Below, piece by piece: positions 1 to 63,312 of a stretch of 63,312 bases of DNA; the first letter of the stretch is position 1, and the number at the start of each line of letters is the position of its first letter. The position numbers were made by a program, and so were the translations under genes. Below the pieces are notes generated by a model. The model was not told where the DNA came from. It searched no databases and saw nothing but the letters and a program-made list of their open reading frames with translations. This stretch comes from Patescibacteria group bacterium (GTDB taxonomy: Bacteria > Patescibacteriota > Minisyncoccia > Moranbacterales > DUUL01). Location: the NCBI GenBank assembly GCA_034660175.1, contig JAYEIQ010000018.1:1-63312 (forward strand), read 5' to 3'.

Positions 1-1121
1 GAAGAGATCGAAACCCTCGTTCTTGCCATTGTTTTGTTCTCTTTGTCTCCTTCGTCGATGTTAACTTGGTCATCGTCAAGTCTCTTTCTTTGGCTGTGAG
101 GAATGTCAAAGTCTTTTTTGTCTTTGACCACACAGTAATCAATGTCAACGTCCTCCAGATCATGAGACGATCTGTTCTCCACTCTTGCTTGGGTGTGAAG
201 ATCAAAGCTCTGGCCCGGGCTCAGGTTAATGTCGACTCTTTCATGCCAAGAGCCGGTGTTGTATGGTCTGATGTGGTGATGGGTTATGTGGACATCATCC
301 CCATCGGCGTTGGGATTGGAATTGCTGGCATCATCGCCTCCTCCGGATGGATATGTGAAGGAAGAACCGGCATCAATACTGGCGCCAAGGACTTGGATAC
401 CGCCATCATCCGACAGATCTAACTGCGAAGAGTCAGGATCACCAAATGAACCAGCGTACCAAAGAAAAATATTTCTTTTGATATGTTCATCTGCCTCATC
501 TGCATATTCTTGCATTTTGTTTAAAGCAATTTGTCTTTTGACTAACTCAACACCAGAATAAGTAGCGATATAAGCAGGGAAAAACGAGATTGAAACCCCA
601 ACATAAGCACCTGCAACAATAACCCCTTCCGCTATCATTACTTTGATCTCGTCTTCTGGAATCATAGCACCGCTAATCGCATTTTCTATTTCCTTTTCAG
701 CCATGCTATACATAACACCTAGCCTAAACTCATTACTTATGCACAAGTTTATGATATTGCCATTGATTTGCGCAAAAAATGCAGGCCCGTTCACTATAAC
801 ACCAGACTCGTTGATACTCTCAGAAAGAGCATCTCGAAGATACCCTGGTCCACCAAAAAAGATATATTCTTTTTCGTCTCCAAAGCCCACAAATACATGG
901 TCTGAGTCGAGCTGTTCCCATCTCCTGACATCAAAATTCAGTGAAGCATTGTCACAAGTGCCATCAGCTTTCATTTCAAAACCAGTAAGAGAAGGATGAT
1001 TTCCAGAATAAGAAGTTGAGACACTGAGAATAGTTGCAGAGGCCCAACAATCTGTTGCCAGAAAGGTAAGGACAACCAACATCACCAAAGCAAAACATTT
1101 CCTTCGTTTCTTGAATTGCAT
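1..1121 (-). CDS. Exported hypothetical protein with its C-terminus cut by the window edge (373 codons visible); not in the supplied ORF track
   Basis: Hand translation of the minus strand from the ATG (complement 1119-1121) to position 3 found no stop in any of 373 codons. GGAGG (complement 1129-1133) lies 7 nt upstream. The N-terminus MQFKKRRKCFALVMLVVLTFLATDCWASA is signal-peptide-like. There is an internal hydrophobic stretch, IAEGVIVAGAYVGVSISFFPAYIA. The distal part is acidic and Gly/His-rich (HITHHHIRPY). Line 181-240 counts 31/60 G+C. Plus-strand ORFs 66-422, 286-561 and 643-999 are its shadows. No family recognised. Confidence 0.65.
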   Translation of the reverse strand, partial: MQFKKRRKCFALVMLVVLTFLATDCWASATILSVSTSYSGNHPSLTGFEMKADGTCDNASLNFDVRRWEQLDSDHVFVGFGDEKEYIFFGGPGYLRDALSESINESGVIVNGPAFFAQINGNIINLCISNEFRLGVMYSMAEKEIENAISGAMIPEDEIKVMIAEGVIVAGAYVGVSISFFPAYIATYSGVELVKRQIALNKMQEYADEADEHIKRNIFLWYAGSFGDPDSSQLDLSDDGGIQVLGASIDAGSSFTYPSGGGDDASNSNPNADGDDVHITHHHIRPYNTGSWHERVDINLSPGQSFDLHTQARVENRSSHDLEDVDIDYCVVKDKKDFDIPHSQRKRLDDDQVNIDEGDKENKTMARTRVSIS

Positions 1122-1309
1122 TTGCAATCCTCCTTTTGTTCATTTCTGTCGTTGTCAATGTTATTCATTTACGCCAAATTTAACTGCCTTTGCATCACCT
1201 CCTTTGACTGCTTCATTTACTTAGATTGTCAAAAAACAAAAACTGAATATGGAATGATTCCAAATCCATAAAAAGGCTCGAAAAGTCAAACTTTTTTATG
1301 AATCAATGA

Positions 1310-1996
1310 TCAGTCCAAAAACTGAAAGGTATCAGCTATGCTTTTAGCTACATTTAAACAAAAGTCACCACTTTGGCTACATGTTGTAGATATGTTTTTT
1401 CCATTGTGGTTGCTTTCTATGCTAACATTGTTGGTAAAATCATCCTTTTTGCTAATTTTTCCATATAAATATCCTTCCTCATTTCCAACATCAATTAAGT
1501 GCAACATTGAACCATCTCTTTTTAATTGCAAAAGAGTTTTCCTAAAATCTTTAGTGGTATTTCCGAAAAATCCAAATGGTTCAGATTTTGCTGTTTTATA
1601 ACTAATCACTATGTAACCATACCCACTTTTCATCCTCTCTTCCTCGCTCATTCCTTTCCCTTTTTCATCAAAACAAGTTAATGCTTCAATTTCAAATTTT
1701 TCTGCACGACGTTTTAATTCTCCGCCTACTTCGTTGTAATCAATCTTTTCACAAATCCAATTTTGCGGAATATTCATTTTAAATCCCATTTTCTCATTCT
1801 TGTAAGTATTCCAATCACGTATATCAGCATTCTTATACATTTCGGTTTCATTAAAATCACCATCAAACAAATCTTGAACTTCCTTAAATTGGTCAATTGT
1901 GATTTCATTTCGGTTTCTTTGCATACCAAAAGCAACCACACCTGCCAGTGCGATGAAGACGAGAACAGAAATAATCGTGAGAAGTTTTTTGTTCAT
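1310..1996 (-). CDS. N-terminally membrane-anchored hypothetical protein (WxTYxN motif family), paralog 1
   Basis: ORF 1310-2047, with the likely start at the internal ATG at 1996 (MNKKLLTIISVLVFIALAGVVAF is a TM anchor). The motif DWNTYKNEKMGFKMNIPQNW parallels DWKTYRNDYYGYQISYPKDW in the gene at 2443-3147. Confidence 0.7.
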   Translation of the reverse strand: MNKKLLTIISVLVFIALAGVVAFGMQRNRNEITIDQFKEVQDLFDGDFNETEMYKNADIRDWNTYKNEKMGFKMNIPQNWICEKIDYNEVGGELKRRAEKFEIEALTCFDEKGKGMSEEERMKSGYGYIVISYKTAKSEPFGFFGNTTKDFRKTLLQLKRDGSMLHLIDVGNEEGYLYGKISKKDDFTNNVSIESNHNGKNISTTCSQSGDFCLNVAKSIADTFQFLD

Positions 1997-2085
1997 GAAA
2001 CATAGATCAATTGTTATCTCAATCAAATGTACTCCGAATTTGGACAAAAATCAAGAAAGTGTACACCCAGGTGTACACTTTCACT

Positions 2086-2274
2086 CTACTGTAACAAGTC
2101 TATTCTATGAATATTTTTCAACAAGAAAAAAGCAGGGATATACCATTGAGTACTACTAAATTGATTTTCTGCCCAACTGACAGCGTCGTTAACATTTCTT
2201 TCAGTAAAAGCATTGTCAATAGTGACAAGCACAAGAACAACAGCAAAAAACATTGCGATTTTTACTTTTTTCAT
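2086..2274 (-). CDS. Small signal-peptide protein (62 aa), hypothetical
   Basis: GGAGG (complement 2281-2285) lies 6 nt upstream of the ATG. The N-terminus MKKVKIAMFFAVVLVLVTIDNAF is hydrophobic. No family recognised. Confidence 0.45.
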   Translation of the reverse strand: MKKVKIAMFFAVVLVLVTIDNAFTERNVNDAVSWAENQFSSTQWYIPAFFLLKNIHRIDLLQ

Positions 2275-2442
2275 TTCTAACCTCCTTTTCGGTTAATGTC
2301 TGTGTCGGATTTCCAGTTGTCTTTATTTAGTTTTCAACGAACTTTTTCACCTCCTTTCTATTTAATTTTAAAAGTTCTTGTTTTGAAGAAATGATCTTCT
2401 TCTTTGGAGAGATTTCCAAGCGAAATCTCTCTTGAAAAAATA

Positions 2443-3147
2443 CTATTTTTCCAGTTTTTTGATTAACCTCAATGAATCAATAATTTCTTTTTTTATCTTC
2501 ATTGTTTTTCTTTCTTTGGTCTTATCTTTAACGCTTATTGAATACCAACTTTCACCTTTCTCAAAATATATGTCGTCATTAATAAAGCTATAGTCACATC
2601 GTACTTCACCATCATAAATATAACAGGAAGATTGTTTGTTGTATTCTAAGGATTCTCTTATTTCTCCCTCCTTAAGAGCAAAGACACCATGAAAAGCCTT
2701 CGATACTGTTATTGAGAGCTCACCTTTTTCAGCTTTATTTTTTACTATGATCGTGTCCATTGGTTGACCTGTGCGTATGTTCACAGAGTCAGGACAAGTT
2801 CCATACTGTTTATGTTCCCTGACTTGTTGCAGATCGCAATCTTTTGTAATGTGTAAAATCATGGTATCAGATCTTGGAATCTTGAATAGTCCAACATCTC
2901 TATCATCTTCCACGGAAACATCCCAATCCTTTGGATAACTTATCTGATAACCATAGTAATCATTCCGATAAGTTTTCCAATCTGAAGTATCAATTTTTTC
3001 TGTTTCATTTTTTTCTTGCCTTTCTTCAAAAACTCTTATCAGCTCTTCATTTTTTGCTTTTTCTTCCTTTACATACCAGCCTAACACGAACAATCCCAAA
3101 ATGATTGGAATAAGCAATATTTTTTTGTTGAATTTGATGTTTTTCAT
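2443..3147 (-). CDS. N-terminally membrane-anchored hypothetical protein (WxTYxN motif family), paralog 2
   Basis: 234-aa ORF with TM anchor KKILLIPIILGLFVLGWYV, followed by DTSDWKTYRNDYYGYQISYPKDWDV. It has the same architecture as 1310-1996. Confidence 0.75.
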   Translation of the reverse strand: MKNIKFNKKILLIPIILGLFVLGWYVKEEKAKNEELIRVFEERQEKNETEKIDTSDWKTYRNDYYGYQISYPKDWDVSVEDDRDVGLFKIPRSDTMILHITKDCDLQQVREHKQYGTCPDSVNIRTGQPMDTIIVKNKAEKGELSITVSKAFHGVFALKEGEIRESLEYNKQSSCYIYDGEVRCDYSFINDDIYFEKGESWYSISVKDKTKERKTMKIKKEIIDSLRLIKKLEK

Positions 3148-3568
3148 GGAATTTCTTTAAATTCTATTTCAATTCAATATATTATGGATTTGTGCAAAAA
3201 TCAAGATTGACATTTCTTAAATCCACTCAATTCTACACTTCATTTCAAACACTTTCTAGAGATAATATAGCATTAATCCTTTTGCTTTTTATGGAAATAA
3301 TTTCAAAATTCTCAACAGCATTTTCCAACAGAAAAGTTCTAGAATTGACCGGTCGTCCCCGCAAAGCATTGGAGACTTACTTTAGCCTCTTTTTCATCCC
3401 AATCCGGATATTCGGTTTTTTCTCAAATAAAACTTTCATCTTCCAACTAATGCTTCAACCTTCTCTAACTGCTCATTAATTTTCTCATAGTCTCCCATGA
3501 GATTTTCAACGATCTTTAACTCAAAAACTCGAAGTGTGTCTCTGACTCCCAGCATTATATATAAAAAC

Positions 3569-3591
3569 AACACTTATGAAGTGTTTTTTTG
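3569..3591. terminator. Bidirectional intrinsic-terminator-like hairpin
   Basis: AACACTT-atg-AAGTGTT forms a 7-bp perfect stem. It is preceded by ATAAAAAC and followed by TTTTTTT, so it reads as a terminator in either direction. Confidence 0.5.
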
Positions 3592-3603
3592 TTGGTTAAT
3601 TGT

Positions 3604-3712
3604 GGAGGGGGATTTGAAAGTTGGACTGAGCAAAGCGAAGGAGTCGGGGTCGCGAGCGTTTGTGAAAAACGAAGTTTCATGAGCAAGCGACTTGTGACCG
3701 AATCCCCCCTCT
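3604..3712. ncRNA. Candidate structured RNA of unknown class (GC-rich island closed by a long terminal stem)
   Basis: GGAGGGGGATT (3604-3614) pairs with AATCCCCC(C)TCT (3701-3712), giving 11 bp with one bulged C. Internal complementary pairs are AGTCG/CGACT and GGTCGC/GTGACC. The direct repeat GAGCAA(A)GCGA occurs twice. The element is much more GC-rich than its flanks and has no credible ORF. It lies between the terminator at 3569-3591 and the tandem palindrome at 3737-3760. Strand is undetermined. Confidence 0.35.
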
Positions 3713-3736
3713 CTAAATAGTATTGATCTTTTGTCA

Positions 3737-3760
3737 TAGTCGCGACTATAGTCGCGACTA
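3737..3760. repeat. Two tandem copies of the 12-nt perfect palindrome TAGTCGCGACTA
   Basis: The sequence reads TAGTCGCGACTA TAGTCGCGACTA. The second copy contains the stop codon (complement 3758-3760) of the gene at 3758-4126. Confidence 0.9.
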
Positions 3761-4126
3761 AATCTGAAACTGACTAACTGTTTGATAAATTCTTGTCAAT
3801 TCTGCTTTTACTTCTTCACTTTCATAATCTGCTCTGTGAGCTTTTTGACCTTCGTAGCGAGTTTTCGATTGATCTAAATGAAGATCAAAGACGACTTCTT
3901 GTTCTGACTCGGAAGTGTATAGATGAAAACGAGGGTAGTGGTCAGCTGTGAGTTTCCTAACGAAGCTGTCTTTTCCAGTTTTGCGGTCTGAAATCTGAAA
4001 ATAACCGCATTTTTTTGTTATAAATCCAATATTTTGATTGAATTTGTTAGGGAGTCTGAATTTCATATGGAGAGCAAAAATTTTTAAATTGATGCATATT
4101 AGACATTGATAGCACGATTGTAGCAT
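3758..4126 (-). CDS. Hypothetical protein (122 aa, or 102 aa if the start is the ATG at 4066)
   Basis: ORF with plausible composition (HYPRFHLY, HLDQSKTRYEGQKAHRADY). Neither candidate start has a clear SD. Family not recognised. Confidence 0.5.
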   Translation of the reverse strand: MLQSCYQCLICINLKIFALHMKFRLPNKFNQNIGFITKKCGYFQISDRKTGKDSFVRKLTADHYPRFHLYTSESEQEVVFDLHLDQSKTRYEGQKAHRADYESEEVKAELTRIYQTVSQFQI

Positions 4127-4195
4127 GTTAAAATTGGTTTGTGTAGAAAGTTCTGCAGGACTTTGATTTTTGTCTTTTTAAGGATGACTACAAAA

Positions 4196-5041
4196 ATGAG
4201 AAAATTTATTCTTTTGATTTTGTTTGTTGGTTGTGTTTATTACATTATCGATTATTTTGATATTCATGTTCAAGAATTTGATTCTGTATTGTTGGAGCAA
4301 ATCAATGAAAGAAAAAATGAGGCAGGATCAATTCGCAATGAAGAAATTTGGGAACAAAGGGAAAGTGTTTTTGAGGGAACAGCAAGTGACATTGTTGTGT
4401 TGGTTAACTTAGCAAGGAAGGATGCGGGTGTTAGTGATTTGAAAACGAACACTCAGTTGATGGAATCTGCAATGTTGAAAGCAGAGGACATGAAAGAAAA
4501 AGATTACTTCGATCATATGACACCAGAGGGATTGGATATGAGCTATTTTGTTAATGTTTCTGGTTATAACTTTTCAATAATTGGTGAGAATCTGGCAGAG
4601 GGATATTTTTCCGCTCAAAGTGTTCACGATGCTTTGATGAAAAGTCCTGGCCACAAAGAAAATGTCTTGTCTGCTGACTATGAAGATATTGGAATTGCTG
4701 TTGTTGAGATTGAGAGAGAAGGCAATGTGAGTTTTTTGTCGGTTCAACACTTCGGAACAAAATTAAAAGAAATCACGAAACAGCCAACTCAAGAAGTTAC
4801 TGTTTGTGACAAGAAAATAAAAAAGAATTGTAAAAATGCAAAAGAAAATAGAGAGGAAGTAAAGGATATAATTGAGAAACAAGAAGATATTATTGATGAC
4901 GCCAAGGAAAAAGGTTTTCCTGAAAAGGTTTTGCGCGAGTTGGACGAAGATCTTGAAAAATTAGAAGAAATCAAAGATGACTTAAAGGTATATTTGAAAG
5001 ATTGCGAAAAGATGTTTGATTATTGTGACGAATGGGATTAG
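4196..5041 (+). CDS. Membrane-anchored CAP/SCP (YkwD-like) domain protein with a Lys/Glu-rich C-terminal tail
   Basis: TM anchor MRKFILLILFVGCVYYIIDYF. The CAP-like core reads LVNLARKDAGVSDLKTNTQLMESAMLKAEDM...GENLAEGY...ALMKSPGHKENVL...IGIAVV. The start is chosen at the ATG at 4196, with AAGGA 11 nt upstream. The ORF itself opens at 4139. Confidence 0.75.
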   Translation: MRKFILLILFVGCVYYIIDYFDIHVQEFDSVLLEQINERKNEAGSIRNEEIWEQRESVFEGTASDIVVLVNLARKDAGVSDLKTNTQLMESAMLKAEDMKEKDYFDHMTPEGLDMSYFVNVSGYNFSIIGENLAEGYFSAQSVHDALMKSPGHKENVLSADYEDIGIAVVEIEREGNVSFLSVQHFGTKLKEITKQPTQEVTVCDKKIKKNCKNAKENREEVKDIIEKQEDIIDDAKEKGFPEKVLRELDEDLEKLEEIKDDLKVYLKDCEKMFDYCDEWD

Positions 5042-5057
5042 AATGGTTGTTTGCTGG

Positions 5058-5086
5058 TTGTCAATACTGATTTTTGTCAGTATACT
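5058..5086 (+). promoter_or_regulatory. Sigma-70-like promoter candidate upstream of the response regulator
   Basis: TTGTCA (5058-5063), a 17-nt spacer, then TATACT (5081-5086). Confidence 0.4.
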
Positions 5087-5146
5087 TAAGAAGGAATCGC
5101 AGTGAGGCGAGTGTCTTGTTGTATATCATAAGAAATAAACAAAATA

Positions 5147-5530
5147 ATGAATAATATATTGATAGTTGAAGATGATAAGATGCTTGTTGAAATTTATCAT
5201 AAGAAATTTTCTTCTGATGGATATCAGGTTGATACGGCTGGAAGTGGAGTGGAAGCGATTAAAAAAATTATAAAAAACAAACCAGATTTGGTCCTTTTGG
5301 ATCTTGTAATGCCAGAAGAGGATGGTTTTGAAGTTCTCAGGAGAGTTAAGAACAATGCAAAATCAAAAGATGTGAGAATCATTGTTTTTTCAAATCTTTC
5401 ACAAGAAGAAGACAAAGAAAAGGCAACAGCTCTTGGTGCGGAAGGGTTTATTACAAAATCAGATTTCACTCCACAGGAAATTGTTGAAAAAGTTCATGAG
5501 ATTTTGAAAATCGACAAGAGTGAAAATTAG
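5147..5530 (+). CDS. Stand-alone response regulator receiver domain (CheY-like)
   Basis: ILIVEDD...DLVLLDLVMPEEDGFEVL...IIVFSNL...GAEGFITK. The phospho-acceptor Asp context (LLDLVMP) is present and there is no output domain. Confidence 0.9.
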   Translation: MNNILIVEDDKMLVEIYHKKFSSDGYQVDTAGSGVEAIKKIIKNKPDLVLLDLVMPEEDGFEVLRRVKNNAKSKDVRIIVFSNLSQEEDKEKATALGAEGFITKSDFTPQEIVEKVHEILKIDKSEN

Positions 5531-5583
5531 CAAGAATTTAAAATGAGATTTTTAGGAGAAACTTAAATTTAACGAACAAAACA

Positions 5584-6903
5584 ATGCAAAGGATGCTTAT
5601 TGATGAAACCCCAGAGAAGATTGGTGAAAAAGTGAGACTTAAAGGATGGGTGACAATACAACGCGATCATGGAAAAGTGATATTTATCGATTTGCGTGAC
5701 AGGTCTTCTGTCATCCAGCTTGTGATCACAAAAGACAATGCTGATGCTTTTGAGAAAGCAAAAAAGAGTTGTAGTGAAAGTGCCATAGAAGTTATCGGAA
5801 CAGTGAAGGAAAGACCAAAAAACTTGGTCAACGAAAAAATTTCAACGGGTGGTGTTGAAGTTGAAGTTGAGTCGTTAAAAATCTTGTCAGTAGCAGTTGA
5901 ACTACCTCTCGAAGTTTCAAAGGCGGAGTTGGATTTGAATTTGCAGACTTTGCTTGAGAGAAGAAACTTGGCTCTCAGAAACGAAAAGATTAAATCTATA
6001 TTTTTTGTTTCGGCAAGTGTTTTAGACGGTTATAGGAATGCCATGAAAGAAAAACAGTTCACCGAGATCAAGACTCCGAAAATTCTTTCTGCTGCAACTG
6101 AAGGAGGTGCGAATTTTTTCAAGATTGACTACTTTGATTCAGAAGCTTTTTTAGCTCAAAGCCCGCAGTTTTATAAACAAATGGGTGTTGGAGTGTTTGA
6201 GAGAGTTTTTGAAGTTGGTCCAGTATTTCGTGCGGAACCTCATTTCACATCAAGACACGTCAATGAATATATATCACTTGATGCCGAAATGGGATTTATT
6301 GATAGTTATGAGCAAATTATGGATGAGTTGGAGGGTGTAATTTGGAAGATAATGGAAAACGTTAAAAAGCAAAGAAGTGATGTCTTGAAGAAATATAATG
6401 CAAGTGTTCCGGAAAAAATGGAGATTCCGAGAATGAAACTTTCAGATGCTCTTGAAATACTTGAAAAAGAGTTTGGGAAGAAATCAGAGGCATTTGACAT
6501 TGATCCCGAAGGAGAGAGACTTATTTGTGAGTACGTGAAGAAAGAAAAAGGAAGTGACTTGATTTTTCTTACACACTACCCAACTTCTATTCGTCCAATG
6601 TATACAATGCCAAACGAAGAAGACAAGGAATTGACTAATAGTTTCGATCTCTTGTTTCGAGGTGTTGAGATTGCAACGGGAGGACAGAGAATTCACAGTT
6701 ATGAACAGCTTAAAAAAAGTATTTCGGATCGTGGTATTGACCCGGATCAATTCAAATATTATTTGGAGATTTTTCAATATGGAATGCCACCTCATGGTGG
6801 TTGGGGGATGGGATCTGAACGTGTTGTTCAAAAAATCTTGGGATTAAAGTCTATCAAGGAAGCGGTGCTCTATCCACGGGATGTAAAAAGGCTTATTCCA
6901 TAG
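5584..6903 (+). CDS. aspS: Aspartate--tRNA ligase, archaeal/eukaryal-type class IIb (possibly non-discriminating)
   Basis: N-terminal OB fold (VRLKGWV...GKVIFIDLRD), QSPQFYKQ, FRAEPHFTSRHVNEYISLDAEMGF, GGQRIH, and HGGWGMGSERV...YPRDVKRLIP. The 439-aa length fits the short AspRS type. Confidence 0.88.
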   Translation: MQRMLIDETPEKIGEKVRLKGWVTIQRDHGKVIFIDLRDRSSVIQLVITKDNADAFEKAKKSCSESAIEVIGTVKERPKNLVNEKISTGGVEVEVESLKILSVAVELPLEVSKAELDLNLQTLLERRNLALRNEKIKSIFFVSASVLDGYRNAMKEKQFTEIKTPKILSAATEGGANFFKIDYFDSEAFLAQSPQFYKQMGVGVFERVFEVGPVFRAEPHFTSRHVNEYISLDAEMGFIDSYEQIMDELEGVIWKIMENVKKQRSDVLKKYNASVPEKMEIPRMKLSDALEILEKEFGKKSEAFDIDPEGERLICEYVKKEKGSDLIFLTHYPTSIRPMYTMPNEEDKELTNSFDLLFRGVEIATGGQRIHSYEQLKKSISDRGIDPDQFKYYLEIFQYGMPPHGGWGMGSERVVQKILGLKSIKEAVLYPRDVKRLIP

Positions 6904-6926
6904 AAGTCCCAGCAGTCAAACAAAAA

Positions 6927-8096
6927 ATGAAAAAAAATACAAAAAGCTATCCTTTCAGGAAGCTGCATCTTTTGTATGCAGTTAGTTTTTTGATGGGATT
7001 TCAAATGGCGTTGGGACTCTATGTTCTTTCTAGTTTTCTCAAAGAGTGCTCTGGTATTGACAATGTGGGAATTTTTTATGTGATTGGATATATTGCCTCG
7101 TTCTATGTTCTGATCAATATGCATTACTTGATCAAAAAACATGGAAAGTCGACAATATTTTTGATTTTTTTGTCAATAAAAATTGCAGCCTTGTTTGGAA
7201 TGGGTTTGTTTTTTAATTCACCTTTTGCTCTAGTTTTTTCTGTTTGGTCAATCATGAGTGGTGCTTTGGTTTGGGTTGTTTTGGACATTTTGATCGAAAG
7301 TTATTCGAGGGACAAGGTTACTGGCTCAATTCGGGGAGTGTGCCTGACAGTGATGAATACCGGTGTTTTGGTTGCTCCATTTCTTGCTTCGTGGATAGTT
7401 GAAAAAATGGGATATCAGACAATTTTCTTTTTGTCAGCAAATGTGACAGCTGTAGCCACAGTTATAGTTTTGATATTTTTCAGAAAAGTCAATCATAATA
7501 TCAGGAAGACAAAGAAGATATCTGAAATTTTTGCAATAATGAAACGAAGAAAAAGTTTGGGAAGAATATATTATGTTTCATTCTTGCTAGATTTGTTCTA
7601 TGCTGCATCAACTGTTTATGTGCCATTGTACATGCTTCAACTTGGCATCTCTTGGGTTCAAATTGGAACAATTTTTACAGTTATGTTGGTTCCATTCGTA
7701 TTTTTGCAATATCCACTGGGTATTTTGGCTGACAAAAAAACTGGAGAAAAAGAGTGGCTTTTGGTGGCAATCGTCTTGATATCTATTTTCACTGGTGCAA
7801 TAAGCTTTATAGAAAGTGGGGAGGTTATTGTCTGGATGGGTGTGCTTTTTGTGACTCGAATTGGCGCTGCAATTATTGAAGTGATGAAAGAGTCTTATTT
7901 CTACAAACAAATTGGTCCATCAGACGTTGATTTGATTGATTTTTTCAGGACAACAACGTCCGTTGCTTATGTGATCGGACTTGGATTTTTCAGTATTGTT
8001 TTATTTCTTATACCAATTCAAGGTATTTTCATTTTGCTGGCGTTGATCCTTTCGACAGGACTTATTCCTCTTTGGAAACTCAAAGACACCCACTAA
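6927..8096 (+). CDS. MFS-type transporter
   Basis: 389 aa with about 12 hydrophobic segments in a two-halves arrangement and a basic central loop (RKVNHNIRKTKK). Confidence 0.7.
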   Translation: MKKNTKSYPFRKLHLLYAVSFLMGFQMALGLYVLSSFLKECSGIDNVGIFYVIGYIASFYVLINMHYLIKKHGKSTIFLIFLSIKIAALFGMGLFFNSPFALVFSVWSIMSGALVWVVLDILIESYSRDKVTGSIRGVCLTVMNTGVLVAPFLASWIVEKMGYQTIFFLSANVTAVATVIVLIFFRKVNHNIRKTKKISEIFAIMKRRKSLGRIYYVSFLLDLFYAASTVYVPLYMLQLGISWVQIGTIFTVMLVPFVFLQYPLGILADKKTGEKEWLLVAIVLISIFTGAISFIESGEVIVWMGVLFVTRIGAAIIEVMKESYFYKQIGPSDVDLIDFFRTTTSVAYVIGLGFFSIVLFLIPIQGIFILLALILSTGLIPLWKLKDTH

Positions 8097-8275
8097 TTTT
8101 TAAAAACGAAGGCGCTAAAAAGCTTTTTCTGGGGCTTTTTTTATTGCTGATCTGTTTTCATGTTTCTTTCTTTGGGCTTTATTATTTTAAATAAAAATGC
8201 TATCATAGTTGGAGAATAAGCACATCCGCAAAGATGTGTCCTTGGGTTTTTGGTATAAAATGTTAAATTAACAGT

Positions 8276-8878
8276 ATGTCAAAAGTATCTAAAAAGATAA
8301 TAAAATTACTTGAAGAAAACAAAATTAAGCACGATGTTATTGAGCACAAAACAACGTATACTGCGTTTGACACTGCAGCAACTAACGTAAAAAACAAGAT
8401 AAAGCCAGAAGAGATCGTAAAAACACTTGTCATGAAGGTTGATAAAGAATATGTCTTAGCATTAATGCCTTCGAATAAAATGCTTGATAAGATGAAACTC
8501 AAGAGGTTGATTAATGATCAAATTAAAAAGGAGAAAAAAAACCTAACGATGCAAGCAAAAAAGGCTGTGGGGGATGTAGAGAAGAAAGAGCTTGAAAAGC
8601 AAGCAAAAAATCTTTTGGCTGTCAAAAAAATAGATTTTGCCAAAGAGGTTTGGATGAAAAAGAATATCATGGGCAATATTGGTGCTGTTCCGCCATTTTC
8701 CTCATTGACGAAATTGAAAATATTTGTTGATGGTTCGCTTCTTCGTCAAAAACAACTTTATTTAGGTTCTGGTGAATATGAATTTTCGATCAAAGTTACA
8801 CCTGCACAATATCAAAAACTTGAGAAAGATTTTGTGAAAGGAAATATCAACGTGGCTATGAAGAAGAAAAAGAAATAA
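8276..8878 (+). CDS. YbaK/ProX-type aminoacyl-tRNA editing (deacylase) domain protein with a Lys/Glu-rich insertion
   Basis: The pattern is ...HDVIEHKTTYTAFD...IVKTLVMKVDKEYVLALMPSNKMLD...GAVPPF...IFVDGSL...LYLGSGE. A roughly 35-aa K/E-rich insert (QIKKEKKNLTMQAKKAVGDVEKKELEKQAKNLL) is present. Confidence 0.65.
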   Translation: MSKVSKKIIKLLEENKIKHDVIEHKTTYTAFDTAATNVKNKIKPEEIVKTLVMKVDKEYVLALMPSNKMLDKMKLKRLINDQIKKEKKNLTMQAKKAVGDVEKKELEKQAKNLLAVKKIDFAKEVWMKKNIMGNIGAVPPFSSLTKLKIFVDGSLLRQKQLYLGSGEYEFSIKVTPAQYQKLEKDFVKGNINVAMKKKKK

Positions 8879-8891
8879 TATAGAAAGTGAA

Positions 8892-9614
8892 ATGTTTCAG
8901 GTTAAAACAAAGCAATTTGAAGGACCATTGCATCTGCTCTTGGAGCTGATCGAAAATCAGAAACTTGATATAACTCGAGTTTCTTTGACTCATGTGGCGG
9001 ATGACTTTCTTGCTCATATTGAAAAGGAGAAGGGAATTGGCTTGGGAAGTCTGAGTGAATTTTTGCTCATCTCCTCTCAGCTTATTTTGCTCAAATCGAA
9101 AGCGCTATTGCCTATTTTTGAATTCACTCAAGAGGAAGAAGAGGATTTGGAAGATCTTCAGCAGCGACTAATCGAATATCAAAAGTTCCAGAAGATTTCT
9201 GAGGAAATTGGCAAAGCAAGAGAATTGAATAAGATTAGTTTCTCCAGGGACGAAGAAAGAACATTTTTATCTGTTTTCATTCCCCAGGACATTTCTTCGA
9301 AATATTTGAACGAGGTTTATGTGAATATTCTTCAGGAGGTTCCGGCTAAGGAGGATCTGGCCGAGCATGTAATGGAGGAGGTTGTAAGTTTAGAAGAAAA
9401 AATTGTTCAGCTCAAGGACACAATTGAAAAGAGGATGAAGATCGCGTTTCATGAAACTGTTGAGCAAGCAGAAAGCAAGGTTGATGTTGTTGTAACTTTT
9501 TTGGCAATGCTTGAAATGATCAAGCAGAGAATTGTTTCGGTTCAGCAATCTGAGATGTTTGGGGAAATTATCATAAAGAAAAACACAATAAAAGAAAAAA
9601 CACATGGAAGATAA
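8892..9614 (+). CDS. scpA: Segregation and condensation protein A
   Basis: N-terminus FEGPLHLLLELIENQKLDITRVSLTHVADDFL. It overlaps the next gene (scpB) by 11 nt. Confidence 0.88.
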   Translation: MFQVKTKQFEGPLHLLLELIENQKLDITRVSLTHVADDFLAHIEKEKGIGLGSLSEFLLISSQLILLKSKALLPIFEFTQEEEEDLEDLQQRLIEYQKFQKISEEIGKARELNKISFSRDEERTFLSVFIPQDISSKYLNEVYVNILQEVPAKEDLAEHVMEEVVSLEEKIVQLKDTIEKRMKIAFHETVEQAESKVDVVVTFLAMLEMIKQRIVSVQQSEMFGEIIIKKNTIKEKTHGR

Positions 9615-10164
9615 CAATAGATCGAAAGTGGAAGCAATTTTGTTTGTAGCGGGTGATCCTGTTGGTGTTCCAAAATTGGCCAAATTTCTGAAATTGTCAG
9701 TTTTTGATCTCAACAATATAATTGAGGAGTTGGAGGAATTTTATGAGCAACAATATTCAGGTCTTCAAGTTATTTACAAAAAAAACACAATACAGTTGGT
9801 TTCACGCAGTGAATATGGAGAATTAGTGGCGAAATTTTTGAAAAAGAGTTTCAACGAGCCGCTTTCAAAGGCTTCACTTGAAGTTTTAAGTGTTATTGCA
9901 TATCGTGGTCCTGTGACGCGAGCTCAAATTGAACATATTCGTGGTGTGAATTGTAGCTTCACCATTCGCAATCTTGCGATACGTGGTTTAGTTGACCGAA
10001 GTGATAATTCTGCTGATAGCAGATCTTATTTGTATGAGGCAAGTTGTGATTTTATAAAAAGTATTGGATTGAAAAGCTTGAAGGACTTGCCGGACTATGA
10101 TAACTTGCACATTCAAGAAGATGTCATAAAAGCAGATAAAGTAGAGAAAAAAAAGAATGAATAA
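9604..10164 (+). CDS. scpB: Segregation and condensation protein B
   Basis: VEAILFVAGDPV...LSKASLEVLSVIAYRGPVTRAQIEHIRGV. Confidence 0.88.
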   Translation: MEDNNRSKVEAILFVAGDPVGVPKLAKFLKLSVFDLNNIIEELEEFYEQQYSGLQVIYKKNTIQLVSRSEYGELVAKFLKKSFNEPLSKASLEVLSVIAYRGPVTRAQIEHIRGVNCSFTIRNLAIRGLVDRSDNSADSRSYLYEASCDFIKSIGLKSLKDLPDYDNLHIQEDVIKADKVEKKKNE

Positions 10165-11251
10165 GTCATTTATTATCAACATTATTAGCGTTATGGTTAT
10201 TTTGCTCTCGGTTTCAGCGTGGTATTTTTTGCTTCCGGGTTTTTTGAGTCAACACACAGGAGCTGACGTTTTGAATTCTACAAAAGAGAAAGTCATAGTT
10301 GGAGGAGTGAAAACTGCCAACAATAATGAGGTGGGTCTACCAGAAAAGAGTGTTACTTTTGGTGAGCTACTTTCTTTTCAACCTGATGCCCCAGTGCGCA
10401 ATGAGTCAGTCGGAGAAACATACATGAGAGCTAGTAGCGCTATCGCAATTGATGCACACACTGGTACCATTCTTCACTATCAAGATGGAAAAAGAAGAAT
10501 GGCAATTGCCTCTTTAACAAAAGTGATGACTGCTGTGATAGCGATTGAGCATATTAAAGACCTCGAAAAAGAAATAGTGACGATAGAACAGGAGGCTTTT
10601 TTAACAGCAGGGACAAAGGTTGGTTGTCCAAGTAGTGATTATTGTATTTCGAATCGTTTGCGGGTTGGTGAGGAGGTAACCGCAAAAAACCTTTTTGATT
10701 CAATGTTGATTGGAAGTGCCAATGATGCTGCAGTGTCTCTTGCATTGCACATTGCAGGTTCACAAAAAGATTTTGCAAACTTGATGAATGATAAAGCCAG
10801 GGAGATTGGTTTGATAGACACCAACTTTTGCAATCCTTCAGGTTTAGACGAGGATGATAATTTGGATGGTTGCTACTCCACAGCTTATGATCTTGCAAGG
10901 ATAACAGCATATTCGATGCAACATGATGTGATTTGGGAGACAATGAAGTTTAAGGAGAAAGAGTTCATTTCTCAGGATGGCATTACAAGTCATAGAATTG
11001 TGAGTACTGATATTTTATTGGATCAATTGCCTAATTGTCTAGGTGGTAAAACTGGATTTACATATGAGGCTGGAAGATCATTGATGATGGTAGCTCATCA
11101 TCCAGTTCGAAGGGATCATAAAGTGATTGTTGTAGTTCTCGATGATAATTACCGTTGGGCTGACATGAAGATCATGTTTGATTGGATTTTTAATGCTTAT
11201 AGTTGGCCTTCAGGAAGAATTGTGAATGGTGATGATCCAACAGGACGCTAA
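10157..11251 (+). CDS. D-alanyl-D-alanine carboxypeptidase (serine peptidase S11 family)
   Basis: SxxK (ASLTKVM), SxN (SANDAA) and KTG (GKTGFT) motifs occur in the correct order. There is an N-terminal TM anchor. Confidence 0.85.
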   Translation: MNKSFIINIISVMVILLSVSAWYFLLPGFLSQHTGADVLNSTKEKVIVGGVKTANNNEVGLPEKSVTFGELLSFQPDAPVRNESVGETYMRASSAIAIDAHTGTILHYQDGKRRMAIASLTKVMTAVIAIEHIKDLEKEIVTIEQEAFLTAGTKVGCPSSDYCISNRLRVGEEVTAKNLFDSMLIGSANDAAVSLALHIAGSQKDFANLMNDKAREIGLIDTNFCNPSGLDEDDNLDGCYSTAYDLARITAYSMQHDVIWETMKFKEKEFISQDGITSHRIVSTDILLDQLPNCLGGKTGFTYEAGRSLMMVAHHPVRRDHKVIVVVLDDNYRWADMKIMFDWIFNAYSWPSGRIVNGDDPTGR

Positions 11252-11269
11252 ATAACTTTTAACTAAAAA

Positions 11270-12370
11270 TTGATGCAACTTGCCCAAATTCAAACGATCC
11301 CAGAAGTTCTTGCGGTTGCTAAGGTTATATTACTTAGTGTTTTTTCGTTTAGCTTAGCAATGATGTTCACGCCTATTCTTGCACACTTTTTGTACAAATA
11401 TAAGATTGGTGTTCGAATCAAGCGAACAAGTGTTGATGGAGACAAGCTTTCTTTTGTGAATAAACTTCATTCCCACAAAGTAGGAACTCCAACTATGGGT
11501 GGAATTTTGGTGTGGGGAACAACATTGATCATCGCAGCGCTGATGAGTTCTGTTGCACCTTTTTTCTCAGAAAAACTTGAGTGCGTTTGGATTAGCAGGC
11601 TTGATTTCTTAAGTAGAAGTCAGACTTGGCTTCCCATGTTTGCGCTCATGTCAACGGCTGTTCTGGGGCTTGTTGATGACATCATGAGTGTTCGTGGTAT
11701 CGGTACGAACAAGGGTGGAGGAATGCGCTTTGCTTGGAGGCTCGTGTGGCTTTTGGCAATAGCATCTTTGGTTGCATGGTGGTTCTATTCAAAGCTTGGT
11801 TGGGATGTTATTCATGTTCCCGCAGTTGGAAATTTTGAGATAGGTCTTTGGTATTTGCCCTTATTTGTTTTTGTTATTGTTGCGACTGCTGTGTCATCAA
11901 ATGAAACAGATGGACTGGATGGATTGAATGCTGGAATTCTAGTCCAAGCTTTTTCTGCATTTGCAGTGATTGCATTTCTTCAACAAAGAATGGATCTAGC
12001 AGCTTTTTGCGGAATTATTGCAGGAGCATTATTGGCTTTCATGTGGTTTAATTTCTATCCGGCAAGATTTTTTATGGGGGATACAGGTGCTATATCTTTG
12101 GGTACAACGCTTGGTGTTGTGGCTTTTTTGACGAACTCAGTTTTGGTGCTTCCTTTTTTGGTAAGTATTTATGTTTTTGAGTCTATTTCTGTCATTGTTC
12201 AACTTTTCTCAAAAAAAGTATTTAAAAAGAAAATTTTTTTAGCTGCTCCACTGCATCATCATTTTGAAGCAAGGGGATGGCCGGAAACAAAAGTGACCGT
12301 TCGATTTTGGATAATCAACTTGGCAATTGGTATGGTTGGCTTGCTTGTAGGAATTTTGGGGGCAGGATGA
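11270..12370 (+). CDS. mraY: Phospho-N-acetylmuramoyl-pentapeptide transferase
   Basis: VDDIMSV, NETDGLDGL, FNFYPARFFMGDTGA and APLHHHFE. Confidence 0.93.
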   Translation: MMQLAQIQTIPEVLAVAKVILLSVFSFSLAMMFTPILAHFLYKYKIGVRIKRTSVDGDKLSFVNKLHSHKVGTPTMGGILVWGTTLIIAALMSSVAPFFSEKLECVWISRLDFLSRSQTWLPMFALMSTAVLGLVDDIMSVRGIGTNKGGGMRFAWRLVWLLAIASLVAWWFYSKLGWDVIHVPAVGNFEIGLWYLPLFVFVIVATAVSSNETDGLDGLNAGILVQAFSAFAVIAFLQQRMDLAAFCGIIAGALLAFMWFNFYPARFFMGDTGAISLGTTLGVVAFLTNSVLVLPFLVSIYVFESISVIVQLFSKKVFKKKIFLAAPLHHHFEARGWPETKVTVRFWIINLAIGMVGLLVGILGAG

Positions 12371-12457
12371 GAACCTGTTATACGTAATTCAAAAAATATT
12401 TTTCTTAAATATAATGAATTTATAAATTTGTTACCTTTTAACTTTTAACAAAACAGT

Positions 12458-12928
12458 ATGGAAACACAAGTTACAAAAACATTAGATCAAAACGGTGTGC
12501 AATATAAAATTAAGCAACACCAAGATGAAGTATTGACATGCGAACTAGACGCTAAAGAAAGAGGCTGCAGGATTTTCCGAATCGTTAAAACAATGGTCGG
12601 AAAAGAGGATTAAGGGAGTTATCATGTTTGCCTTATTCCTGGAAATAAAATGTTAAAGATTAAAAAAGTCCGTAAAGAAGCTGGTGTAATAAAGATTGAT
12701 TTGGTAGATCTTGACGATATTGCAAAAGAACTTAATTTAATCGTTGGAGTAATGTTGTCATTTGTGTTTCCAGAATGTACAAAATTCTACATTGATCTCA
12801 CTGTTTTGAACGAAGAATATATCGATATAAGTTCTAGTGATTTGTTGGCTGGTATTGAACTTTTATCAAAAGATCTAGTTGCAATTATAGATGCTAAAGT
12901 TTGTGATATAATCTCCGCAAATTCATAA
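12458..12928 (+). pseudogene. Second YbaK/ProX-like deacylase gene interrupted by an in-frame TAA at 12611-12613
   Basis: The ATG at 12458 and the ATG at 12650 are in the same frame (192 nt apart). The read-through translation is ...CRIFRIVKTMVGKED*GSYHVCLIPGNKMLKIKKVRKEAG...IVGVMLSF...FYIDLTVL...AKVCDI. This follows the YbaK pattern and parallels 8276-8878. Confidence 0.6.
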
Positions 12929-13055
12929 ATTCAAATAAGGATGAAAATTTTCTTGAAATACGCTAAAGCCATGTTGCACTCTCGTTCCGCAAAGCTCCGT
13001 TCGGGTCAGACAACACAGCATATGCGGTTTACTCGTTGTACTTCATTCTCCCATA

Positions 13056-13096
13056 TTCCGCTACAAATATTTATAGTAATATAGGATGTAGCGGAA
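13056..13096. promoter_or_regulatory. Perfect 10-bp inverted repeat bracketing an AT-rich -10-like segment upstream of the GT2 gene
   Basis: TTCCGCTACA (13056-13065) and TGTAGCGGAA (13087-13096) flank a loop containing TATAGTAAT. A third TTCCGC lies at 12985-12990. Confidence 0.35.
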
Positions 13097-13139
13097 CATC
13101 ACACATACTAAATGTTAAGAGTTAAATATTTTTAGAAAA

Positions 13140-14084
13140 ATGAGCTCCAGAGAAAAAAAAATATCAATAATTGTGCCTTTGCACAACGAGGAGGGTAATG
13201 TTGAGAAACTGCACAAAGAGATCTTTGACTCGGCCAAGCAGAATAATTTTTCTGTTGAATTGATTCTTGTCAATGATGCAAGTACAGATGACACTCTCGA
13301 GATTGCAAAAAGGTTGCATCCGGTGAAGATCATCAATTTCAGAGGATGGTTTGGTCAGACTGCAGCAATGGATGCAGGGATCAAAGCAGCTAGCGGTGAG
13401 ATAATTGTTACCATGGATGGTGATTTGCAAAATGATCCACGTGATATTCCACGTCTTCTCGAAAAGATGGACGATGGATTTGACGTTGTTTCTGGGTGGA
13501 GGAAAAACAGGCAAGATGCATTCAGTAAAAAAATCCTTTCACTAGGCGCAGACAAACTCCGAAAGATCTTAGTTAATGACCAGATCAATGATAGTGGGTG
13601 CACTCTCAAAGCGTTCAAAAAAGAGTGTTTCAAAGGGGTTGATTTGTATGGAGAGATGCACAGATTCATTCCAGCTTTACTTAAAGTTAAGGGCTATAGA
13701 ATAGCTGAAGTCGTTGTGAATCACAGAGAAAGAACAGCGGGGCAGACAAAATATGATTGGAAAAGGCTTTTGAAGGGACTTCTTGATCTGACCTCAGTTT
13801 GGTTTTGGCGCAAATTTTCAAATAGACCGCTACATCTTTTTGGTGGTTTGGGTTTTTTGATGAGTTCTGCCGGTACAGTCCTGCTACTTTGGATGGTTTT
13901 TGAGAAAGTTTTCTTCCGAACACCAATCAGCAATCGAATTTGGCCAATGATGGGTGTTTTATTGATCATCCTTGGTTTTCAGTTTTTTGTTTCTGGGCTG
14001 TTGGCTGATATTCTAATTAAGACATATTATCAAACAAAAAAAGAGAAAAATTACTCGATAAAAGAGGTTATTGAAAATGAATAA
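13140..14084 (+). CDS. Family 2 glycosyltransferase, GtrB/polyprenyl-phosphate glycosyltransferase-like, with two C-terminal TM helices
   Basis: IIVPLHNEEGNV...LILVNDASTDDT...DGDLQNDP (DXD), then two hydrophobic helices near the C-terminus. Confidence 0.85.
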   Translation: MSSREKKISIIVPLHNEEGNVEKLHKEIFDSAKQNNFSVELILVNDASTDDTLEIAKRLHPVKIINFRGWFGQTAAMDAGIKAASGEIIVTMDGDLQNDPRDIPRLLEKMDDGFDVVSGWRKNRQDAFSKKILSLGADKLRKILVNDQINDSGCTLKAFKKECFKGVDLYGEMHRFIPALLKVKGYRIAEVVVNHRERTAGQTKYDWKRLLKGLLDLTSVWFWRKFSNRPLHLFGGLGFLMSSAGTVLLLWMVFEKVFFRTPISNRIWPMMGVLLIILGFQFFVSGLLADILIKTYYQTKKEKNYSIKEVIENE

Positions 14085-14202
14085 TTTGATAAATTAGTGC
14101 TCGAATATTGTTTACTTTCAAGGGTTTTTGCGCTATAATGAAGAAGTGAAAGAAGTACAAAAAAGTAGCAAAATAATAGTAAATTATTAATATTCAAACA
14201 GC

Positions 14203-14589
14203 GTGACAACAAATGCTTTTCGCTGGGGAATGTGGCTTGTTTTGTTGGCAGGTCTGGCTGTAGTTGGAGCAGTGATCACATCATTTTCTCCATATCAAAA
14301 TCAAGGAAGTCTTGAAAGAAACTTTAAGAACATTGCACTTTTCTATTTCAGTTTATCGGTTTTTTTGACGGGATTTTTCTCATTGTTTCTTTTTTGGATA
14401 AAAAAAGGATCAACTTCAGACGAGTTGATGAATGTTCATATGGGTGTTTCATTCAGACAAGGTCTGTTTTTGTCAATTATTGTGATTGTGATATTGATTT
14501 TGCAGAGCTTCAGAGTGCTTACTTGGTGGGATGGGTTGTTGGCTGTTGGTGCTGTGCTGATGATCGAACTCTATTTTTTAGCTAGATAG
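14203..14589 (+). CDS. Small integral membrane protein, hypothetical
   Basis: 128 aa with four hydrophobic segments and a GTG start. Confidence 0.55.
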   Translation: MTTNAFRWGMWLVLLAGLAVVGAVITSFSPYQNQGSLERNFKNIALFYFSLSVFLTGFFSLFLFWIKKGSTSDELMNVHMGVSFRQGLFLSIIVIVILILQSFRVLTWWDGLLAVGAVLMIELYFLAR

Positions 14590-14611
14590 TAAAATTGGAT
14601 AAGAATAATAA

Positions 14612-16636
<2,025 letters not shown>

Positions 16637-16717
16637 AAAACTTGCAATGCGATATTCAAGAAGAATGATGAATTAAGATCTGTAAAATATATATGGATGA
16701 GAGTTGGAAAAGAGTAG

Positions 16718-17101
16718 GTGTTTGGGGTTGGGGTAATGTTGTTGAAAGATAGAAAAATTCTGCTTGGCAGAAGACATGCTAATCCCCAGAAGGCGGATTC
16801 AGAACTTTACGGGGAAGACTCATGGACAATGTCTGGAGGAAAGGTTAACTTCGGGGACAGTCTCAAGGTCTCTCTTGTGAGGGAAGTTTCAGAAGAGACT
16901 TCATTGCAAGTTGCAGAAGATGATTTGAAATTGATCAGTGTGAGTGATGATATTGTCGAAGATGCTCATTTTGTGACAATTGGATTTTTGTGTGAAATAT
17001 TTCAAGGAGAACCAAAAGTAATGGAACCAGATGAAATAGTTGAATGGAAGTGGTTTTCTGTTGATGATTTGCCTTGGCCGATGTTTTTTCTTTCGGAATA
17101 A
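16718..17101 (+). CDS. NUDIX hydrolase
   Basis: The Nudix box reads GGKVNFGDSLKVSLVREVSEETSL. The start is GTG. An upstream ATG at 16693 is out of frame by 1 nt (see the rejected items). Confidence 0.8.
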   Translation: MFGVGVMLLKDRKILLGRRHANPQKADSELYGEDSWTMSGGKVNFGDSLKVSLVREVSEETSLQVAEDDLKLISVSDDIVEDAHFVTIGFLCEIFQGEPKVMEPDEIVEWKWFSVDDLPWPMFFLSE

Positions 17102-17152
17102 ATTGTGAAATTTTTTTAAAAGGAGTTGTATACGAATAGTAATTATATGTGT

Positions 17153-17171
17153 GTGCATATGCACGTACGTG
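17153..17171. promoter_or_regulatory. Overlapping perfect palindromes upstream of gap (candidate operator)
   Basis: GTGCATATGCAC (17153-17164) overlaps CACGTACGTG (17162-17171). TATAAATATAAAAT and the gap start at 17199 follow. Confidence 0.3.
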
Positions 17172-17198
17172 ATATAAATATAAAATTTAAGAAAAAAA

Positions 17199-18197
17199 AT
17201 GAAAATAGCCATTAATGGTTTCGGTCGAATTGGTCGACCTGTGTTGAAAATAGCTCTTGAAAATCCTGAAATCGAAGTTGTTGCCATCAATGATCTGGGT
17301 GATATTAATTGTCTTGCATATTTGCTAAAATATGACACTGCATATGGCGTTTATTCTGAAAACGTAGAAGCAGAAGAAGGAAAATTGACGGTTGGTAACA
17401 AAGAGATTAAAGTTTTCTCGGAAATGGAACCAGCCAAGCTTCCTTGGAAGGAATTGGAAGTTGATGTTGTTGTGGAGTGTACAGGTGTTTTTAAAGATAG
17501 AGAGGGTGCAAATGGTCATATTGAGGCAGGTGCTCGAAAGGTTGTGATTTCAGCTCCAACCAAAGATGAAAGCGTGAAAACGATTGTAATTGGATGTAAT
17601 GAGGATGAGGTTGCTAGTGATGATGATATTTTGTCTATGGCATCTTGTACTACGAATTGTATTGCTCCAATGACAAAAGTTCTTGATGATGAATTTGGAA
17701 TTGAGAAATCTTTAATGAGCACGATTCACAGTTATACATCAACACAAGCACTGGTTGATAGTCCTGCCAAAAAAGACGTGAGGAGAGGAAGGGCCGCTGC
17801 ACAGAACATTGTTCCATCAACAACGGGTGCTGCTATTGCTGCAGCGAAGACATTGCCACAATTGCAAAATATTTTTGATGGAATGGCTTTTCGCGTACCG
17901 ACCTTGGTTGGTTCAGTTAGTGATGTGGTTGCTCTTTTGAAGCATGATGTGGCTGTGGAGGATTTAAATGAAGCATTCAAGAATGTGGCAAGTGGTGAGA
18001 TGAAAGATGTGATGGAAACTACTGAAGAGTCTCTTGTTTCTCATGATATTGTTGGTAATCCTCATTCTTGTATTGTGGACTTAACTCTGACAAAAGTTGT
18101 TGACGGCAATCTTGTTAAAGTAGTTGGTTGGTATGACAATGAATGGGGATATTCAAATAGACTTATTCAGTTGGCTGAATTGGTTGCTCAGAAATAA
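17199..18197 (+). CDS. gap: Glyceraldehyde-3-phosphate dehydrogenase, type I
   Basis: INGFGRIGR, the active site SCTTNC, and WYDNEWGYS. Confidence 0.96.
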   Translation: MKIAINGFGRIGRPVLKIALENPEIEVVAINDLGDINCLAYLLKYDTAYGVYSENVEAEEGKLTVGNKEIKVFSEMEPAKLPWKELEVDVVVECTGVFKDREGANGHIEAGARKVVISAPTKDESVKTIVIGCNEDEVASDDDILSMASCTTNCIAPMTKVLDDEFGIEKSLMSTIHSYTSTQALVDSPAKKDVRRGRAAAQNIVPSTTGAAIAAAKTLPQLQNIFDGMAFRVPTLVGSVSDVVALLKHDVAVEDLNEAFKNVASGEMKDVMETTEESLVSHDIVGNPHSCIVDLTLTKVVDGNLVKVVGWYDNEWGYSNRLIQLAELVAQK

Positions 18198-18205
18198 ATA
18201 CGTAT

Positions 18206-18976
18206 ATGATTGGAGTTTTTGACAGTGGAATTGGAGGATTGACTGTGGTTAAGGAGCTCAGACGGTTTGTGCCCAGTCAGTCAATTTTATATTTTGGTGA
18301 CACTGCTAGAGTTCCTTGGGGCAACAAGAGCCCAGAGATTGTTAGAAGGTATTGTGATGAAATTTGTGAATTTTTAATCTCAAACAATATTTCTGAGATT
18401 GTGATTGCGTGTAACACCGCATCAGCTGTTGCCACTGATCATTTGAAAGATAAATTTCGTGGTGTAGAAATTCACAATATTATAGATCCTTGTGTTGAAG
18501 TGGTAAACGAAAAACAATTTGAAAAAATTGGGATTATTGGAACAAGGGGGACAATTTCATCAGGTGTATATGAAGAAAAGATCAAGAAATTAAACAAGGG
18601 GCAAAAGGTTTTTTCAACAGAATGTCCACTCTTTGTTCCTCTAGCTGAAGAGGGATGGGAGAGTGAAGATATTTCTTTGCGAATTGCGAAAAAATATCTC
18701 AGTCCTCTAAAAGAAACAAATATTGATGCGCTGATATTGGGATGTACACACTATCCACTTTTAGAAAGTGTGATCAGAAGAGCAATTGGTGACGGAGTTG
18801 AAATTATTAGTTCTGCTGTGGAGATTGCAAAGAAAATGTCGGTGCATGGGAAGACAGAAAAGAACACTTCCCAAGATCGTTTTTGTTTTTCGGACGTTGA
18901 TGAACACAGCAAGAAAATAGCAAACAGAATATTTCATGGGAAACTTTTTATGGAAGAAGTGATTTTGCACAAATAA
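18206..18976 (+). CDS. murI: Glutamate racemase
   Basis: IGVFDSGIGGLTV, ACNTAS and GCTHYP. Confidence 0.93.
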   Translation: MIGVFDSGIGGLTVVKELRRFVPSQSILYFGDTARVPWGNKSPEIVRRYCDEICEFLISNNISEIVIACNTASAVATDHLKDKFRGVEIHNIIDPCVEVVNEKQFEKIGIIGTRGTISSGVYEEKIKKLNKGQKVFSTECPLFVPLAEEGWESEDISLRIAKKYLSPLKETNIDALILGCTHYPLLESVIRRAIGDGVEIISSAVEIAKKMSVHGKTEKNTSQDRFCFSDVDEHSKKIANRIFHGKLFMEEVILHK

Positions 18977-18986
18977 TCAAAAAAAG

Positions 18987-20414
18987 ATGGGAAAAAATTT
19001 ATTCAAAAAGAAGAAAGTCGTTGTCATGGGAATTGGATTGCATGGTGGAAATGTTGCAACAATTCAGTGGCTGTCATCTCAAGGCGCGAAGGTTATTGCG
19101 ACTGACAAGAAATCGAAAGATGATCTTGCTTCATCCTTGGAAAAGATCAAGGGGCTGAAAAATGTTACGATTGTTACGGGGCAGCACAGAATGGAAGATT
19201 TTGAGTCTGCTGATTTGGTGATTAAGAATCCAGTTGTCAAGTGGTCAGACAAATATATTCAAGCAGCATTGAAAAGGAATATTCCTGTTGAAATGGACTC
19301 AAGTCTATTTCTGACAAATTGTCCATCAAGGAAAATAATTGGCATTACAGGAACTAAAGGCAAAACGACGACTTCGCTACTTATTGCAAAAATGCTTGAG
19401 ATGGCAGGAAAAGAATTTGTGAAAGTTGGGATTGGTCAAGAGGCAGTTATGAACAAGCTAGAAAAGATAAAGAAAAACACTTGGGTTATTTTTGAACTTT
19501 CTTCGTGGAGACTTTCAGCTCTAGCAAAACACAAAATAAGTCCGAGAATTGCCGTTGTGACAAATATATTTCCTGATCATTTGAATTATTATGCTACCAT
19601 GGAGGAGTATGTAGATGACAAGAAATTAATTTTTCTAAATCAGAAATCAAATGGAAAACTGATTTTAAACTGGGATAATGAACTAGCAAAGAATTTTGAG
19701 AGTGAGGCAAAGGGAGTGCTGGCTTATTTTTCGTTGGAAAAGATAGATGAAAATATATGTGTTTATATTGAAGGCGGTGTCATCAAATATAACAATGATG
19801 GTGAAATTGGAAAAATATGCAAAACAGAAGAAGCTCGACTTCGTGGTAGTCATAACTTGTATAACGCTCTTGCTGCTTGTGCTGTGGCAATTCTTGCTCG
19901 AGTTTCCCCGAGCAACATCAAGGAAGCGCTTGTTAGTTTTAAGGGTTTTCCTCACAGGTTGGAATTTGTTGATAAGGTTGGTGGCGTGAAGTTTTTCAAC
20001 GATACGACTGCAACAACACCAGAGTCGGGGATTGCAGGAATTAATTCTTTCTCGAAGCATATAAATTTGATTTGTGGTGGATCAAACAAAAAACTTGACT
20101 TGAGACCGCTGGCAAACAAAATAGTCAAAGCAAAACATGTTTCAACTGTTTTTTTGTTGAAAGGGTCCGCAACTGATGAATTGAAAAAACTAATAATTGA
20201 ATTTGGTGGGGCAAGTAAAATTGCAGGAGTATATTCCGGGATGAAAGATGCTGTTGAAGATGGAGCTCAGTTTGCATCAAGCGGAGAAATCGTTTTACTC
20301 TCTCCTGGATGTGCAAGTTTCGGAATGTTTAAAAATGAATTTGATAGAGGAAATCAGTTTAAAGACATTGTCAAGAAAATGAAAAAAAGGAAAAAAGATA
20401 TTCGCCCTACATAG
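18987..20414 (+). CDS. murD: UDP-N-acetylmuramoyl-L-alanine--D-glutamate ligase
   Basis: GITGTKGKTTT, an N-terminal Rossmann-like GIGLHGG, and a Mur ligase C-terminal region (HRLEF, NDTTATTPE). Confidence 0.88.
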   Translation: MGKNLFKKKKVVVMGIGLHGGNVATIQWLSSQGAKVIATDKKSKDDLASSLEKIKGLKNVTIVTGQHRMEDFESADLVIKNPVVKWSDKYIQAALKRNIPVEMDSSLFLTNCPSRKIIGITGTKGKTTTSLLIAKMLEMAGKEFVKVGIGQEAVMNKLEKIKKNTWVIFELSSWRLSALAKHKISPRIAVVTNIFPDHLNYYATMEEYVDDKKLIFLNQKSNGKLILNWDNELAKNFESEAKGVLAYFSLEKIDENICVYIEGGVIKYNNDGEIGKICKTEEARLRGSHNLYNALAACAVAILARVSPSNIKEALVSFKGFPHRLEFVDKVGGVKFFNDTTATTPESGIAGINSFSKHINLICGGSNKKLDLRPLANKIVKAKHVSTVFLLKGSATDELKKLIIEFGGASKIAGVYSGMKDAVEDGAQFASSGEIVLLSPGCASFGMFKNEFDRGNQFKDIVKKMKKRKKDIRPT

Positions 20415-20429
20415 AAACATATTTGGTGC

Positions 20430-20702
20430 ATGAAACACATAACTGTAAAAATTAGCGGAAAAGTTCAAGGGGTGTTTTTTCGTTACTGGACAAAAAAGGA
20501 AGCTGATAAATTGAATATTTGTGGCTGGGTTAGAAATGAATTAGATGGCAGTGTTTTAATTGAGGCTGAAGGTGAGGATAAGAATTTGCATGAATTCTGT
20601 ATGTTGTGTGAAAATGGATCGAAAGGCGCAATTGTTGAGACAATTGATGTGAAATGGAATGAAAACAAAAAAGGATATAAGAAATTTGAAATAAAACACT
20701 AG
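20430..20702 (+). CDS. acyP: Acylphosphatase
   Basis: 90 aa with GKVQGVFFRYWT...GWVRN..DGSV. Confidence 0.88.
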   Translation: MKHITVKISGKVQGVFFRYWTKKEADKLNICGWVRNELDGSVLIEAEGEDKNLHEFCMLCENGSKGAIVETIDVKWNENKKGYKKFEIKH

Positions 20703-20746
20703 ATGTATTCAAATTTGCTTAAGTTCAATAAAATATAGATAAGAAA

Positions 20747-21802
20747 ATGAAAAAGTTTTTGTTGTTTTTGATCGTATTAATTTTTGTTGGAGTTGGAGTT
20801 TTCTATTCCATTTGGAGATGGATAGAAGTACAATCTTTTTTTGGAACCATGAGCTCTTCTAATATTTCAAAAGAGTTTGAAATAAAAGAAGGCGAAGGCT
20901 CGACTGAAGTAGGTGAAAATCTTGAAAGTGCAAAACTTGTAAAAGACAAGAATTTTTTCTATTATTATGTCTGGAAGACTGAAACATCAAGTAAGTTGCA
21001 GGCAGGGACATATGAACTTGCTCCAAGCATGACGATCCAGCAAATGGTGAGAAGATTCACTGATGGAGACATCAAGTCTAAAATCTTGAAACTTACTATC
21101 CCGGAAGGATACAATAATAGAAAAATAATACGGCAATTGAGGAAAATCAAGCCATCAATTACTGATGAATTTGAGAATATTGTGACTTGCAAATGTTTGA
21201 GTGAGACAAATTGTGAGTGCGACGTTTTTGGAGATAAGTATGATTTTATTTCAAAGATCCCAGTTGGGGTGGATATAGAAGGCTATCTTTTTCCGGACAC
21301 CTATTTCATTGATGAAGAAGAGACTGGAGTCACTCTTGCTAGTAAATTTTTAAATAATTTCAACAAAAGAATTGATAAAGATCTGAGGAACAGTGTCATA
21401 TCCCAAGGAAAAACTCTTCATGAAGTGGTCACTATGGCATCAATTGTCGAGAGAGAAGTTAAAACAGATAGTGATAGAAAGATCGTATCAGGGATATTCT
21501 GGAATCGACTTGGAAATGATTTTCCTCTTCAGAGTTGCGCAACACTAGCCTATTTTCTTGATGTTGATAAACCGCAATTTTTAATTGAAGAGACGAAAGT
21601 AGAGTCACCATATAACACTTATATCAACTCTGGTTTGCCGCCTGGTCCAATTTCGAATCCAGGGATTGCCTCTATTCGTGCAGCTGTGGATCCTCAAGAT
21701 TCTGACTATTATTATTTTCTGAACGATGCTGAAACCGGAGAAATAGTTTTTTCTAGAACAAATGAGGAGCATGTAGAGAATAAAATTAAACATGGTTTGT
21801 AA
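20747..21802 (+). CDS. mltG: Endolytic murein transglycosylase (YceG-like)
   Basis: N-terminal TM, EGYLFPDTY, ASIVEREV and PPGPISNPG. Confidence 0.88.
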   Translation: MKKFLLFLIVLIFVGVGVFYSIWRWIEVQSFFGTMSSSNISKEFEIKEGEGSTEVGENLESAKLVKDKNFFYYYVWKTETSSKLQAGTYELAPSMTIQQMVRRFTDGDIKSKILKLTIPEGYNNRKIIRQLRKIKPSITDEFENIVTCKCLSETNCECDVFGDKYDFISKIPVGVDIEGYLFPDTYFIDEEETGVTLASKFLNNFNKRIDKDLRNSVISQGKTLHEVVTMASIVEREVKTDSDRKIVSGIFWNRLGNDFPLQSCATLAYFLDVDKPQFLIEETKVESPYNTYINSGLPPGPISNPGIASIRAAVDPQDSDYYYFLNDAETGEIVFSRTNEEHVENKIKHGL

Positions 21803-21817
21803 AAATTAACCTGAGAT

Positions 21818-22948
21818 TTGAACAGATTTTCAAAATACCTAGATTTTGATTGGATTGCAGTTGTTGCTGTTGGTTTTCTGTTGATGACTGGTCTTGTTGC
21901 AATCTACTCATTATCTCTTGAAGTTGAAAGGGAGGGGTTTAATAATTTTCAAAAGCAGTTTCTGTTTCTTTGTTTTGCCATTGTAGTTTTCTTAGCATTT
22001 AGTTGGTTGGATTATAGAACTTGGAAGAGTTATGGTGGAATTTTGTATCTTTTTGGAGTGTTTTTGCTCGTGGCTGTTTTGTTTTGGGGTGTTCAAATTA
22101 GGGGAACTTCCGGTTGGTTTAGTTTTGGAATATTCAACTTACAGCCAGCTGAGTTGGTGAAATTGTTCTTAATCATCTCTTTGGCTAAATATTTTTCACA
22201 AATCAGTGCTTCTCATTTGGGATTGCGACACGTGCTTGTCTCTTTTGTTTATGTGATTATTCCAGTAGTGCTGGTCGCTAAACAACCAGACATGGGAAGC
22301 GCTCTTGTGATGATTGTGATTTGGTTCGGAATTCTTTTCTTGGCTGGGTTAAAGAAAAAATATCTTTTTGTGCTCATAATGTTGGCTGTAGTTACTTTTG
22401 TTTTTGGATGGAATATTGTTTTGAAAGATTATCAACAGCAAAGAATCGAGTCCTTTATGAATCCCGGAGCTGATCCTTTAGGGAGTGGTTATAACGTTAT
22501 TCAATCAATGGTTGCGGTTGGCAGTGGTGGAGTTAGTGGAAAAGGACTTGGACATGGTTCGCAGAGCCAACTTAATTTTTTGCCGGAAAAACATACAGAC
22601 TTTATATTTGCGACAATTGCAGAAGAAAGTGGTCTTGTGGGAGCAAGTTTGGTTTTGGGGTTACTTTGGCTGTTGTTGTTCCGCATGAAAAAAACATCGG
22701 ATGTATCTAAGGATTCATTTGGAAGATTGCTGGTGGGAGGTGTGATGATAATGATTTTTTTTCAGGTCTTTATTAATATTGGTATGAATTTGGGTATAAT
22801 GCCAATTGCAGGACTTTCTCTTCCTTTTTTGAGCTATGGTGGAAGCTTTTTGATTGTTACTTTGGCAGCGACTGGTCTAACTCAAAGTGTTTGGAAGAGA
22901 AGAGTCAAGAGAAAAATTTCTTTAGAGGGAAGCCTTGGTAGAATTTGA
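21818..22948 (+). CDS. SEDS-family peptidoglycan glycosyltransferase (FtsW/RodA family)
   Basis: Multi-TM protein with QPAELVK, KQPDMGSAL, EKHTDFIFA and LPFLSYGGS. The start is TTG. Confidence 0.88.
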   Translation: MNRFSKYLDFDWIAVVAVGFLLMTGLVAIYSLSLEVEREGFNNFQKQFLFLCFAIVVFLAFSWLDYRTWKSYGGILYLFGVFLLVAVLFWGVQIRGTSGWFSFGIFNLQPAELVKLFLIISLAKYFSQISASHLGLRHVLVSFVYVIIPVVLVAKQPDMGSALVMIVIWFGILFLAGLKKKYLFVLIMLAVVTFVFGWNIVLKDYQQQRIESFMNPGADPLGSGYNVIQSMVAVGSGGVSGKGLGHGSQSQLNFLPEKHTDFIFATIAEESGLVGASLVLGLLWLLLFRMKKTSDVSKDSFGRLLVGGVMIMIFFQVFINIGMNLGIMPIAGLSLPFLSYGGSFLIVTLAATGLTQSVWKRRVKRKISLEGSLGRI

Positions 22949-22986
22949 GCAGCCATTTTAAAAAAGCATAATAAAAAGATCTCAAT

Positions 22987-24051
22987 ATGAACAAAAGGAA
23001 AAAAACTAGAAAAATAAATGTTGGTGGGGTTGAAATAGGTGGTGATCAACCAGTCAGAATTCAGTCGATGTGCAACACTGATACACGTGATGTGCGGGCA
23101 ACAGTAAGTCAAATAAAATACCTTGAAAAGGTGGGGTGTGAGTTAGTCAGAGTTGCTGTTCCCGATGAAGTCGCGGCAAGTAAAATTTCACAAATCAAAT
23201 CGAAAATAGGAATACCGCTTGTTGCAGATATTCATTTTTCTGCAGAGCTTGCCTTAAAGGTTGTTGAACAAGGGGTTGATAAAGTAAGAATCAATCCAGG
23301 GAACATTAAGCCCATAGAAAAGATCGAGGAAGTTGCCAATGCATGCAAAAAAAAGAGTATTCCAATCAGGATTGGTGTGAATGCGGGATCGCTCGAAAAA
23401 GATATTTTGAAAAAAAACAATGGAATAGCTACGGCAAATGGGATGGTTGAATCTGCGCTGGGACATATCAGGATTTTAGAAAAATGTAATTTCAAGGATA
23501 TAGCAATTTCTCTCAAAGCCTCAGATATTGATCGAACAGTAAATGCCTATCGTTTGTTGTCTCAAAAAGTTGACTATCCACTTCATGTTGGTGTGACGGA
23601 GGCGGGCACGAAGTTTAGGGGAACAATTATGTCTTCGATTGGGATTGGGATGTTGCTCTTTGAGGGAATTGGAGATACTATCAGAGTGTCGCTCACTGAC
23701 GATCCAGCACAAGAGATTCCAGTGGCTTGGGAAATTCTTAGTTCGCTAAATCTTCGACACAGGAAGCCAACTGTGACAAGTTGCCCAACATGTGGAAGGA
23801 CCGAAATTGATTTGGTGAAATTGACAAAGCAAGTGGAGGAAATAGCTAGTGGAATTTCCAATAATATCCACATTGCTGTAATGGGTTGTGTCGTGAATGG
23901 TCCTGGAGAAGCGCGTGAAGCAGATCTTGCTGTAATTGGGGGCAAAGGAGTTGGTTTGATTTGCAAAAAAGGAGAAATTATTAAAAAAGTTAGAGAAGAA
24001 GACTTACTGGAGGAATTTGAAATTGAACTTAAGCGATTTATTGAGGAATAG
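22987..24051 (+). CDS. ispG: 4-hydroxy-3-methylbut-2-en-1-yl diphosphate synthase
   Basis: VGGVEIGGDQPVRIQSM, RINPGN and the CPTCGR cluster ligands. Confidence 0.93.
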   Translation: MNKRKKTRKINVGGVEIGGDQPVRIQSMCNTDTRDVRATVSQIKYLEKVGCELVRVAVPDEVAASKISQIKSKIGIPLVADIHFSAELALKVVEQGVDKVRINPGNIKPIEKIEEVANACKKKSIPIRIGVNAGSLEKDILKKNNGIATANGMVESALGHIRILEKCNFKDIAISLKASDIDRTVNAYRLLSQKVDYPLHVGVTEAGTKFRGTIMSSIGIGMLLFEGIGDTIRVSLTDDPAQEIPVAWEILSSLNLRHRKPTVTSCPTCGRTEIDLVKLTKQVEEIASGISNNIHIAVMGCVVNGPGEAREADLAVIGGKGVGLICKKGEIIKKVREEDLLEEFEIELKRFIEE

Positions 24052-24074
24052 TGCGTAATTTATAATTTTGAATA

Positions 24075-24986
24075 ATGAAGGTAAATTTAGCGAAAAATTG
24101 TGGTTTTTGTGGGGGTGTTTACAGGGCCTATGCGATTGTTAAAAAGGAGTTTGAAGGAAAGTTTTTGAAGAACAGGATTCTTATTTTGGGATCTTTGGTT
24201 CACAATGAAAATGTAATGAGGACAGTTAAACAATGGGGTATTGAAAAAATAAAAACACTCAGATCTGTCAAAGCAGGTGATATTGTGATTATAACTGCAC
24301 ATGGTGTTGGAAAAGATGTGATGGAGCAAGTGATGGAAAAGGGTTGTAAGCTTTTTGATGCAACTTGCCCAAAGGTTTCCATTATTCATAAAAAAGTTGC
24401 ACAGCACCACGAAAAAGGTTTTAAAGTTGTTATATTTGGAGACAACCAACACAAAGAAGTGAAGGGGATCAATGGTTGGTGTGAAAATAAAGCATATGTG
24501 GTGAGTGGATCGAAGGCGGCGAAAGCGCTTGCAAAAAAATGGCAGAAGACACGAGACAAAAAGCCGATTATAATTGTGTCTCAAACCACTCAAAATGCTG
24601 AAAAATATCATCATGTTTGTGAGATCCTATTCGCTGGTGCTGAAAAAGTAGGTAGAGAAATTGTCAGCATAGATACCATTTGTGACGCGACTTCTTCGAG
24701 GCAAAAAGAGGCGAAAGAGGCAGCTGAAGCGAATGATGCTGTTGTTGTTGTTGGAGGAAAGAAGAGCGCAAATACGAGGAGATTATGGAGTATTGCAAGG
24801 TCAATAAACCCTTTGACTGTGTGGGTTGACGATTTGCACAAGGAAGCAATGTCAAAAATAAGGAAAATAACAAAGAAAGCCAAAACAGTCGCTGTTATTT
24901 CTGGTGCATCAACTCCAAGCTGGGATATTAGGAAGATTGAAGTTTTTTTGCAAAACGAAGGAGTGAGTACTAAAAATAAGCAATAA
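24075..24986 (+). CDS. ispH: 4-hydroxy-3-methylbut-2-enyl diphosphate reductase
   Basis: GFCGGVYRA, LVHNENV, ATCPKV, SQTTQ and NTRRL. Confidence 0.92.
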   Translation: MKVNLAKNCGFCGGVYRAYAIVKKEFEGKFLKNRILILGSLVHNENVMRTVKQWGIEKIKTLRSVKAGDIVIITAHGVGKDVMEQVMEKGCKLFDATCPKVSIIHKKVAQHHEKGFKVVIFGDNQHKEVKGINGWCENKAYVVSGSKAAKALAKKWQKTRDKKPIIIVSQTTQNAEKYHHVCEILFAGAEKVGREIVSIDTICDATSSRQKEAKEAAEANDAVVVVGGKKSANTRRLWSIARSINPLTVWVDDLHKEAMSKIRKITKKAKTVAVISGASTPSWDIRKIEVFLQNEGVSTKNKQ

Positions 24987-25028
24987 TTATTGACTTTTGT
25001 CGGCTAAGTTGATATATTGATAAGTGCT

Positions 25029-25316
25029 ATGAATCATGAAGTGGAAACATTGTTGTATTGTCCAGTGTGCGGAGAGCAGTATCTTCGTGGTAGTGCAAAG
25101 ACAATTACAAACAACAAAAAAGCCTTTCTTGTGCATGTTAGGTGTCATCATTGCATGAGTGCAACTCTTGCTATGATTACAAAAAACAACAAAGGTGGAG
25201 GCATTGTCACAATGGGAATGTTGACTGATTTGAATTCTGACGAAGCAATGGAAATGGTCAAAATGCAACCAATCAGTATAGATGAAGTTTTGGATATTTA
25301 TAAAACGTTAAAATAA
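25029..25316 (+). CDS. Small zinc-ribbon-like hypothetical protein
   Basis: CPVCG...CHHC pairs are present. The start is chosen at the ATG at 25029; the ORF opens at the TTG at 25017. Confidence 0.5.
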   Translation: MNHEVETLLYCPVCGEQYLRGSAKTITNNKKAFLVHVRCHHCMSATLAMITKNNKGGGIVTMGMLTDLNSDEAMEMVKMQPISIDEVLDIYKTLK

Positions 25317-25361
25317 TTTTGCCAGGAGTTATTCTAAAGGCAGATTGATAAAAGTAACAAA

Positions 25362-26054
25362 ATGGAGACAATTAAACTCGAAGCAATAATCAGAAAGAAA
25401 GAACAAAAGAGAACTGATCAAAAAAATATGGTTCCTGCTATTCTCTATGGCAAAGACATGGAAAATTCAATGCTCTGGATTGATCAGAAAATTTTCAACA
25501 AAATTCTAAAAGATGCCGGAGAAAGCACGATCATTGATCTAATTGTTGAAGGTCAGAAAGAGCCTCACAAGGTTTTGGTTTATGATCTTCAAAATGATCC
25601 AATTAGTGACGAATATACACATATTGATTTTTTCCGCGTGAAAATGGATGAAGAGATTGTCACAGAAGTAGAACTGGTATTTGTTGGTGAGGCTTCTGCG
25701 GTGAAAGAACAAGGTGGAGTGCTTGTCAAGAATGTTGACTCAGTTAACGTTAGATGTTTGCCAGCTGATTTGCCTGGATCAATCACTGTGGATATCACAT
25801 CTCTTAAGACATTTGAAGATCACATTTATATTAAAGATCTTGAAGTTTCTGATAAAGTAAATATAGAAATTGACGAGAACACTCTTGTTGTTCTTGTTTC
25901 TCCACCAAGATCAGAAAAAGAGCTTGAAGAGCTTGAAGAAGAAGTTGAAGGTGATATTTCGCAAGTTGAAGGAATGGGCGAAGAAGAAGTCGAAGAAGGA
26001 GAAGGGAAAGAAGAGAAAAAGGAAGAGGATACTCTCGCTAAAGAGGAAAAATAG
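25362..26054 (+). CDS. rplY: 50S ribosomal protein L25/general stress protein Ctc with an acidic tail
   Basis: ...VPAILYGK... is the L25 N-domain pattern. It is followed by the Ctc-type second domain and a Glu-rich C-terminus. Confidence 0.85.
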   Translation: METIKLEAIIRKKEQKRTDQKNMVPAILYGKDMENSMLWIDQKIFNKILKDAGESTIIDLIVEGQKEPHKVLVYDLQNDPISDEYTHIDFFRVKMDEEIVTEVELVFVGEASAVKEQGGVLVKNVDSVNVRCLPADLPGSITVDITSLKTFEDHIYIKDLEVSDKVNIEIDENTLVVLVSPPRSEKELEELEEEVEGDISQVEGMGEEEVEEGEGKEEKKEEDTLAKEEK

Positions 26055-26117
26055 ACTTCAACTCGAGAAAACGTCAATAGACCAAATTTATTTCAATATG
26101 CCACAAAAATTGGCAAC

Positions 26118-27371
26118 ATGAAAATAAAATCAAATACTATATTTGCGTTGGTTTTTGCGCTCAGTATAACTGTGTGGTCTTTTGGCGGATCCAATATTTC
26201 TGTTTTGGCTCAAAATCAAGATATTGATGAAGAAAAAGACGAAATTGATGAAGAACTGGATGATCTACAAGGTGATCTCAAGAAAGCGCAAGCAGAGAAA
26301 AACAGAACGGTGCAGGCGAAACTTCAAATTTCAAATGAAATTGGAGCAATAAGCAACAATATTGCTGTTATAGAAGGTGAAATTAGCAAAACGGAGCAGG
26401 ATCTGGATTTGATTAATGCTTCAATTAAAGATAGTGAAATAAAATTGGACGAAAGGAAGAAAGTGCTTGCTGAGGTGCTCAGGTCTGTTTATCAAATGGA
26501 TATGGAGCTTGGTTTAATGCTTATGGATAATAATGGTTGTTTGAATGAATATTTTTCGGCTGTTGACGGACTTGGTCAGCTTGAGCGGCAACTTCAAGAT
26601 GTGATGGATAAACTTAAAAAAGAAAAAGAGGACTTTGAAAGCAGGAGAGAGGAAAAACAGAGAGTTTTTGAGGTTCATGATGATCAAAAGAAGACACTTG
26701 AGCAAGAAAAAAATAAAAAAAGCTGGGTGCTTGGAAAAACTCAACAAGAGCTCAATAGTCAGGAGGCCACGATTGGACAAATTCAATCAAAAATGAGCAA
26801 ATTGAGATCTGAATTGTCTTCTTTGTTGGGCGAAGGATATGATACTGACGACATAAAGGATGCGGCAAAATTTGCTTCGAAAGTTACGGGTGTTCGAAAA
26901 AACTTTTTGATGGGCATGTTGGTTGTCGAGTCCGATCTAGGACGGTATACAGGTGGATGCAATTACAAGGAAAGTCGAATGAGTAGTTATCGAAAGAAGA
27001 TTTTCAAGGAAATATGCAAGAATCTTGACTATAATTATAAAAAAATGAAAGTCTCATGTCCCCCAGCTAATTATAGCGGCACTGGAGGGGCTATGGGAGT
27101 TGCACAGTTCATGAGTGACACTTGGAAGGGATATGAGGATTCAATTGCGGATGCAACGGGACACAATCCGCCAGATCCATGGAGTCTTACGGATGGAGTT
27201 ACGGCTATGGCTCTCAAGCTTGCAAAAGTTTCCGGTGTGACTTCTCGTAAGAAATCTGCAGAGTGCAATGCTGCAAAGCTATATCTTTCTGGAACAACAT
27301 CAAGTAAGTATGACTGGTATTGTGACAAAGTTCACTATTGGGCGGATAACTATAAACAATTACTAGATTGA
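26118..27371 (+). CDS. Secreted coiled-coil protein with a C-terminal MltB-like lytic transglycosylase (SLT_2-type) region
   Basis: Signal peptide, then a heptad-rich region of about 200 aa, then GGAMGVAQFMSDTW. This resembles the GAMGxxQFMPST motif of lytic murein transglycosylase B-type domains. Confidence 0.6.
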   Translation: MKIKSNTIFALVFALSITVWSFGGSNISVLAQNQDIDEEKDEIDEELDDLQGDLKKAQAEKNRTVQAKLQISNEIGAISNNIAVIEGEISKTEQDLDLINASIKDSEIKLDERKKVLAEVLRSVYQMDMELGLMLMDNNGCLNEYFSAVDGLGQLERQLQDVMDKLKKEKEDFESRREEKQRVFEVHDDQKKTLEQEKNKKSWVLGKTQQELNSQEATIGQIQSKMSKLRSELSSLLGEGYDTDDIKDAAKFASKVTGVRKNFLMGMLVVESDLGRYTGGCNYKESRMSSYRKKIFKEICKNLDYNYKKMKVSCPPANYSGTGGAMGVAQFMSDTWKGYEDSIADATGHNPPDPWSLTDGVTAMALKLAKVSGVTSRKKSAECNAAKLYLSGTTSSKYDWYCDKVHYWADNYKQLLD

Positions 27372-27402
27372 TCACAATAACTATTTCTGATGTTTGCAAA
27401 AC

Positions 27403-27441
27403 AAAAAAATGAGCCAGCGCAAATGCGTTAGCTCGTTTTTT
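27403..27441. terminator. Bidirectional intrinsic terminator between convergent genes
   Basis: An A7 run, then GAGCCAGCGC-aaat-GCGTTAGCTC (9 of 10 positions pair), then a T6 run. Confidence 0.6.
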
Positions 27442-27458
27442 ATTCTGAATCGGAAAAG

Positions 27459-28514
27459 CTATTTGTTGAACTTTTTTAAGTCTGTTTCGAATTCTATTTC
27501 ATATATATGTAAGAGGGTCATAAATAAAACAATTATGACAGGACCAAGTAAAAATCCAGCGACACCAAACATGGCTATTCCTCCCAAGGTTGACAAAAAC
27601 ACCCAAAGAGGATGAAGGCTGGTTTCGTTGCCAATTAATTTTGGTCTAAGGAGATTGTCCACGTTACTCACAACGAGTCCTCCAATAAGAAAAATCGCTA
27701 CTCCTTGCCAAACACTGCCTATCAGAATCATCACAATGCCCACAGGAAGCCAAACAAGGATTGTTCCGATCATTGGGACGAGTGAGACTAGAACAGTAAC
27801 AAGACCCCACAAAATTGAAGATTTAACACCTGTAGCTAAAAACAGAAGTGTCATGAGCGCTCCTTGGATAAGCGCAATCACCAATGTTCCCTTTAATGTG
27901 GCTCTTGAGATTGAAACGAATTTAGTAATAATCAATTTTTCTTGTTTGTTTTTCAGCGGACTGATATTCATGACTTTCTTCAAAAGTTTGTCAGAATCCT
28001 TGAAAAAATAATAAAGAGAGAAGAACATCACAAAGGTCATGAACAAAAATTGCGTTGTTCCTTGATATGTTTGTTTGACTATCTTGAAAAAGAAACCACC
28101 AACATTTTTGAGTCCCTGATTGAACTCCTCAATTCCAACTATCTGCTGAACTTCTTCGTTTGAAAGATAGATTTCAAGCAAGGGGATACTGACTGAGAAA
28201 TTTTCTGCTTTTTCGCGGAAGTTGTTTTCTTGCGCTGTTTGATAGAGATCGTTAGCTTCTGCAACCACAAGACTCGAAACAAAAACCAGAGGAACAAAAA
28301 GAATTATCAAAATGAGCATGCAAGTTATGAATGAGGCCAAGGATCTCCTACCTCGAAGCTTCCTATTTATTCTTTTGTACCAATCGTTGAAGAGTTGTGA
28401 AATCACAAATGCAATGAAAATTGCCACAACGAAAGGTTTAAGCACAAGGTAAACGCCAATTCCAACAACAATAATCAACACAAAAAGGAAGGTTGTGTTT
28501 ATATGTGATTTCAT
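27459..28514 (-). CDS. AI-2E family (PerM/UPF0118) transporter
   Basis: 351-aa multi-TM protein. The C-terminal half has the LRPKLIG...HPL...GG..G..G pattern typical of the family. Confidence 0.8.
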   Translation of the reverse strand: MKSHINTTFLFVLIIVVGIGVYLVLKPFVVAIFIAFVISQLFNDWYKRINRKLRGRRSLASFITCMLILIILFVPLVFVSSLVVAEANDLYQTAQENNFREKAENFSVSIPLLEIYLSNEEVQQIVGIEEFNQGLKNVGGFFFKIVKQTYQGTTQFLFMTFVMFFSLYYFFKDSDKLLKKVMNISPLKNKQEKLIITKFVSISRATLKGTLVIALIQGALMTLLFLATGVKSSILWGLVTVLVSLVPMIGTILVWLPVGIVMILIGSVWQGVAIFLIGGLVVSNVDNLLRPKLIGNETSLHPLWVFLSTLGGIAMFGVAGFLLGPVIIVLFMTLLHIYEIEFETDLKKFNK

Positions 28515-28593
28515 TTTTGTTTAATAAAGATTACCTATTCTTTTAATTATACTTGCAAAACAGTTACAAAACAAATGGTTCTACTAAAGTTGT

Positions 28594-30093
28594 TTAACTT
28601 GGTATATCTTTTTTAAAAAGTAGCATCAATTCTTTCTTTTTTATACCACCTAGTGCAATGAGCCCACCAAAATAAATTAAAGGACATGTGACCACAAGCA
28701 CGAAGAATGGCAAATTTGCAAAAAGTATTAAATATATTGCCATGAGCCCAGCTGAAATGGCAATTGAAGGGAGGCCATCAGCCTTCGGGATGAACTTGAG
28801 ATTTCTCCAAGTGATGAAAATGCCAAAAAGGACTACTAAAAATTCAGTTGCTACTGAGATATATGCGGTTGCAATGTAGGAATATTTTGGAATTAGAAGC
28901 AAGTTCAATGTCAGATTGAAAATTGCTGCAACAAAAAGAGCCCAAAAAAGCTTTTTCTGAAGTTTCGCTGCAATTAAGATGTTGTTAAATAAATGACCAA
29001 AGAAGATGAATGCAATTGAAAAAATAATAATTCGAAGTACAGGTGCGGAACCAGTAAACTCTGGTCCAGCAATTAAATTGATGATTCCCTCAGAAAGCAA
29101 TACTGCTCCAACAACTAATGGTAGAATTAAAATAACAAAAACTTTGAAATTCTTGTTCGCGATTAATTCAAACTTTTTTCTGTTGGTGAAAATGTTGTAT
29201 GCAAAAAGAGGCATTGTGAGTCCAACTATCATCGAGGGAAAGAAACTGAGATTTTCAATGATCTTATAGGCAGCGCCATAGATTCCAACATCTGCCGGGG
29301 GACGCATCAGTGAGAGGATTATTGAGTCAGCTTTGAAATAAACAAAGGTCACAATAACAGAAAGACCGATTGGCATTGCTTGTAAGAGAAACTTTTTCCA
29401 ATATTCAATGTCAAAAGAAAGCTTGAATCTTACAAATTTTCGAGAAATTAAAAACACAACAAAGAAATTAAATGCCATAGTTGCTAAAAGTGTGCTGATG
29501 ATAAAATTGAATCCCAAATCAAGTTTCACACCAATGAAGACCATGATCACTTGTAGGACTTTCCCGCCAAGTTCTGCAAAAGCAACTCTGTCCATCTTGA
29601 GTCTTTTCTGGTATAGACCAACAAGAAGTTGAGTAAATGAAGCAAAGAAAAAGGCGAAAGAAACTATAATTAGAGCCATTTTCAGTTCGCTAGGATAGGG
29701 GAGGAAAAAGATAATAGCAGGAGCTAGGATAACAATGAGCAGTGAAACTACCACACGAAGCCCTGCAACGTTGCTTATAATTTTTTCCTCATCTGCATTT
29801 GGGCGTGAAATTTCACGCGTCATTGTTTGATATAAACCCCAATCTCCGATTGAAATAAAAAACAAAAAGAAGGCTAATGCTGTAACATAAAGACCAAAAC
29901 TTTCTTGTCCTAGATAACGAGTAATGAGGCCAATATTTATGAGTGCGCCAACAGTGCTCAGGACTTTAGATGCTGAAGATGCGACGACGTTATATACAAT
30001 TTTTCGTGAAATAGACAAAATAGTAGCTTTATACTTCTTTAGTACTTCTATCGTCATTATACCATCAATAGCAGACTCAAACGACTGCTGCAT
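28594..30093 (-). CDS. MOP-superfamily flippase (Wzx/MurJ-like polysaccharide or lipid II flippase)
   Basis: 499 aa with about 14 TM segments and the typical N-terminal region ...SKVLSTVGALINIGLITRYLG..FGLY. Confidence 0.75.
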   Translation of the reverse strand: MQQSFESAIDGIMTIEVLKKYKATILSISRKIVYNVVASSASKVLSTVGALINIGLITRYLGQESFGLYVTALAFFLFFISIGDWGLYQTMTREISRPNADEEKIISNVAGLRVVVSLLIVILAPAIIFFLPYPSELKMALIIVSFAFFFASFTQLLVGLYQKRLKMDRVAFAELGGKVLQVIMVFIGVKLDLGFNFIISTLLATMAFNFFVVFLISRKFVRFKLSFDIEYWKKFLLQAMPIGLSVIVTFVYFKADSIILSLMRPPADVGIYGAAYKIIENLSFFPSMIVGLTMPLFAYNIFTNRKKFELIANKNFKVFVILILPLVVGAVLLSEGIINLIAGPEFTGSAPVLRIIIFSIAFIFFGHLFNNILIAAKLQKKLFWALFVAAIFNLTLNLLLIPKYSYIATAYISVATEFLVVLFGIFITWRNLKFIPKADGLPSIAISAGLMAIYLILFANLPFFVLVVTCPLIYFGGLIALGGIKKKELMLLFKKDIPS

Positions 30094-30135
30094 TTTGGCA
30101 GCTCAAAATAATAAATTTCTTATTAAAAAAAGTGT

Positions 30136-30642
30136 TTATAGGTCTAGTTGTTCGGAAATAGAGGATGGTTTGATTACAACTTTTCTTTCCTCGCCTTCTC
30201 CAATGCTTTCAGTTTTTACACCATCTGTTTGAGATAATTCAACGTGTACAAGTCTTCTTTCGAAAGCGTTCATTGGTCGAAGCACAACAGATTTTTTCTC
30301 TTGCATAGCTTTTTCTGCTGACTCTTGAGCAAAATTGATGATTGATTGTCGTTGTTTCTCACGATAGCCATTAACATCGACGTTGAAATCGATTTGTTCT
30401 CCTGCTTTTTTTCTGATCATAATTCTCAAGAGGTGTTGCAACGCAGCAAGGTTGACACCAAACTTTCCAATCAAATATTTTGATTCTGCAAGCTGAATCT
30501 CGACAGAAATTGGAAGATTGTCAGAAGTTTCTTCTTCTGGTGGAATTGTTGTCGAAGTATAGATAGTGGTTTTGAAGCTCATTCTGTCCAAAAGATCTTT
30601 TGTTGTTTCTTCGATTAATTTCTTTTTCTCTTCAAGCTGCAT
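30136..30642 (-). CDS. jag: Jag/KhpB-type RNA-binding protein (KH plus R3H domains)
   Basis: The C-terminal R3H reads LRPMNAFERRLVHVEL. The gene lies directly downstream of yidC. Confidence 0.85.
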   Translation of the reverse strand: MQLEEKKKLIEETTKDLLDRMSFKTTIYTSTTIPPEEETSDNLPISVEIQLAESKYLIGKFGVNLAALQHLLRIMIRKKAGEQIDFNVDVNGYREKQRQSIINFAQESAEKAMQEKKSVVLRPMNAFERRLVHVELSQTDGVKTESIGEGEERKVVIKPSSISEQLDL

Positions 30643-30668
30643 ATCGATTCAGTTTAATATTTAGAAAA

Positions 30669-31439
30669 TTATTTTTCTGTTAAATTATTGGGATTATGGT
30701 TCTTGTCTTTCTTCAGGATCATGTATTGCTGAATAATCATGAAAATAGTTGTAATTGCCCAATATAGAATCAATCCAGAAGGAAAACGAACACCAATAAT
30801 CAGTGTAATAATAGGTCCCATATATATCATTTGTTGTTGCAACATTGTTGAAAAATCTGGCTCATCTTTCTTTTCGTCAGACTTGCTCTTCTTTTCTTCC
30901 CCCTGTTTCTTTTTGTTGTTGAAGATCATCATTTTCCCCTGGACAAACTGCAGTGCTGCAGCAATTATAGCTAGTGGAATGTGAGGCTTTGAAAGATCGA
31001 GAATGCCTAATGAAATTGGATTCAATGTTTCTGGATCTTTCGCAAAGCTATACAAAAGGTCGGTTGTTCCATTTGGATCCAGAGCAAGTAAGAATACTCG
31101 ATAAAGCGCAATTAGAAAGATCAGCTGTATAATCAATGGCAAACATCCTGATGCAGGATTGATCTTCTTTTTTTTGTAGAAGGCCATGACCTTTTGTCCT
31201 TGAAGCTGCTTGTCATTTTTGTACTTCGCTTGAATCTTTTTTATCTCTGGTTGAACCTCCTGCATCTTTTTTTGAGACTCAATAGATTTTTTTGATGTGG
31301 GCAAAAGAAGAAATCGAATTGCTATTGTAAGTAAAACTATTGCGACTCCAAGGTCTGGAATAATCACATACAAAGCAACAAGCGCATTGTATAAAGGTTG
31401 AAATACTATTGCAGTGAATGTGGTTTTTATGAAATCCAT
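30669..31439 (-). CDS. yidC: Membrane protein insertase YidC
   Basis: GVAIVLLTIAIRFLLLP, GCLPLIIQ, and a position within the rpmH-rnpA-yidC-jag cluster. Confidence 0.92.
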   Translation of the reverse strand: MDFIKTTFTAIVFQPLYNALVALYVIIPDLGVAIVLLTIAIRFLLLPTSKKSIESQKKMQEVQPEIKKIQAKYKNDKQLQGQKVMAFYKKKKINPASGCLPLIIQLIFLIALYRVFLLALDPNGTTDLLYSFAKDPETLNPISLGILDLSKPHIPLAIIAAALQFVQGKMMIFNNKKKQGEEKKSKSDEKKDEPDFSTMLQQQMIYMGPIITLIIGVRFPSGLILYWAITTIFMIIQQYMILKKDKNHNPNNLTEK

Positions 31440-31448
31440 GTTTGTTTA

Positions 31449-31796
31449 TTATTGCTTTATAAGCTGAGAAGAAATCAAAGCTTGCTTGATGTTTTTATCT
31501 AGAGAGTCTTTTTTAAGTTCACTTGGAGAAACGTTTCCAAGGAAGAAAACTATATCAAAACCTTTCTTAATGTTGTGTAGATGTTTTCTTGTTTGATTTC
31601 GAAGTATTCTCTTAGCTTTGTTCCTGTCGACTGCCTTTTTCGAGAATTTTACACCAACACTGAATGCTATTCTTGATACACTCAAACTGTTGGGGCAATA
31701 TTTCAAAAATAAAAAACCGCTCTGTGTCGATTTTCCTTTTTTGAACACATTTTCAATTTGATTGGAACTTTTCAATCTGTGCTTGATATCAAGCAT
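31449..31796 (-). CDS. rnpA: Ribonuclease P protein component
   Basis: 115 aa from the internal ATG at 31796 (MLDIKHRLKSSNQIENVFKKGKS...KKAVDRNKAKRILR). It lies downstream of rpmH. Confidence 0.85.
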   Translation of the reverse strand: MLDIKHRLKSSNQIENVFKKGKSTQSGFLFLKYCPNSLSVSRIAFSVGVKFSKKAVDRNKAKRILRNQTRKHLHNIKKGFDIVFFLGNVSPSELKKDSLDKNIKQALISSQLIKQ

Positions 31797-31884
31797 TTCC
31801 GATTCATTAGCTTTTAACTTTAAGCTTCCAGAAAGAGAGAGTCTCCAAATTGTTCTACAAGCCTTTGAGCCACAAGCCAAAAAA

Positions 31885-32022
31885 CTAGACTGACAATTTC
31901 TTGCGTCCTTTTCTTCTGCGATTTTTTAAAACATTCGCACCGTTTTTTGTTGATGAACGTTTGAGAAAGCCATGTCGTCGAGCCCTTCGTCTTTTTTTGG
32001 GTTGATATGTTCTTTTGGGCAT
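31885..32022 (-). CDS. rpmH: 50S ribosomal protein L34 (absent from the ORF track because it is under 60 aa)
   Basis: Hand translation gives [45 protein letters not shown] followed by TAG. This is the canonical L34 sequence pattern. Confidence 0.93.
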
Positions 32023-32233
32023 TGATCTTTGTTATTGTGGAATTATAGAGTGGCACCACAAAAAGACTTATGTCGAGAGATGCCGACTAAATAAGATTGT
32101 AGCAGTAAGTGTGAGAAAGTCAATGTCTTAGGTAGTGAACATTGTTCATTCTTTCAAGGGAGTGATGAAGGTTATTTTGAAAGAAGTAGTGAGATGGAAT
32201 TGAAAATTGTTTTTTGTGTGATACAATGGAAAC

Positions 32234-32344
32234 ATGCTAAAAAGAACAAGAAAGAAAATCAGGATAGTTTGGATTGCCATTTCACTCTTGGCTGTACTGG
32301 GAATGGTCGGTTTCACGATTGTTCCACTTCTGCAATCAATGTAG
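32234..32344 (+). CDS. Candidate 36-aa single-TM small protein
   Basis: MLKRTRKKIRIVWIAISLLAVLGMVGFTIVPLLQSM has a basic N-terminus followed by one TM. There is no SD. TACAAT lies 6 nt upstream of the ATG, so the transcript may be leaderless. Not in the ORF track. Confidence 0.35.
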   Translation: MLKRTRKKIRIVWIAISLLAVLGMVGFTIVPLLQSM

Positions 32345-32368
32345 AGCAGTGTAGAGCAGTGTAGAGCG
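32341..32368. repeat. Tandem 10-nt repeat (GTAGAGCAGT x2, then GTAGAGCG)
   Basis: The sequence reads gtagagcagt gtagagcagt gtagagcg. It overlaps the stop of the small ORF and lies just upstream of the ftsB-like start. Confidence 0.9.
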
Positions 32369-32389
32369 CAAATATTTTTATCTCTGTTA

Positions 32390-32818
32390 ATGAACAAAAA
32401 ATCTAAAAACAGTTCCAAAAATTCCGCTTTCCGGAGTTTGGTTTATGTTTTTGTGGCCATTTTACTCCTGGCTGTTTTGCTTTATATTACGTATCGTCTT
32501 TCAAATAAAGTTTATCGTCAAAATCAGATAAACACTGAAATAATGAAACTTCAGACAGAGATAACGAACTTAAACCAGGAAAATCAGGACTTGAATGAAT
32601 TGATTGGATATTTGCAAACAGATGAGTTCAGAGAAAAGGAAGCTAAAGACAAGCTCAATCTTATTAAAGAAGGGGAGCGATTGGTGCTTGTGAAAGAAAA
32701 TGAGATGCAAATTGAGCAAATGAACAAGGAGAATGCTCAAAAGCAGGCTGAGATAGTAGTTCATCATGAAAACTATTATTGGTGGTGGCATTATTTTTTC
32801 AGTTTGAGCGGAAAATAG
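32390..32818 (+). CDS. Septum formation initiator family protein (FtsB/DivIC-like)
   Basis: N-terminal TM, then the coiled coil LQTEITNLNQENQDLNELIGYLQTDEFREKEAKDKLNLIKEGERLVLV. Confidence 0.8.
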   Translation: MNKKSKNSSKNSAFRSLVYVFVAILLLAVLLYITYRLSNKVYRQNQINTEIMKLQTEITNLNQENQDLNELIGYLQTDEFREKEAKDKLNLIKEGERLVLVKENEMQIEQMNKENAQKQAEIVVHHENYYWWWHYFFSLSGK

Positions 32819-32924
32819 AACCTAAAAAGATGGGGAAAAGCAATTTTGCTCCGAGCATGATCGGAGCAAAACATGTAGTTAAATTAAGTGATACAAATTT
32901 TTAATCAAGAATAATAAAAAAAGA

Positions 32925-34172
32925 ATGCCAAGTTATGAAAATCTGAGAAATCAGGATTCTGATGTGATGAATGCAGTCAATGAAGAAGCCAAAAGACAAA
33001 TAGAGGAAGTGGAGTTAATTGCTTCTGAGAACTACGTCTCAAAAGCAGTTCTTGAAGCGATGGGAACTGTTTTGACAAATAAATACTCAGAAGGATATCC
33101 AGGGCATCGATATTATGGGGGGAATCAGGTTATAGATGATGTAGAGAATATTGCGATTGATCGAGCAAAAAAAATCTTTGATGCTGAGCATGTGAATGTC
33201 CAGCCACTTTCAGGTTCTCCTGCAAATGCTGCTGTCTATTTTGCATTCTTAAAGCCAGGAGACAAGGTTATGGGTCTCAAGCTTGATCATGGTGGTCATC
33301 TTTCACACGGACATCCCGTTAATTTTTCTGGAATACTCTATAATTTTGTTCAATACGAAGTTGATTCAGAAACTGGTAGGATAGACATGGATCAAGTCGA
33401 GAAAGTTGCAAAGAAAGAAAAGCCTAAAATGATCGTTGCTGGATATAGCGCCTATTCTCGTGAAATTGAATGGGAGAGATTTAAAAAGATTGCTGATGAA
33501 GTCGGGGCTTTTACTTTTGCTGACATTGCTCATACTGCGGGATTGATTGGAGCAGGAAAAATGAATAACCCAGTTCCTTTTTTTGATGTTGTTTCAACAA
33601 CAACTCACAAAACACTTAGAGGACCAAGAGGAGCTATGATAATGTGCAAACAGAGCTTTGCTAAGCAAATTGATAGAGCTGTTTTTCCAGGAATACAGGG
33701 TGGTCCACACGATCACATCACCGCTGCAAAGGCCGTTTCTTTTGGTGAAGTACTAGGCAATGATTTTAAGGAATATGCTGGTCAGGTCATTATCAATGCC
33801 AATGTTATGGCTGAGCAGTTTAAAAATCTTGGCTATAAGGTGATATCTGACGGAACAGATAATCATTCGATGGTGGTTGATATGACAAATAAAAAATTAG
33901 CGGGGAAAGATGCAGAGCAAATTTTTGAAGAAATTGGTATATCTGTTTCTCGTAGCACAATTCCGAATGACCAAAATCCGCCCATGAATCCATCAGGTGT
34001 TCGTTTTGGAACTCCTGCAGCAACAACTAGAGGGATGAAGGAAGAAGAGATGAAAAAAATCGTGACTTGGATTGATGATGCGATTTCAAACAAAGACAAT
34101 GAGGAGAATTTGAAAGAAATAAAAAAGAAAATTAAACATATGTGTTTAGAATTTCCAATTCCGAGCATATAA
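32925..34172 (+). CDS. glyA: Serine hydroxymethyltransferase
   Basis: LIASENYVS, VQPLSGSPAN, TTTHKTLRGPRG and RFGTPAATTRG. Confidence 0.96.
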   Translation: MPSYENLRNQDSDVMNAVNEEAKRQIEEVELIASENYVSKAVLEAMGTVLTNKYSEGYPGHRYYGGNQVIDDVENIAIDRAKKIFDAEHVNVQPLSGSPANAAVYFAFLKPGDKVMGLKLDHGGHLSHGHPVNFSGILYNFVQYEVDSETGRIDMDQVEKVAKKEKPKMIVAGYSAYSREIEWERFKKIADEVGAFTFADIAHTAGLIGAGKMNNPVPFFDVVSTTTHKTLRGPRGAMIMCKQSFAKQIDRAVFPGIQGGPHDHITAAKAVSFGEVLGNDFKEYAGQVIINANVMAEQFKNLGYKVISDGTDNHSMVVDMTNKKLAGKDAEQIFEEIGISVSRSTIPNDQNPPMNPSGVRFGTPAATTRGMKEEEMKKIVTWIDDAISNKDNEENLKEIKKKIKHMCLEFPIPSI

Positions 34173-34193
34173 AATAAAAGTATAATCTATTAC

Positions 34194-34356
34194 ATGAAGG
34201 TGTATTCCGTAGCACCAGGAGGTACAATTGATGTCGCACTTGAGAGAGCAGAGGAAACGGGTATCAAGAAAAATAGCAATCGGTGAAAATGGTTTTATAG
34301 TAATGATCGAAGACTCTGAAGTCAATGGAATTTCAATTTATTCTATGAAAGGGTAA
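34194..34356 (+). pseudogene. Small ORF split by a 1-nt frame change at an A-run (about 34268-34273)
   Basis: Frame 1 gives MKVYSVAPGGTIDVALERAEETGIKKNSNR and then a stop. The shifted frame continues ...IAIGENGFIVMIEDSEVNGISIYSMKG and then a stop. TATAAT lies 7 nt upstream of the ATG. Family unknown. Confidence 0.3.
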
Positions 34357-34461
34357 TGGCACAAGAAACAAGAAAAAGAGTGTAATAAGGGCAACAATTA
34401 TTATAATAAAAAAAAATCATTCAGATGTTTAAAATTCGAAAAATCTTTTGCAATATAGTAT

Positions 34462-35112
34462 ATGAAGAAAAAGTTCAATAAAAGCAATAAAAACGATCTG
34501 CTCAAAACAATAGGAATAGTTTCAATGCTCGTTGATCATGTGGGGCTTATATTATTTCCACAAGTTCAGATTTTTAGAGCTATTGGTCGTCTGGCATTTC
34601 CGGTTTTTGCTTTTGCTATATCTGATGGATATAGATATACATCGAACCTGAAAAAATATTTTTTTAGGCTTTTAATTTTTGCTGTTGTGTCTCAAATACC
34701 TTTCATGTTGGCAATCAATCCATGGAAGCTAAATGTTATTTTTACTTTGGTGCTGAGCCTTGCAGTGCTACATTTTTTCAGTAAGAAAAATTATATCGTT
34801 GTGATCATTTTGGTAACAGTGTCAGTTATTATTCCAATGGATTTTGGGATATATGGGGCTTTGGCGGCATCAATATTCTATTTTTTTAAGAACAAGAATC
34901 ATCAAATTGGAGCCTTTGTTTTACTGACGATTGTTCATGTTACAATCTTGGGATGGGCGCTTCAACTTCTCTCAATATTCGGAGTGTTGATTATTTTGTT
35001 TTTTCCAGATAGAATGCCGAAAGTCCAACTTCCAAGATATTTTTTCTATTGGTTCTATCCAGTACACTTGCTTTTGTTGTTTGTGATAAAACAATATTTA
35101 ATGACAAACTAA
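34462..35112 (+). CDS. TraX family membrane protein
   Basis: LKTIGIVSMLVDHVG...GRLAFPVFAFAISDGYRYTSN, and multi-TM. Confidence 0.75.
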   Translation: MKKKFNKSNKNDLLKTIGIVSMLVDHVGLILFPQVQIFRAIGRLAFPVFAFAISDGYRYTSNLKKYFFRLLIFAVVSQIPFMLAINPWKLNVIFTLVLSLAVLHFFSKKNYIVVIILVTVSVIIPMDFGIYGALAASIFYFFKNKNHQIGAFVLLTIVHVTILGWALQLLSIFGVLIILFFPDRMPKVQLPRYFFYWFYPVHLLLLFVIKQYLMTN

Positions 35113-35122
35113 CAATGTTTAA

Positions 35123-35965
35123 ATGGCAGAAATAATTGATGGAAAAAAAATTGCGAAGGAGCTGAACAAAAAAACTCTCAGAGAAATTGAAGATCTGGAT
35201 GGAAAAAGGCCTGGTTTGGCCATAATTTTGGTTGGTCAAAAAGAGGATTCAAAACTGTATGTTGACCTGAAGGAAAAAGAGGCTCGTAAAGTTGGAATTG
35301 AAACCCATGTATACAAATGCGCAGAGGATACAGAAGAAGAAAAAGTGTTGGAAATTATTGAGCATCTGAACGTTGATGATGAAATTGATGCAATTTTAGT
35401 TCAACTGCCACTTCCAAAAAATTTTAATACTAGCAAAATCATCAAGGCAATTGAGCTAAAAAAAGATGTTGATCTCTTTCATCCGGAAAACATAAAGATC
35501 TTGCAATCAACATGTAGTCATAATCATATGATGCCACCCGTATTAGGTGTTGTTCTTGAGATGCTTGAGAAAATAAACTTTGACGCTAAAGAGAAAACTG
35601 GTTGTGTGATTGCGAATTCGGACATCTTTGGTGAAAGCTTGGCAAAAGTTCTGCAATGCAAAGGGATGCATATCGAATCTTGTGGACCAGACGACGCTGA
35701 TTTGGTTGAGAAAACTTTGAAAGCAGATGTTTTGATTAGTGCGATTGGGCGTCCTGGCTTTGTTGGAGCTGAGATGGTGAAAAATGATGCAGTTGTGATT
35801 GATGTGGGTATAACGAAAAGAGGAAAAAAAGTTCTGGGAGATGTTGATTTTGATGATGTCGAAAAAAAAGCATCATACATCACTCCTGTTCCAGGGGGGG
35901 TTGGACCAGCAACCGTTGCTATGTTATTATTGAACACAGTTAGATTGGCAACAAATAATAAATAA
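35123..35965 (+). CDS. folD: Bifunctional methylenetetrahydrofolate dehydrogenase/cyclohydrolase
   Basis: IIDGKKIA, PGLAIILVG, YV..K, ILVQLPLP and TPVPGGVGP. Confidence 0.94.
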   Translation: MAEIIDGKKIAKELNKKTLREIEDLDGKRPGLAIILVGQKEDSKLYVDLKEKEARKVGIETHVYKCAEDTEEEKVLEIIEHLNVDDEIDAILVQLPLPKNFNTSKIIKAIELKKDVDLFHPENIKILQSTCSHNHMMPPVLGVVLEMLEKINFDAKEKTGCVIANSDIFGESLAKVLQCKGMHIESCGPDDADLVEKTLKADVLISAIGRPGFVGAEMVKNDAVVIDVGITKRGKKVLGDVDFDDVEKKASYITPVPGGVGPATVAMLLLNTVRLATNNK

Positions 35966-36001
35966 TTTTTGTTTGTAAGGTTTTTTGATTGATATAAAAA
36001 A

Positions 36002-37354
36002 ATGTCAAGAAAGAAAAAAATTTTAATAGTTATTGGTGCGATTTTGATGTTCGCTGTGATTGTTTTTATTGTTAGAAGAGATAAAGATGAGGTGGAATAC
36101 AAAACAGAAGGAGCGCAGTTAAAATCGATTCAGCAAACAGTGTCTGCAACTGGAGAGCTTGTTTCGGAAGAAGAGATAAATTTGAATTTTGAGACATCTG
36201 GAAGGATCAAAACAATAAAAACATTTGTTGGAAAGAAGGTTGCCAAAGGAGAAATATTGGCAACCATTGATGCAGATGAATTTGGACAGCAACTCAGACA
36301 GGCTGAAGCATCTTTGGAGCAAGCACTTGCATCTGCTGGAGCGAATGATGATGTGACACGAGAAGCAGAGGAGGTATATGATGATGCAAAGGATTTTTTG
36401 GGTGCAACAGAAGAGTTGGAGGATCAAAAAGTTGATGCGGTAGATCAAGCGTTTGAAGACGCTGATGACTACTATGACATTGTTAAGGATTATTATGATC
36501 AGGAGGTTGCTGATCATGGTGCAAGCAGTCAAGAGGCTAACTATGCTCGAATTAGTCTCAAGTCTGCTGAGAGTAGTAAAAACGCTGCAGAGGAAGCAAA
36601 ATCAACAACAAGAAAAGCAAGGGAAGTGAGCATTCAATCAGCCGAAAACTCAAAAAACCTTGCCTCAGAAAGACTGAGATCCGCAAAATCAGAATATGTG
36701 AAACGAAGCAGTGATTTTGCTGTTGAAAGTGCGCGAGCTACTTATAATATTGCACTCATGAATCTGGATAAGACCTCTTTGAAGGCTCCGGCAAATGGTG
36801 TGATCACGCAAGTGACTTACAAGGTGGGTGAGGTTTTGGGTTCAGCATCCTTTGATCTTGCTTCCAGCGCAACAACAGCTTCTGCTCGAATGATCTCCTC
36901 AGACTTTGTTATTGAATCACAAATTCCAGAATCAGATGTTACTAAGATCAAGAAAGGACAGGGTGCTACAGTGACGTTTGATGCTCTCAATGAAAGTGAA
37001 ACTTTTGCATCGGAAGTTATTGGCATTGAACCTGCAGCAACAGTGATTCAGGATGTTGTTTATTATAAAATAAAGTTGAGACTTTCCAATTTGGATGCTC
37101 GTCTGAAATCAGGCATGAGTGCTGATGTAGATATTCATACAGCAGAAAAAAGCGATGTCATCGCAATTCCTCAGCGAGCAGTCAAAGAACTAGATGGTAG
37201 GAAGATAGTTGAGGTTCTGAGCGAAGATGGAAACATTAACAGAGTTGAGGTGAAAACCGGACTTCGAGGTGACAATGGGTTAATTGAAATAGTTTCAGGA
37301 CTTGATGGGGGAGAGAGTGTGATCACATTTGTATTGAATGAGAAAGAGGAATGA
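36002..37354 (+). CDS. Efflux transporter periplasmic adaptor (HlyD/MacA family)
   Basis: N-terminal TM, a lipoyl-like GEILATID, a long helical hairpin, then LKAPANGVITQV...GMSADVDI. Confidence 0.8.
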   Translation: MSRKKKILIVIGAILMFAVIVFIVRRDKDEVEYKTEGAQLKSIQQTVSATGELVSEEEINLNFETSGRIKTIKTFVGKKVAKGEILATIDADEFGQQLRQAEASLEQALASAGANDDVTREAEEVYDDAKDFLGATEELEDQKVDAVDQAFEDADDYYDIVKDYYDQEVADHGASSQEANYARISLKSAESSKNAAEEAKSTTRKAREVSIQSAENSKNLASERLRSAKSEYVKRSSDFAVESARATYNIALMNLDKTSLKAPANGVITQVTYKVGEVLGSASFDLASSATTASARMISSDFVIESQIPESDVTKIKKGQGATVTFDALNESETFASEVIGIEPAATVIQDVVYYKIKLRLSNLDARLKSGMSADVDIHTAEKSDVIAIPQRAVKELDGRKIVEVLSEDGNINRVEVKTGLRGDNGLIEIVSGLDGGESVITFVLNEKEE

Positions 37355-37407
37355 AAGTTCTAATACAACAAATTCAGGCTCTGAATTTTCAAAAATAATA
37401 AAAACAA

Positions 37408-37433
37408 CAGAGCCCGTTTGGGCTCTGTTTGAT
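37408..37433 (+). terminator. Intrinsic-terminator-like hairpin between the adaptor and ABC ATPase genes
   Basis: CAGAGCCC-gttt-GGGCTCTG followed by TTTGATT. Confidence 0.5.
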
Positions 37434-37441
37434 TAAAATAC

Positions 37442-38167
37442 ATGACAAACCTAATTCAGGTAAAAGGACTATCAAAGACTTATGTTAATGAGGGAGTGGA
37501 AACTTGCGCTGTTCGAAAAGTTGATTTTGAGATTAAGAAAGGAGAGTTTGTTGCGATCATGGGACCTAGTGGCTCTGGAAAGTCTACATTGATGCAAGTG
37601 TTGGGCTTTCTTGATCGACCGACTGAAGGCAGTTATGTTTTTGAAAGCAAGGACACAAAAAAATTTGATGATGATCAATTAGCCGACATTAGGAACAGGA
37701 AGATCGGTTTTGTATTTCAATCGTTCAATCTTCTTGCAAGAACTTCTGTTTATGAGAATGTTGAGCTTCCTCTCTTGTATGATCACAGAAGATCAAGAAT
37801 AAATGAAGGAAAGATTATCAGAAACGCTCTCAAATCGGTTATGCTTGATCATCGCATTAACTATTCATCAAATCAACTTTCAGGTGGCGAGAAGCAGCGC
37901 GTAGCAATTGCACGAGCTCTTGTGAATAATCCCGATATTATTTTTGCTGATGAACCAACTGGAAATTTGGATTCAAAGTCTGGGTTGCAAATTATGAAAA
38001 TATTAGAAAAGCTCAATGATGCTGGAAAAACAGTAATTCTCGTTACTCACGAAACATACACTGCTCAGCACGCTAAAAGGATAATCCAAATGATTGATGG
38101 CGAAATTGTTTCAGATGAAACGGTCGACAGAAGACGTGTTGTTAAAGATGGCGAACTTTTGAAATAA
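37442..38167 (+). CDS. ABC transporter ATP-binding protein (MacB/LolD-like)
   Basis: Walker [10 protein letters not shown], signature LSGGEKQR, and Walker [13 protein letters not shown]. Confidence 0.93.
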
Positions 38168-38171
38168 AACA

Positions 38172-39419
38172 ATGTGGTTATATAATGCAGTAAAAATTTC
38201 ATTGAGAAACTTGGCCGCTTCGAAGTTGCGGTCGTTTTTGACAGTGCTTGGAGTTGTGATTGGTGTTGCTTCGGTAATTATTATTTTTTCGGTGGGAATT
38301 TCTGCTCAAGAGCTGATTTTGGATCAAATAAAGGGAATTGGGTCAAATCTTGTCATTGTTTTGCCTGGAGCTTCAAATGAAGATGGTTCGCCAACTGCAG
38401 TTTTTGGGATAATGACGACGACATTTACATATGATGATTTGCAAGCACTGAGAAACAAAAAAAATGTGCCAGAGGTGGAAGCTGCTGCAGGTTATGTTCT
38501 TGGAACTACAGTTGCCTCATCGAAAAACGAGGAGAAATTAGCTTCTTTCACTGGGGTTACTGCAAGTTATCTTGAAGTGGAAAGTACTCAGGTTGAAAGG
38601 GGCAGGTTTTTCACGGAAGAGGAGGAGAGAGGCTTGGCGAGAGTGACAGTGCTTGGTGTTGAAATTGCAGATGAATTGTTTCCCGATGAAGATCCAATTA
38701 ACAAGAATTTGAAAGTCGGTGATCAAAAATATATGGTCGTTGGAGTATTGGAAGAAAGAGGTGCGGCGGCTTTTGGAGCAACAAGTCAAGACGATACTAT
38801 TTTTGTCCCATTGAAAACTGCCCAGAAGTTGATCATGGGAATCAACCATCTTGGGTTTGCAAGACTTAAAATTGAGGATGCTCAACTTATAGATTTAGCC
38901 AAAGAAAATGTTACATTAACCTTGAGAGATCGTCACAATATTTCCAATCCTGAGAATGATGATTTTTCTGTTCGTGATCAAGCTTCTGCTCTTGAGACAC
39001 TTACGACAGTAACCAATGCTCTGCGATATTTTCTTTTAGCAATAGGGACTGTCTCTTTAGTTGTTGGAGGAGTTGGGATTATGAATATAATGCTTATCGC
39101 AGTGAGTCAGAGAATAAAAGAAGTTGGCACTCGCAAGGCGGTTGGAGCGAAAAACTCAGATATTTTGACTCAGTTTATAATTGAGTCTTCGGCAGTTTCT
39201 TTCTTGGGGGGTATTGTTGGCGTTGTGCTTGGTGTTCTGGTTTCATTTGTTGTTTCTTTTGTGGTTCAATATCTGGGATATAATTGGCCATTTAGAGTTT
39301 CGCTGTTGTCGATTTTGGTTGCTTCGCTGATCTCAATTATGATAGGAGTATCATTTGGTCTATATCCAGCAAAAAAAGCTTCAAAAATTAGTCCAATGGA
39401 AGCTTTGCGATATGAGTGA
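38172..39419 (+). CDS. ABC transporter permease, FtsX/MacB-type
   Basis: N-terminal TM, a large extracytoplasmic domain, and the C-terminal FtsX region (RKAVGAK..DIL.QF..ES, PAKKASKISPMEALRYE). Confidence 0.88.
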   Translation: MWLYNAVKISLRNLAASKLRSFLTVLGVVIGVASVIIIFSVGISAQELILDQIKGIGSNLVIVLPGASNEDGSPTAVFGIMTTTFTYDDLQALRNKKNVPEVEAAAGYVLGTTVASSKNEEKLASFTGVTASYLEVESTQVERGRFFTEEEERGLARVTVLGVEIADELFPDEDPINKNLKVGDQKYMVVGVLEERGAAAFGATSQDDTIFVPLKTAQKLIMGINHLGFARLKIEDAQLIDLAKENVTLTLRDRHNISNPENDDFSVRDQASALETLTTVTNALRYFLLAIGTVSLVVGGVGIMNIMLIAVSQRIKEVGTRKAVGAKNSDILTQFIIESSAVSFLGGIVGVVLGVLVSFVVSFVVQYLGYNWPFRVSLLSILVASLISIMIGVSFGLYPAKKASKISPMEALRYE

Positions 39420-39463
39420 TCTGGTTTTTTATATAGGAGAGCACGTAATTTTAGACATAAGAA

Positions 39464-40717
39464 ATGCAAGAGTTGAAGACATCAATTAAATTAGCTTTTA
39501 GTGTTTTGCGCTCAAATAAGACGCGAACAATTTTGTCTTTGTTGGGAATAGTAATTGGTGTGACCGCTGTGATTTTGGTTCTTTCGTTGGGAGCTGGTCT
39601 CAAAAAGTTTGTTGTTGATCAGGTCGAGTCTTTCGGGACAGGACTTTTTGAAATTGAGATAAAAACACCAAATGTTGAACAAGCATCGACACAAAACGCA
39701 TCCAGCATTGCAGGTGGAGTGCAAATAACAACATTTAAAATCGAAGATGCTGAAGAAGTTGCAAAAAATCCTGTGATAAGTGCTTGGTATGGTGGCAACA
39801 TAGGCCAGCAAATTGTTAGTTATCGCGGTAGAAATGAACAACCAATGATCTTTGCGGTAACTGAGGGAATCGAGAAAGCGGATGAAAATTTCGAGATTGT
39901 TGAGGGTGAAATGTTCACGCGGGAAGATGACAAAAATCTCAAACAAGTTGTGGTGCTTGGCAACGAAATAAAGGAAGATCTTTTTGGTGACAGTTCAGCT
40001 GTCGGCAAGTCTGTAAAAATAAAAGGTCAATCATATAAGGTTATAGGTGTTCTTAAGGAGCGTGGGGGAACAACGTTTTTGAATTTTGACAAAATGGTCT
40101 ATGTTCCAACCAGAACCTTTCACAAGAGGATAGCCGGAATTGATTATATTATGTTTGCAATGTTCAAAGTTGATAATGACGAAGACATGCCCTTTGCTCT
40201 TATTCAAGCAAAGGAAATCATGAGAGAGCGTCATGATGTTAGCAGTCCAGATGAAGAAGACTTTGCTGTTTTGTCCATGGCAGAAGCAGCTGAAATGTTG
40301 GACCAAATATTTGTTGTGATAAATATTCTTCTTTTGTCTCTGACTAGTGTTTCTCTTGTTGTTGGAGGAGTTGGAATAACTAATGTAATGTATGTTGCTG
40401 TTACTGAAAGAACTTTTGAAATTGGCTTGAGAAAAGCGGTGGGAGCAAAAAGAAGTGATATACTCAAGCAATTTCTTTTTGAGGCTGTTATTTTGACATT
40501 GTTGGGTGGTCTGGGAGGAATTTTGATTGGTTTTACTATTTCGAAGATAGCAGAATATGTTTTGGCACATTTCGGATATACACTTGAATTTCCACTGACA
40601 CTATTAGCTTTAGTTTTGGGTGTTGGATTCTCAGCTGTAACGGGCTTGGTCTTTGGACTGAGACCAGCACAAACTGCATCAAAACTGTCACCAATGGAAG
40701 CTTTGAGAAAAGAGTAA
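39464..40717 (+). CDS. ABC transporter permease, FtsX/MacB-type (second copy)
   Basis: Same architecture as the first permease (LRKAVGAKRSDILKQFLFEA, PAQTASKLSPMEALRKE). Confidence 0.88.
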   Translation: MQELKTSIKLAFSVLRSNKTRTILSLLGIVIGVTAVILVLSLGAGLKKFVVDQVESFGTGLFEIEIKTPNVEQASTQNASSIAGGVQITTFKIEDAEEVAKNPVISAWYGGNIGQQIVSYRGRNEQPMIFAVTEGIEKADENFEIVEGEMFTREDDKNLKQVVVLGNEIKEDLFGDSSAVGKSVKIKGQSYKVIGVLKERGGTTFLNFDKMVYVPTRTFHKRIAGIDYIMFAMFKVDNDEDMPFALIQAKEIMRERHDVSSPDEEDFAVLSMAEAAEMLDQIFVVINILLLSLTSVSLVVGGVGITNVMYVAVTERTFEIGLRKAVGAKRSDILKQFLFEAVILTLLGGLGGILIGFTISKIAEYVLAHFGYTLEFPLTLLALVLGVGFSAVTGLVFGLRPAQTASKLSPMEALRKE

Positions 40718-40795
40718 GAATCGGATCATTGAATTGGTATTTTTCTTATGATATGCTTAGGTCATCGTTTAAGGGAGATAAAGGAAAGGTCAAAT

Positions 40796-41890
40796 ATGGA
40801 AAAAGAATCAAAGAAAGATAAAGAAAAAGAAGAAAAGAAAAAGAAGAAAAAATGGTCACTCAAGACCAAATTTTTTATTGTCTTTGTTTTAATCGTTTTG
40901 TTGTTGGTCGCCGGTTTTGTGGGTCTCTATTTGTACAGTCCAATTGGCAAGCTCACAAGGCCAATTTTCAAAAATGTTCCATATCCGGTTGCAATTGTTG
41001 GTAATTTAAATGCTTTGATCACTTCTTCTGAGCTGATCTCGAATGTTGAGGCAGTTAGGCGTTTTTATGAATCACAAGACTATTCAAAGATTGGGCTGAG
41101 GGTTGACTTTACAACCGATGATGGAAAAAAACGTCTCAAAGTTAAGGAGAAAGATATATTTGATAAATTGATTGAAGACAAGATTGTTGAGATGTTGGCA
41201 AACGAAAGAGGAATTATTGTATCAAAAGCAGATGCACAAAAAGCTATAGACAAGAAAATTGCTGAAGTTGGTGATAAAAAAGCTTTGGAATTAAGTCTAG
41301 ATTCAATCTATGGTTGGACGATAGACGAATTTCGAGACAAGGTCGTTGTGTACCAGCTGTACTTCAAGGGACTTTTTTCGTGGTATGCCTTGAACATTCA
41401 GGATCAGAAAGAATATAAGAAAATTGTCAAAGCTAAGCAAATATTGAAAAATGACGGATCAAACTTTTCTGAGGTTGTTGGTGAATATTCTGAAGGAGAG
41501 AGTGTAAAAAGTGACGGAGAGATGGGGTGGTTCAAAAAAGAAGAATTAATCGAAGAGGTGTCTTTAGTTGCTTTTTCTATGGAGAAAGAGGAGATCTCAA
41601 AGATAATTATTAGTCCTTTAGGTTCTCATATCATTCAACTTCAAGATAAAAGGACAAGCGAGATTGAAAATGGTGAAAAAGTGGAAGAAATCAAGGTCAG
41701 ACAAATATTTGTTGAGGGCACAAGCTTTTTGGAATGGTTGGGACAGCAAAAAAAGAAAGCAAAAGTGATTATCTTGATGAAAGATTATAGTTGGGATTCA
41801 GCAGAAGGGCAAGTCAAGTTTGTAGATAAAAATCTAGAGCGAATTGAGAAAAAACTAAGAATTCAAGCGGACGGTGATCCAAGTTTATAG
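40796..41890 (+). CDS. Membrane-anchored parvulin-type peptidyl-prolyl isomerase (PrsA/SurA-like)
   Basis: A Lys-rich N-terminus, a TM, and the PpiC core ...NFSEVVGEYSEGESVKSDGEMGWFKKEEL...SPLGSHIIQL. The start is at the ATG at 40796, with AAAGGAAAGG upstream. Confidence 0.8.
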   Translation: MEKESKKDKEKEEKKKKKKWSLKTKFFIVFVLIVLLLVAGFVGLYLYSPIGKLTRPIFKNVPYPVAIVGNLNALITSSELISNVEAVRRFYESQDYSKIGLRVDFTTDDGKKRLKVKEKDIFDKLIEDKIVEMLANERGIIVSKADAQKAIDKKIAEVGDKKALELSLDSIYGWTIDEFRDKVVVYQLYFKGLFSWYALNIQDQKEYKKIVKAKQILKNDGSNFSEVVGEYSEGESVKSDGEMGWFKKEELIEEVSLVAFSMEKEEISKIIISPLGSHIIQLQDKRTSEIENGEKVEEIKVRQIFVEGTSFLEWLGQQKKKAKVIILMKDYSWDSAEGQVKFVDKNLERIEKKLRIQADGDPSL

Positions 41891-41936
41891 GAAAACAAAA
41901 ATCAAGATAGATAAAAAAATAAACAAAAAAATAAAC

Positions 41937-42119
41937 ATGAAAGTGTCTATTGATGAAGAAAAGTGTATAGGATGTGGAGCTTGTGAGGGTATGTGCTCTC
42001 AATGTTTCGTTGTCGAAGATGGTATTTCAAAAGTAAAGACTCAAGAATGTGGATCTTGTGATTTGAAAGAAGTTGCCAGTAGTTGTCCAACTGGAGCAAT
42101 TATTTATGATAATGTCTAG
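41937..42119 (+). CDS. Small ferredoxin (single Fe-S cluster type)
   Basis: MKVSIDEEKCIGCGACEGMC...ASSCPTGAI. The start is the internal ATG at 41937. Confidence 0.85.
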   Translation: MKVSIDEEKCIGCGACEGMCSQCFVVEDGISKVKTQECGSCDLKEVASSCPTGAIIYDNV

Positions 42120-42231
42120 ATGTAGTTTCGCAAGAAAGTTGCTATTTATGCGTATTATCAGGTATTGTGTGTCTTTGCCTGTTGTATAAGTCGCACATAG
42201 GCTAAATCCATAAAAAACTTAATATAAAAGA

Positions 42232-43563
42232 ATGACAGAGATAAATGATGAAGTTTCTGACTTTTCTGGTGTGGAAAAAGTTAGAGATGAAAAATCAGAC
42301 AATTGTAATTATAAGATCTCAAAAAAGGCCTTGATCGGAGTTCTTGTTTTGACTATAGCAATTAGCACTTTTTTGGGAGGCATTGCTGGTTTCTTGGCAA
42401 GTGAAACAAGTGTAAGTGGTCTTCGCGGAGCGGTTGAAGCTCTTTTGCCACAAGATGTCACTCAACAACAAGCAAGAGAGCTAACAAGTGCTACAAAAGC
42501 CGGAACTGTTAAAGTTCTTGAAGAAGAGTCTTCTGTGATCAAGGTTGTTGAAGATGTTTCACCTGCTGTGGTTAGTATTATTGTATCGAAAGATGTTTCC
42601 AAGCTTGATGAATTTGCTCTTAATCCATTTTTTGATGATCCGTTCTTCAACCCATTTGGTCTTCGTCCTTTACCTCAAGGTGAGCCAGAGACAGAGAAGA
42701 GGGAAATTGGAGGAGGCACTGGTTTTGTTGTGAGTTCAGATGGATTTATAATTACAAATCGTCATGTTGTTGATGACTTGGAAGCGGACTATACTGTTGT
42801 AATGAACGATGGTCAAAAAATTGAGGCGAAGGTTTTGGCTCGAGACACTGTGATGGATCTAGCTGTTATTAAAGTAGAGAAGAATGATCTTCCAATAATT
42901 GAGCTGGGAGATTCTGATGTTTTAAAGATTGGCCAAACAGTTGTGGCAATCGGAAATTCACTTGGTGAGTTTCGAAATACAGTCTCAAAGGGGATAATTT
43001 CTGGATTAAAGAGAAATGTAAATGCGGGTGATGGTTTTGGCCAGACTGAACTTTTGGAAGAGGTCATTCAAACTGATGCAGCAATTAATCCGGGCAATTC
43101 TGGTGGTCCAATACTGAACCTTCAAGGGCAGGTTGTTGGTGTTAATGTTGCAATGGCTCAAGGAGCTGAAAACATTGGCTTCGCAATTCCTATAAATGAG
43201 GTCAAGAAGATATATCAGAGTGTGAAAACTACAGGTAAAATCGTCAGACCATATCTTGGTGTTCGCTATATGCTCGTGAATGAGCAAGTGAAAACGGAAA
43301 ATAACTTGCCGGTAGTATATGGAGCTTTGATTGTTCGTGGAAATAGGCCAAGCGAACTAGCTGTTTCGCCAGGTGGTCCAGCGGACAAGGCAGGAATTGT
43401 TGAAAATGATATTGTTCTTGAGATAAATGGTACAAAAATTGATCAAGACAATGATTTGGCGAAAGTTATTAAAAAACTTAATGTTGGGGATCAAATATCA
43501 ATGAAGATTTTGACTAAAGGAGAAGAAAAAAGTGTGACAGTGTTATTGGAGGAAGCAAATTAG
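42232..43563 (+). CDS. htrA: HtrA/DegP-family serine protease with a PDZ domain
   Basis: The catalytic triad contexts are intact: ITNRHVV (His), DLAVIKV (Asp) and GNSGGP (Ser). The C-terminal PDZ region reads GIVENDIVLEINGTKI. Confidence 0.92.
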   Translation: MTEINDEVSDFSGVEKVRDEKSDNCNYKISKKALIGVLVLTIAISTFLGGIAGFLASETSVSGLRGAVEALLPQDVTQQQARELTSATKAGTVKVLEEESSVIKVVEDVSPAVVSIIVSKDVSKLDEFALNPFFDDPFFNPFGLRPLPQGEPETEKREIGGGTGFVVSSDGFIITNRHVVDDLEADYTVVMNDGQKIEAKVLARDTVMDLAVIKVEKNDLPIIELGDSDVLKIGQTVVAIGNSLGEFRNTVSKGIISGLKRNVNAGDGFGQTELLEEVIQTDAAINPGNSGGPILNLQGQVVGVNVAMAQGAENIGFAIPINEVKKIYQSVKTTGKIVRPYLGVRYMLVNEQVKTENNLPVVYGALIVRGNRPSELAVSPGGPADKAGIVENDIVLEINGTKIDQDNDLAKVIKKLNVGDQISMKILTKGEEKSVTVLLEEAN

Positions 43564-43695
43564 AATATTCTGATGGTCAAAATTTTTGTTTTGTGTAGAA
43601 ATGTGATAGCATGGAAAACTGGCAGAAATACAAAAACCTTCTTAGGTTAGATGTTTGTGTCAAAGTCATAAATAAAAGAATAAAATAAAGGTTAG

Positions 43696-44511
43696 ATGTT
43701 GGTTAAACTTAATGCGATTGCACTGAGCATTGTTTTCGCAGCTGTTTTGGAAGTTGTTGTTTTCGGCGAGAAATGGTTTTTCCATGCTCTGATTTTTCTA
43801 GTCATATTTTCAGTCTTAGCTGTATGGCCTCTTGCTAGGAGAATAAAATTTTTTGCAATTCCTTTCTTTTTGAGCGTTGGCTCACTCAGCCTTCTGTATT
43901 TGATAGATGAACCCATTGAGAAACATGTTTTTGTTGGATTGTCCTCTTTAGTTTATTATCTTGCTCTAATTGGTGCTTATCGCTTGAAGTTTTATGATTG
44001 TGATCGAACTGCTCAGGGCATGATAAATCTTGCAACTCTTGCTACTGGATTTTTTTGGTTTGTTTCAAATTATGGTTGGTATTTGAATTTTGAAATCAGT
44101 ACGTGGATTTTAGTGCTGACTTTTGTTGGGTCAACTTTTTTGATTGGCTTGCCCTCACTTTTAATTTGTGCTGAATCATGTCGACAGATTGACGAGCGTT
44201 CAAATGGTAAATCCAAGCAGTTGACGCTCGTTTCGAAGGACTTAAGGCATCACAACAATCAGGTAGTTTTTTATTTGAGCTTTATTATCGCTTTAGTTAT
44301 GGGTGAATTAATATGGGGGCTCGCTCTTTGGCCATTTGGGTATTTGACCACTGGAGTGGTGGTTGTGATTTTCTATTTTGTCTTATGGGATGTTGCAAGG
44401 ATGTATATCCAAAATGTACTCACCAGAAAGGCTGTGATAGCCGATATATTAATAGCATTTTTTTCTATATCTGGGATTCTTGCAACTGCAAAGTGGAGTT
44501 TAGTTGTGTGA
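43696..44511 (+). CDS. Integral membrane protein, hypothetical
   Basis: 271 aa with about 8 hydrophobic segments. It lies between the two HtrA-like genes. Confidence 0.6.
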   Translation: MLVKLNAIALSIVFAAVLEVVVFGEKWFFHALIFLVIFSVLAVWPLARRIKFFAIPFFLSVGSLSLLYLIDEPIEKHVFVGLSSLVYYLALIGAYRLKFYDCDRTAQGMINLATLATGFFWFVSNYGWYLNFEISTWILVLTFVGSTFLIGLPSLLICAESCRQIDERSNGKSKQLTLVSKDLRHHNNQVVFYLSFIIALVMGELIWGLALWPFGYLTTGVVVVIFYFVLWDVARMYIQNVLTRKAVIADILIAFFSISGILATAKWSLVV

Positions 44512-44580
44512 TTGACAGATGGGCTATTTTGGTGTTTGATGGTTCAACTAGAGTGTTTTAATGGATAATTGAAAAATTAA

Positions 44581-45774
44581 ATGAATTTGGTAAAAAAATT
44601 AATAAAAATAGTAGCAATTATACTTTTGGTTATTCTTCTCGGGGGAATATCAGGAGTTTTTGGTGACAGAATTTTGATGCCATGGCTTTCTTCATTTGAA
44701 ACTTTTTCAAGACTTTCTATTTTTCAAAAAGCAAACGAGAAGGTAACTGTGATCAACAAGACAGAGCAAATTACTGTAAAAGAAGATTTTTCAGTGACTA
44801 AAACTGCTAAAAATGTTATTCCTTCTGTTGTGAGCATAATTACATATGAAAAAGAAAACGTTGAGAATTCAACAGTAAACATTCGCTTAAGCAACGAGAT
44901 TCGTGAGGGCGTGAGAACCGGTTTGATTTTGACGAGTGATGGTCTTATTATGAGCGTAGCTAAGCAAGGTGAGGTTTTCAATCAAAAAGAGGTTACAAAT
45001 AAACAAAATAAAGTCTTGGTTTGGGATGGTCGTGAGTTTGATGCAGAATTTGTTACCAATGACCCATATGCTGGATTGGTTTTTTATAAAATTGATGCAA
45101 TGAATCTGCCAGCACCTCCTCTTGGTAACTCAGATGAACTTGAGAGTGGGGAGAAAATTGTTCTTGTTGGAAATTCTGGTGGTGAGTACCAGAACACTTT
45201 TTCAGTTGGAGTTATCAATCAAAGAGACAAATCATTTACTCTTTTGAACTCAGAACTTTCATTTTCAGATAGGATGGAAGGAGCAATTTTAACAGATGCA
45301 CATATCCAGCACGACAATCTTGGAGGTCCTGTGGTTGATTTCAATGGGACTGTGGTAGGGATTGTAAACCAGGTGGAAAAAAATGGTGACAAAATTGGCT
45401 TTATCGTTCCTATGAAAACTTTGAAAAACTCAATCGATGCAGTTATTCGGAATGGAGAGATTTCAAGGGCACAACTTGGTGCATACTATCTTTCTATTGA
45501 TAGAGAGATAGCTTTGCTGAGTAATTTGCCAGTTAATGAAGGGGCTTTGATCTATTCTTTTTCTCTTCAGCGGGGTCTTGCAGTGATCAAAAATTCTGCT
45601 GCGGACATAGGTGAAATTGAGTTGGGAGATATTGTTACAAAAGTGAATGATGATAAAATAACTTTAGACAAGCCACTTTCAGTGCATATCGCAGAATTTG
45701 ATAAAGAGGAAAAAGTAATACTGACTGTTTTGAGGAAAGGAAAAGAAATTGATCTAGAAATTGTTTTGCAATAA
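44581..45774 (+). CDS. HtrA-like protein lacking the catalytic triad (predicted pseudoprotease) with a PDZ-like C-terminus
   Basis: It aligns by eye to 42232-43563. GFIITNRHVV becomes GLIMSVAKQG, so the His is lost. MDLAVIKV becomes AGLVFYKI, so the Asp is lost. NPGNSGGPIL becomes QHDNLGGPVV, so Ser becomes Leu. Confidence 0.8.
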   Translation: MNLVKKLIKIVAIILLVILLGGISGVFGDRILMPWLSSFETFSRLSIFQKANEKVTVINKTEQITVKEDFSVTKTAKNVIPSVVSIITYEKENVENSTVNIRLSNEIREGVRTGLILTSDGLIMSVAKQGEVFNQKEVTNKQNKVLVWDGREFDAEFVTNDPYAGLVFYKIDAMNLPAPPLGNSDELESGEKIVLVGNSGGEYQNTFSVGVINQRDKSFTLLNSELSFSDRMEGAILTDAHIQHDNLGGPVVDFNGTVVGIVNQVEKNGDKIGFIVPMKTLKNSIDAVIRNGEISRAQLGAYYLSIDREIALLSNLPVNEGALIYSFSLQRGLAVIKNSAADIGEIELGDIVTKVNDDKITLDKPLSVHIAEFDKEEKVILTVLRKGKEIDLEIVLQ

Positions 45775-45803
45775 CAAAAAGAAAGATAAGAAATACATTA
45801 ATG

Positions 45804-45833
45804 CTCAACCTCTATGGTTGGGTGTTTTTATTT
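45804..45833 (+). terminator. Intrinsic terminator after the HtrA-like gene
   Basis: CTCAACC-tctat-GGTTGGG forms 7 bp including one G-U pair. TGTTTTTATTT follows. Confidence 0.55.
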
Positions 45834-45916
45834 GACAAAAAGGCTTAATTGATATACAAATGAGAGTCCTGATAGTGAGATGATTTGTTTCTCAAGAGTG
45901 ATTTATTACAAAAAAG

Positions 45917-47380
45917 ATGACTTCAATTTTAATAAAAATTAGAAAGAAATGGCAACTGATTGTCTATGTGTCGCTAATTCTAGGAGCGATTACTTTTCTT
46001 GTTTCTACAGTAATTTCGCCTAAATACAAATCAGAAGTATCAATTTTGATTGTTCAGCATAATGTTGACACATATTCTGTTGTAAGAAGTGCTGGGTATT
46101 TAGGCGATATCTTTTCTCAGGTTTTGTATACAGAATCTTTTTTAAATGATGTACTCGAATCTCCCTTTGAGATAGAGAGAAACTTTTCAAATGATCCAAA
46201 AAAGAAAAGAAGCGAGTGGAAAAAAGAGGTGGCGATTAAAAAAATAGCAGATACAGGAATTGTTCAAATAAAAGTATTTGATGTTTCTAGAATTCAAGCT
46301 GAAAAAATTTCCAGTGGAATTGCCTGGAACTTTGCAGTTAATGGTACGAAATATCATGGGGGAGCGGATAATATTGAAGTGAAAATAATTGATGGTCCAA
46401 TAACAAGTTCAAAACCAGCATATCCAAATGTTCTCATGAATACAATATTTGGTCTGATGGCAGGTTTGTTTGGTTCTTTGATTTTGATCTTTTTCTTTGA
46501 TGAATTTGATTTGAAAGTTGTGGAGTCGCGTAGATTGCCGAGGTCTATTGTTAAGGATGAAATTGAGAGACAACTCCAGAAAAGATCTCGAGATGAAAGA
46601 CTTGAATATCTTTCCACCGAACCTGAAGTGTATGAAATAAAAAAAGTTGTCAGTCGAGTTGAGCCTGAGACCGAAAAAAATTCTGTAGCAAGTGAAGATA
46701 TATATGAATCTGATAAACCTGTTACCGCAAAAAAAATTGAAGATGAGCCAGTAGACCAATTTTCTAGTGAAATTGAGCAAAAAAAGGAGATGGTTCGTGT
46801 GGCCATTAAAGAAGAGAAGTCAAAAGTTGAGTTGGAAAAAGAAGAGAAAATAAAGAAAGTTGATTTGAAATCAAATGGTAACAAAAGACGAAACGAGAAA
46901 ACAAGTTTTCTTTCAAGACTCTATAAGAAATCTCTTTTTGCTGACAAATTATTCTCTAAAAATAAGCACTTGATCATTGAAGAATATCGTCATCATCAAG
47001 AAAGGTTGGATGACACCGGTGATGAATCTATTGAGAGAGTGAAAAAAATAACTTCATTGGAAGAGAAAAACGAAGAGCAATTGCCATGGATGGGTGGAGT
47101 AAAAAAGGCTCCTGCACCAGATGATCTGCCGATTTTTGTTGAATTGAAAGAGAAGACAGTTCAAGAGGAGACAATACAGCAAGAAAAGGAAAACATGAGC
47201 AATGACAAAAAGCTAGTTGATGAAGAACTCGCACCGTTTGTTGGCAAGAAGGAGCACAACGAGTTTGTCAAGGAATTTGAGAAAGAGGAACAGAAAAAAG
47301 AATTAATGGATTCTGATATGGAGTCAACTGATGACGAAGTGAAAGACAGGCTTAACAAGCTGTTGAAAGGTGAGTTGTGA
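45917..47380 (+). CDS. Wzz-like polysaccharide co-polymerase (chain-length determinant) with a Lys/Glu-rich C-terminal extension of about 280 aa
   Basis: TM1 is followed by ISPKYKSEVSILIVQ (the Wzz N-terminal pattern), then a periplasmic region, TM2 (LMNTIFGLMAGLFGSLILIFFF) and a long low-complexity K/E tail. Confidence 0.65.
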   Translation: MTSILIKIRKKWQLIVYVSLILGAITFLVSTVISPKYKSEVSILIVQHNVDTYSVVRSAGYLGDIFSQVLYTESFLNDVLESPFEIERNFSNDPKKKRSEWKKEVAIKKIADTGIVQIKVFDVSRIQAEKISSGIAWNFAVNGTKYHGGADNIEVKIIDGPITSSKPAYPNVLMNTIFGLMAGLFGSLILIFFFDEFDLKVVESRRLPRSIVKDEIERQLQKRSRDERLEYLSTEPEVYEIKKVVSRVEPETEKNSVASEDIYESDKPVTAKKIEDEPVDQFSSEIEQKKEMVRVAIKEEKSKVELEKEEKIKKVDLKSNGNKRRNEKTSFLSRLYKKSLFADKLFSKNKHLIIEEYRHHQERLDDTGDESIERVKKITSLEEKNEEQLPWMGGVKKAPAPDDLPIFVELKEKTVQEETIQQEKENMSNDKKLVDEELAPFVGKKEHNEFVKEFEKEEQKKELMDSDMESTDDEVKDRLNKLLKGEL

Positions 47381-47409
47381 ATATTGTTGTTTTATATAAA
47401 CTGGTTTAA

Positions 47410-48069
47410 TTGAAAAAGGAGATGAACTTGAATTTACTGATTAAAAAAAGAGGAACAATAGCCATTATTTTGGTTGTTTTCGTGCTCATTGCTTTTATTG
47501 TGACAATGCTTCAGCCATTAAAATATGGTGCAAAATCAAAGATTTTGGTTGTTCAGGATGTACCAGCAGGATTGGATCCTTACGCTCTTGCTCGTTCAAA
47601 TGCATATTTAAGTGTGGTATTGTCAAAAATTGTTTCAACAAACTCTTTTTATGAAAAAGCTGTATCAAGTGATCTTGGTGTTGAAAGAAGGTATTTTGAG
47701 ATTGGCAATGATATTGAGAAAACGACTAAAAAATGGAAAAAAACTGTCAGAACTAAAGCTTCAGGAGATACTGGAATTATTGAAATTAATGTTGTTCATC
47801 CAGATAGGGAGCAGGCGGAGGTTATTGCAAACGCCGTCTTTCAAATTTTGGCCAATGAGCATGAAAAATTTCATGGTGGTGACAACGTTGAAATAAAAAC
47901 CATTGATTCCCCGATTGTTTCACAGGCAAGTCCTAACATTCCGGTGAATTTTGCAATAGCACTATTGATTGGAGTTTTGACTTCTCTTTTCTATATCTTT
48001 CAGTATCCTGAAGATGAACACGATTTCAAACTGTCAAAAAAAAGAAACAATCTTGTCATGCCAGAGTGA
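47410..48069 (+). CDS. Wzz-like polysaccharide co-polymerase, short form
   Basis: TM1 followed by LQPLKYGAKSKILVVQD, and TM2 near the C-terminus. The start is ambiguous (TTG at 47410 or ATG at 47422). Confidence 0.65.
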   Translation: MKKEMNLNLLIKKRGTIAIILVVFVLIAFIVTMLQPLKYGAKSKILVVQDVPAGLDPYALARSNAYLSVVLSKIVSTNSFYEKAVSSDLGVERRYFEIGNDIEKTTKKWKKTVRTKASGDTGIIEINVVHPDREQAEVIANAVFQILANEHEKFHGGDNVEIKTIDSPIVSQASPNIPVNFAIALLIGVLTSLFYIFQYPEDEHDFKLSKKRNNLVMPE

Positions 48070-48105
48070 CAGTTTTAAGACTATAAATTAATGGCGACAA
48101 ATAAT

Positions 48106-48133
48106 TTGACAACAGTGATATTTATCGTATAAT
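48106..48133 (+). promoter_or_regulatory. Near-consensus sigma-70 promoter for the GC-elevated island
   Basis: TTGACA (48106-48111), a 16-nt spacer, then TATAAT (48128-48133). This is about 240 nt upstream of the island gene A start. Confidence 0.55.
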
Positions 48134-48147
48134 GTGATGGTGCAATA

Positions 48148-48195
48148 GAACATGTTCAGACGTGTCAAAGCTTTTTAACAAGTCTGAACTTGTTC
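48148..48195. promoter_or_regulatory. 14-nt inverted repeat made of two GAAC-N2-GTTC palindromes just downstream of the promoter
   Basis: GAACATGTTCAGAC (48148-48161) pairs with GTCTGAACTTGTTC (48182-48195) with one mismatch. GAACATGTTC is itself a perfect palindrome. This is either an RNA 5' stem-loop or a pair of operator sites. Confidence 0.4.
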
Positions 48196-48376
48196 GTTGA
48201 CAGTAGTACTTTCAAATTAACGCACGATCCTCGTGCACAAACAAACGAAAGGAGGTTAATCTTTTTCGAAAGCAGCATTTTTTGCTGTCAAGGGCGGGGA
48301 TATGAGAGTTTGGGGCAAACTTGAGAGATATTTGGCAGTTAAACCAGAAACAAATTGAAATGAATTGGAGGTTATT

Positions 48377-49048
48377 ATGCGCAAAAAGATACTTTGGATT
48401 GCGATTTTGATGCTGGTGCTGGTTACTTTTGTTGCTGCACCGATGGCTATGGAAGTCGATGGAAATGGATGGGTTGATGGAATCAACACCTGGGAGCAAT
48501 GGCAAGACAGCAACTTTGCCGAGCACCTGGTGCCAGACAATGGTGGACATCTTGACGGAAACAGTCATATGAACATTGATATGTGGGGCGGAGCTGGAGC
48601 CGGTGTAGGTGACCCAGCTAGTTACACTAGTGAGCTGTTCAATGCCCACGGTACTGAAGTAGAACATGCCATCATGTATAAGCTGGACGGTGTCCAAAAA
48701 GGTTTTATGGACATAACAGCTGATCCAGGTGAAGAAAAGGGAATAAGCATTGGCGGTGAGAACAACTCCCATGCCGACCTTTCTTCTTCGTTCAAAACTT
48801 GGAAAAATGACGATGATGGTTGCTCGATTCCTGCAGACAAGGGTCATCTGACGGCTTCCGTTGGAAATGCCCCAATGGACATGAGCGGTTGGGTAACCGG
48901 AGTCGAAAAAGGTGATAAGGGCATTTATCAGGCCCAGTTATTGCAGAAAATCGGGCATGAGCGCGAAAATACGGTTGCCGGTGGCAAGACGTGGTCGGCA
49001 TCCACGTCCACACAGCTGGGAACGATTGAAATCAAATTGGAACCCTAA
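48377..49048 (+). CDS. Island gene A: secreted hypothetical protein
   Basis: GGAGG (48367-48371) lies 5 nt upstream of the ATG. The signal peptide is MRKKILWIAILMLVLVTFVAAPMAME. The body is Gly/Asp/Trp-rich. GC is elevated (32/60 at 48481-48540). No family recognised. Confidence 0.7.
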   Translation: MRKKILWIAILMLVLVTFVAAPMAMEVDGNGWVDGINTWEQWQDSNFAEHLVPDNGGHLDGNSHMNIDMWGGAGAGVGDPASYTSELFNAHGTEVEHAIMYKLDGVQKGFMDITADPGEEKGISIGGENNSHADLSSSFKTWKNDDDGCSIPADKGHLTASVGNAPMDMSGWVTGVEKGDKGIYQAQLLQKIGHERENTVAGGKTWSASTSTQLGTIEIKLEP

Positions 49049-49075
49049 ACGAAGTGGCCGGAACGGCCAAAAAAG

Positions 49076-49119
49076 GAACTCGGAGATTAAAGAAAAACGT
49101 CTCCGAGTTCTCATTTTTT
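49076..49119 (+). terminator. Strong intrinsic terminator after island gene A
   Basis: GAACTCGGAGA (49076-49086) pairs perfectly with TCTCCGAGTTC (49100-49110) over 11 bp. TCATTTTTT follows. A smaller GGCCG-gaa-CGGCC hairpin lies just upstream. Confidence 0.75.
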
Positions 49120-49365
49120 AGCAGAGCCAACACTTGACAAAACGCTAAAATGTTGCTAAGCTTCGATATTAAAAAGGATAACCAATATTGTGTCCGAATT
49201 GTGTTGGAGATGGATTTTTTAGTTAGAAATATGCATTTTGATGGCCGTTTGTTTGAAAAAACGAATTGCGGTCTGAAATTCATATTTTCAGTAGCTTGAA
49301 AAATTAAATATCTCAATTATCACAAACCAAATTCATAGCTGAAAAGGCGAAAGGAGCATTGGATC

Positions 49366-49875
49366 ATGAAAAGAATTAGTCGTAATGTTTGGTTAGTATT
49401 GGCAATTGTGTTGTTTGTTGCGATGATTTCTGGATGTGCAACGACGAATCAAGGCTTTGGATCACCACAAAATTTGATGGTGATGGATAAAGAGCCTGTA
49501 CTTGTCATGCAAGGAGAGTTCGATGGAATTAAAATTATCCATCGTGTTGCTGTCTATGAGGGAAAGAAGGTAAAGCTTCTTGACTGGACAAGTGAAAACG
49601 TTGTTGACGCTGATATTGAGCACATCTATTTTGAGGTGGGTCTCGAAGTCAATGACAAGATTATGCAAGTATTTGTGAAACGTATCATCAGTATCATCAA
49701 CGAAAAGGCAAGTGACTGGATTCCTTTGGAGCCACTAGAATTGAAGAACTCATTTCGAGTTAAACTTCCAAGCGACAAAGGTCAAAGGGAATTTTCCTTG
49801 AAACTTCGTTTTGTTCGAAGTGAAGGGGAAGATCAAATTTTGCCAACAAAAAAAATGAAGTGCAACTTTATCTAA
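49366..49875 (+). CDS. Island gene B: lipoprotein, hypothetical
   Basis: AAGGAG lies 9 nt upstream. The signal peptide has the lipobox ...VAMISGC. A possible promoter (TTGACA at 49134-49139, 17 nt, then TAAGCT) lies upstream. Confidence 0.7.
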   Translation: MKRISRNVWLVLAIVLFVAMISGCATTNQGFGSPQNLMVMDKEPVLVMQGEFDGIKIIHRVAVYEGKKVKLLDWTSENVVDADIEHIYFEVGLEVNDKIMQVFVKRIISIINEKASDWIPLEPLELKNSFRVKLPSDKGQREFSLKLRFVRSEGEDQILPTKKMKCNFI

Positions 49876-49888
49876 GGAGGAAACGATT

Positions 49889-51073
49889 ATGAGAAAAGAA
49901 ATGGTTTTTATTTTGGCAAGCGTGTTTGTTTTTGCGACGAGCGACTTCGCTTTTGCGCAATCAACAAACGTTAGTGGTGAAAACGATCAAACCCAGGGTC
50001 AGGAGCAGCAATTCATATATGCTCCTGTGTCTAAGGACAATACCAGTGTGTGTGGATTTGTTAATCCTGCCGGTGGACATCCGCGGACGGGTTTGCTCTA
50101 TATCCCATCAGACCAAGATGGTCGGCAGATCAATAATTTGGGATCAAGTACTATTGCAGACATTTTCCAGATGTATACTTCGGATGGATATGATGTCTTT
50201 GTGCAGATGTGTGATGAGATCAATGGGAAAGGATATTTCAAGCGAGTGTCCAAAAATATTCGTCGCATACCAGCTATTGTCAAAAAAGGTGGCAATGATG
50301 TTAATGAGGTATATCTTATAGATGACTTCAACGCAGCAAAAATTCGCATGCGGAAAGGAATTGAGATCTATGGCACTATTGCCTATGATCCCAAACTCGA
50401 CAAGAAGTATGCAGTTAACCGTGAACAAGTCTATGTTTTTGCCGGGCAGGATGCACGTTCGCTTGTGAATGCCAACGTGATGATTCCTTTACTTGACGCT
50501 TATCGCAATCAATTTCGTGCGGGAAGCTTCGGAGCTGATCTTCTTGGTGTGATTTCCAAATTGGTCACCGTTGGCAATCCTTATGGATTTGGTTTCGGTG
50601 GAGGTGCAGATGTCACAGCTGGCAGACAAACAATGTATGGTGAGAGCGGTACAACAATTGCTTTTCTGTATGTTGAACCGCAACTGCTGGCTTCTCTTAT
50701 GCAAGATCCTTCAGAGGTAATTGCACGGCGATTGGTTGAGCGGGAGCAGGATTTGGCTGAGTGTACCACGATTGGTGCCAACAATGCCAAATTGCATACT
50801 GAGCAAGCCGATGACAATGTTGAACTCTTTCGCATGTCGAAAGAGGATGACAGGCGCAGATTGAGCTATCTGAACAATGCACGATTTCATTACAGACGAG
50901 CTTTAAAAAATGGGCTTGGGGATTTGGAAGAAGTGCGTGTTTGGAAGATGCTCTCGAGTGTCTATACCGAACTGTGGTTGGCATCAGGCAAAGAGAGGGC
51001 TTGCAAAGATCATGCGACTAATGCTGAGAAGTTTGCAAAAAAAGCCGGGTTAATTGAAGCCCATAGACTATAG
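49889..51073 (+). CDS. Island gene C: secreted hypothetical protein (394 aa)
   Basis: GGAGG lies 8 nt upstream. The signal peptide is MRKEMVFILASVFVFATSDFAFAQ. There is a Gly-rich segment NPYGFGFGGGADVTAG and a helical Arg-rich C-terminal region. No family recognised. Confidence 0.75.
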   Translation: MRKEMVFILASVFVFATSDFAFAQSTNVSGENDQTQGQEQQFIYAPVSKDNTSVCGFVNPAGGHPRTGLLYIPSDQDGRQINNLGSSTIADIFQMYTSDGYDVFVQMCDEINGKGYFKRVSKNIRRIPAIVKKGGNDVNEVYLIDDFNAAKIRMRKGIEIYGTIAYDPKLDKKYAVNREQVYVFAGQDARSLVNANVMIPLLDAYRNQFRAGSFGADLLGVISKLVTVGNPYGFGFGGGADVTAGRQTMYGESGTTIAFLYVEPQLLASLMQDPSEVIARRLVEREQDLAECTTIGANNAKLHTEQADDNVELFRMSKEDDRRRLSYLNNARFHYRRALKNGLGDLEEVRVWKMLSSVYTELWLASGKERACKDHATNAEKFAKKAGLIEAHRL

Positions 51074-51085
51074 GAGGAAATGATC

Positions 51086-52210
51086 ATGAAGAAGCAAGCA
51101 GTGTTAGCATTCGTCATATTGGCGATGGTTTGTTGTTACTCCTTTGCATATGCTGCGAATGGAGTGGATTGGTTGTATATTCAAAAACGATCGGGTCTAT
51201 CTGCTGAGGAAATAGCCGAGCAGGCCAAAGAAGCTGCTTTGAAGCAAAAGAGGAGCTTCTCATTCGACGAGCTTCAAAGGAAAGAAGAAATCCCGGGAAG
51301 AGGAGAAGCAATTTCATTTGCGAAACTTCGAGATCAGGATGAGCAAAATGTCAAACTTGTGCCTGCACGTGTGTTTGAGCTTGAGGTTACCATCTGGAAG
51401 AAAGTTGCAGATTATTGCGATGTCCCTACTGGAATGAGTCTCAAAGATCTGATCGGTGCCGTATTGAAAGATAATGGTCTCGACTGGAACGATGCAAAAG
51501 CTCTGCATTCCGGGTATGAATTTTTCATTCGATACGAGTGGCTCTCTGAAGAGCACCGCGAATCCTCCATTTCAAACAGGATCGCGGAGCTTGAAGCGAG
51601 AAATGCTCAACTCCAGGCAGCAAACTTGGAACTTGGGCAACTAGAACGCACAAGGGTGGACAAGGCAAATGTACTGGTAAATGGTCTGAAAATTAAGCTG
51701 GCCGAACTAGCAGAAGCGAAAGAAGCCTTACTGACCAGACTTTCTTTGCTGGAAAAGCAGATTGTTTCTACTGCAAAGGTTGTCAAGGCAGGAATTGGAT
51801 TTAACTCAGAGGAGACTATTGAAAACATCTCTGCAGTGTTAAGAACCAAAAACGTTTTGTCCTGGGTATTGACCGGCATGGCTGTTGCGATTTTCTTCCT
51901 TTTCATTTGGGTCTTTAAATTACACGGTGATTTGAAAAGGGAAAGATCCTTTAATACTGAATCGGTGTTAGTGAACTCAGAGGAAATAACTGAGGATGAA
52001 GACGTGGTTTCCATGAATGTTGTTGCGGACACCCATTTAGTTGATGACAAGCATGATTCAGATGACCGAGGAGCGTTGGGATTGAAAAAAGATGCCGAAT
52101 TGGTCGACGATGAAATTGAACAGCTGATTTTGAGTGAAAAAAAGGAAGCAAATTCCTCTGACACTAACGATGGCGATGACATCAGGAAACTTCGTGACAT
52201 GAACAATTAA
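51086..52210 (+). CDS. Island gene D: bitopic membrane protein with an exported N-terminal domain, coiled coil, one TM and an acidic cytoplasmic tail
   Basis: GGAGG (51073-51077) lies 8 nt upstream of the ATG at 51086. The signal peptide is MKKQAVLAFVILAMVCCYSFAYA. The segment VTIWKKVADYCDVPTGMSLKDLIGAVLKDNGL...GYEFFI is weakly LysM-like. The coiled coil reads IAELEARNAQLQAANLELGQLE.... The TM is VLSWVLTGMAVAIFFLFIWVF. The tail is Asp/Glu-rich. Confidence 0.75.
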   Translation: MKKQAVLAFVILAMVCCYSFAYAANGVDWLYIQKRSGLSAEEIAEQAKEAALKQKRSFSFDELQRKEEIPGRGEAISFAKLRDQDEQNVKLVPARVFELEVTIWKKVADYCDVPTGMSLKDLIGAVLKDNGLDWNDAKALHSGYEFFIRYEWLSEEHRESSISNRIAELEARNAQLQAANLELGQLERTRVDKANVLVNGLKIKLAELAEAKEALLTRLSLLEKQIVSTAKVVKAGIGFNSEETIENISAVLRTKNVLSWVLTGMAVAIFFLFIWVFKLHGDLKRERSFNTESVLVNSEEITEDEDVVSMNVVADTHLVDDKHDSDDRGALGLKKDAELVDDEIEQLILSEKKEANSSDTNDGDDIRKLRDMNN

Positions 52211-52220
52211 ATAGCAAACA

Positions 52221-52673
52221 ATGGTCATAACACTGAAAAAAGGGGTTGATAGAGAAATCATGAAATCAAATCCCAAGGTGTTACCGATCGGAACGTGTTT
52301 CAAGTCAATCGAGAAACAAGTCGCAGTATTAACGGCAGTAATAAAAACATTTCTTGTTATTTGCTTGAGCAACAATCAAGTTTTGTCTGAGATGAACAAT
52401 TATGGTTCGTACGGAAAATTGATTGCCTATAATGCGCAATATCCAGCGCTAGGAACCTACTATGGGATTTGCAGGGTAATGATAATGAAAGAAAAAGTTT
52501 ATGATAATTTTCACGAGTCAACTGGCTCGAAAAAGGGCGTAGTCGAACAATTAACAATTGTTACAAACGACACGCCCTTTTATGATGGAAGAATGTCTGT
52601 TCACACACAAACAAGGTTCAAAAAACACCTTCATATATGCATATATGAAGGCGCTAAACTTATTGGGTTGTGA
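52221..52673 (+). CDS. Island gene E: doubtful hypothetical ORF
   Basis: 150-aa ORF with no SD. Its GC is lower than in genes A-D. Its 3' end contains the terminator hairpin of the convergent gene. Alternative starts are at 52260 and later. It may not be coding. Confidence 0.3.
   Translation: MVITLKKGVDREIMKSNPKVLPIGTCFKSIEKQVAVLTAVIKTFLVICLSNNQVLSEMNNYGSYGKLIAYNAQYPALGTYYGICRVMIMKEKVYDNFHESTGSKKGVVEQLTIVTNDTPFYDGRMSVHTQTRFKKHLHICIYEGAKLIGL
52619..52650 (-). terminator. 24-nt perfect palindrome acting as the likely intrinsic terminator of the convergent O-antigen-ligase-like gene
   Basis: CCTTCATATATGCATATATGAAGG (52627-52650). On the minus strand it is followed by TGTTTTTG. It lies about 30 nt beyond the minus-strand stop at 52681. 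Confidence 0.55.
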
Positions 52674-52680
52674 TTGTTTG

Positions 52681-54042
52681 TTAGGAGATAGGTTGTTGAT
52701 CGTTCTTTCTTTGTGTGGTAGCAATAAGTGCACCAGCCATGGACCAGAAGGCCCATTGAAGAGCTGTTGCGTCTAAAATGTTATCAATAGCGCTCGCAGT
52801 AAGGATTGTTGCAGTGAAGGACGTAAAAATAAGCAATAGCAGGTATTTCTCTGGATTGGAAGATGCTTCTTGCTTGAGTCTTTTAAGCCACAATAAAAGC
52901 AAGGAAGTTATTAGAACGATGAATGATGCAAGACCAACGATGCCAGTATCGATAGCTAATTTCAAATAGTCATTGTGAGGAATTGTAGATCCAAACTGGA
53001 AACCTCTTTTTTGAAGGATAACCTCTTCTGAAGTCCCAATTCCGAAACCATAAAAAGGACGCTCTGAAATGTAATCTAGTGAATCTTTCCACAATTCCAA
53101 GCGCCATTTGATCGAGCTGGATGGTCCTTGAACAACAAGTGAGTTGATGCGGGAATGAATAGGCGCAATTGCTATATATGCAAAAAGAAATAAAAACAAA
53201 GAAAGGACCAGAAATTTTCGATATTTAACAATTCCAATAAGCATGATAACGCCCAACAAAACCAACCAAGCGCCTCTAGTGTATGTCAAAACTAGCAGGG
53301 AAAGTGCTACAAAAAAGAAAAGTGTCGCCAAAAGCTTTTGCCGATTTTTGTTTTTCAGGATGAAAAACAATGAAAGAGAGAGTACAAGAGTCAGAAAATA
53401 TGCAAATGGGTTTGGGTGAGCAAAAGTTCCGAAGATCCTGTTTGGAACATCTTCAAAATTGAGAGTGAATCCATTTTTTGTAAAAAATTGATAAGTTGCA
53501 AAAATTGCAGGTATGAACGCTGAGAAAATTATGGCTTTTGCGAGATTAATTGTTTCTTGAAAGGTATTAGTTGCCAAGAAACCAAGAATGAGAAGCGAAA
53601 AAACTGTTCCGAGTCTGATCCACTCAGAAATACTTATAGAAAAGCTGAACGACCAAGCAATGGAAAGAAAACTGACAACCAGAAAAAGTGACCACTGCCA
53701 CCAAAGAGGCAAACTTCTTATTTTTTTCTTGTTTTTGATAATTGCCGTAATTCCAAAAAGTATTGTCATTATTCCAAGAATCGCGGCTAAATTTAAGGAG
53801 AAAGGCCCAACTGAAATGATTTCGAGATTGCTTGATATATCCAAAACAGGCCTTGCAATCAAAAGCAGGATTAAACCATAAAAAACATCCAAAAACATTA
53901 TCAAAGAAACAAAGAAAATTACTAACAACCAAAACAGTAAAAGAGGGTCGATCTTCAAAAAAGGAAATGTAAAAACAAGCACAAAAAGAGAGATAAGAGT
54001 GGTAACTGCCATCTGCTTTTGCTGTATATTATCTGTTGACAT
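52681..54042 (-). CDS. O-antigen ligase/polymerase family (Wzy_C-type) membrane protein
   Basis: 453 aa with about 12 TM segments. The central pattern is ...LTYTRGAWLVLLGVIMLIG..., with an extracytoplasmic loop reading GFGIGTSE...HNDYL. Confidence 0.75.
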   Translation of the reverse strand: MSTDNIQQKQMAVTTLISLFVLVFTFPFLKIDPLLLFWLLVIFFVSLIMFLDVFYGLILLLIARPVLDISSNLEIISVGPFSLNLAAILGIMTILFGITAIIKNKKKIRSLPLWWQWSLFLVVSFLSIAWSFSFSISISEWIRLGTVFSLLILGFLATNTFQETINLAKAIIFSAFIPAIFATYQFFTKNGFTLNFEDVPNRIFGTFAHPNPFAYFLTLVLSLSLFFILKNKNRQKLLATLFFFVALSLLVLTYTRGAWLVLLGVIMLIGIVKYRKFLVLSLFLFLFAYIAIAPIHSRINSLVVQGPSSSIKWRLELWKDSLDYISERPFYGFGIGTSEEVILQKRGFQFGSTIPHNDYLKLAIDTGIVGLASFIVLITSLLLLWLKRLKQEASSNPEKYLLLLIFTSFTATILTASAIDNILDATALQWAFWSMAGALIATTQRKNDQQPIS

Positions 54043-54155
54043 CTTATTTAAGAGGTGTTATAGTTGACGACTAAAAAATATTTCTAACTGATTTAACTGA
54101 TTGCAAAAAAGCACAAAAATACGCTGTATTAGACTTATAAAACTATCACAAAAAC

Positions 54156-55121
54156 ATGAATAAATCAAGACTAAAAGAAGCTGTTATTGCCGTTACGTAT
54201 AGATGCAATTCGAGATGCAGAATGTGTGACATTTGGAAAATATCTGACCATGAAGGTGAGCTGACTGTTGAAGATTATGAGAAAATTCCAGAAAATCTCA
54301 CTGACATCAACATTTCAGGTGGAGAGCCTTTTCTGAGAAAAGAATTATCACAGATAATTGAAGTTATATCCAGAAGGTGCTCAAAAGCAAATATCACAAT
54401 CTCAACAAACGCGTTTGCAACTGAGTTGACGACTAAAAAAATGGAAGAAATATTGAGAATTGTGCCGAATGTTGGTGTTGTGATCTCAATTGATGGGGTT
54501 GGAAAAGAACATAGTGTAATTCGTGGAATTGATAAAGGTTTTGAAAAGGCGATGGATACGCTTAATAATTTGCGTGAGATTGGCGTGAAAAGTCTCAAGT
54601 TTGGTTTCACTATTGGAGACTATAACTTTAATGAGCTCAAAAAAGTTTATAATCTCGCAAAAGAGAAAAACGTTGAACTTTCTTTTACTCTCGTGCATTC
54701 AAGTGACAATTATTTTGGGAAGGAAAATAAAATCTCAAAAAAAGATGAGATGGTTGGGGCAATAGATTGGTTGATCGAAAAGGAGCTTTCTTTTTGGAAA
54801 CCTATGAAGTGGGGACGAGCATTCTATGCTCATGGGATGAAACAATTTTTGCTGACAGGGGTAAGGATTTTGCCTGACTATTCTGGTCAGTTGGGAGTTT
54901 TCATAAATCCACAAGGTGAAATTTTTCCTTGTGATGTTTCAAGCAAAAAAATGGGAACTCTCCAAGAAATAGACAAGGTGGAGTTTAATTCACATACAGG
55001 TGAGTGCGAAAAAAGCTGGATGATGTGTACTGCTCGTCAATCAATCAAAAAACACATCGTGAGGGTTTTGTTTTGGGTTTTTATTAACAAAATCAAGTTG
55101 CATCTAAAAAAGCTTTTCTAA
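54156..55121 (+). CDS. Radical SAM protein with a Cys-rich C-terminal (SPASM/twitch-like) region
   Basis: CxxxCxxC occurs in VTYRCNSRCRMCDIW. GGEPFL is present. C-terminal cysteines are FPCDV...GECEKSWMMCTA. Confidence 0.8.
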   Translation: MNKSRLKEAVIAVTYRCNSRCRMCDIWKISDHEGELTVEDYEKIPENLTDINISGGEPFLRKELSQIIEVISRRCSKANITISTNAFATELTTKKMEEILRIVPNVGVVISIDGVGKEHSVIRGIDKGFEKAMDTLNNLREIGVKSLKFGFTIGDYNFNELKKVYNLAKEKNVELSFTLVHSSDNYFGKENKISKKDEMVGAIDWLIEKELSFWKPMKWGRAFYAHGMKQFLLTGVRILPDYSGQLGVFINPQGEIFPCDVSSKKMGTLQEIDKVEFNSHTGECEKSWMMCTARQSIKKHIVRVLFWVFINKIKLHLKKLF

Positions 55122-55161
55122 TATATGCTTTTTATAGGTGAAAGATTCACTCATTTACTTC

Positions 55162-56442
55162 ATGAAAATACTCTTAATCAACAATTTTCACTATCATCGA
55201 GGCGGAACTGAACGTGCCTATTTTGATGTTGCAAAAATACTCGAAGAAAATGGTCATGAGGTGGCATTTTTCTCAAGCAATCATTTCAAGACCATTCCCT
55301 CCAGGTGGGAGAAATATTTTGTGAAATATCATGAGCTTGGAGAGGGCGCGCGACATGGGTTTTTTGGAAAAATAAGAATAGTTTTACGCATTTGGTATAA
55401 TTTTGAGGCTAGGCGAAAATTGCGAGAGTTACTGAAAGAATTTAATCCTGATGTGGCTCATCTTCATAACGTATTCCATCATTTGAGTTTTTCGGTCATC
55501 AACGAGCTTAAAAGTCAAAATATTCCAACTGTTATGACATTGCACGATTTTCAATTTGTTTGTCCCAACAACATTCTTTTTTCCAACGGAAAAATTTGGG
55601 AAGACAGTAAAAATGGAAAGCTCTACAGGTGTGTTAGTGAAAAATGTGTTCACAATTCATATTTAAAGAGCCTTGTCTGTGTGATCGAGAACTGTCTTCA
55701 TAGAGCATTGAAAACAATTGATAAAGTTGACGTTCTGACTGCACCAAGTAATTTTCTCTCTGAAAAAGCTAAGGAGTTTGGTTTCGAGGGAGAGATCATC
55801 AAGTTGCCAAACCCTGTCTTTATTGAAGATGACTCGAAGATCGGTGATAGTTTATTTGGGGATGAGATCAGTGAGGAGTATATTTTATACTTGGGCAGAT
55901 TAAGTGAGGAAAAAGGAGTGGACGTATTAATTCAAGCTTTTTCCAAATTAAAAACAAAGCAGAGACTTGTTGTGATGGGTGATGGACCACTGAAAAAGAA
56001 TCTTATGGATTTAGTAAAAAAGCTGAAAATAGCAGGAAGGGTTGACTTCTTGGGTTATGATAAAAGCAAGCACACAGAACTTCAAAAACACGCAGAAGTT
56101 ATTGTTAGTCCGTCTATGTGTTATGAGAATGCTCCTTATGGGGTTTTGGATGCAATGAGTTTGAAAAAGCCGGTTATTTGTGCTAATTTGGGTGGTTCCA
56201 AAGAAATTATTGAAGATGGAAGAAATGGAATGTTGTTTGAGGCTGGGAATCGTGATCAATTGGCAAGAAAAATTGAATTCGCACTCGACAACAAGGAAGA
56301 AATGGAAAGGATGGCTCAAAGAGGATATCTGGACGTAATAAGAAACAATAGCAGTGAGGTTTTTTTAAACAGAGTGATGGCTATTTATCAACAAGCAATA
56401 TCAAAGAAAAAAAGTTCAAAGAATGGCAAAAAGGAGAGTTAA
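55162..56442 (+). CDS. Family 4 glycosyltransferase
   Basis: MKILLINNFHYHRGGTER, and a C-terminal EX7E-type region (PSMCYENAPYGVLDAMSLKKPVICANLGGSKEII). Confidence 0.85.
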   Translation: MKILLINNFHYHRGGTERAYFDVAKILEENGHEVAFFSSNHFKTIPSRWEKYFVKYHELGEGARHGFFGKIRIVLRIWYNFEARRKLRELLKEFNPDVAHLHNVFHHLSFSVINELKSQNIPTVMTLHDFQFVCPNNILFSNGKIWEDSKNGKLYRCVSEKCVHNSYLKSLVCVIENCLHRALKTIDKVDVLTAPSNFLSEKAKEFGFEGEIIKLPNPVFIEDDSKIGDSLFGDEISEEYILYLGRLSEEKGVDVLIQAFSKLKTKQRLVVMGDGPLKKNLMDLVKKLKIAGRVDFLGYDKSKHTELQKHAEVIVSPSMCYENAPYGVLDAMSLKKPVICANLGGSKEIIEDGRNGMLFEAGNRDQLARKIEFALDNKEEMERMAQRGYLDVIRNNSSEVFLNRVMAIYQQAISKKKSSKNGKKES

Positions 56443-56458
56443 AAATAAAGACAAGAAG

Positions 56459-57613
56459 ATGAAAGTAGTTTTTATCGGACAAAAAGGAATACCAACGCTA
56501 ATGGGAGGGATCGAGCGTCATGTTGAAGAGCTGACGATTCGTCTAGCGAAACAAGGTCATGACGTTATCGTGTATACACGTCCGAATTATTCTGACAAGA
56601 AGCTCAATGAATATAAAGGAGTGAGACTTGTCAGTTTGCCAAGTTTAGCGACAAAACATCTGGATGCAATATCGCATACTTTTTTTGCCTGTTTGGATGT
56701 TTCTTTTCGCAGAGACATTGACGTGATTCATTTCCATTCAATTGGTCCATCATTCTTTATTTGGTTGGCAAAATTGTTGAATCCACTAACTCCTGTTGTT
56801 GCAACTTTTCATTCTCAGTGCTATTACCATAAAAAATGGGGAAAATTTGCAAAATTTTCTTTGAAAGTTGGTGAATATGTTTGTTGCAAATTTCCAGATA
56901 GACTGATCACAGTTTCAAAAAATCTTAGAAGATATGTCTTAAAAAAATATGGAGTTAAAGCATCATATGTTCCAAATGGGGTTCCGAATTATTCACCAGT
57001 GAAGCCTGATGAAATAAAGAAAAGAGGACTTGAGAAAGGAAGCTATATTTTTTATGGAGGAAGATTGATTCGTCACAAAGGTCTGCACTATTTAATAGAG
57101 GCATTTTCAAAAGTTCGGACAGACAAAAGGCTTGTCATTAGTGGCGAAGGAATGTTTACGGACAATTATGAGCAAGAACTTAAACATTCAGCACAAAAAG
57201 ATCCTCGTGTCATGTTAATTGGGAGAATTGACGGAACAAGCAAAGAATTGGCAGAATTATTTTCTAATGCATATATATATGCTCATCCAACAGAAGCTGA
57301 AGGACTTTCCATTTCTCTTTTGGAGACGATGTCTTATGGCGTTGTGCCGTTAATAAGTAATATTCCTGAAAATCTTGAAGCAGTTGAACAAGCAGGTTTC
57401 GTCTTTGAAAGTGGAAATGTTGAAGATTTGAGAGGGAAGTTGCAACACCTCATTGACAATCCGGACGAAGTCAGAAGTAAGGAAATGTTGGGAAAAGAGC
57501 GTGTCGAAGAGTGCTATAGCTGGGATGTAATTGCTGAAGACATTGCAAACGTCTATAGGGATGCACAATCCGAATGTCGGTTTAATCTTCGAAAGTGTTT
57601 CAAATTTAAATAA
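56459..57613 (+). CDS. Family 4 glycosyltransferase
   Basis: MKVVFIGQKGIPTLMGGIERHVEEL, and HPTEAEGLSISLLETMSYGVVPLISN. The ORF opens at 56423, and that start would overlap the previous gene. Confidence 0.85.
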   Translation: MKVVFIGQKGIPTLMGGIERHVEELTIRLAKQGHDVIVYTRPNYSDKKLNEYKGVRLVSLPSLATKHLDAISHTFFACLDVSFRRDIDVIHFHSIGPSFFIWLAKLLNPLTPVVATFHSQCYYHKKWGKFAKFSLKVGEYVCCKFPDRLITVSKNLRRYVLKKYGVKASYVPNGVPNYSPVKPDEIKKRGLEKGSYIFYGGRLIRHKGLHYLIEAFSKVRTDKRLVISGEGMFTDNYEQELKHSAQKDPRVMLIGRIDGTSKELAELFSNAYIYAHPTEAEGLSISLLETMSYGVVPLISNIPENLEAVEQAGFVFESGNVEDLRGKLQHLIDNPDEVRSKEMLGKERVEECYSWDVIAEDIANVYRDAQSECRFNLRKCFKFK

Positions 57614-57618
57614 AAAAC

Positions 57619-58542
57619 ATGAAGGAGGTTTATCTGAAACTCAAAAATAAACTTTGGATTGAGCAGTGGAATGTTGGTGTTTTGAAAGCATCAAAGAAGG
57701 ACGTGGTTCGTGGAGAAGTGAATTTTTCCAAAGCGAAGTGGTTGTTGAATGAGAAAAAAAACGGATTTTATGCAGACCCATTTTATTTGTCTGTGAACAA
57801 CAAGCATTATATTTTTTTTGAAGAGTTTGAAGGAGAGAATCAAAAAGGAAAAATTTCATATGTTGAACTTTCTTCTGATTCAAAAATTACAGTTGCTTCT
57901 GAAAGCAAGACAGCCATTGAAAAAACTATCCACATGTCATTCCCTTTGTTTTTTGATAAGAATGATCAGAAGTTCATGATTCCAGAGACATCTGATGCAA
58001 ATGAAGTTGCTATGTATGAAATGGGTGATAATGTCGATGAATGGAAAAGAAAATTTGTGTTGCTCAAAGATTTTCCGGCACTAGATTCGATAATCTTTTT
58101 TCACGAAGGAAAATACTGGCTTTTTTGCACAAACGCCGAGGAAGGACCCAATAGTCATTTGTACGCATTTTTTTGCGAGGATTTGGAAGGAGAATGGAAA
58201 CCGCACAAGAAAAACCCAATAAAGATTGATCTTGAAAGTGCAAGACCTGCCGGGCCGGTTTTCCGGTATGATGATGAATTGTTTCGTCCTGCACAAAATT
58301 GCCAAGGCACATATGGGAAAGAAATAGTCATTAACAAAATCAAAAAACTTACTCCTGATGAATTTTCCGAAGAGAAAGTGTCAGTGTTGTCTCCATTTGG
58401 ATCAAAAAAATATACGAAAGGCATTCATACAATTTCATTTTTTGGTGAGCATCTTCTGATTGATGGTAAGCGGTTTGCTGGAATCAAGAAATATTTTTAC
58501 CCAATTGTTGCTATGTTGAAAAAAGTAATTTCAAAAAAGTGA
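57619..58542 (+). CDS. Hypothetical protein of the glycan locus (possibly a glycoside-hydrolase-like beta-propeller fold)
   Basis: 307-aa ORF with W.VGV...ADPFYL...HYIFFEEFE...GKISY. I associate this pattern only loosely with proteins found in polysaccharide clusters. The assignment is not secure. Confidence 0.55.
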   Translation: MKEVYLKLKNKLWIEQWNVGVLKASKKDVVRGEVNFSKAKWLLNEKKNGFYADPFYLSVNNKHYIFFEEFEGENQKGKISYVELSSDSKITVASESKTAIEKTIHMSFPLFFDKNDQKFMIPETSDANEVAMYEMGDNVDEWKRKFVLLKDFPALDSIIFFHEGKYWLFCTNAEEGPNSHLYAFFCEDLEGEWKPHKKNPIKIDLESARPAGPVFRYDDELFRPAQNCQGTYGKEIVINKIKKLTPDEFSEEKVSVLSPFGSKKYTKGIHTISFFGEHLLIDGKRFAGIKKYFYPIVAMLKKVISKK

Positions 58543-59195
58543 GCAAAATTGATATAATAAAAGAACTCATCAAAAGAAATATGCAAACAGGAGATCCAAA
58601 AAAAGAACACGTCAAAGATAAATTCAAAATTCTTTCAAAAATTTGGGAAGGATTTGTGATATCAATAACAATTGCTGTTTTTTTGACTGTGCTGACAGTT
58701 CTTGGTTTGAAGATATATTTTCTTTCTGAATCAATATTCAATTTAGCCGTTGATTGTCTTGATAGGAAAATTGAACAAGAGCAGATGATATATCACGCTG
58801 ACGCATTGAAAACACTGAACAATATCCAAAGAGATATTTGGTTGATAGACGAAAAGATTCAGAAGCTTGAACAAAGAGAACCACTTTCTATTGATGAGAA
58901 AACGAAATTGAATCGAGATTTGAAAAAAATAGAAGAATCATCAATCTTGTTGGAAAGCAGTTTTGACGAATATTTTGATGACATTTCTATCCAGGTGTAC
59001 CCTCGTTCTAACAAGCAAGTGACATCATTTGTTTATGAGACGAGGAATTTTTCTCTGACATTGAATCGATTTGTGAGAACAATTGAAATATGTTTGTTTT
59101 TGGATGAAGATTTCAATGAAGATCAAACTGCTCTTGTTCTGGACAACTATTATGATGTGCTTTGGTATATTGAACAATTTGGATTACTCGAGTGA
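58539..59195 (+). CDS. Membrane-anchored hypothetical protein
   Basis: 218-aa ORF with one TM (GFVISITIAVFLTVLTVLGL). Its GTG start overlaps the previous stop by 4 nt. Confidence 0.5.
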   Translation: MSKIDIIKELIKRNMQTGDPKKEHVKDKFKILSKIWEGFVISITIAVFLTVLTVLGLKIYFLSESIFNLAVDCLDRKIEQEQMIYHADALKTLNNIQRDIWLIDEKIQKLEQREPLSIDEKTKLNRDLKKIEESSILLESSFDEYFDDISIQVYPRSNKQVTSFVYETRNFSLTLNRFVRTIEICLFLDEDFNEDQTALVLDNYYDVLWYIEQFGLLE

Positions 59196-59228
59196 TTGAG
59201 AAATGAATAAATTTTTGAAAAGTTTTTC

Positions 59229-60404
59229 ATGAAAATTGGAATTAATGCTTCGTTTGCAAGAAAGCCAGACTCGGGAACAGGTCAGGTGACAATAAATTAT
59301 TTGAAAAAGTTGATTGAAATTGGGCATCCCGAGCACTCTTTTGTTTTGTATTTGGAAGAAGATTTGCCCGAGAGTCTTGTATTGCCGAAAAACTTTGAAA
59401 AAAAGATCTTTCTTCCTTTGTATCGTCGAGATGATCTGATTAGGAAGATAAAATGGGAAAGAAAAATTCTTCCCAAAAAAGTGCAACAAGATGGCTGTGA
59501 TGTTTTGTTTTCGCTCTATCAATCAGCGACAATCACAAAACAAACAAAACACGTGATGCTTGTTCATGATGTGGTATGGAAGATCTTTCCAAAATATTTA
59601 GGCAATTTTAGAAAGAAAATATATTACAAGCTTATTGAAAAGGCCATGAGAAAGGCTGACAAAATAATCACAATTTCGCAAAATTCAAAACAAGACATTG
59701 AAAAGCTGTGTGGAATTTCTGGAGAGAAAATATCAGTTTCTCTGAATGATTGTGACCCACTTTTCAAAGAAGATATATCTAAAAAAAGATCTAATGAAAT
59801 TTTACAAAAATACAATCTTGGTGAGGATGATGAGAAATCATATATCTTTTATGTGGGAGGCTTTGATGTGCGCAAGAACATAAGAAATCTCATTGAGGGC
59901 TATGCTCTTTTTTGGAAAAGATATCATAAGGAAATGAATATCCCATACTTGGCTTTGGCTGGAAATTTTCATTCCAAGTTGGTTCCTTTGGTCACGGACA
60001 TTCCTCAAACAATAGTTCATGTGAACAAAAAATATGGTTGTCCGGAGAAGAACATCAAACTTCTTGGTTTTGTCGAGCAAAGAGATCTGCCAAGTTTGTA
60101 CAATGAAGCAGAGCTTTTTTGTTATCCTTCACTTTACGAAGGTTTTGGACTGCCTGTGCTCGAAGCAATGAATTGTGGTTGCCCGATTGTGACTTCCAAC
60201 GTTTCTTCAATACCAGAGATTGTCAGTGGAAAAGATGCGTTGCTTGTTGATCCACGACAAAGTGAAGACATTGCAAAAGCAATTCATGTTATGTTGACTG
60301 ATCAAGAATTGAGAAATGAAAAAATTCACAGCGCGAAAGAAAGTGCAAAAAAATTTAGTTTGGATAAGTTTGTGGAATCAATTATCGCTACAATAACCAA
60401 GTAA
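59229..60404 (+). CDS. Family 4 glycosyltransferase (mannosyltransferase-like)
   Basis: MKIGINASFARKPDSGTGQV, and YPSLYEGFGLPVLEAMNCGCPIVTSNVSSIPEI. Confidence 0.85.
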   Translation: MKIGINASFARKPDSGTGQVTINYLKKLIEIGHPEHSFVLYLEEDLPESLVLPKNFEKKIFLPLYRRDDLIRKIKWERKILPKKVQQDGCDVLFSLYQSATITKQTKHVMLVHDVVWKIFPKYLGNFRKKIYYKLIEKAMRKADKIITISQNSKQDIEKLCGISGEKISVSLNDCDPLFKEDISKKRSNEILQKYNLGEDDEKSYIFYVGGFDVRKNIRNLIEGYALFWKRYHKEMNIPYLALAGNFHSKLVPLVTDIPQTIVHVNKKYGCPEKNIKLLGFVEQRDLPSLYNEAELFCYPSLYEGFGLPVLEAMNCGCPIVTSNVSSIPEIVSGKDALLVDPRQSEDIAKAIHVMLTDQELRNEKIHSAKESAKKFSLDKFVESIIATITK

Positions 60405-60414
60405 AACACGAAGC

Positions 60415-62070
60415 ATGAAATTCAAAGAATATATTTTTGCATCGATTAGTTGTGTTTTGGTGAGTGTTATTTTGATTATAAGCGATCTTTTCGACTTCAA
60501 TCATTTAGCTAATTTCCTTTTCATTTTGGTTTCACTTGTCTGTATGCTTATCGCATGGAAAAATGCAAATTGGTTATTCTGGCTGTTTTTTGCGCTGCTT
60601 CCGTTGGAGAAAGTAGTTATTTCTCCAATCAACTTTCCTTTGTCGCTCAGGCCATATCAACTTATAGGGGCGATTTTAATTGTTGTGATGATCGCTAAAT
60701 GGGTGATTGGAAAAAGCAAATTTCGATTTATAAGCTTCAAGAAAATTTGTCTTCTTTGTCGACTGGCAGTTGGAGATAAATGTGATCTTGGAAAAAGTCA
60801 AAAATCATTTGGTTTTTATGATAGACTCGTTTTTTCATTGCCGATTTTTGCTTTTCTGGGACTTGTGAGTTCTCCGGACAGAGCAGTTTCATTGAAATTG
60901 ACATTGGTGCTGATTTCATTTATTGCACTATTTTGGTTGGCTCGGAATTTCCTGCAAACAACGATTAGACGGCTTGAGGCTCTCTGGTTTTTTGCAATTG
61001 GCTCCATCCCGGTACTTTTGTTTGGCATTTATCAATCATTGGCATTCAAGCTTGGATGGAGGCATTTTGAGGTTTTTGAAGCGAGGATCAATGCAACTTT
61101 TACTGAGCCGGATTGGTTTGGGATCTACCTGGCTTTCTTGCTCGCACTTGAATTGTTGTTTTTGATAGCGATTGAGAAATCGAAAGTGCAGAAAGTTATG
61201 ATTGGGAAGTTTGATGCATTTAAGTTGGCAAGAGGAGCTGTATTCGCCGATGTTTTCCTCATAATATCGTTGTTGATCATGACTGTTTCTCGGAGTGCGT
61301 GGCTTGGAGCAGCGATTGTCATCCTTGCTTTTTTTGCAGGATCGTTTTTTATTTTCAAGGAAAATCTCAGCTATGTTGCTGGAAAAAATTTGGCTGCGCT
61401 CGCCCTTGTTTTTGTTTTGAGTTTTATCACAATAAATCTACTGGATCTTTCTGATTTTCATTTTGCCAACAGAGCTTCCAGTTCAGTTAGTGGAATGCAA
61501 AAAATTACGATAAGTTGTGAGAAGGGAAGTAATGTTCCCAGGGAGATAGAAAATATTTCAAAATTGGGAAAGTATGATTGCAGACATATCAATCTGGAGG
61601 AAATCGCAACAGAGATTTCCGCTGGAAATGAAGTAAAAGAAGTTTTTAGACCTGATCCAAATGTGCAAATTAGGAAAAATATTTATGCGCAATCTTGGCA
61701 ACAAATAAAAAAACATCCAATTCTTGGACAAGGCCTGGGAAGTAGCTCAGCAATCTTGGGAAAGGATTCACATGGAAGTGGTTTCAACGCATCAAACATT
61801 TTTCTCGAGACATGGTTTTCGATGGGTATTGGTGGGCTTGCAGTGATCGTTTTGGTGTTGCTGGCCCCTCTGGTGAAGGCAAAAAAGAAGCTTCTTGACC
61901 TGAAAAGTGGAAAAACTGAGATAGTAAAAAATGTACAATTTGGTCTGTTGTTTGTTTTGTTTACATCAGGAGCGATCATTATTCCAAATCTTTTCAACTC
62001 GGGGTTGCTTCTTGGATTCTTCTGGATTTGGTTGGCAGCAATAATCAGTGTGATTGATGAAGTTGAATAA
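60415..62070 (+). CDS. Large O-antigen ligase/polymerase-like (Wzy_C-type) membrane protein
   Basis: 551-aa multi-TM protein. Motifs are TVSRSAWLGAAIVILAFF and an extracytoplasmic loop reading GQGLGSS...ASNIFLETW. Confidence 0.7.
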   Translation: MKFKEYIFASISCVLVSVILIISDLFDFNHLANFLFILVSLVCMLIAWKNANWLFWLFFALLPLEKVVISPINFPLSLRPYQLIGAILIVVMIAKWVIGKSKFRFISFKKICLLCRLAVGDKCDLGKSQKSFGFYDRLVFSLPIFAFLGLVSSPDRAVSLKLTLVLISFIALFWLARNFLQTTIRRLEALWFFAIGSIPVLLFGIYQSLAFKLGWRHFEVFEARINATFTEPDWFGIYLAFLLALELLFLIAIEKSKVQKVMIGKFDAFKLARGAVFADVFLIISLLIMTVSRSAWLGAAIVILAFFAGSFFIFKENLSYVAGKNLAALALVFVLSFITINLLDLSDFHFANRASSSVSGMQKITISCEKGSNVPREIENISKLGKYDCRHINLEEIATEISAGNEVKEVFRPDPNVQIRKNIYAQSWQQIKKHPILGQGLGSSSAILGKDSHGSGFNASNIFLETWFSMGIGGLAVIVLVLLAPLVKAKKKLLDLKSGKTEIVKNVQFGLLFVLFTSGAIIIPNLFNSGLLLGFFWIWLAAIISVIDEVE

Positions 62071-62656
62071 AGAAAACATCAACGGAGCTGTCAAAGTTCT
62101 CAAGAATGGAGGAATTGCCGTTTTACCGACAGACACGATCTATGGAATTCATTGTCTTGCTTTGGACAAAAAAGCCGTGGAAAGGGTCTATGAAGTCAGA
62201 AAGCGTGACAAAAACAAACCTTGCATAATCCTGATCAGCAACGTCAAGCAGATTGAAAAGTTCGGCATTGGGTTGTTTGAGAAAACAGAATCTTTTTTTC
62301 AAAAAATATGGCCAGGCAAAGTTTCGATTATCCTTCCTATTTCAAGAAAGCACCAAAAAGAATTTGAATTTTTGCATAGAGGGGTGCGCTCACTTGGTTT
62401 TCGGATGCCTGCACTCAGTGGGATCAGGAAAATTATTGAACAAACTGGGCCGCTCATTTCAACAAGTGCAAATTTTCAAGGGACGTCCCCGGCAAAAAAC
62501 GTTAAGGAAGCCAAAGAATATTTTGGTGACAAAGCTGATTTCTATCTGGATGGAGGGGCGTTGGACGCTACTCCTTCGAGTTTGGCTAAAATTGAACATG
62601 GCAAGCTTGAAGTTTTGCGCAAAGGAGAAATAGACTTGGAAAAGGTTGATTTTTGA
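62057..62656 (+). CDS. tsaC: L-threonylcarbamoyladenylate synthase (YrdC/Sua5 family)
   Basis: GGIAVLPTDTIYGI, RVYEVRKRDKNKP and ISTSANFQG. Confidence 0.88.
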   Translation: MKLNKENINGAVKVLKNGGIAVLPTDTIYGIHCLALDKKAVERVYEVRKRDKNKPCIILISNVKQIEKFGIGLFEKTESFFQKIWPGKVSIILPISRKHQKEFEFLHRGVRSLGFRMPALSGIRKIIEQTGPLISTSANFQGTSPAKNVKEAKEYFGDKADFYLDGGALDATPSSLAKIEHGKLEVLRKGEIDLEKVDF

Positions 62657-62772
62657 TATCAGGAGTGTATAATTGTCTTATTGCTTTGAAAATTACAATT
62701 TAAATATAGATTTAAATCTATATTTGATCATAGTATTAATTCTATGATCAATTGAAAGTAGAATGCATATCT

Positions 62773-62877
62773 GGGGGCGTATCCGCCCAAGCGAAGCTTG
62801 TTCGGACAAGGCTCAGCTTGGTTACCCGCCCGAACGACTGGTATCGTTCAGTCGGGCGGGGAGCGATTGCCTGTCAC
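62773..62877 (+). pseudogene. Decayed copy of the 5' half of tRNA-Asp (nt 1-38) carrying two GC-rich insertions
   Basis: GGGGGCGTA, then a 29-nt insert (62782-62810), then GCTCAGCTTGGTTA, then a 36-nt insert (62825-62860), then GAGCGATTGCCTGTCAC. With the inserts removed, it matches 63126-63163 of the intact tRNA with one mismatch. The upstream ATCT is also shared. Similarity stops exactly after the anticodon loop. Confidence 0.75.
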
Positions 62878-62883
62878 AAGAAC

Positions 62884-63117
62884 ATGTACATTGTTTATGT
62901 TCTGGAAGATGACAACGGAAAGTTATATAAAGGGATGACAAATAACATTTCTCGTCGTCTTGCGGAACATGAACGAGGAAAAACTATAACTACCGGCAAG
63001 ATGGCGAATCCCGGACTCGTTTATAAAGAAGAATTTGAAGACAGGAATGAGGCAAGAAAAAGAGAGGTTTATTTTAAGTCAGCAGCAGGAAGAAGATTTT
63101 TGAGAACTAAATTATAG
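62884..63117 (+). CDS. Mini GIY-YIG nuclease-domain protein (77 aa)
   Basis: MYIVYVLEDDNGKLYKGMTNNISRRLAEHERGK...EEFEDRNEARKREVYFKS has the GIY/YIG, R, E and N elements in order. ORF-track entry 62752-63117 extends upstream through the tRNA-like sequence, and I reject that extension. Confidence 0.8.
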   Translation: MYIVYVLEDDNGKLYKGMTNNISRRLAEHERGKTITTGKMANPGLVYKEEFEDRNEARKREVYFKSAAGRRFLRTKL

Positions 63118-63125
63118 GTAAATCT

Positions 63126-63200
63126 GGGGGCGTAGCTCAGCTTGGTTAGAGCGACTGCCTGTCACGCAGTAGGTCGCCGGTTCGAGTCCGGTCGTCCCCG
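63126..63200 (+). tRNA. tRNA-Asp (anticodon GTC), 75 nt, with no encoded CCA
   Basis: The cloverleaf was folded by hand. The acceptor is GGGGGCG/CGTCCCC (one G-U), the D arm GCTC/GAGC, and the anticodon stem ACTGC/GCAGT with loop CTGTCAC. The T arm is GCCGG-TTCGAGT-CCGGT and the discriminator is G. Confidence 0.92.
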
Positions 63201-63210
63201 CAAATCAAAG

Positions 63211-63240
63211 AAAAGGCTCCAAACAGGAGCTTTTTTGTTT
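63211..63240 (+). terminator. Intrinsic terminator after tRNA-Asp
   Basis: AAAAGGCTCC-aaaca-GGAGCTTTTT forms a stem followed by a T-run. Confidence 0.6.
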
Positions 63241-63256
63241 TCTGAGTTGTGATAGA

Positions 63257-63312
63257 ATGAAGGTATCCATAGATGCATCTATGGATGAATCTAAAAACAT
63301 AAACACCAAAAA
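63257..63312 (+). CDS. Possible 5' end of an ORF running off the window
   Basis: ATG at 63257 (MKVSIDASMDESKNINTK...). TGATAGAAT lies upstream. Only 18 codons are visible. Confidence 0.25.
   Translation, partial: MKVSIDASMDESKNINTK
63266..63285. repeat. 20-nt perfect palindrome TCCATAGATGCATCTATGGA
   Basis: Read directly from the sequence. It is centred on ATGCAT and overlaps the first codons of the edge ORF. Confidence 0.9.

Follow-up and report, generated by a model that had tools for sequence, protein, structure and literature searches.

The block of open reading frames at 48106-52680 of this stretch raises two related questions: what its exported proteins do for the cell, and whether they were acquired from elsewhere. 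The stretch analysed here, which we call the window, comprises 63,312 nt and is chromosomal, carrying housekeeping and peptidoglycan-synthesis genes. The original prediction had listed five same-strand reading frames, and ORF calling returned all five on the forward strand with the same coordinates: A (49048 being its last position and 48377 its first; 223 aa), B (49366-49875; 169 aa), C (49889-51073; 394 aa), D (51086-52210; 374 aa) and E (52221-52673). The intergenic gaps are 13 nt (B-C), 12 nt (C-D) and 10 nt (D-E). The export signals that had been read from the sequence are present, with signal sequences in A, C and D and the lipobox ISGC in B, as are ribosome-binding sites 5-10 nt before the ATG of A (GGAGG), B (AAGGAG), C (AAGGAGG) and D (AGGAGG). 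No family had been recognised for any of these proteins; indeed, profile searches of A-E against Pfam, PHROGs, NCBIfam and PADLOC gave no significant match, and neither did a search with A-D among PDB sequences. A-D also lack any enzyme, ATPase or nuclease motif and any signature of a defence system, as had been stated. When the window is compared with the related locus L002, third positions are saturated and amino acids are conserved in A, B, C and D; by this comparison, A-D are real genes under purifying selection. The description of A-D as a module of the envelope or cell surface, made up of exported proteins outside recognised families, is supported.

Gene A has its own control signals. 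Its promoter (48106-48133, forward strand; TTGACA, 16 nt, TATAAT), previously called near-consensus, matches the consensus at 12/12 positions and is the best-scoring site in a 5-kb scan. The promoter is followed by a 5' leader of ~237 nt (48140-48376; fold -61.6 kcal/mol, z = -2.75) that has no Rfam match. The strong terminator predicted after A is an intrinsic terminator on the forward strand (49075-49119), with a 13-bp stem and then a U-run; its fold, including a small upstream hairpin, has an energy of -29.2 kcal/mol (z = -5.0), and an equivalent terminator-like hairpin is kept in L002. A appears to be a monocistronic gene. Its product is acidic and Gly-rich (15% Gly and a net charge of -19 in the mature part), its G+C (0.487) and its GC3 are the highest in the window, and its orthologue in L002 is ~60% identical, with substitutions that fit purifying selection. 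The second promoter-like site that had been noticed between A and B (49134-49162, forward strand; TTGACA, 17 nt, TAAGCT) is the promoter of the B-C-D operon and has a counterpart in L002 (TTGACA-17-TAAATT). Within the leader of this operon, a stretch of ~55 nt (49227-49281, forward strand) is largely identical in the two sequences compared, the window and L002. B has orthologues in L002 and L004 with 38-50% identity and is confined to the window's own clade; it matches no family, and its best PDB lead (E = 0.04) is not significant.

On the basis of sequence comparison, C is the signature member of a previously undescribed protein family. Exhaustive searches found 3 close and 22 distant relatives, the distant ones being 22 representative clusters among 1.84 billion, and a Pfam or NCBIfam domain occurs in 0 of the 25 aligned C proteins. 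In 13/13 loci, C is followed directly by a D-like gene (encoding a signal peptide, a coiled coil and a transmembrane segment, with or without LysM), and the C+D pair recurs in about ten lineages across these 13 loci; this gene pair is the conserved core of the cassette. The original prediction had proposed looking for A-D together in other genomes, and they do occur together in L002, followed by the convergent ligase-like gene as in the window, with B-C-D in L004 and C-D in L003. For one relative, P0014, the annotation reads "Parcubacteria group bacterium".

Upstream of the cassette in the window are genes with Pfam matches to rotamase, ferredoxin, HtrA, DUF5656 and HtrA (40748-45774, forward strand), and then two tandem Wzz-like genes (45917-48069, forward strand; Pfam Wzz 24.3 and 25.6 bits, against a cut-off of 25.5). 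Downstream is the convergent Wzy_C gene, which is O-antigen ligase/polymerase-like (52681-54042, reverse strand; Pfam Wzy_C 83 bits) and has a 61% identical orthologue at the equivalent position in L002. At most loci, Wzz-like, glycosyltransferase, rhamnose or deacetylase genes adjoin C+D. We note that this neighbourhood may only mirror a general tendency of envelope genes to cluster in small genomes.

The original prediction had interpreted the block as a horizontally acquired island inserted into the glycan locus and used for contact with a host or partner cell. The compositional evidence behind that interpretation is sound: the hand counts of G+C were exact (32/60 at 48481-48540, 28/60 at 50581-50640 and 19/60 at 20761-20820), and G+C is 0.423 in the block and 0.367 in the rest of the window (z = 5.0, taken against non-overlapping windows of the size of the block). 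The block is the G+C maximum of the window, tetranucleotide deviation peaks there too, and A and D rank highest and C fourth in GC3 among 52 ORFs. Moreover, the block is equipped with promoters and terminators of its own, and expression-linked codon bias is not an obvious cause of the deviation, since GC3 is lower in the GAPDH gene than in any other ORF of the window. We nonetheless consider an imported island for cell contact highly improbable. C+D keep the same position on the chromosome, just behind rotamase-Fer4-HtrA-DUF5656-HtrA, in four lineages (the window, L010/L011, L015/L016 and L018/L019) among which C is only ~24-36% identical, and the pairwise distances of C track those of HtrA1, DUF5656 and HtrA2. 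Between the window and L002, the cassette and the ligase-like gene show the same synonymous saturation. The raised G+C is found also in L002, L008, L010 and L015, with no excess in the GC-rich L013; being common to distant relatives, it is an old property of these genes rather than a mark of recent import. Nor does the block seem to have been wedged into a glycan locus, given that Wzz-like genes flank C+D in four lineages (the window, L010/L011, L014 and L018/L019), with Wzz-like homologues following D in L010, L014 and L018. In agreement with the earlier observation that signs of mobility are lacking, the called or scanned genes around the block include none with an integrase or transposase domain, and there is no meaningful flanking repeat, no adjoining tRNA gene, no similarity to phage or plasmid DNA and no match to viral contigs. 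Recent horizontal import is largely refuted by the synteny, the congruent distances, the saturation and the G+C excess common to relatives, and we conclude that the cassette is old and vertically inherited.

C has a signal sequence and the GFGFGGGAD segment, both as predicted, and no anchor of its own. An AF2 model built from 25 sequences (pLDDT 73.5; confident over residues 80-215 and 245-390) has a disordered Gln-rich N-terminus, an alpha/beta domain with a long hairpin, and then a TPR-like domain, with five helices after the strands at residues 197-217 and 241-262. The predicted beta-hairpin (residues 197-262; 50477-50674, forward strand) carries GFGFGGGAD at its Gly-rich tip. Across 25 C sequences of ~20% identity, the hairpin segment has a nearly fixed length of 66.8 +/- 1.3 aa, unlike the whole protein, which ranges from 388 to 483 aa among 24 full-length proteins, and several of its Gly positions are nearly invariant. 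Foldseek searches of the model against PDB and BFVD gave no match below E = 0.001: the whole chain has no structural analogue, nor does the N-terminal domain, and the C-terminal part is similar to TPR, 14-3-3 and Tom20 folds (probability ~1).

In D (hydrophobic segments at residues 1-25 and ~262-284), the signal peptide, the second hydrophobic segment and the acidic tail described in the original prediction are all present. The order is that of a type I membrane protein: signal peptide, degenerate LysM-like region, a coiled coil of 60-150 residues, one transmembrane helix and a tail, which is variable in the family and acidic here. Since the signal peptide is predicted to be cleavable, the N-terminal part would lie outside the cell, and basic residues directly after the transmembrane segment would place the tail in the cytoplasm. 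The window copy of D, in which a stretch had seemed weakly LysM-like, was aligned to LysM-bearing D-like proteins: LysM is clear in six orthologues and degenerate in the window copy, where it falls below every Pfam threshold. The Pfam cut-off for LysM is exceeded by the D-like proteins of L002, L004, L006, L008 and L013, and the LysM record for L014 carries no weak mark. There is no LysM in the D-like proteins of L007, L010, L015 and L018, and wall binding may therefore not be universal.

We propose, with a probability of roughly 40%, that the cassette is a vertically inherited, lineage-specific envelope module of a Parcubacteria-group (Patescibacteria) bacterium, encoding a peptidoglycan-tethered surface scaffold. 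D would link membrane to wall and act as a stalk, with its external LysM domain binding peptidoglycan. C may use its C-terminal TPR-like domain to dock on the wall or on D, and may self-assemble through its fixed-length, amphipathic, Gly-rich beta-hairpin into a surface ring, pore or lattice. A could be a secreted subunit or cargo, probably an abundant one because it has a perfect promoter, a long leader, a strong ribosome-binding site and its own terminator; B would be a clade-specific lipoprotein accessory. The module would thereby build the outer surface beside the products of the Wzz-like and glycan genes and of the PrsA/HtrA secretion-quality-control genes. The combination of wall-binding domain, coiled coil and beta-rich partner is loosely like that of SlpA/OmpM tethers and of Omp-alpha with Omp-beta, architectures that have been described (PMC10160955), although the proteins are not homologous; a LysM and helical protein is also reported to be enriched in the Thermotoga toga (PMC10160955). 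Patescibacteria are regarded as monoderm (PMC11665869), which leaves the tether analogy without a known outer layer to hold.

An alternative is that C is secreted to form a pore or channel, a beta-barrel to which several copies contribute their hairpins, either in the membrane of a host or in the bacterium's own envelope; D would hold C at the wall, and B would be a pilot or a protective lipoprotein. The long hairpin has a fixed length and a tip rich in Gly and aromatic residues, and ~11 residues in each distal arm alternate hydrophobic residues with Ser/Gly. The tip (residues 215-245) is the low-confidence part of the monomer model, as might be expected of a segment that folds only in an oligomer, and a first shallow model gave the same segment as a helix; moreover, C is a secreted protein, and those relatives of this bacterium that have been cultivated live on other cells (PMC11665869). 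However, C matches no pore-forming toxin family in sequence or structure, and a one-residue shift of strand register is needed to give the two arms a common hydrophobic face. The chromosomal location of C, its neighbourhood of housekeeping envelope genes and its strict pairing with a wall-anchor protein fit a structural role better than that of a toxin, and we regard this pore-former reading as quite unlikely. C+D could instead be accessory parts of surface-polysaccharide export or attachment, working with the Wzz-like co-polymerases. Polysaccharide synthases have TPR-plus-channel partners such as PgaA, BcsC and AlgK/AlgE, and there are also the OPX proteins; C+D might be functionally comparable to these. 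C has a TPR-like domain beside a beta-rich one. Consistent with such a role, Wzz-like genes lie directly beside C+D in the four lineages named above, and glycosyltransferase, deacetylase, rhamnose-pathway or Wzy_C genes are neighbours in the window, L002, L007, L010/L011, L015/L016 and L018/L019. Nonetheless, we find no Poly_export, SLBB or other glycan-related domain. No Wzz-like gene adjoins C+D in L013, where the neighbours are MreB/MreC/PBP2, or in L008, where they are a sortase gene and a gene for a large uncharacterised protein. In addition, an outer-membrane channel is not required in a monoderm cell, and envelope genes cluster in small genomes anyway; we consider this role unlikely.

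Another possibility, which we consider quite unlikely, is a fibre or surface layer that the module would assemble or anchor, built from A or, in other lineages, from the small Gly-rich secreted proteins encoded upstream of C; its logic could be comparable to that of curli, chaplins or TasA. The control signals and GC3 of A suggest very high expression, small secreted Gly/Ser-rich proteins are encoded upstream of C in L008, L010/L011 and L013, TasA/SipW-like genes are found near the trio of Gly-rich protein, C and D in L013, and in L008/L009, L010/L011 and L018/L019 there are sortase genes upstream. On the other hand, A has no detectable homology to the small proteins that precede C elsewhere, L015/L016 and L018 have no small Gly-rich gene before C, A-D contain no LPXTG signal or amyloid-type repeats, and the window has no sortase gene. 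A role for C+D in wall growth or cell division, with D acting at the septum as a LysM and coiled-coil membrane protein, seems very improbable to us. C+D adjoin MreB/MreC/PBP2 in L013, DivIC lies upstream in L015, and the window has many peptidoglycan-synthesis genes; but these links to division genes are confined to single loci, and the C family is both rare and fast-diverging, unlike core division proteins.

Lastly, E, which had been listed as doubtful, is probably non-coding terminator DNA rather than a gene, since it has no ribosome-binding site before its start, is missing from L002, which has a FemAB-like acetyltransferase gene at that place, and contains a strong hairpin (52531-52581; -25.1 kcal/mol, z = -5.5) with an A-run before it and a U-run after it. 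Lying between D and the convergent ligase-like gene, this hairpin probably terminates transcription in both directions.

Between the second of two tandem Wzz-like genes (45917..48069, + strand) and a convergent Wzy_C-family gene (stop at 52681), the original prediction placed five + strand ORFs, and their coordinates proved correct: A (48377-49048), B (49366-49875), C (49889-51073), D (51086-52210) and E (52221-52673). The export and expression signals described for them are likewise present. A, C and D have N-terminal signal sequences, each a basic stretch and then a hydrophobic segment; B carries the lipobox ISGC; C contains GFGFGGGAD; and in D another hydrophobic segment (residues ~262-284) precedes basic residues and an acidic tail. 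Each of A-D has a GGAGG-type ribosome-binding site 5-10 nt before its ATG, the promoter at 48106-48133 matches the consensus at 12/12 positions, and the terminator hairpin after A is strong (z = -5.0). The A-B spacer is kept in the related contig L002, with its terminator hairpin, a promoter (TTGACA-17-TAAGCT in the window, TAAATT in L002) and ~55 nt of the leader.

Comparison of the window with L002 and a second related contig, L004, showed that third codon positions of A-D differ at 56-66% of sites and second positions at only 17-37%. More than half of the identical amino acids are encoded by different codons, the same as in the flanking ligase-like gene. The third- versus second-position pattern indicates that A-D are real genes, with apparent purifying selection on their + strand frames. 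A 211-aa ORF antisense to A (48212-48847, - strand) most likely results from the high G+C content of A, since selection acts on the + strand frame. The doubt already attached to E was well placed: it has no ribosome-binding site, no family match and no counterpart in L002, where its space is occupied by a FemAB-like acetyltransferase gene. Given the missing ribosome-binding site and L002 counterpart, E is probably a chance ORF and not a gene; we rejected the idea that it is a decayed copy of the acetyltransferase gene because tblastn shows no similarity between them. Inside E, a hairpin at 52531-52581 (-25 kcal/mol, z = -5.5), with an A-run before it and a U-run after it, is probably a bidirectional terminator common to D and the convergent Wzy_C gene.

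Two leaders have features of their own. The ~55 nt of the B-C-D leader (49227-49281; ~560-620 in L002) are conserved although the proteins of the two genomes are 40-60% identical, and they may form a small hairpin with one compensatory change (CCG/CGG versus CTG/CAG, in two sequences only). The 237-nt leader of A (48140-48376) folds better than shuffled controls (z = -2.75) and has an internal AAAGGAGG that no start codon follows. An Rfam scan of the leaders gave no match.

A-E had been described as belonging to no recognised family, and indeed none has a match in Pfam, PHROGs, NCBIfam or PADLOC. The PADLOC-DB defence models gave no match to A-E even at E <= 1, and on this basis we rejected a defence system. 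Sequence searches of the PDB with single proteins and profiles of A-D returned no significant match; the best lead, B as an IsdI-like protein, had E = 0.04 and was not accepted. C has three close relatives among 5.8 billion clusters, and an exhaustive profile search added 22 more distant ones, with lengths of 388-483 aa apart from one 297-aa fragment. No domain turned up when all 25 C-family members were scanned with Pfam and NCBIfam, and the family is undescribed in every library searched. The close C alignment found nothing in genome, viral or metagenome contigs, and word-indexed searches, whether they used D alone or the 25-sequence profile, added almost nothing.

The genes had been proposed to form a module, and the cassette does recur elsewhere: L002 has a partial A followed by B, C and D, L004 has B-C-D, and a third related contig, L003, has C-D. 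Downstream of D in L002 are the acetyltransferase gene and then a convergent ligase-like gene 61% identical to that of the window. We read the genomic context of ten further C-family members and found that C is directly followed by a gene for a D-like protein in 13/13 loci with a visible downstream gene, representing about ten lineages; these genes encode a signal peptide, a probable coiled coil and a TM segment near the C-terminus. Because C is always followed by such a gene, and the D of the window aligns to the D-like proteins, C+D is the conserved core of the cassette. B is restricted to the clade of the window. A has an orthologue in L002, and in other lineages its place is often taken by a small secreted Gly/Ser-rich protein unrelated to it; homology of A to these small upstream proteins was rejected at a profile comparison probability of 11%. 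That C and D are strictly paired at a fixed site in the chromosome is newly observed here.

The block was originally taken to be a GC-rich module acquired horizontally and inserted into the glycan locus. Its unusual composition is real. The three G+C hand counts behind that proposal are exact, the G+C content of the block is 0.423 versus 0.367 for the rest of the window, the highest of any window of the same size (z = 5.0), and tetranucleotide deviation peaks at the block. Among 52 ORFs, the two highest GC3 values are those of A and D, with C in fourth place, and distant lineages (L002, L008, L010 and L015) share the raised GC3 of the cassette. Expression-linked codon bias was rejected as a simple cause, since GC3 in the window is lowest, at 0.27, in the gene for GAPDH (17199-18197). 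The reported lack of mobile-element genes and flanking repeats also holds: the genes called or scanned around the block contain no integrase or transposase domain, the flanking repeats are short chance matches only, and the nearest tRNA gene is at 63126. The acquisition itself is not borne out, with C+D found at the same site in distant relatives. In three lineages (L010/L011, L015/L016 and L018/L019), C+D lies directly downstream of genes for a rotamase, a ferredoxin, HtrA, (ClpB,) DUF5656 and HtrA, as it does in the window, where this block spans 40748..45774 (+ strand). Pairwise identities of C rank four genomes as those of the first HtrA, DUF5656 and the second HtrA do, with L010 and L018 always the closest pair and the window the most distant. 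A literature search on DUF5656 found nothing. The G+C content of the cassette also exceeds that of its flanks in L002, L008, L010 and L015 (not in the GC-rich L013), from which we conclude that the anomaly is old and belongs to the genes. No similarity of the block to phage, plasmid or viral contigs was found, and a phage or plasmid origin was rejected accordingly; a genome scan with the ligase-like protein gave only a distant Bacteroidales match. The housekeeping and envelope gene content of the window (AspRS, ScpA, MraY, GyrB, GAPDH, MurD, MltG, FtsW, IspG, IspH, SHMT and MacAB-like genes) shows that it is chromosomal. A syntenic relative is deposited as 'Parcubacteria group bacterium', and the window probably comes from a Parcubacteria-group member of the Patescibacteria. 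We regard a horizontally acquired island as very unlikely; here, a strong and sharply bounded G+C anomaly is old and conserved, and is not evidence of recent transfer.

C is secreted and has no anchor of its own. AlphaFold modelled it with a pLDDT of 30 from four sequences and 73.5 from 25 sequences, the latter model being confident over residues 80-215 and 245-390. The model comprises a disordered, Gln-rich N-terminal stretch of 60 residues with a conserved motif IYAPxSxxNxSxG (present in three copies in L010), an alpha/beta domain, two ~21-residue strands (197-217 and 241-262) around a low-confidence Gly-rich tip, and a C-terminal domain of five helices. C292 and N299, seven residues apart at the start of the helical domain, are the sole invariant Cys and Asn in all 25 proteins (alignment A3), and could serve in a disulfide, a metal site or catalysis. 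In most of the distant members, two or three further Cys lie nearby in CxxC/CxxxC patterns, whereas the clade of the window has C292 only. Foldseek searches of the PDB and BFVD with this model found no whole-chain analogue and nothing below E = 0.001. The C-terminal 120-150 residues matched Tom20, 14-3-3, NASP and LGN TPR structures with probabilities of 0.97-1.0, at E values of 0.025-0.2 and TM-scores over the target of 0.24-0.48; Pfam TPR models gave no match in C. Many ligand-gated channels also appeared, with probabilities of 0.07-0.25.

The hairpin segment of C measures 66.8 +/- 1.3 residues in all 25 proteins despite ~20% identity, whereas the total length of the 24 full-length proteins varies from 388 to 483 aa. 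In the distal ~11 residues of each arm, hydrophobic residues alternate with Ser/Gly, and several Gly positions are nearly invariant. In the model, the arms would form one hydrophobic face only with a one-residue register shift, which is suggestive but not proven. Such a protruding hairpin is unlikely to be stable alone, and we infer that it pairs with its own copies or with a partner.

D has a predicted type I topology in the cell membrane, given its signal peptide, an outside LysM-like and coiled-coil region, a single TM and basic residues after the TM. A heptad-like region covers residues ~160-235, and D and the D-like proteins match coiled-coil families weakly. The weakly LysM-like stretch noted earlier in D aligns to the LysM domains of L002 and L004, but has no LysM (PF01476) match even at E <= 1. 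LysM is found in the D-like proteins of L002, L004, L006, L008 and L013 at 24.7-43.5 bits, against a Pfam cut-off of 20.9, and the L014 protein has a precomputed LysM match on record; judged by these alignments, the region in the window appears degenerate, too diverged for Pfam. No SLH domain was matched in D or any D-like protein scanned. Like LysM surface proteins of monoderm bacteria (PF01476), the D-like proteins of six lineages have one LysM outside the membrane. Unlike them, D has no hydrolase or other catalytic domain, and its LysM, in the window too degenerate for Pfam, is joined to a probable coiled coil and to a TM at the C-terminal end. The cytoplasmic tail of D-like proteins appears to hold a small conserved domain, with similar sequence patterns, in several lineages (L002 3500-3930, L004 2500-2696, L015 9800-10085 and L018 11800-12077); the tail of D in the window is only acidic and of low complexity, with no such domain.

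The nearest known logic is that of the peptidoglycan tether of diderm Terrabacteria, SlpA/OmpM, and of Omp-alpha and Omp-beta in Thermotoga, whose toga is enriched in a LysM-plus-helical protein suggested to act like Omp-alpha (PMC10160955). D resembles SlpA/OmpM and Omp-alpha in combining a putative N-terminal wall-binding domain, what appears to be a long coiled coil, strongly variable in sequence and length among lineages, and a hydrophobic anchor at the C-terminal end, and, as for Omp-alpha and Omp-beta, it is encoded in one operon with a beta-rich partner (C). Unlike these proteins, D has no SLH domain but a LysM, or in some lineages nothing; unlike SlpA/OmpM, it has no beta-barrel domain, and the basic residues and often a folded tail that come after its TM indicate the cytoplasmic rather than the outer membrane. 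The phylum here is regarded as monoderm, unlike the hosts of SlpA/OmpM. C differs from Omp-beta in that it is not a porin-type barrel but an alpha/beta domain with one long hairpin and a TPR-like domain; judging from the model, a barrel would be conceivable only as an oligomer. The cassette proteins lack SLH and barrel domains and match SlpA/OmpM or Omp-alpha/Omp-beta neither in sequence nor in fold, so they do not belong to these systems. We nonetheless propose, at a probability of roughly 0.4, that the module is a wall-tethered surface scaffold that would follow the same logic. D would tie the membrane to the wall and project a stalk, and C may bind D or the wall via its predicted TPR-like domain and assemble via its hairpin into a ring, pore or lattice. 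A might be made in large amounts, as its perfect promoter, structured 237-nt leader and own terminator suggest, and act as subunit or cargo, with B a possible clade-specific helper.

Below this reading we rank, in descending order, a role in glycan export, a pore-former, a fibre or layer of A, the acquired island and a role in division or wall growth. PgaA, BcsC and AlgK/AlgE are TPR-plus-channel partners of polysaccharide export, and Wzc-Wza is a PCP-OPX pair. Like the former, C appears to join a TPR-like domain to a beta-rich domain, and its gene, as in both groups, lies beside a Wzz-like co-polymerase gene and glycan-synthesis genes. Indeed, Wzz-like genes homologous to the pair in the window follow D in L010/L011, L014 and L018, with glycosyltransferase, rhamnose-pathway or deacetylase genes coming next. 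Unlike those exporters, C has no Poly_export, SLBB or porin domain (Pfam Poly_export/SLBB (OPX) models match none of A-E or the 25 C-family proteins), its domain order and size differ, and the organism has no known outer membrane. That C+D is an accessory in glycan export, acting with the Wzz-like proteins, is unlikely, though the strongest of these alternatives. Alpha-haemolysin, aerolysin-type toxins and anthrax protective antigen are beta-barrel pore-forming toxins with Gly-rich stem hairpins, and C shares with them secretion and a single amphipathic, Gly/Ser/Thr-rich hairpin of fixed length that has an aromatic Gly-rich tip and is poorly ordered in the modelled monomer. However, C has a predicted TPR-like domain, is strictly coupled to the gene for a membrane/wall anchor, and is encoded in a chromosomal housekeeping neighbourhood, unlike such toxins; aerolysin/ETX-MTX2, leukocidin/haemolysin and MACPF/CDC gave no Pfam, NCBIfam or PDB-sequence match for C or its 24 relatives, and Foldseek listed perforin only at a probability of 0.03. 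We find it rather doubtful that C is a pore-former aimed at a host membrane. The apparent strength of the expression signals of A fits a module that assembles a fibre or layer made of A, which we consider improbable. A part for C+D in division or wall growth, in a window that also holds MurD and FtsW genes, is the least credible of these readings.

A bolder reading is a long shot: C would found a new family of secreted proteins that oligomerise via its fixed-length amphipathic Gly-rich hairpin into a beta-barrel, held on the wall by the LysM and coiled coil of D. In a phylum regarded as monoderm, such a tethered barrel could be a wall-tethered channel inserting into the host membrane for nutrient uptake; alternatively, it could tether an unseen outer proteinaceous or membranous layer, as a functional counterpart of SlpA/OmpM and Omp-alpha/beta. 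Patescibacteria account for much of bacterial diversity, have a lifestyle of attachment to other cells and are described as monoderm, and how they build their envelope and take up nutrients from hosts is poorly understood (PMC11665869). The domains of D are not unusual in themselves, and uncharacterised surface proteins are numerous in the genomes of Patescibacteria. The locus is a compact, testable unit: a secreted protein with an unusual hairpin of fixed length is invariably accompanied by a membrane anchor that has a probable coiled coil and a putative wall-binding domain, and both are encoded at one set place in the chromosome, next to secretion quality-control and surface-glycan genes. 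Should C and D form a tethered ring or pore, they would offer a concrete molecular entry point to the cell surface of Parcubacteria.

The first Wzz-like protein (45917-47380; L010 12292-13524; L018 12542-13558) has a long, highly charged C-terminal extension of ~280 residues, with the tail LNKLLKGEL in the window, LNKLLKGEI in L010 and LNNLLKGGL in L018, and looks like a lineage-specific variant of a polysaccharide co-polymerase. The glycan locus encodes two Wzy_C-family proteins (52681-54042, - strand; 60415-62070, + strand), both of which may be polymerases rather than ligases; between their genes are a radical SAM gene, several GT4 glycosyltransferase genes and a GINT1_N/GH43-like gene. We rejected A-D as sortase substrates because they contain no LPXTG-like motif and tblastn found no sortase gene in the window. 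Three other lineages do have a sortase gene just upstream of C, namely L008/L009 (L008 1616-2476), L010/L011 (L011 7511-9149) and L018/L019 (L018 7984-9450), and the N-terminal region of the sortase contains thrombospondin type 3 repeats. The sortase gene of L011 and that of L018 are each adjoined by a gene, separate from C, for an LPXTG-type substrate. The protein encoded before the L011 sortase is collagen-like, with GKDGIDG repeats, and ends in VPTTG and a TM; that in L018 is Asn/Ser/Thr-rich and ends in LPATG and a TM. Upstream of the trio of small protein, C and D in L013, the region 3288-8082 encodes three proteins with a TasA/camelysin-type N-terminal motif (FxDTExSxGNxFTAG), one of which carries a lamin-tail domain, beside a SipW-like signal peptidase gene; these genes are a separate fibre-type module.
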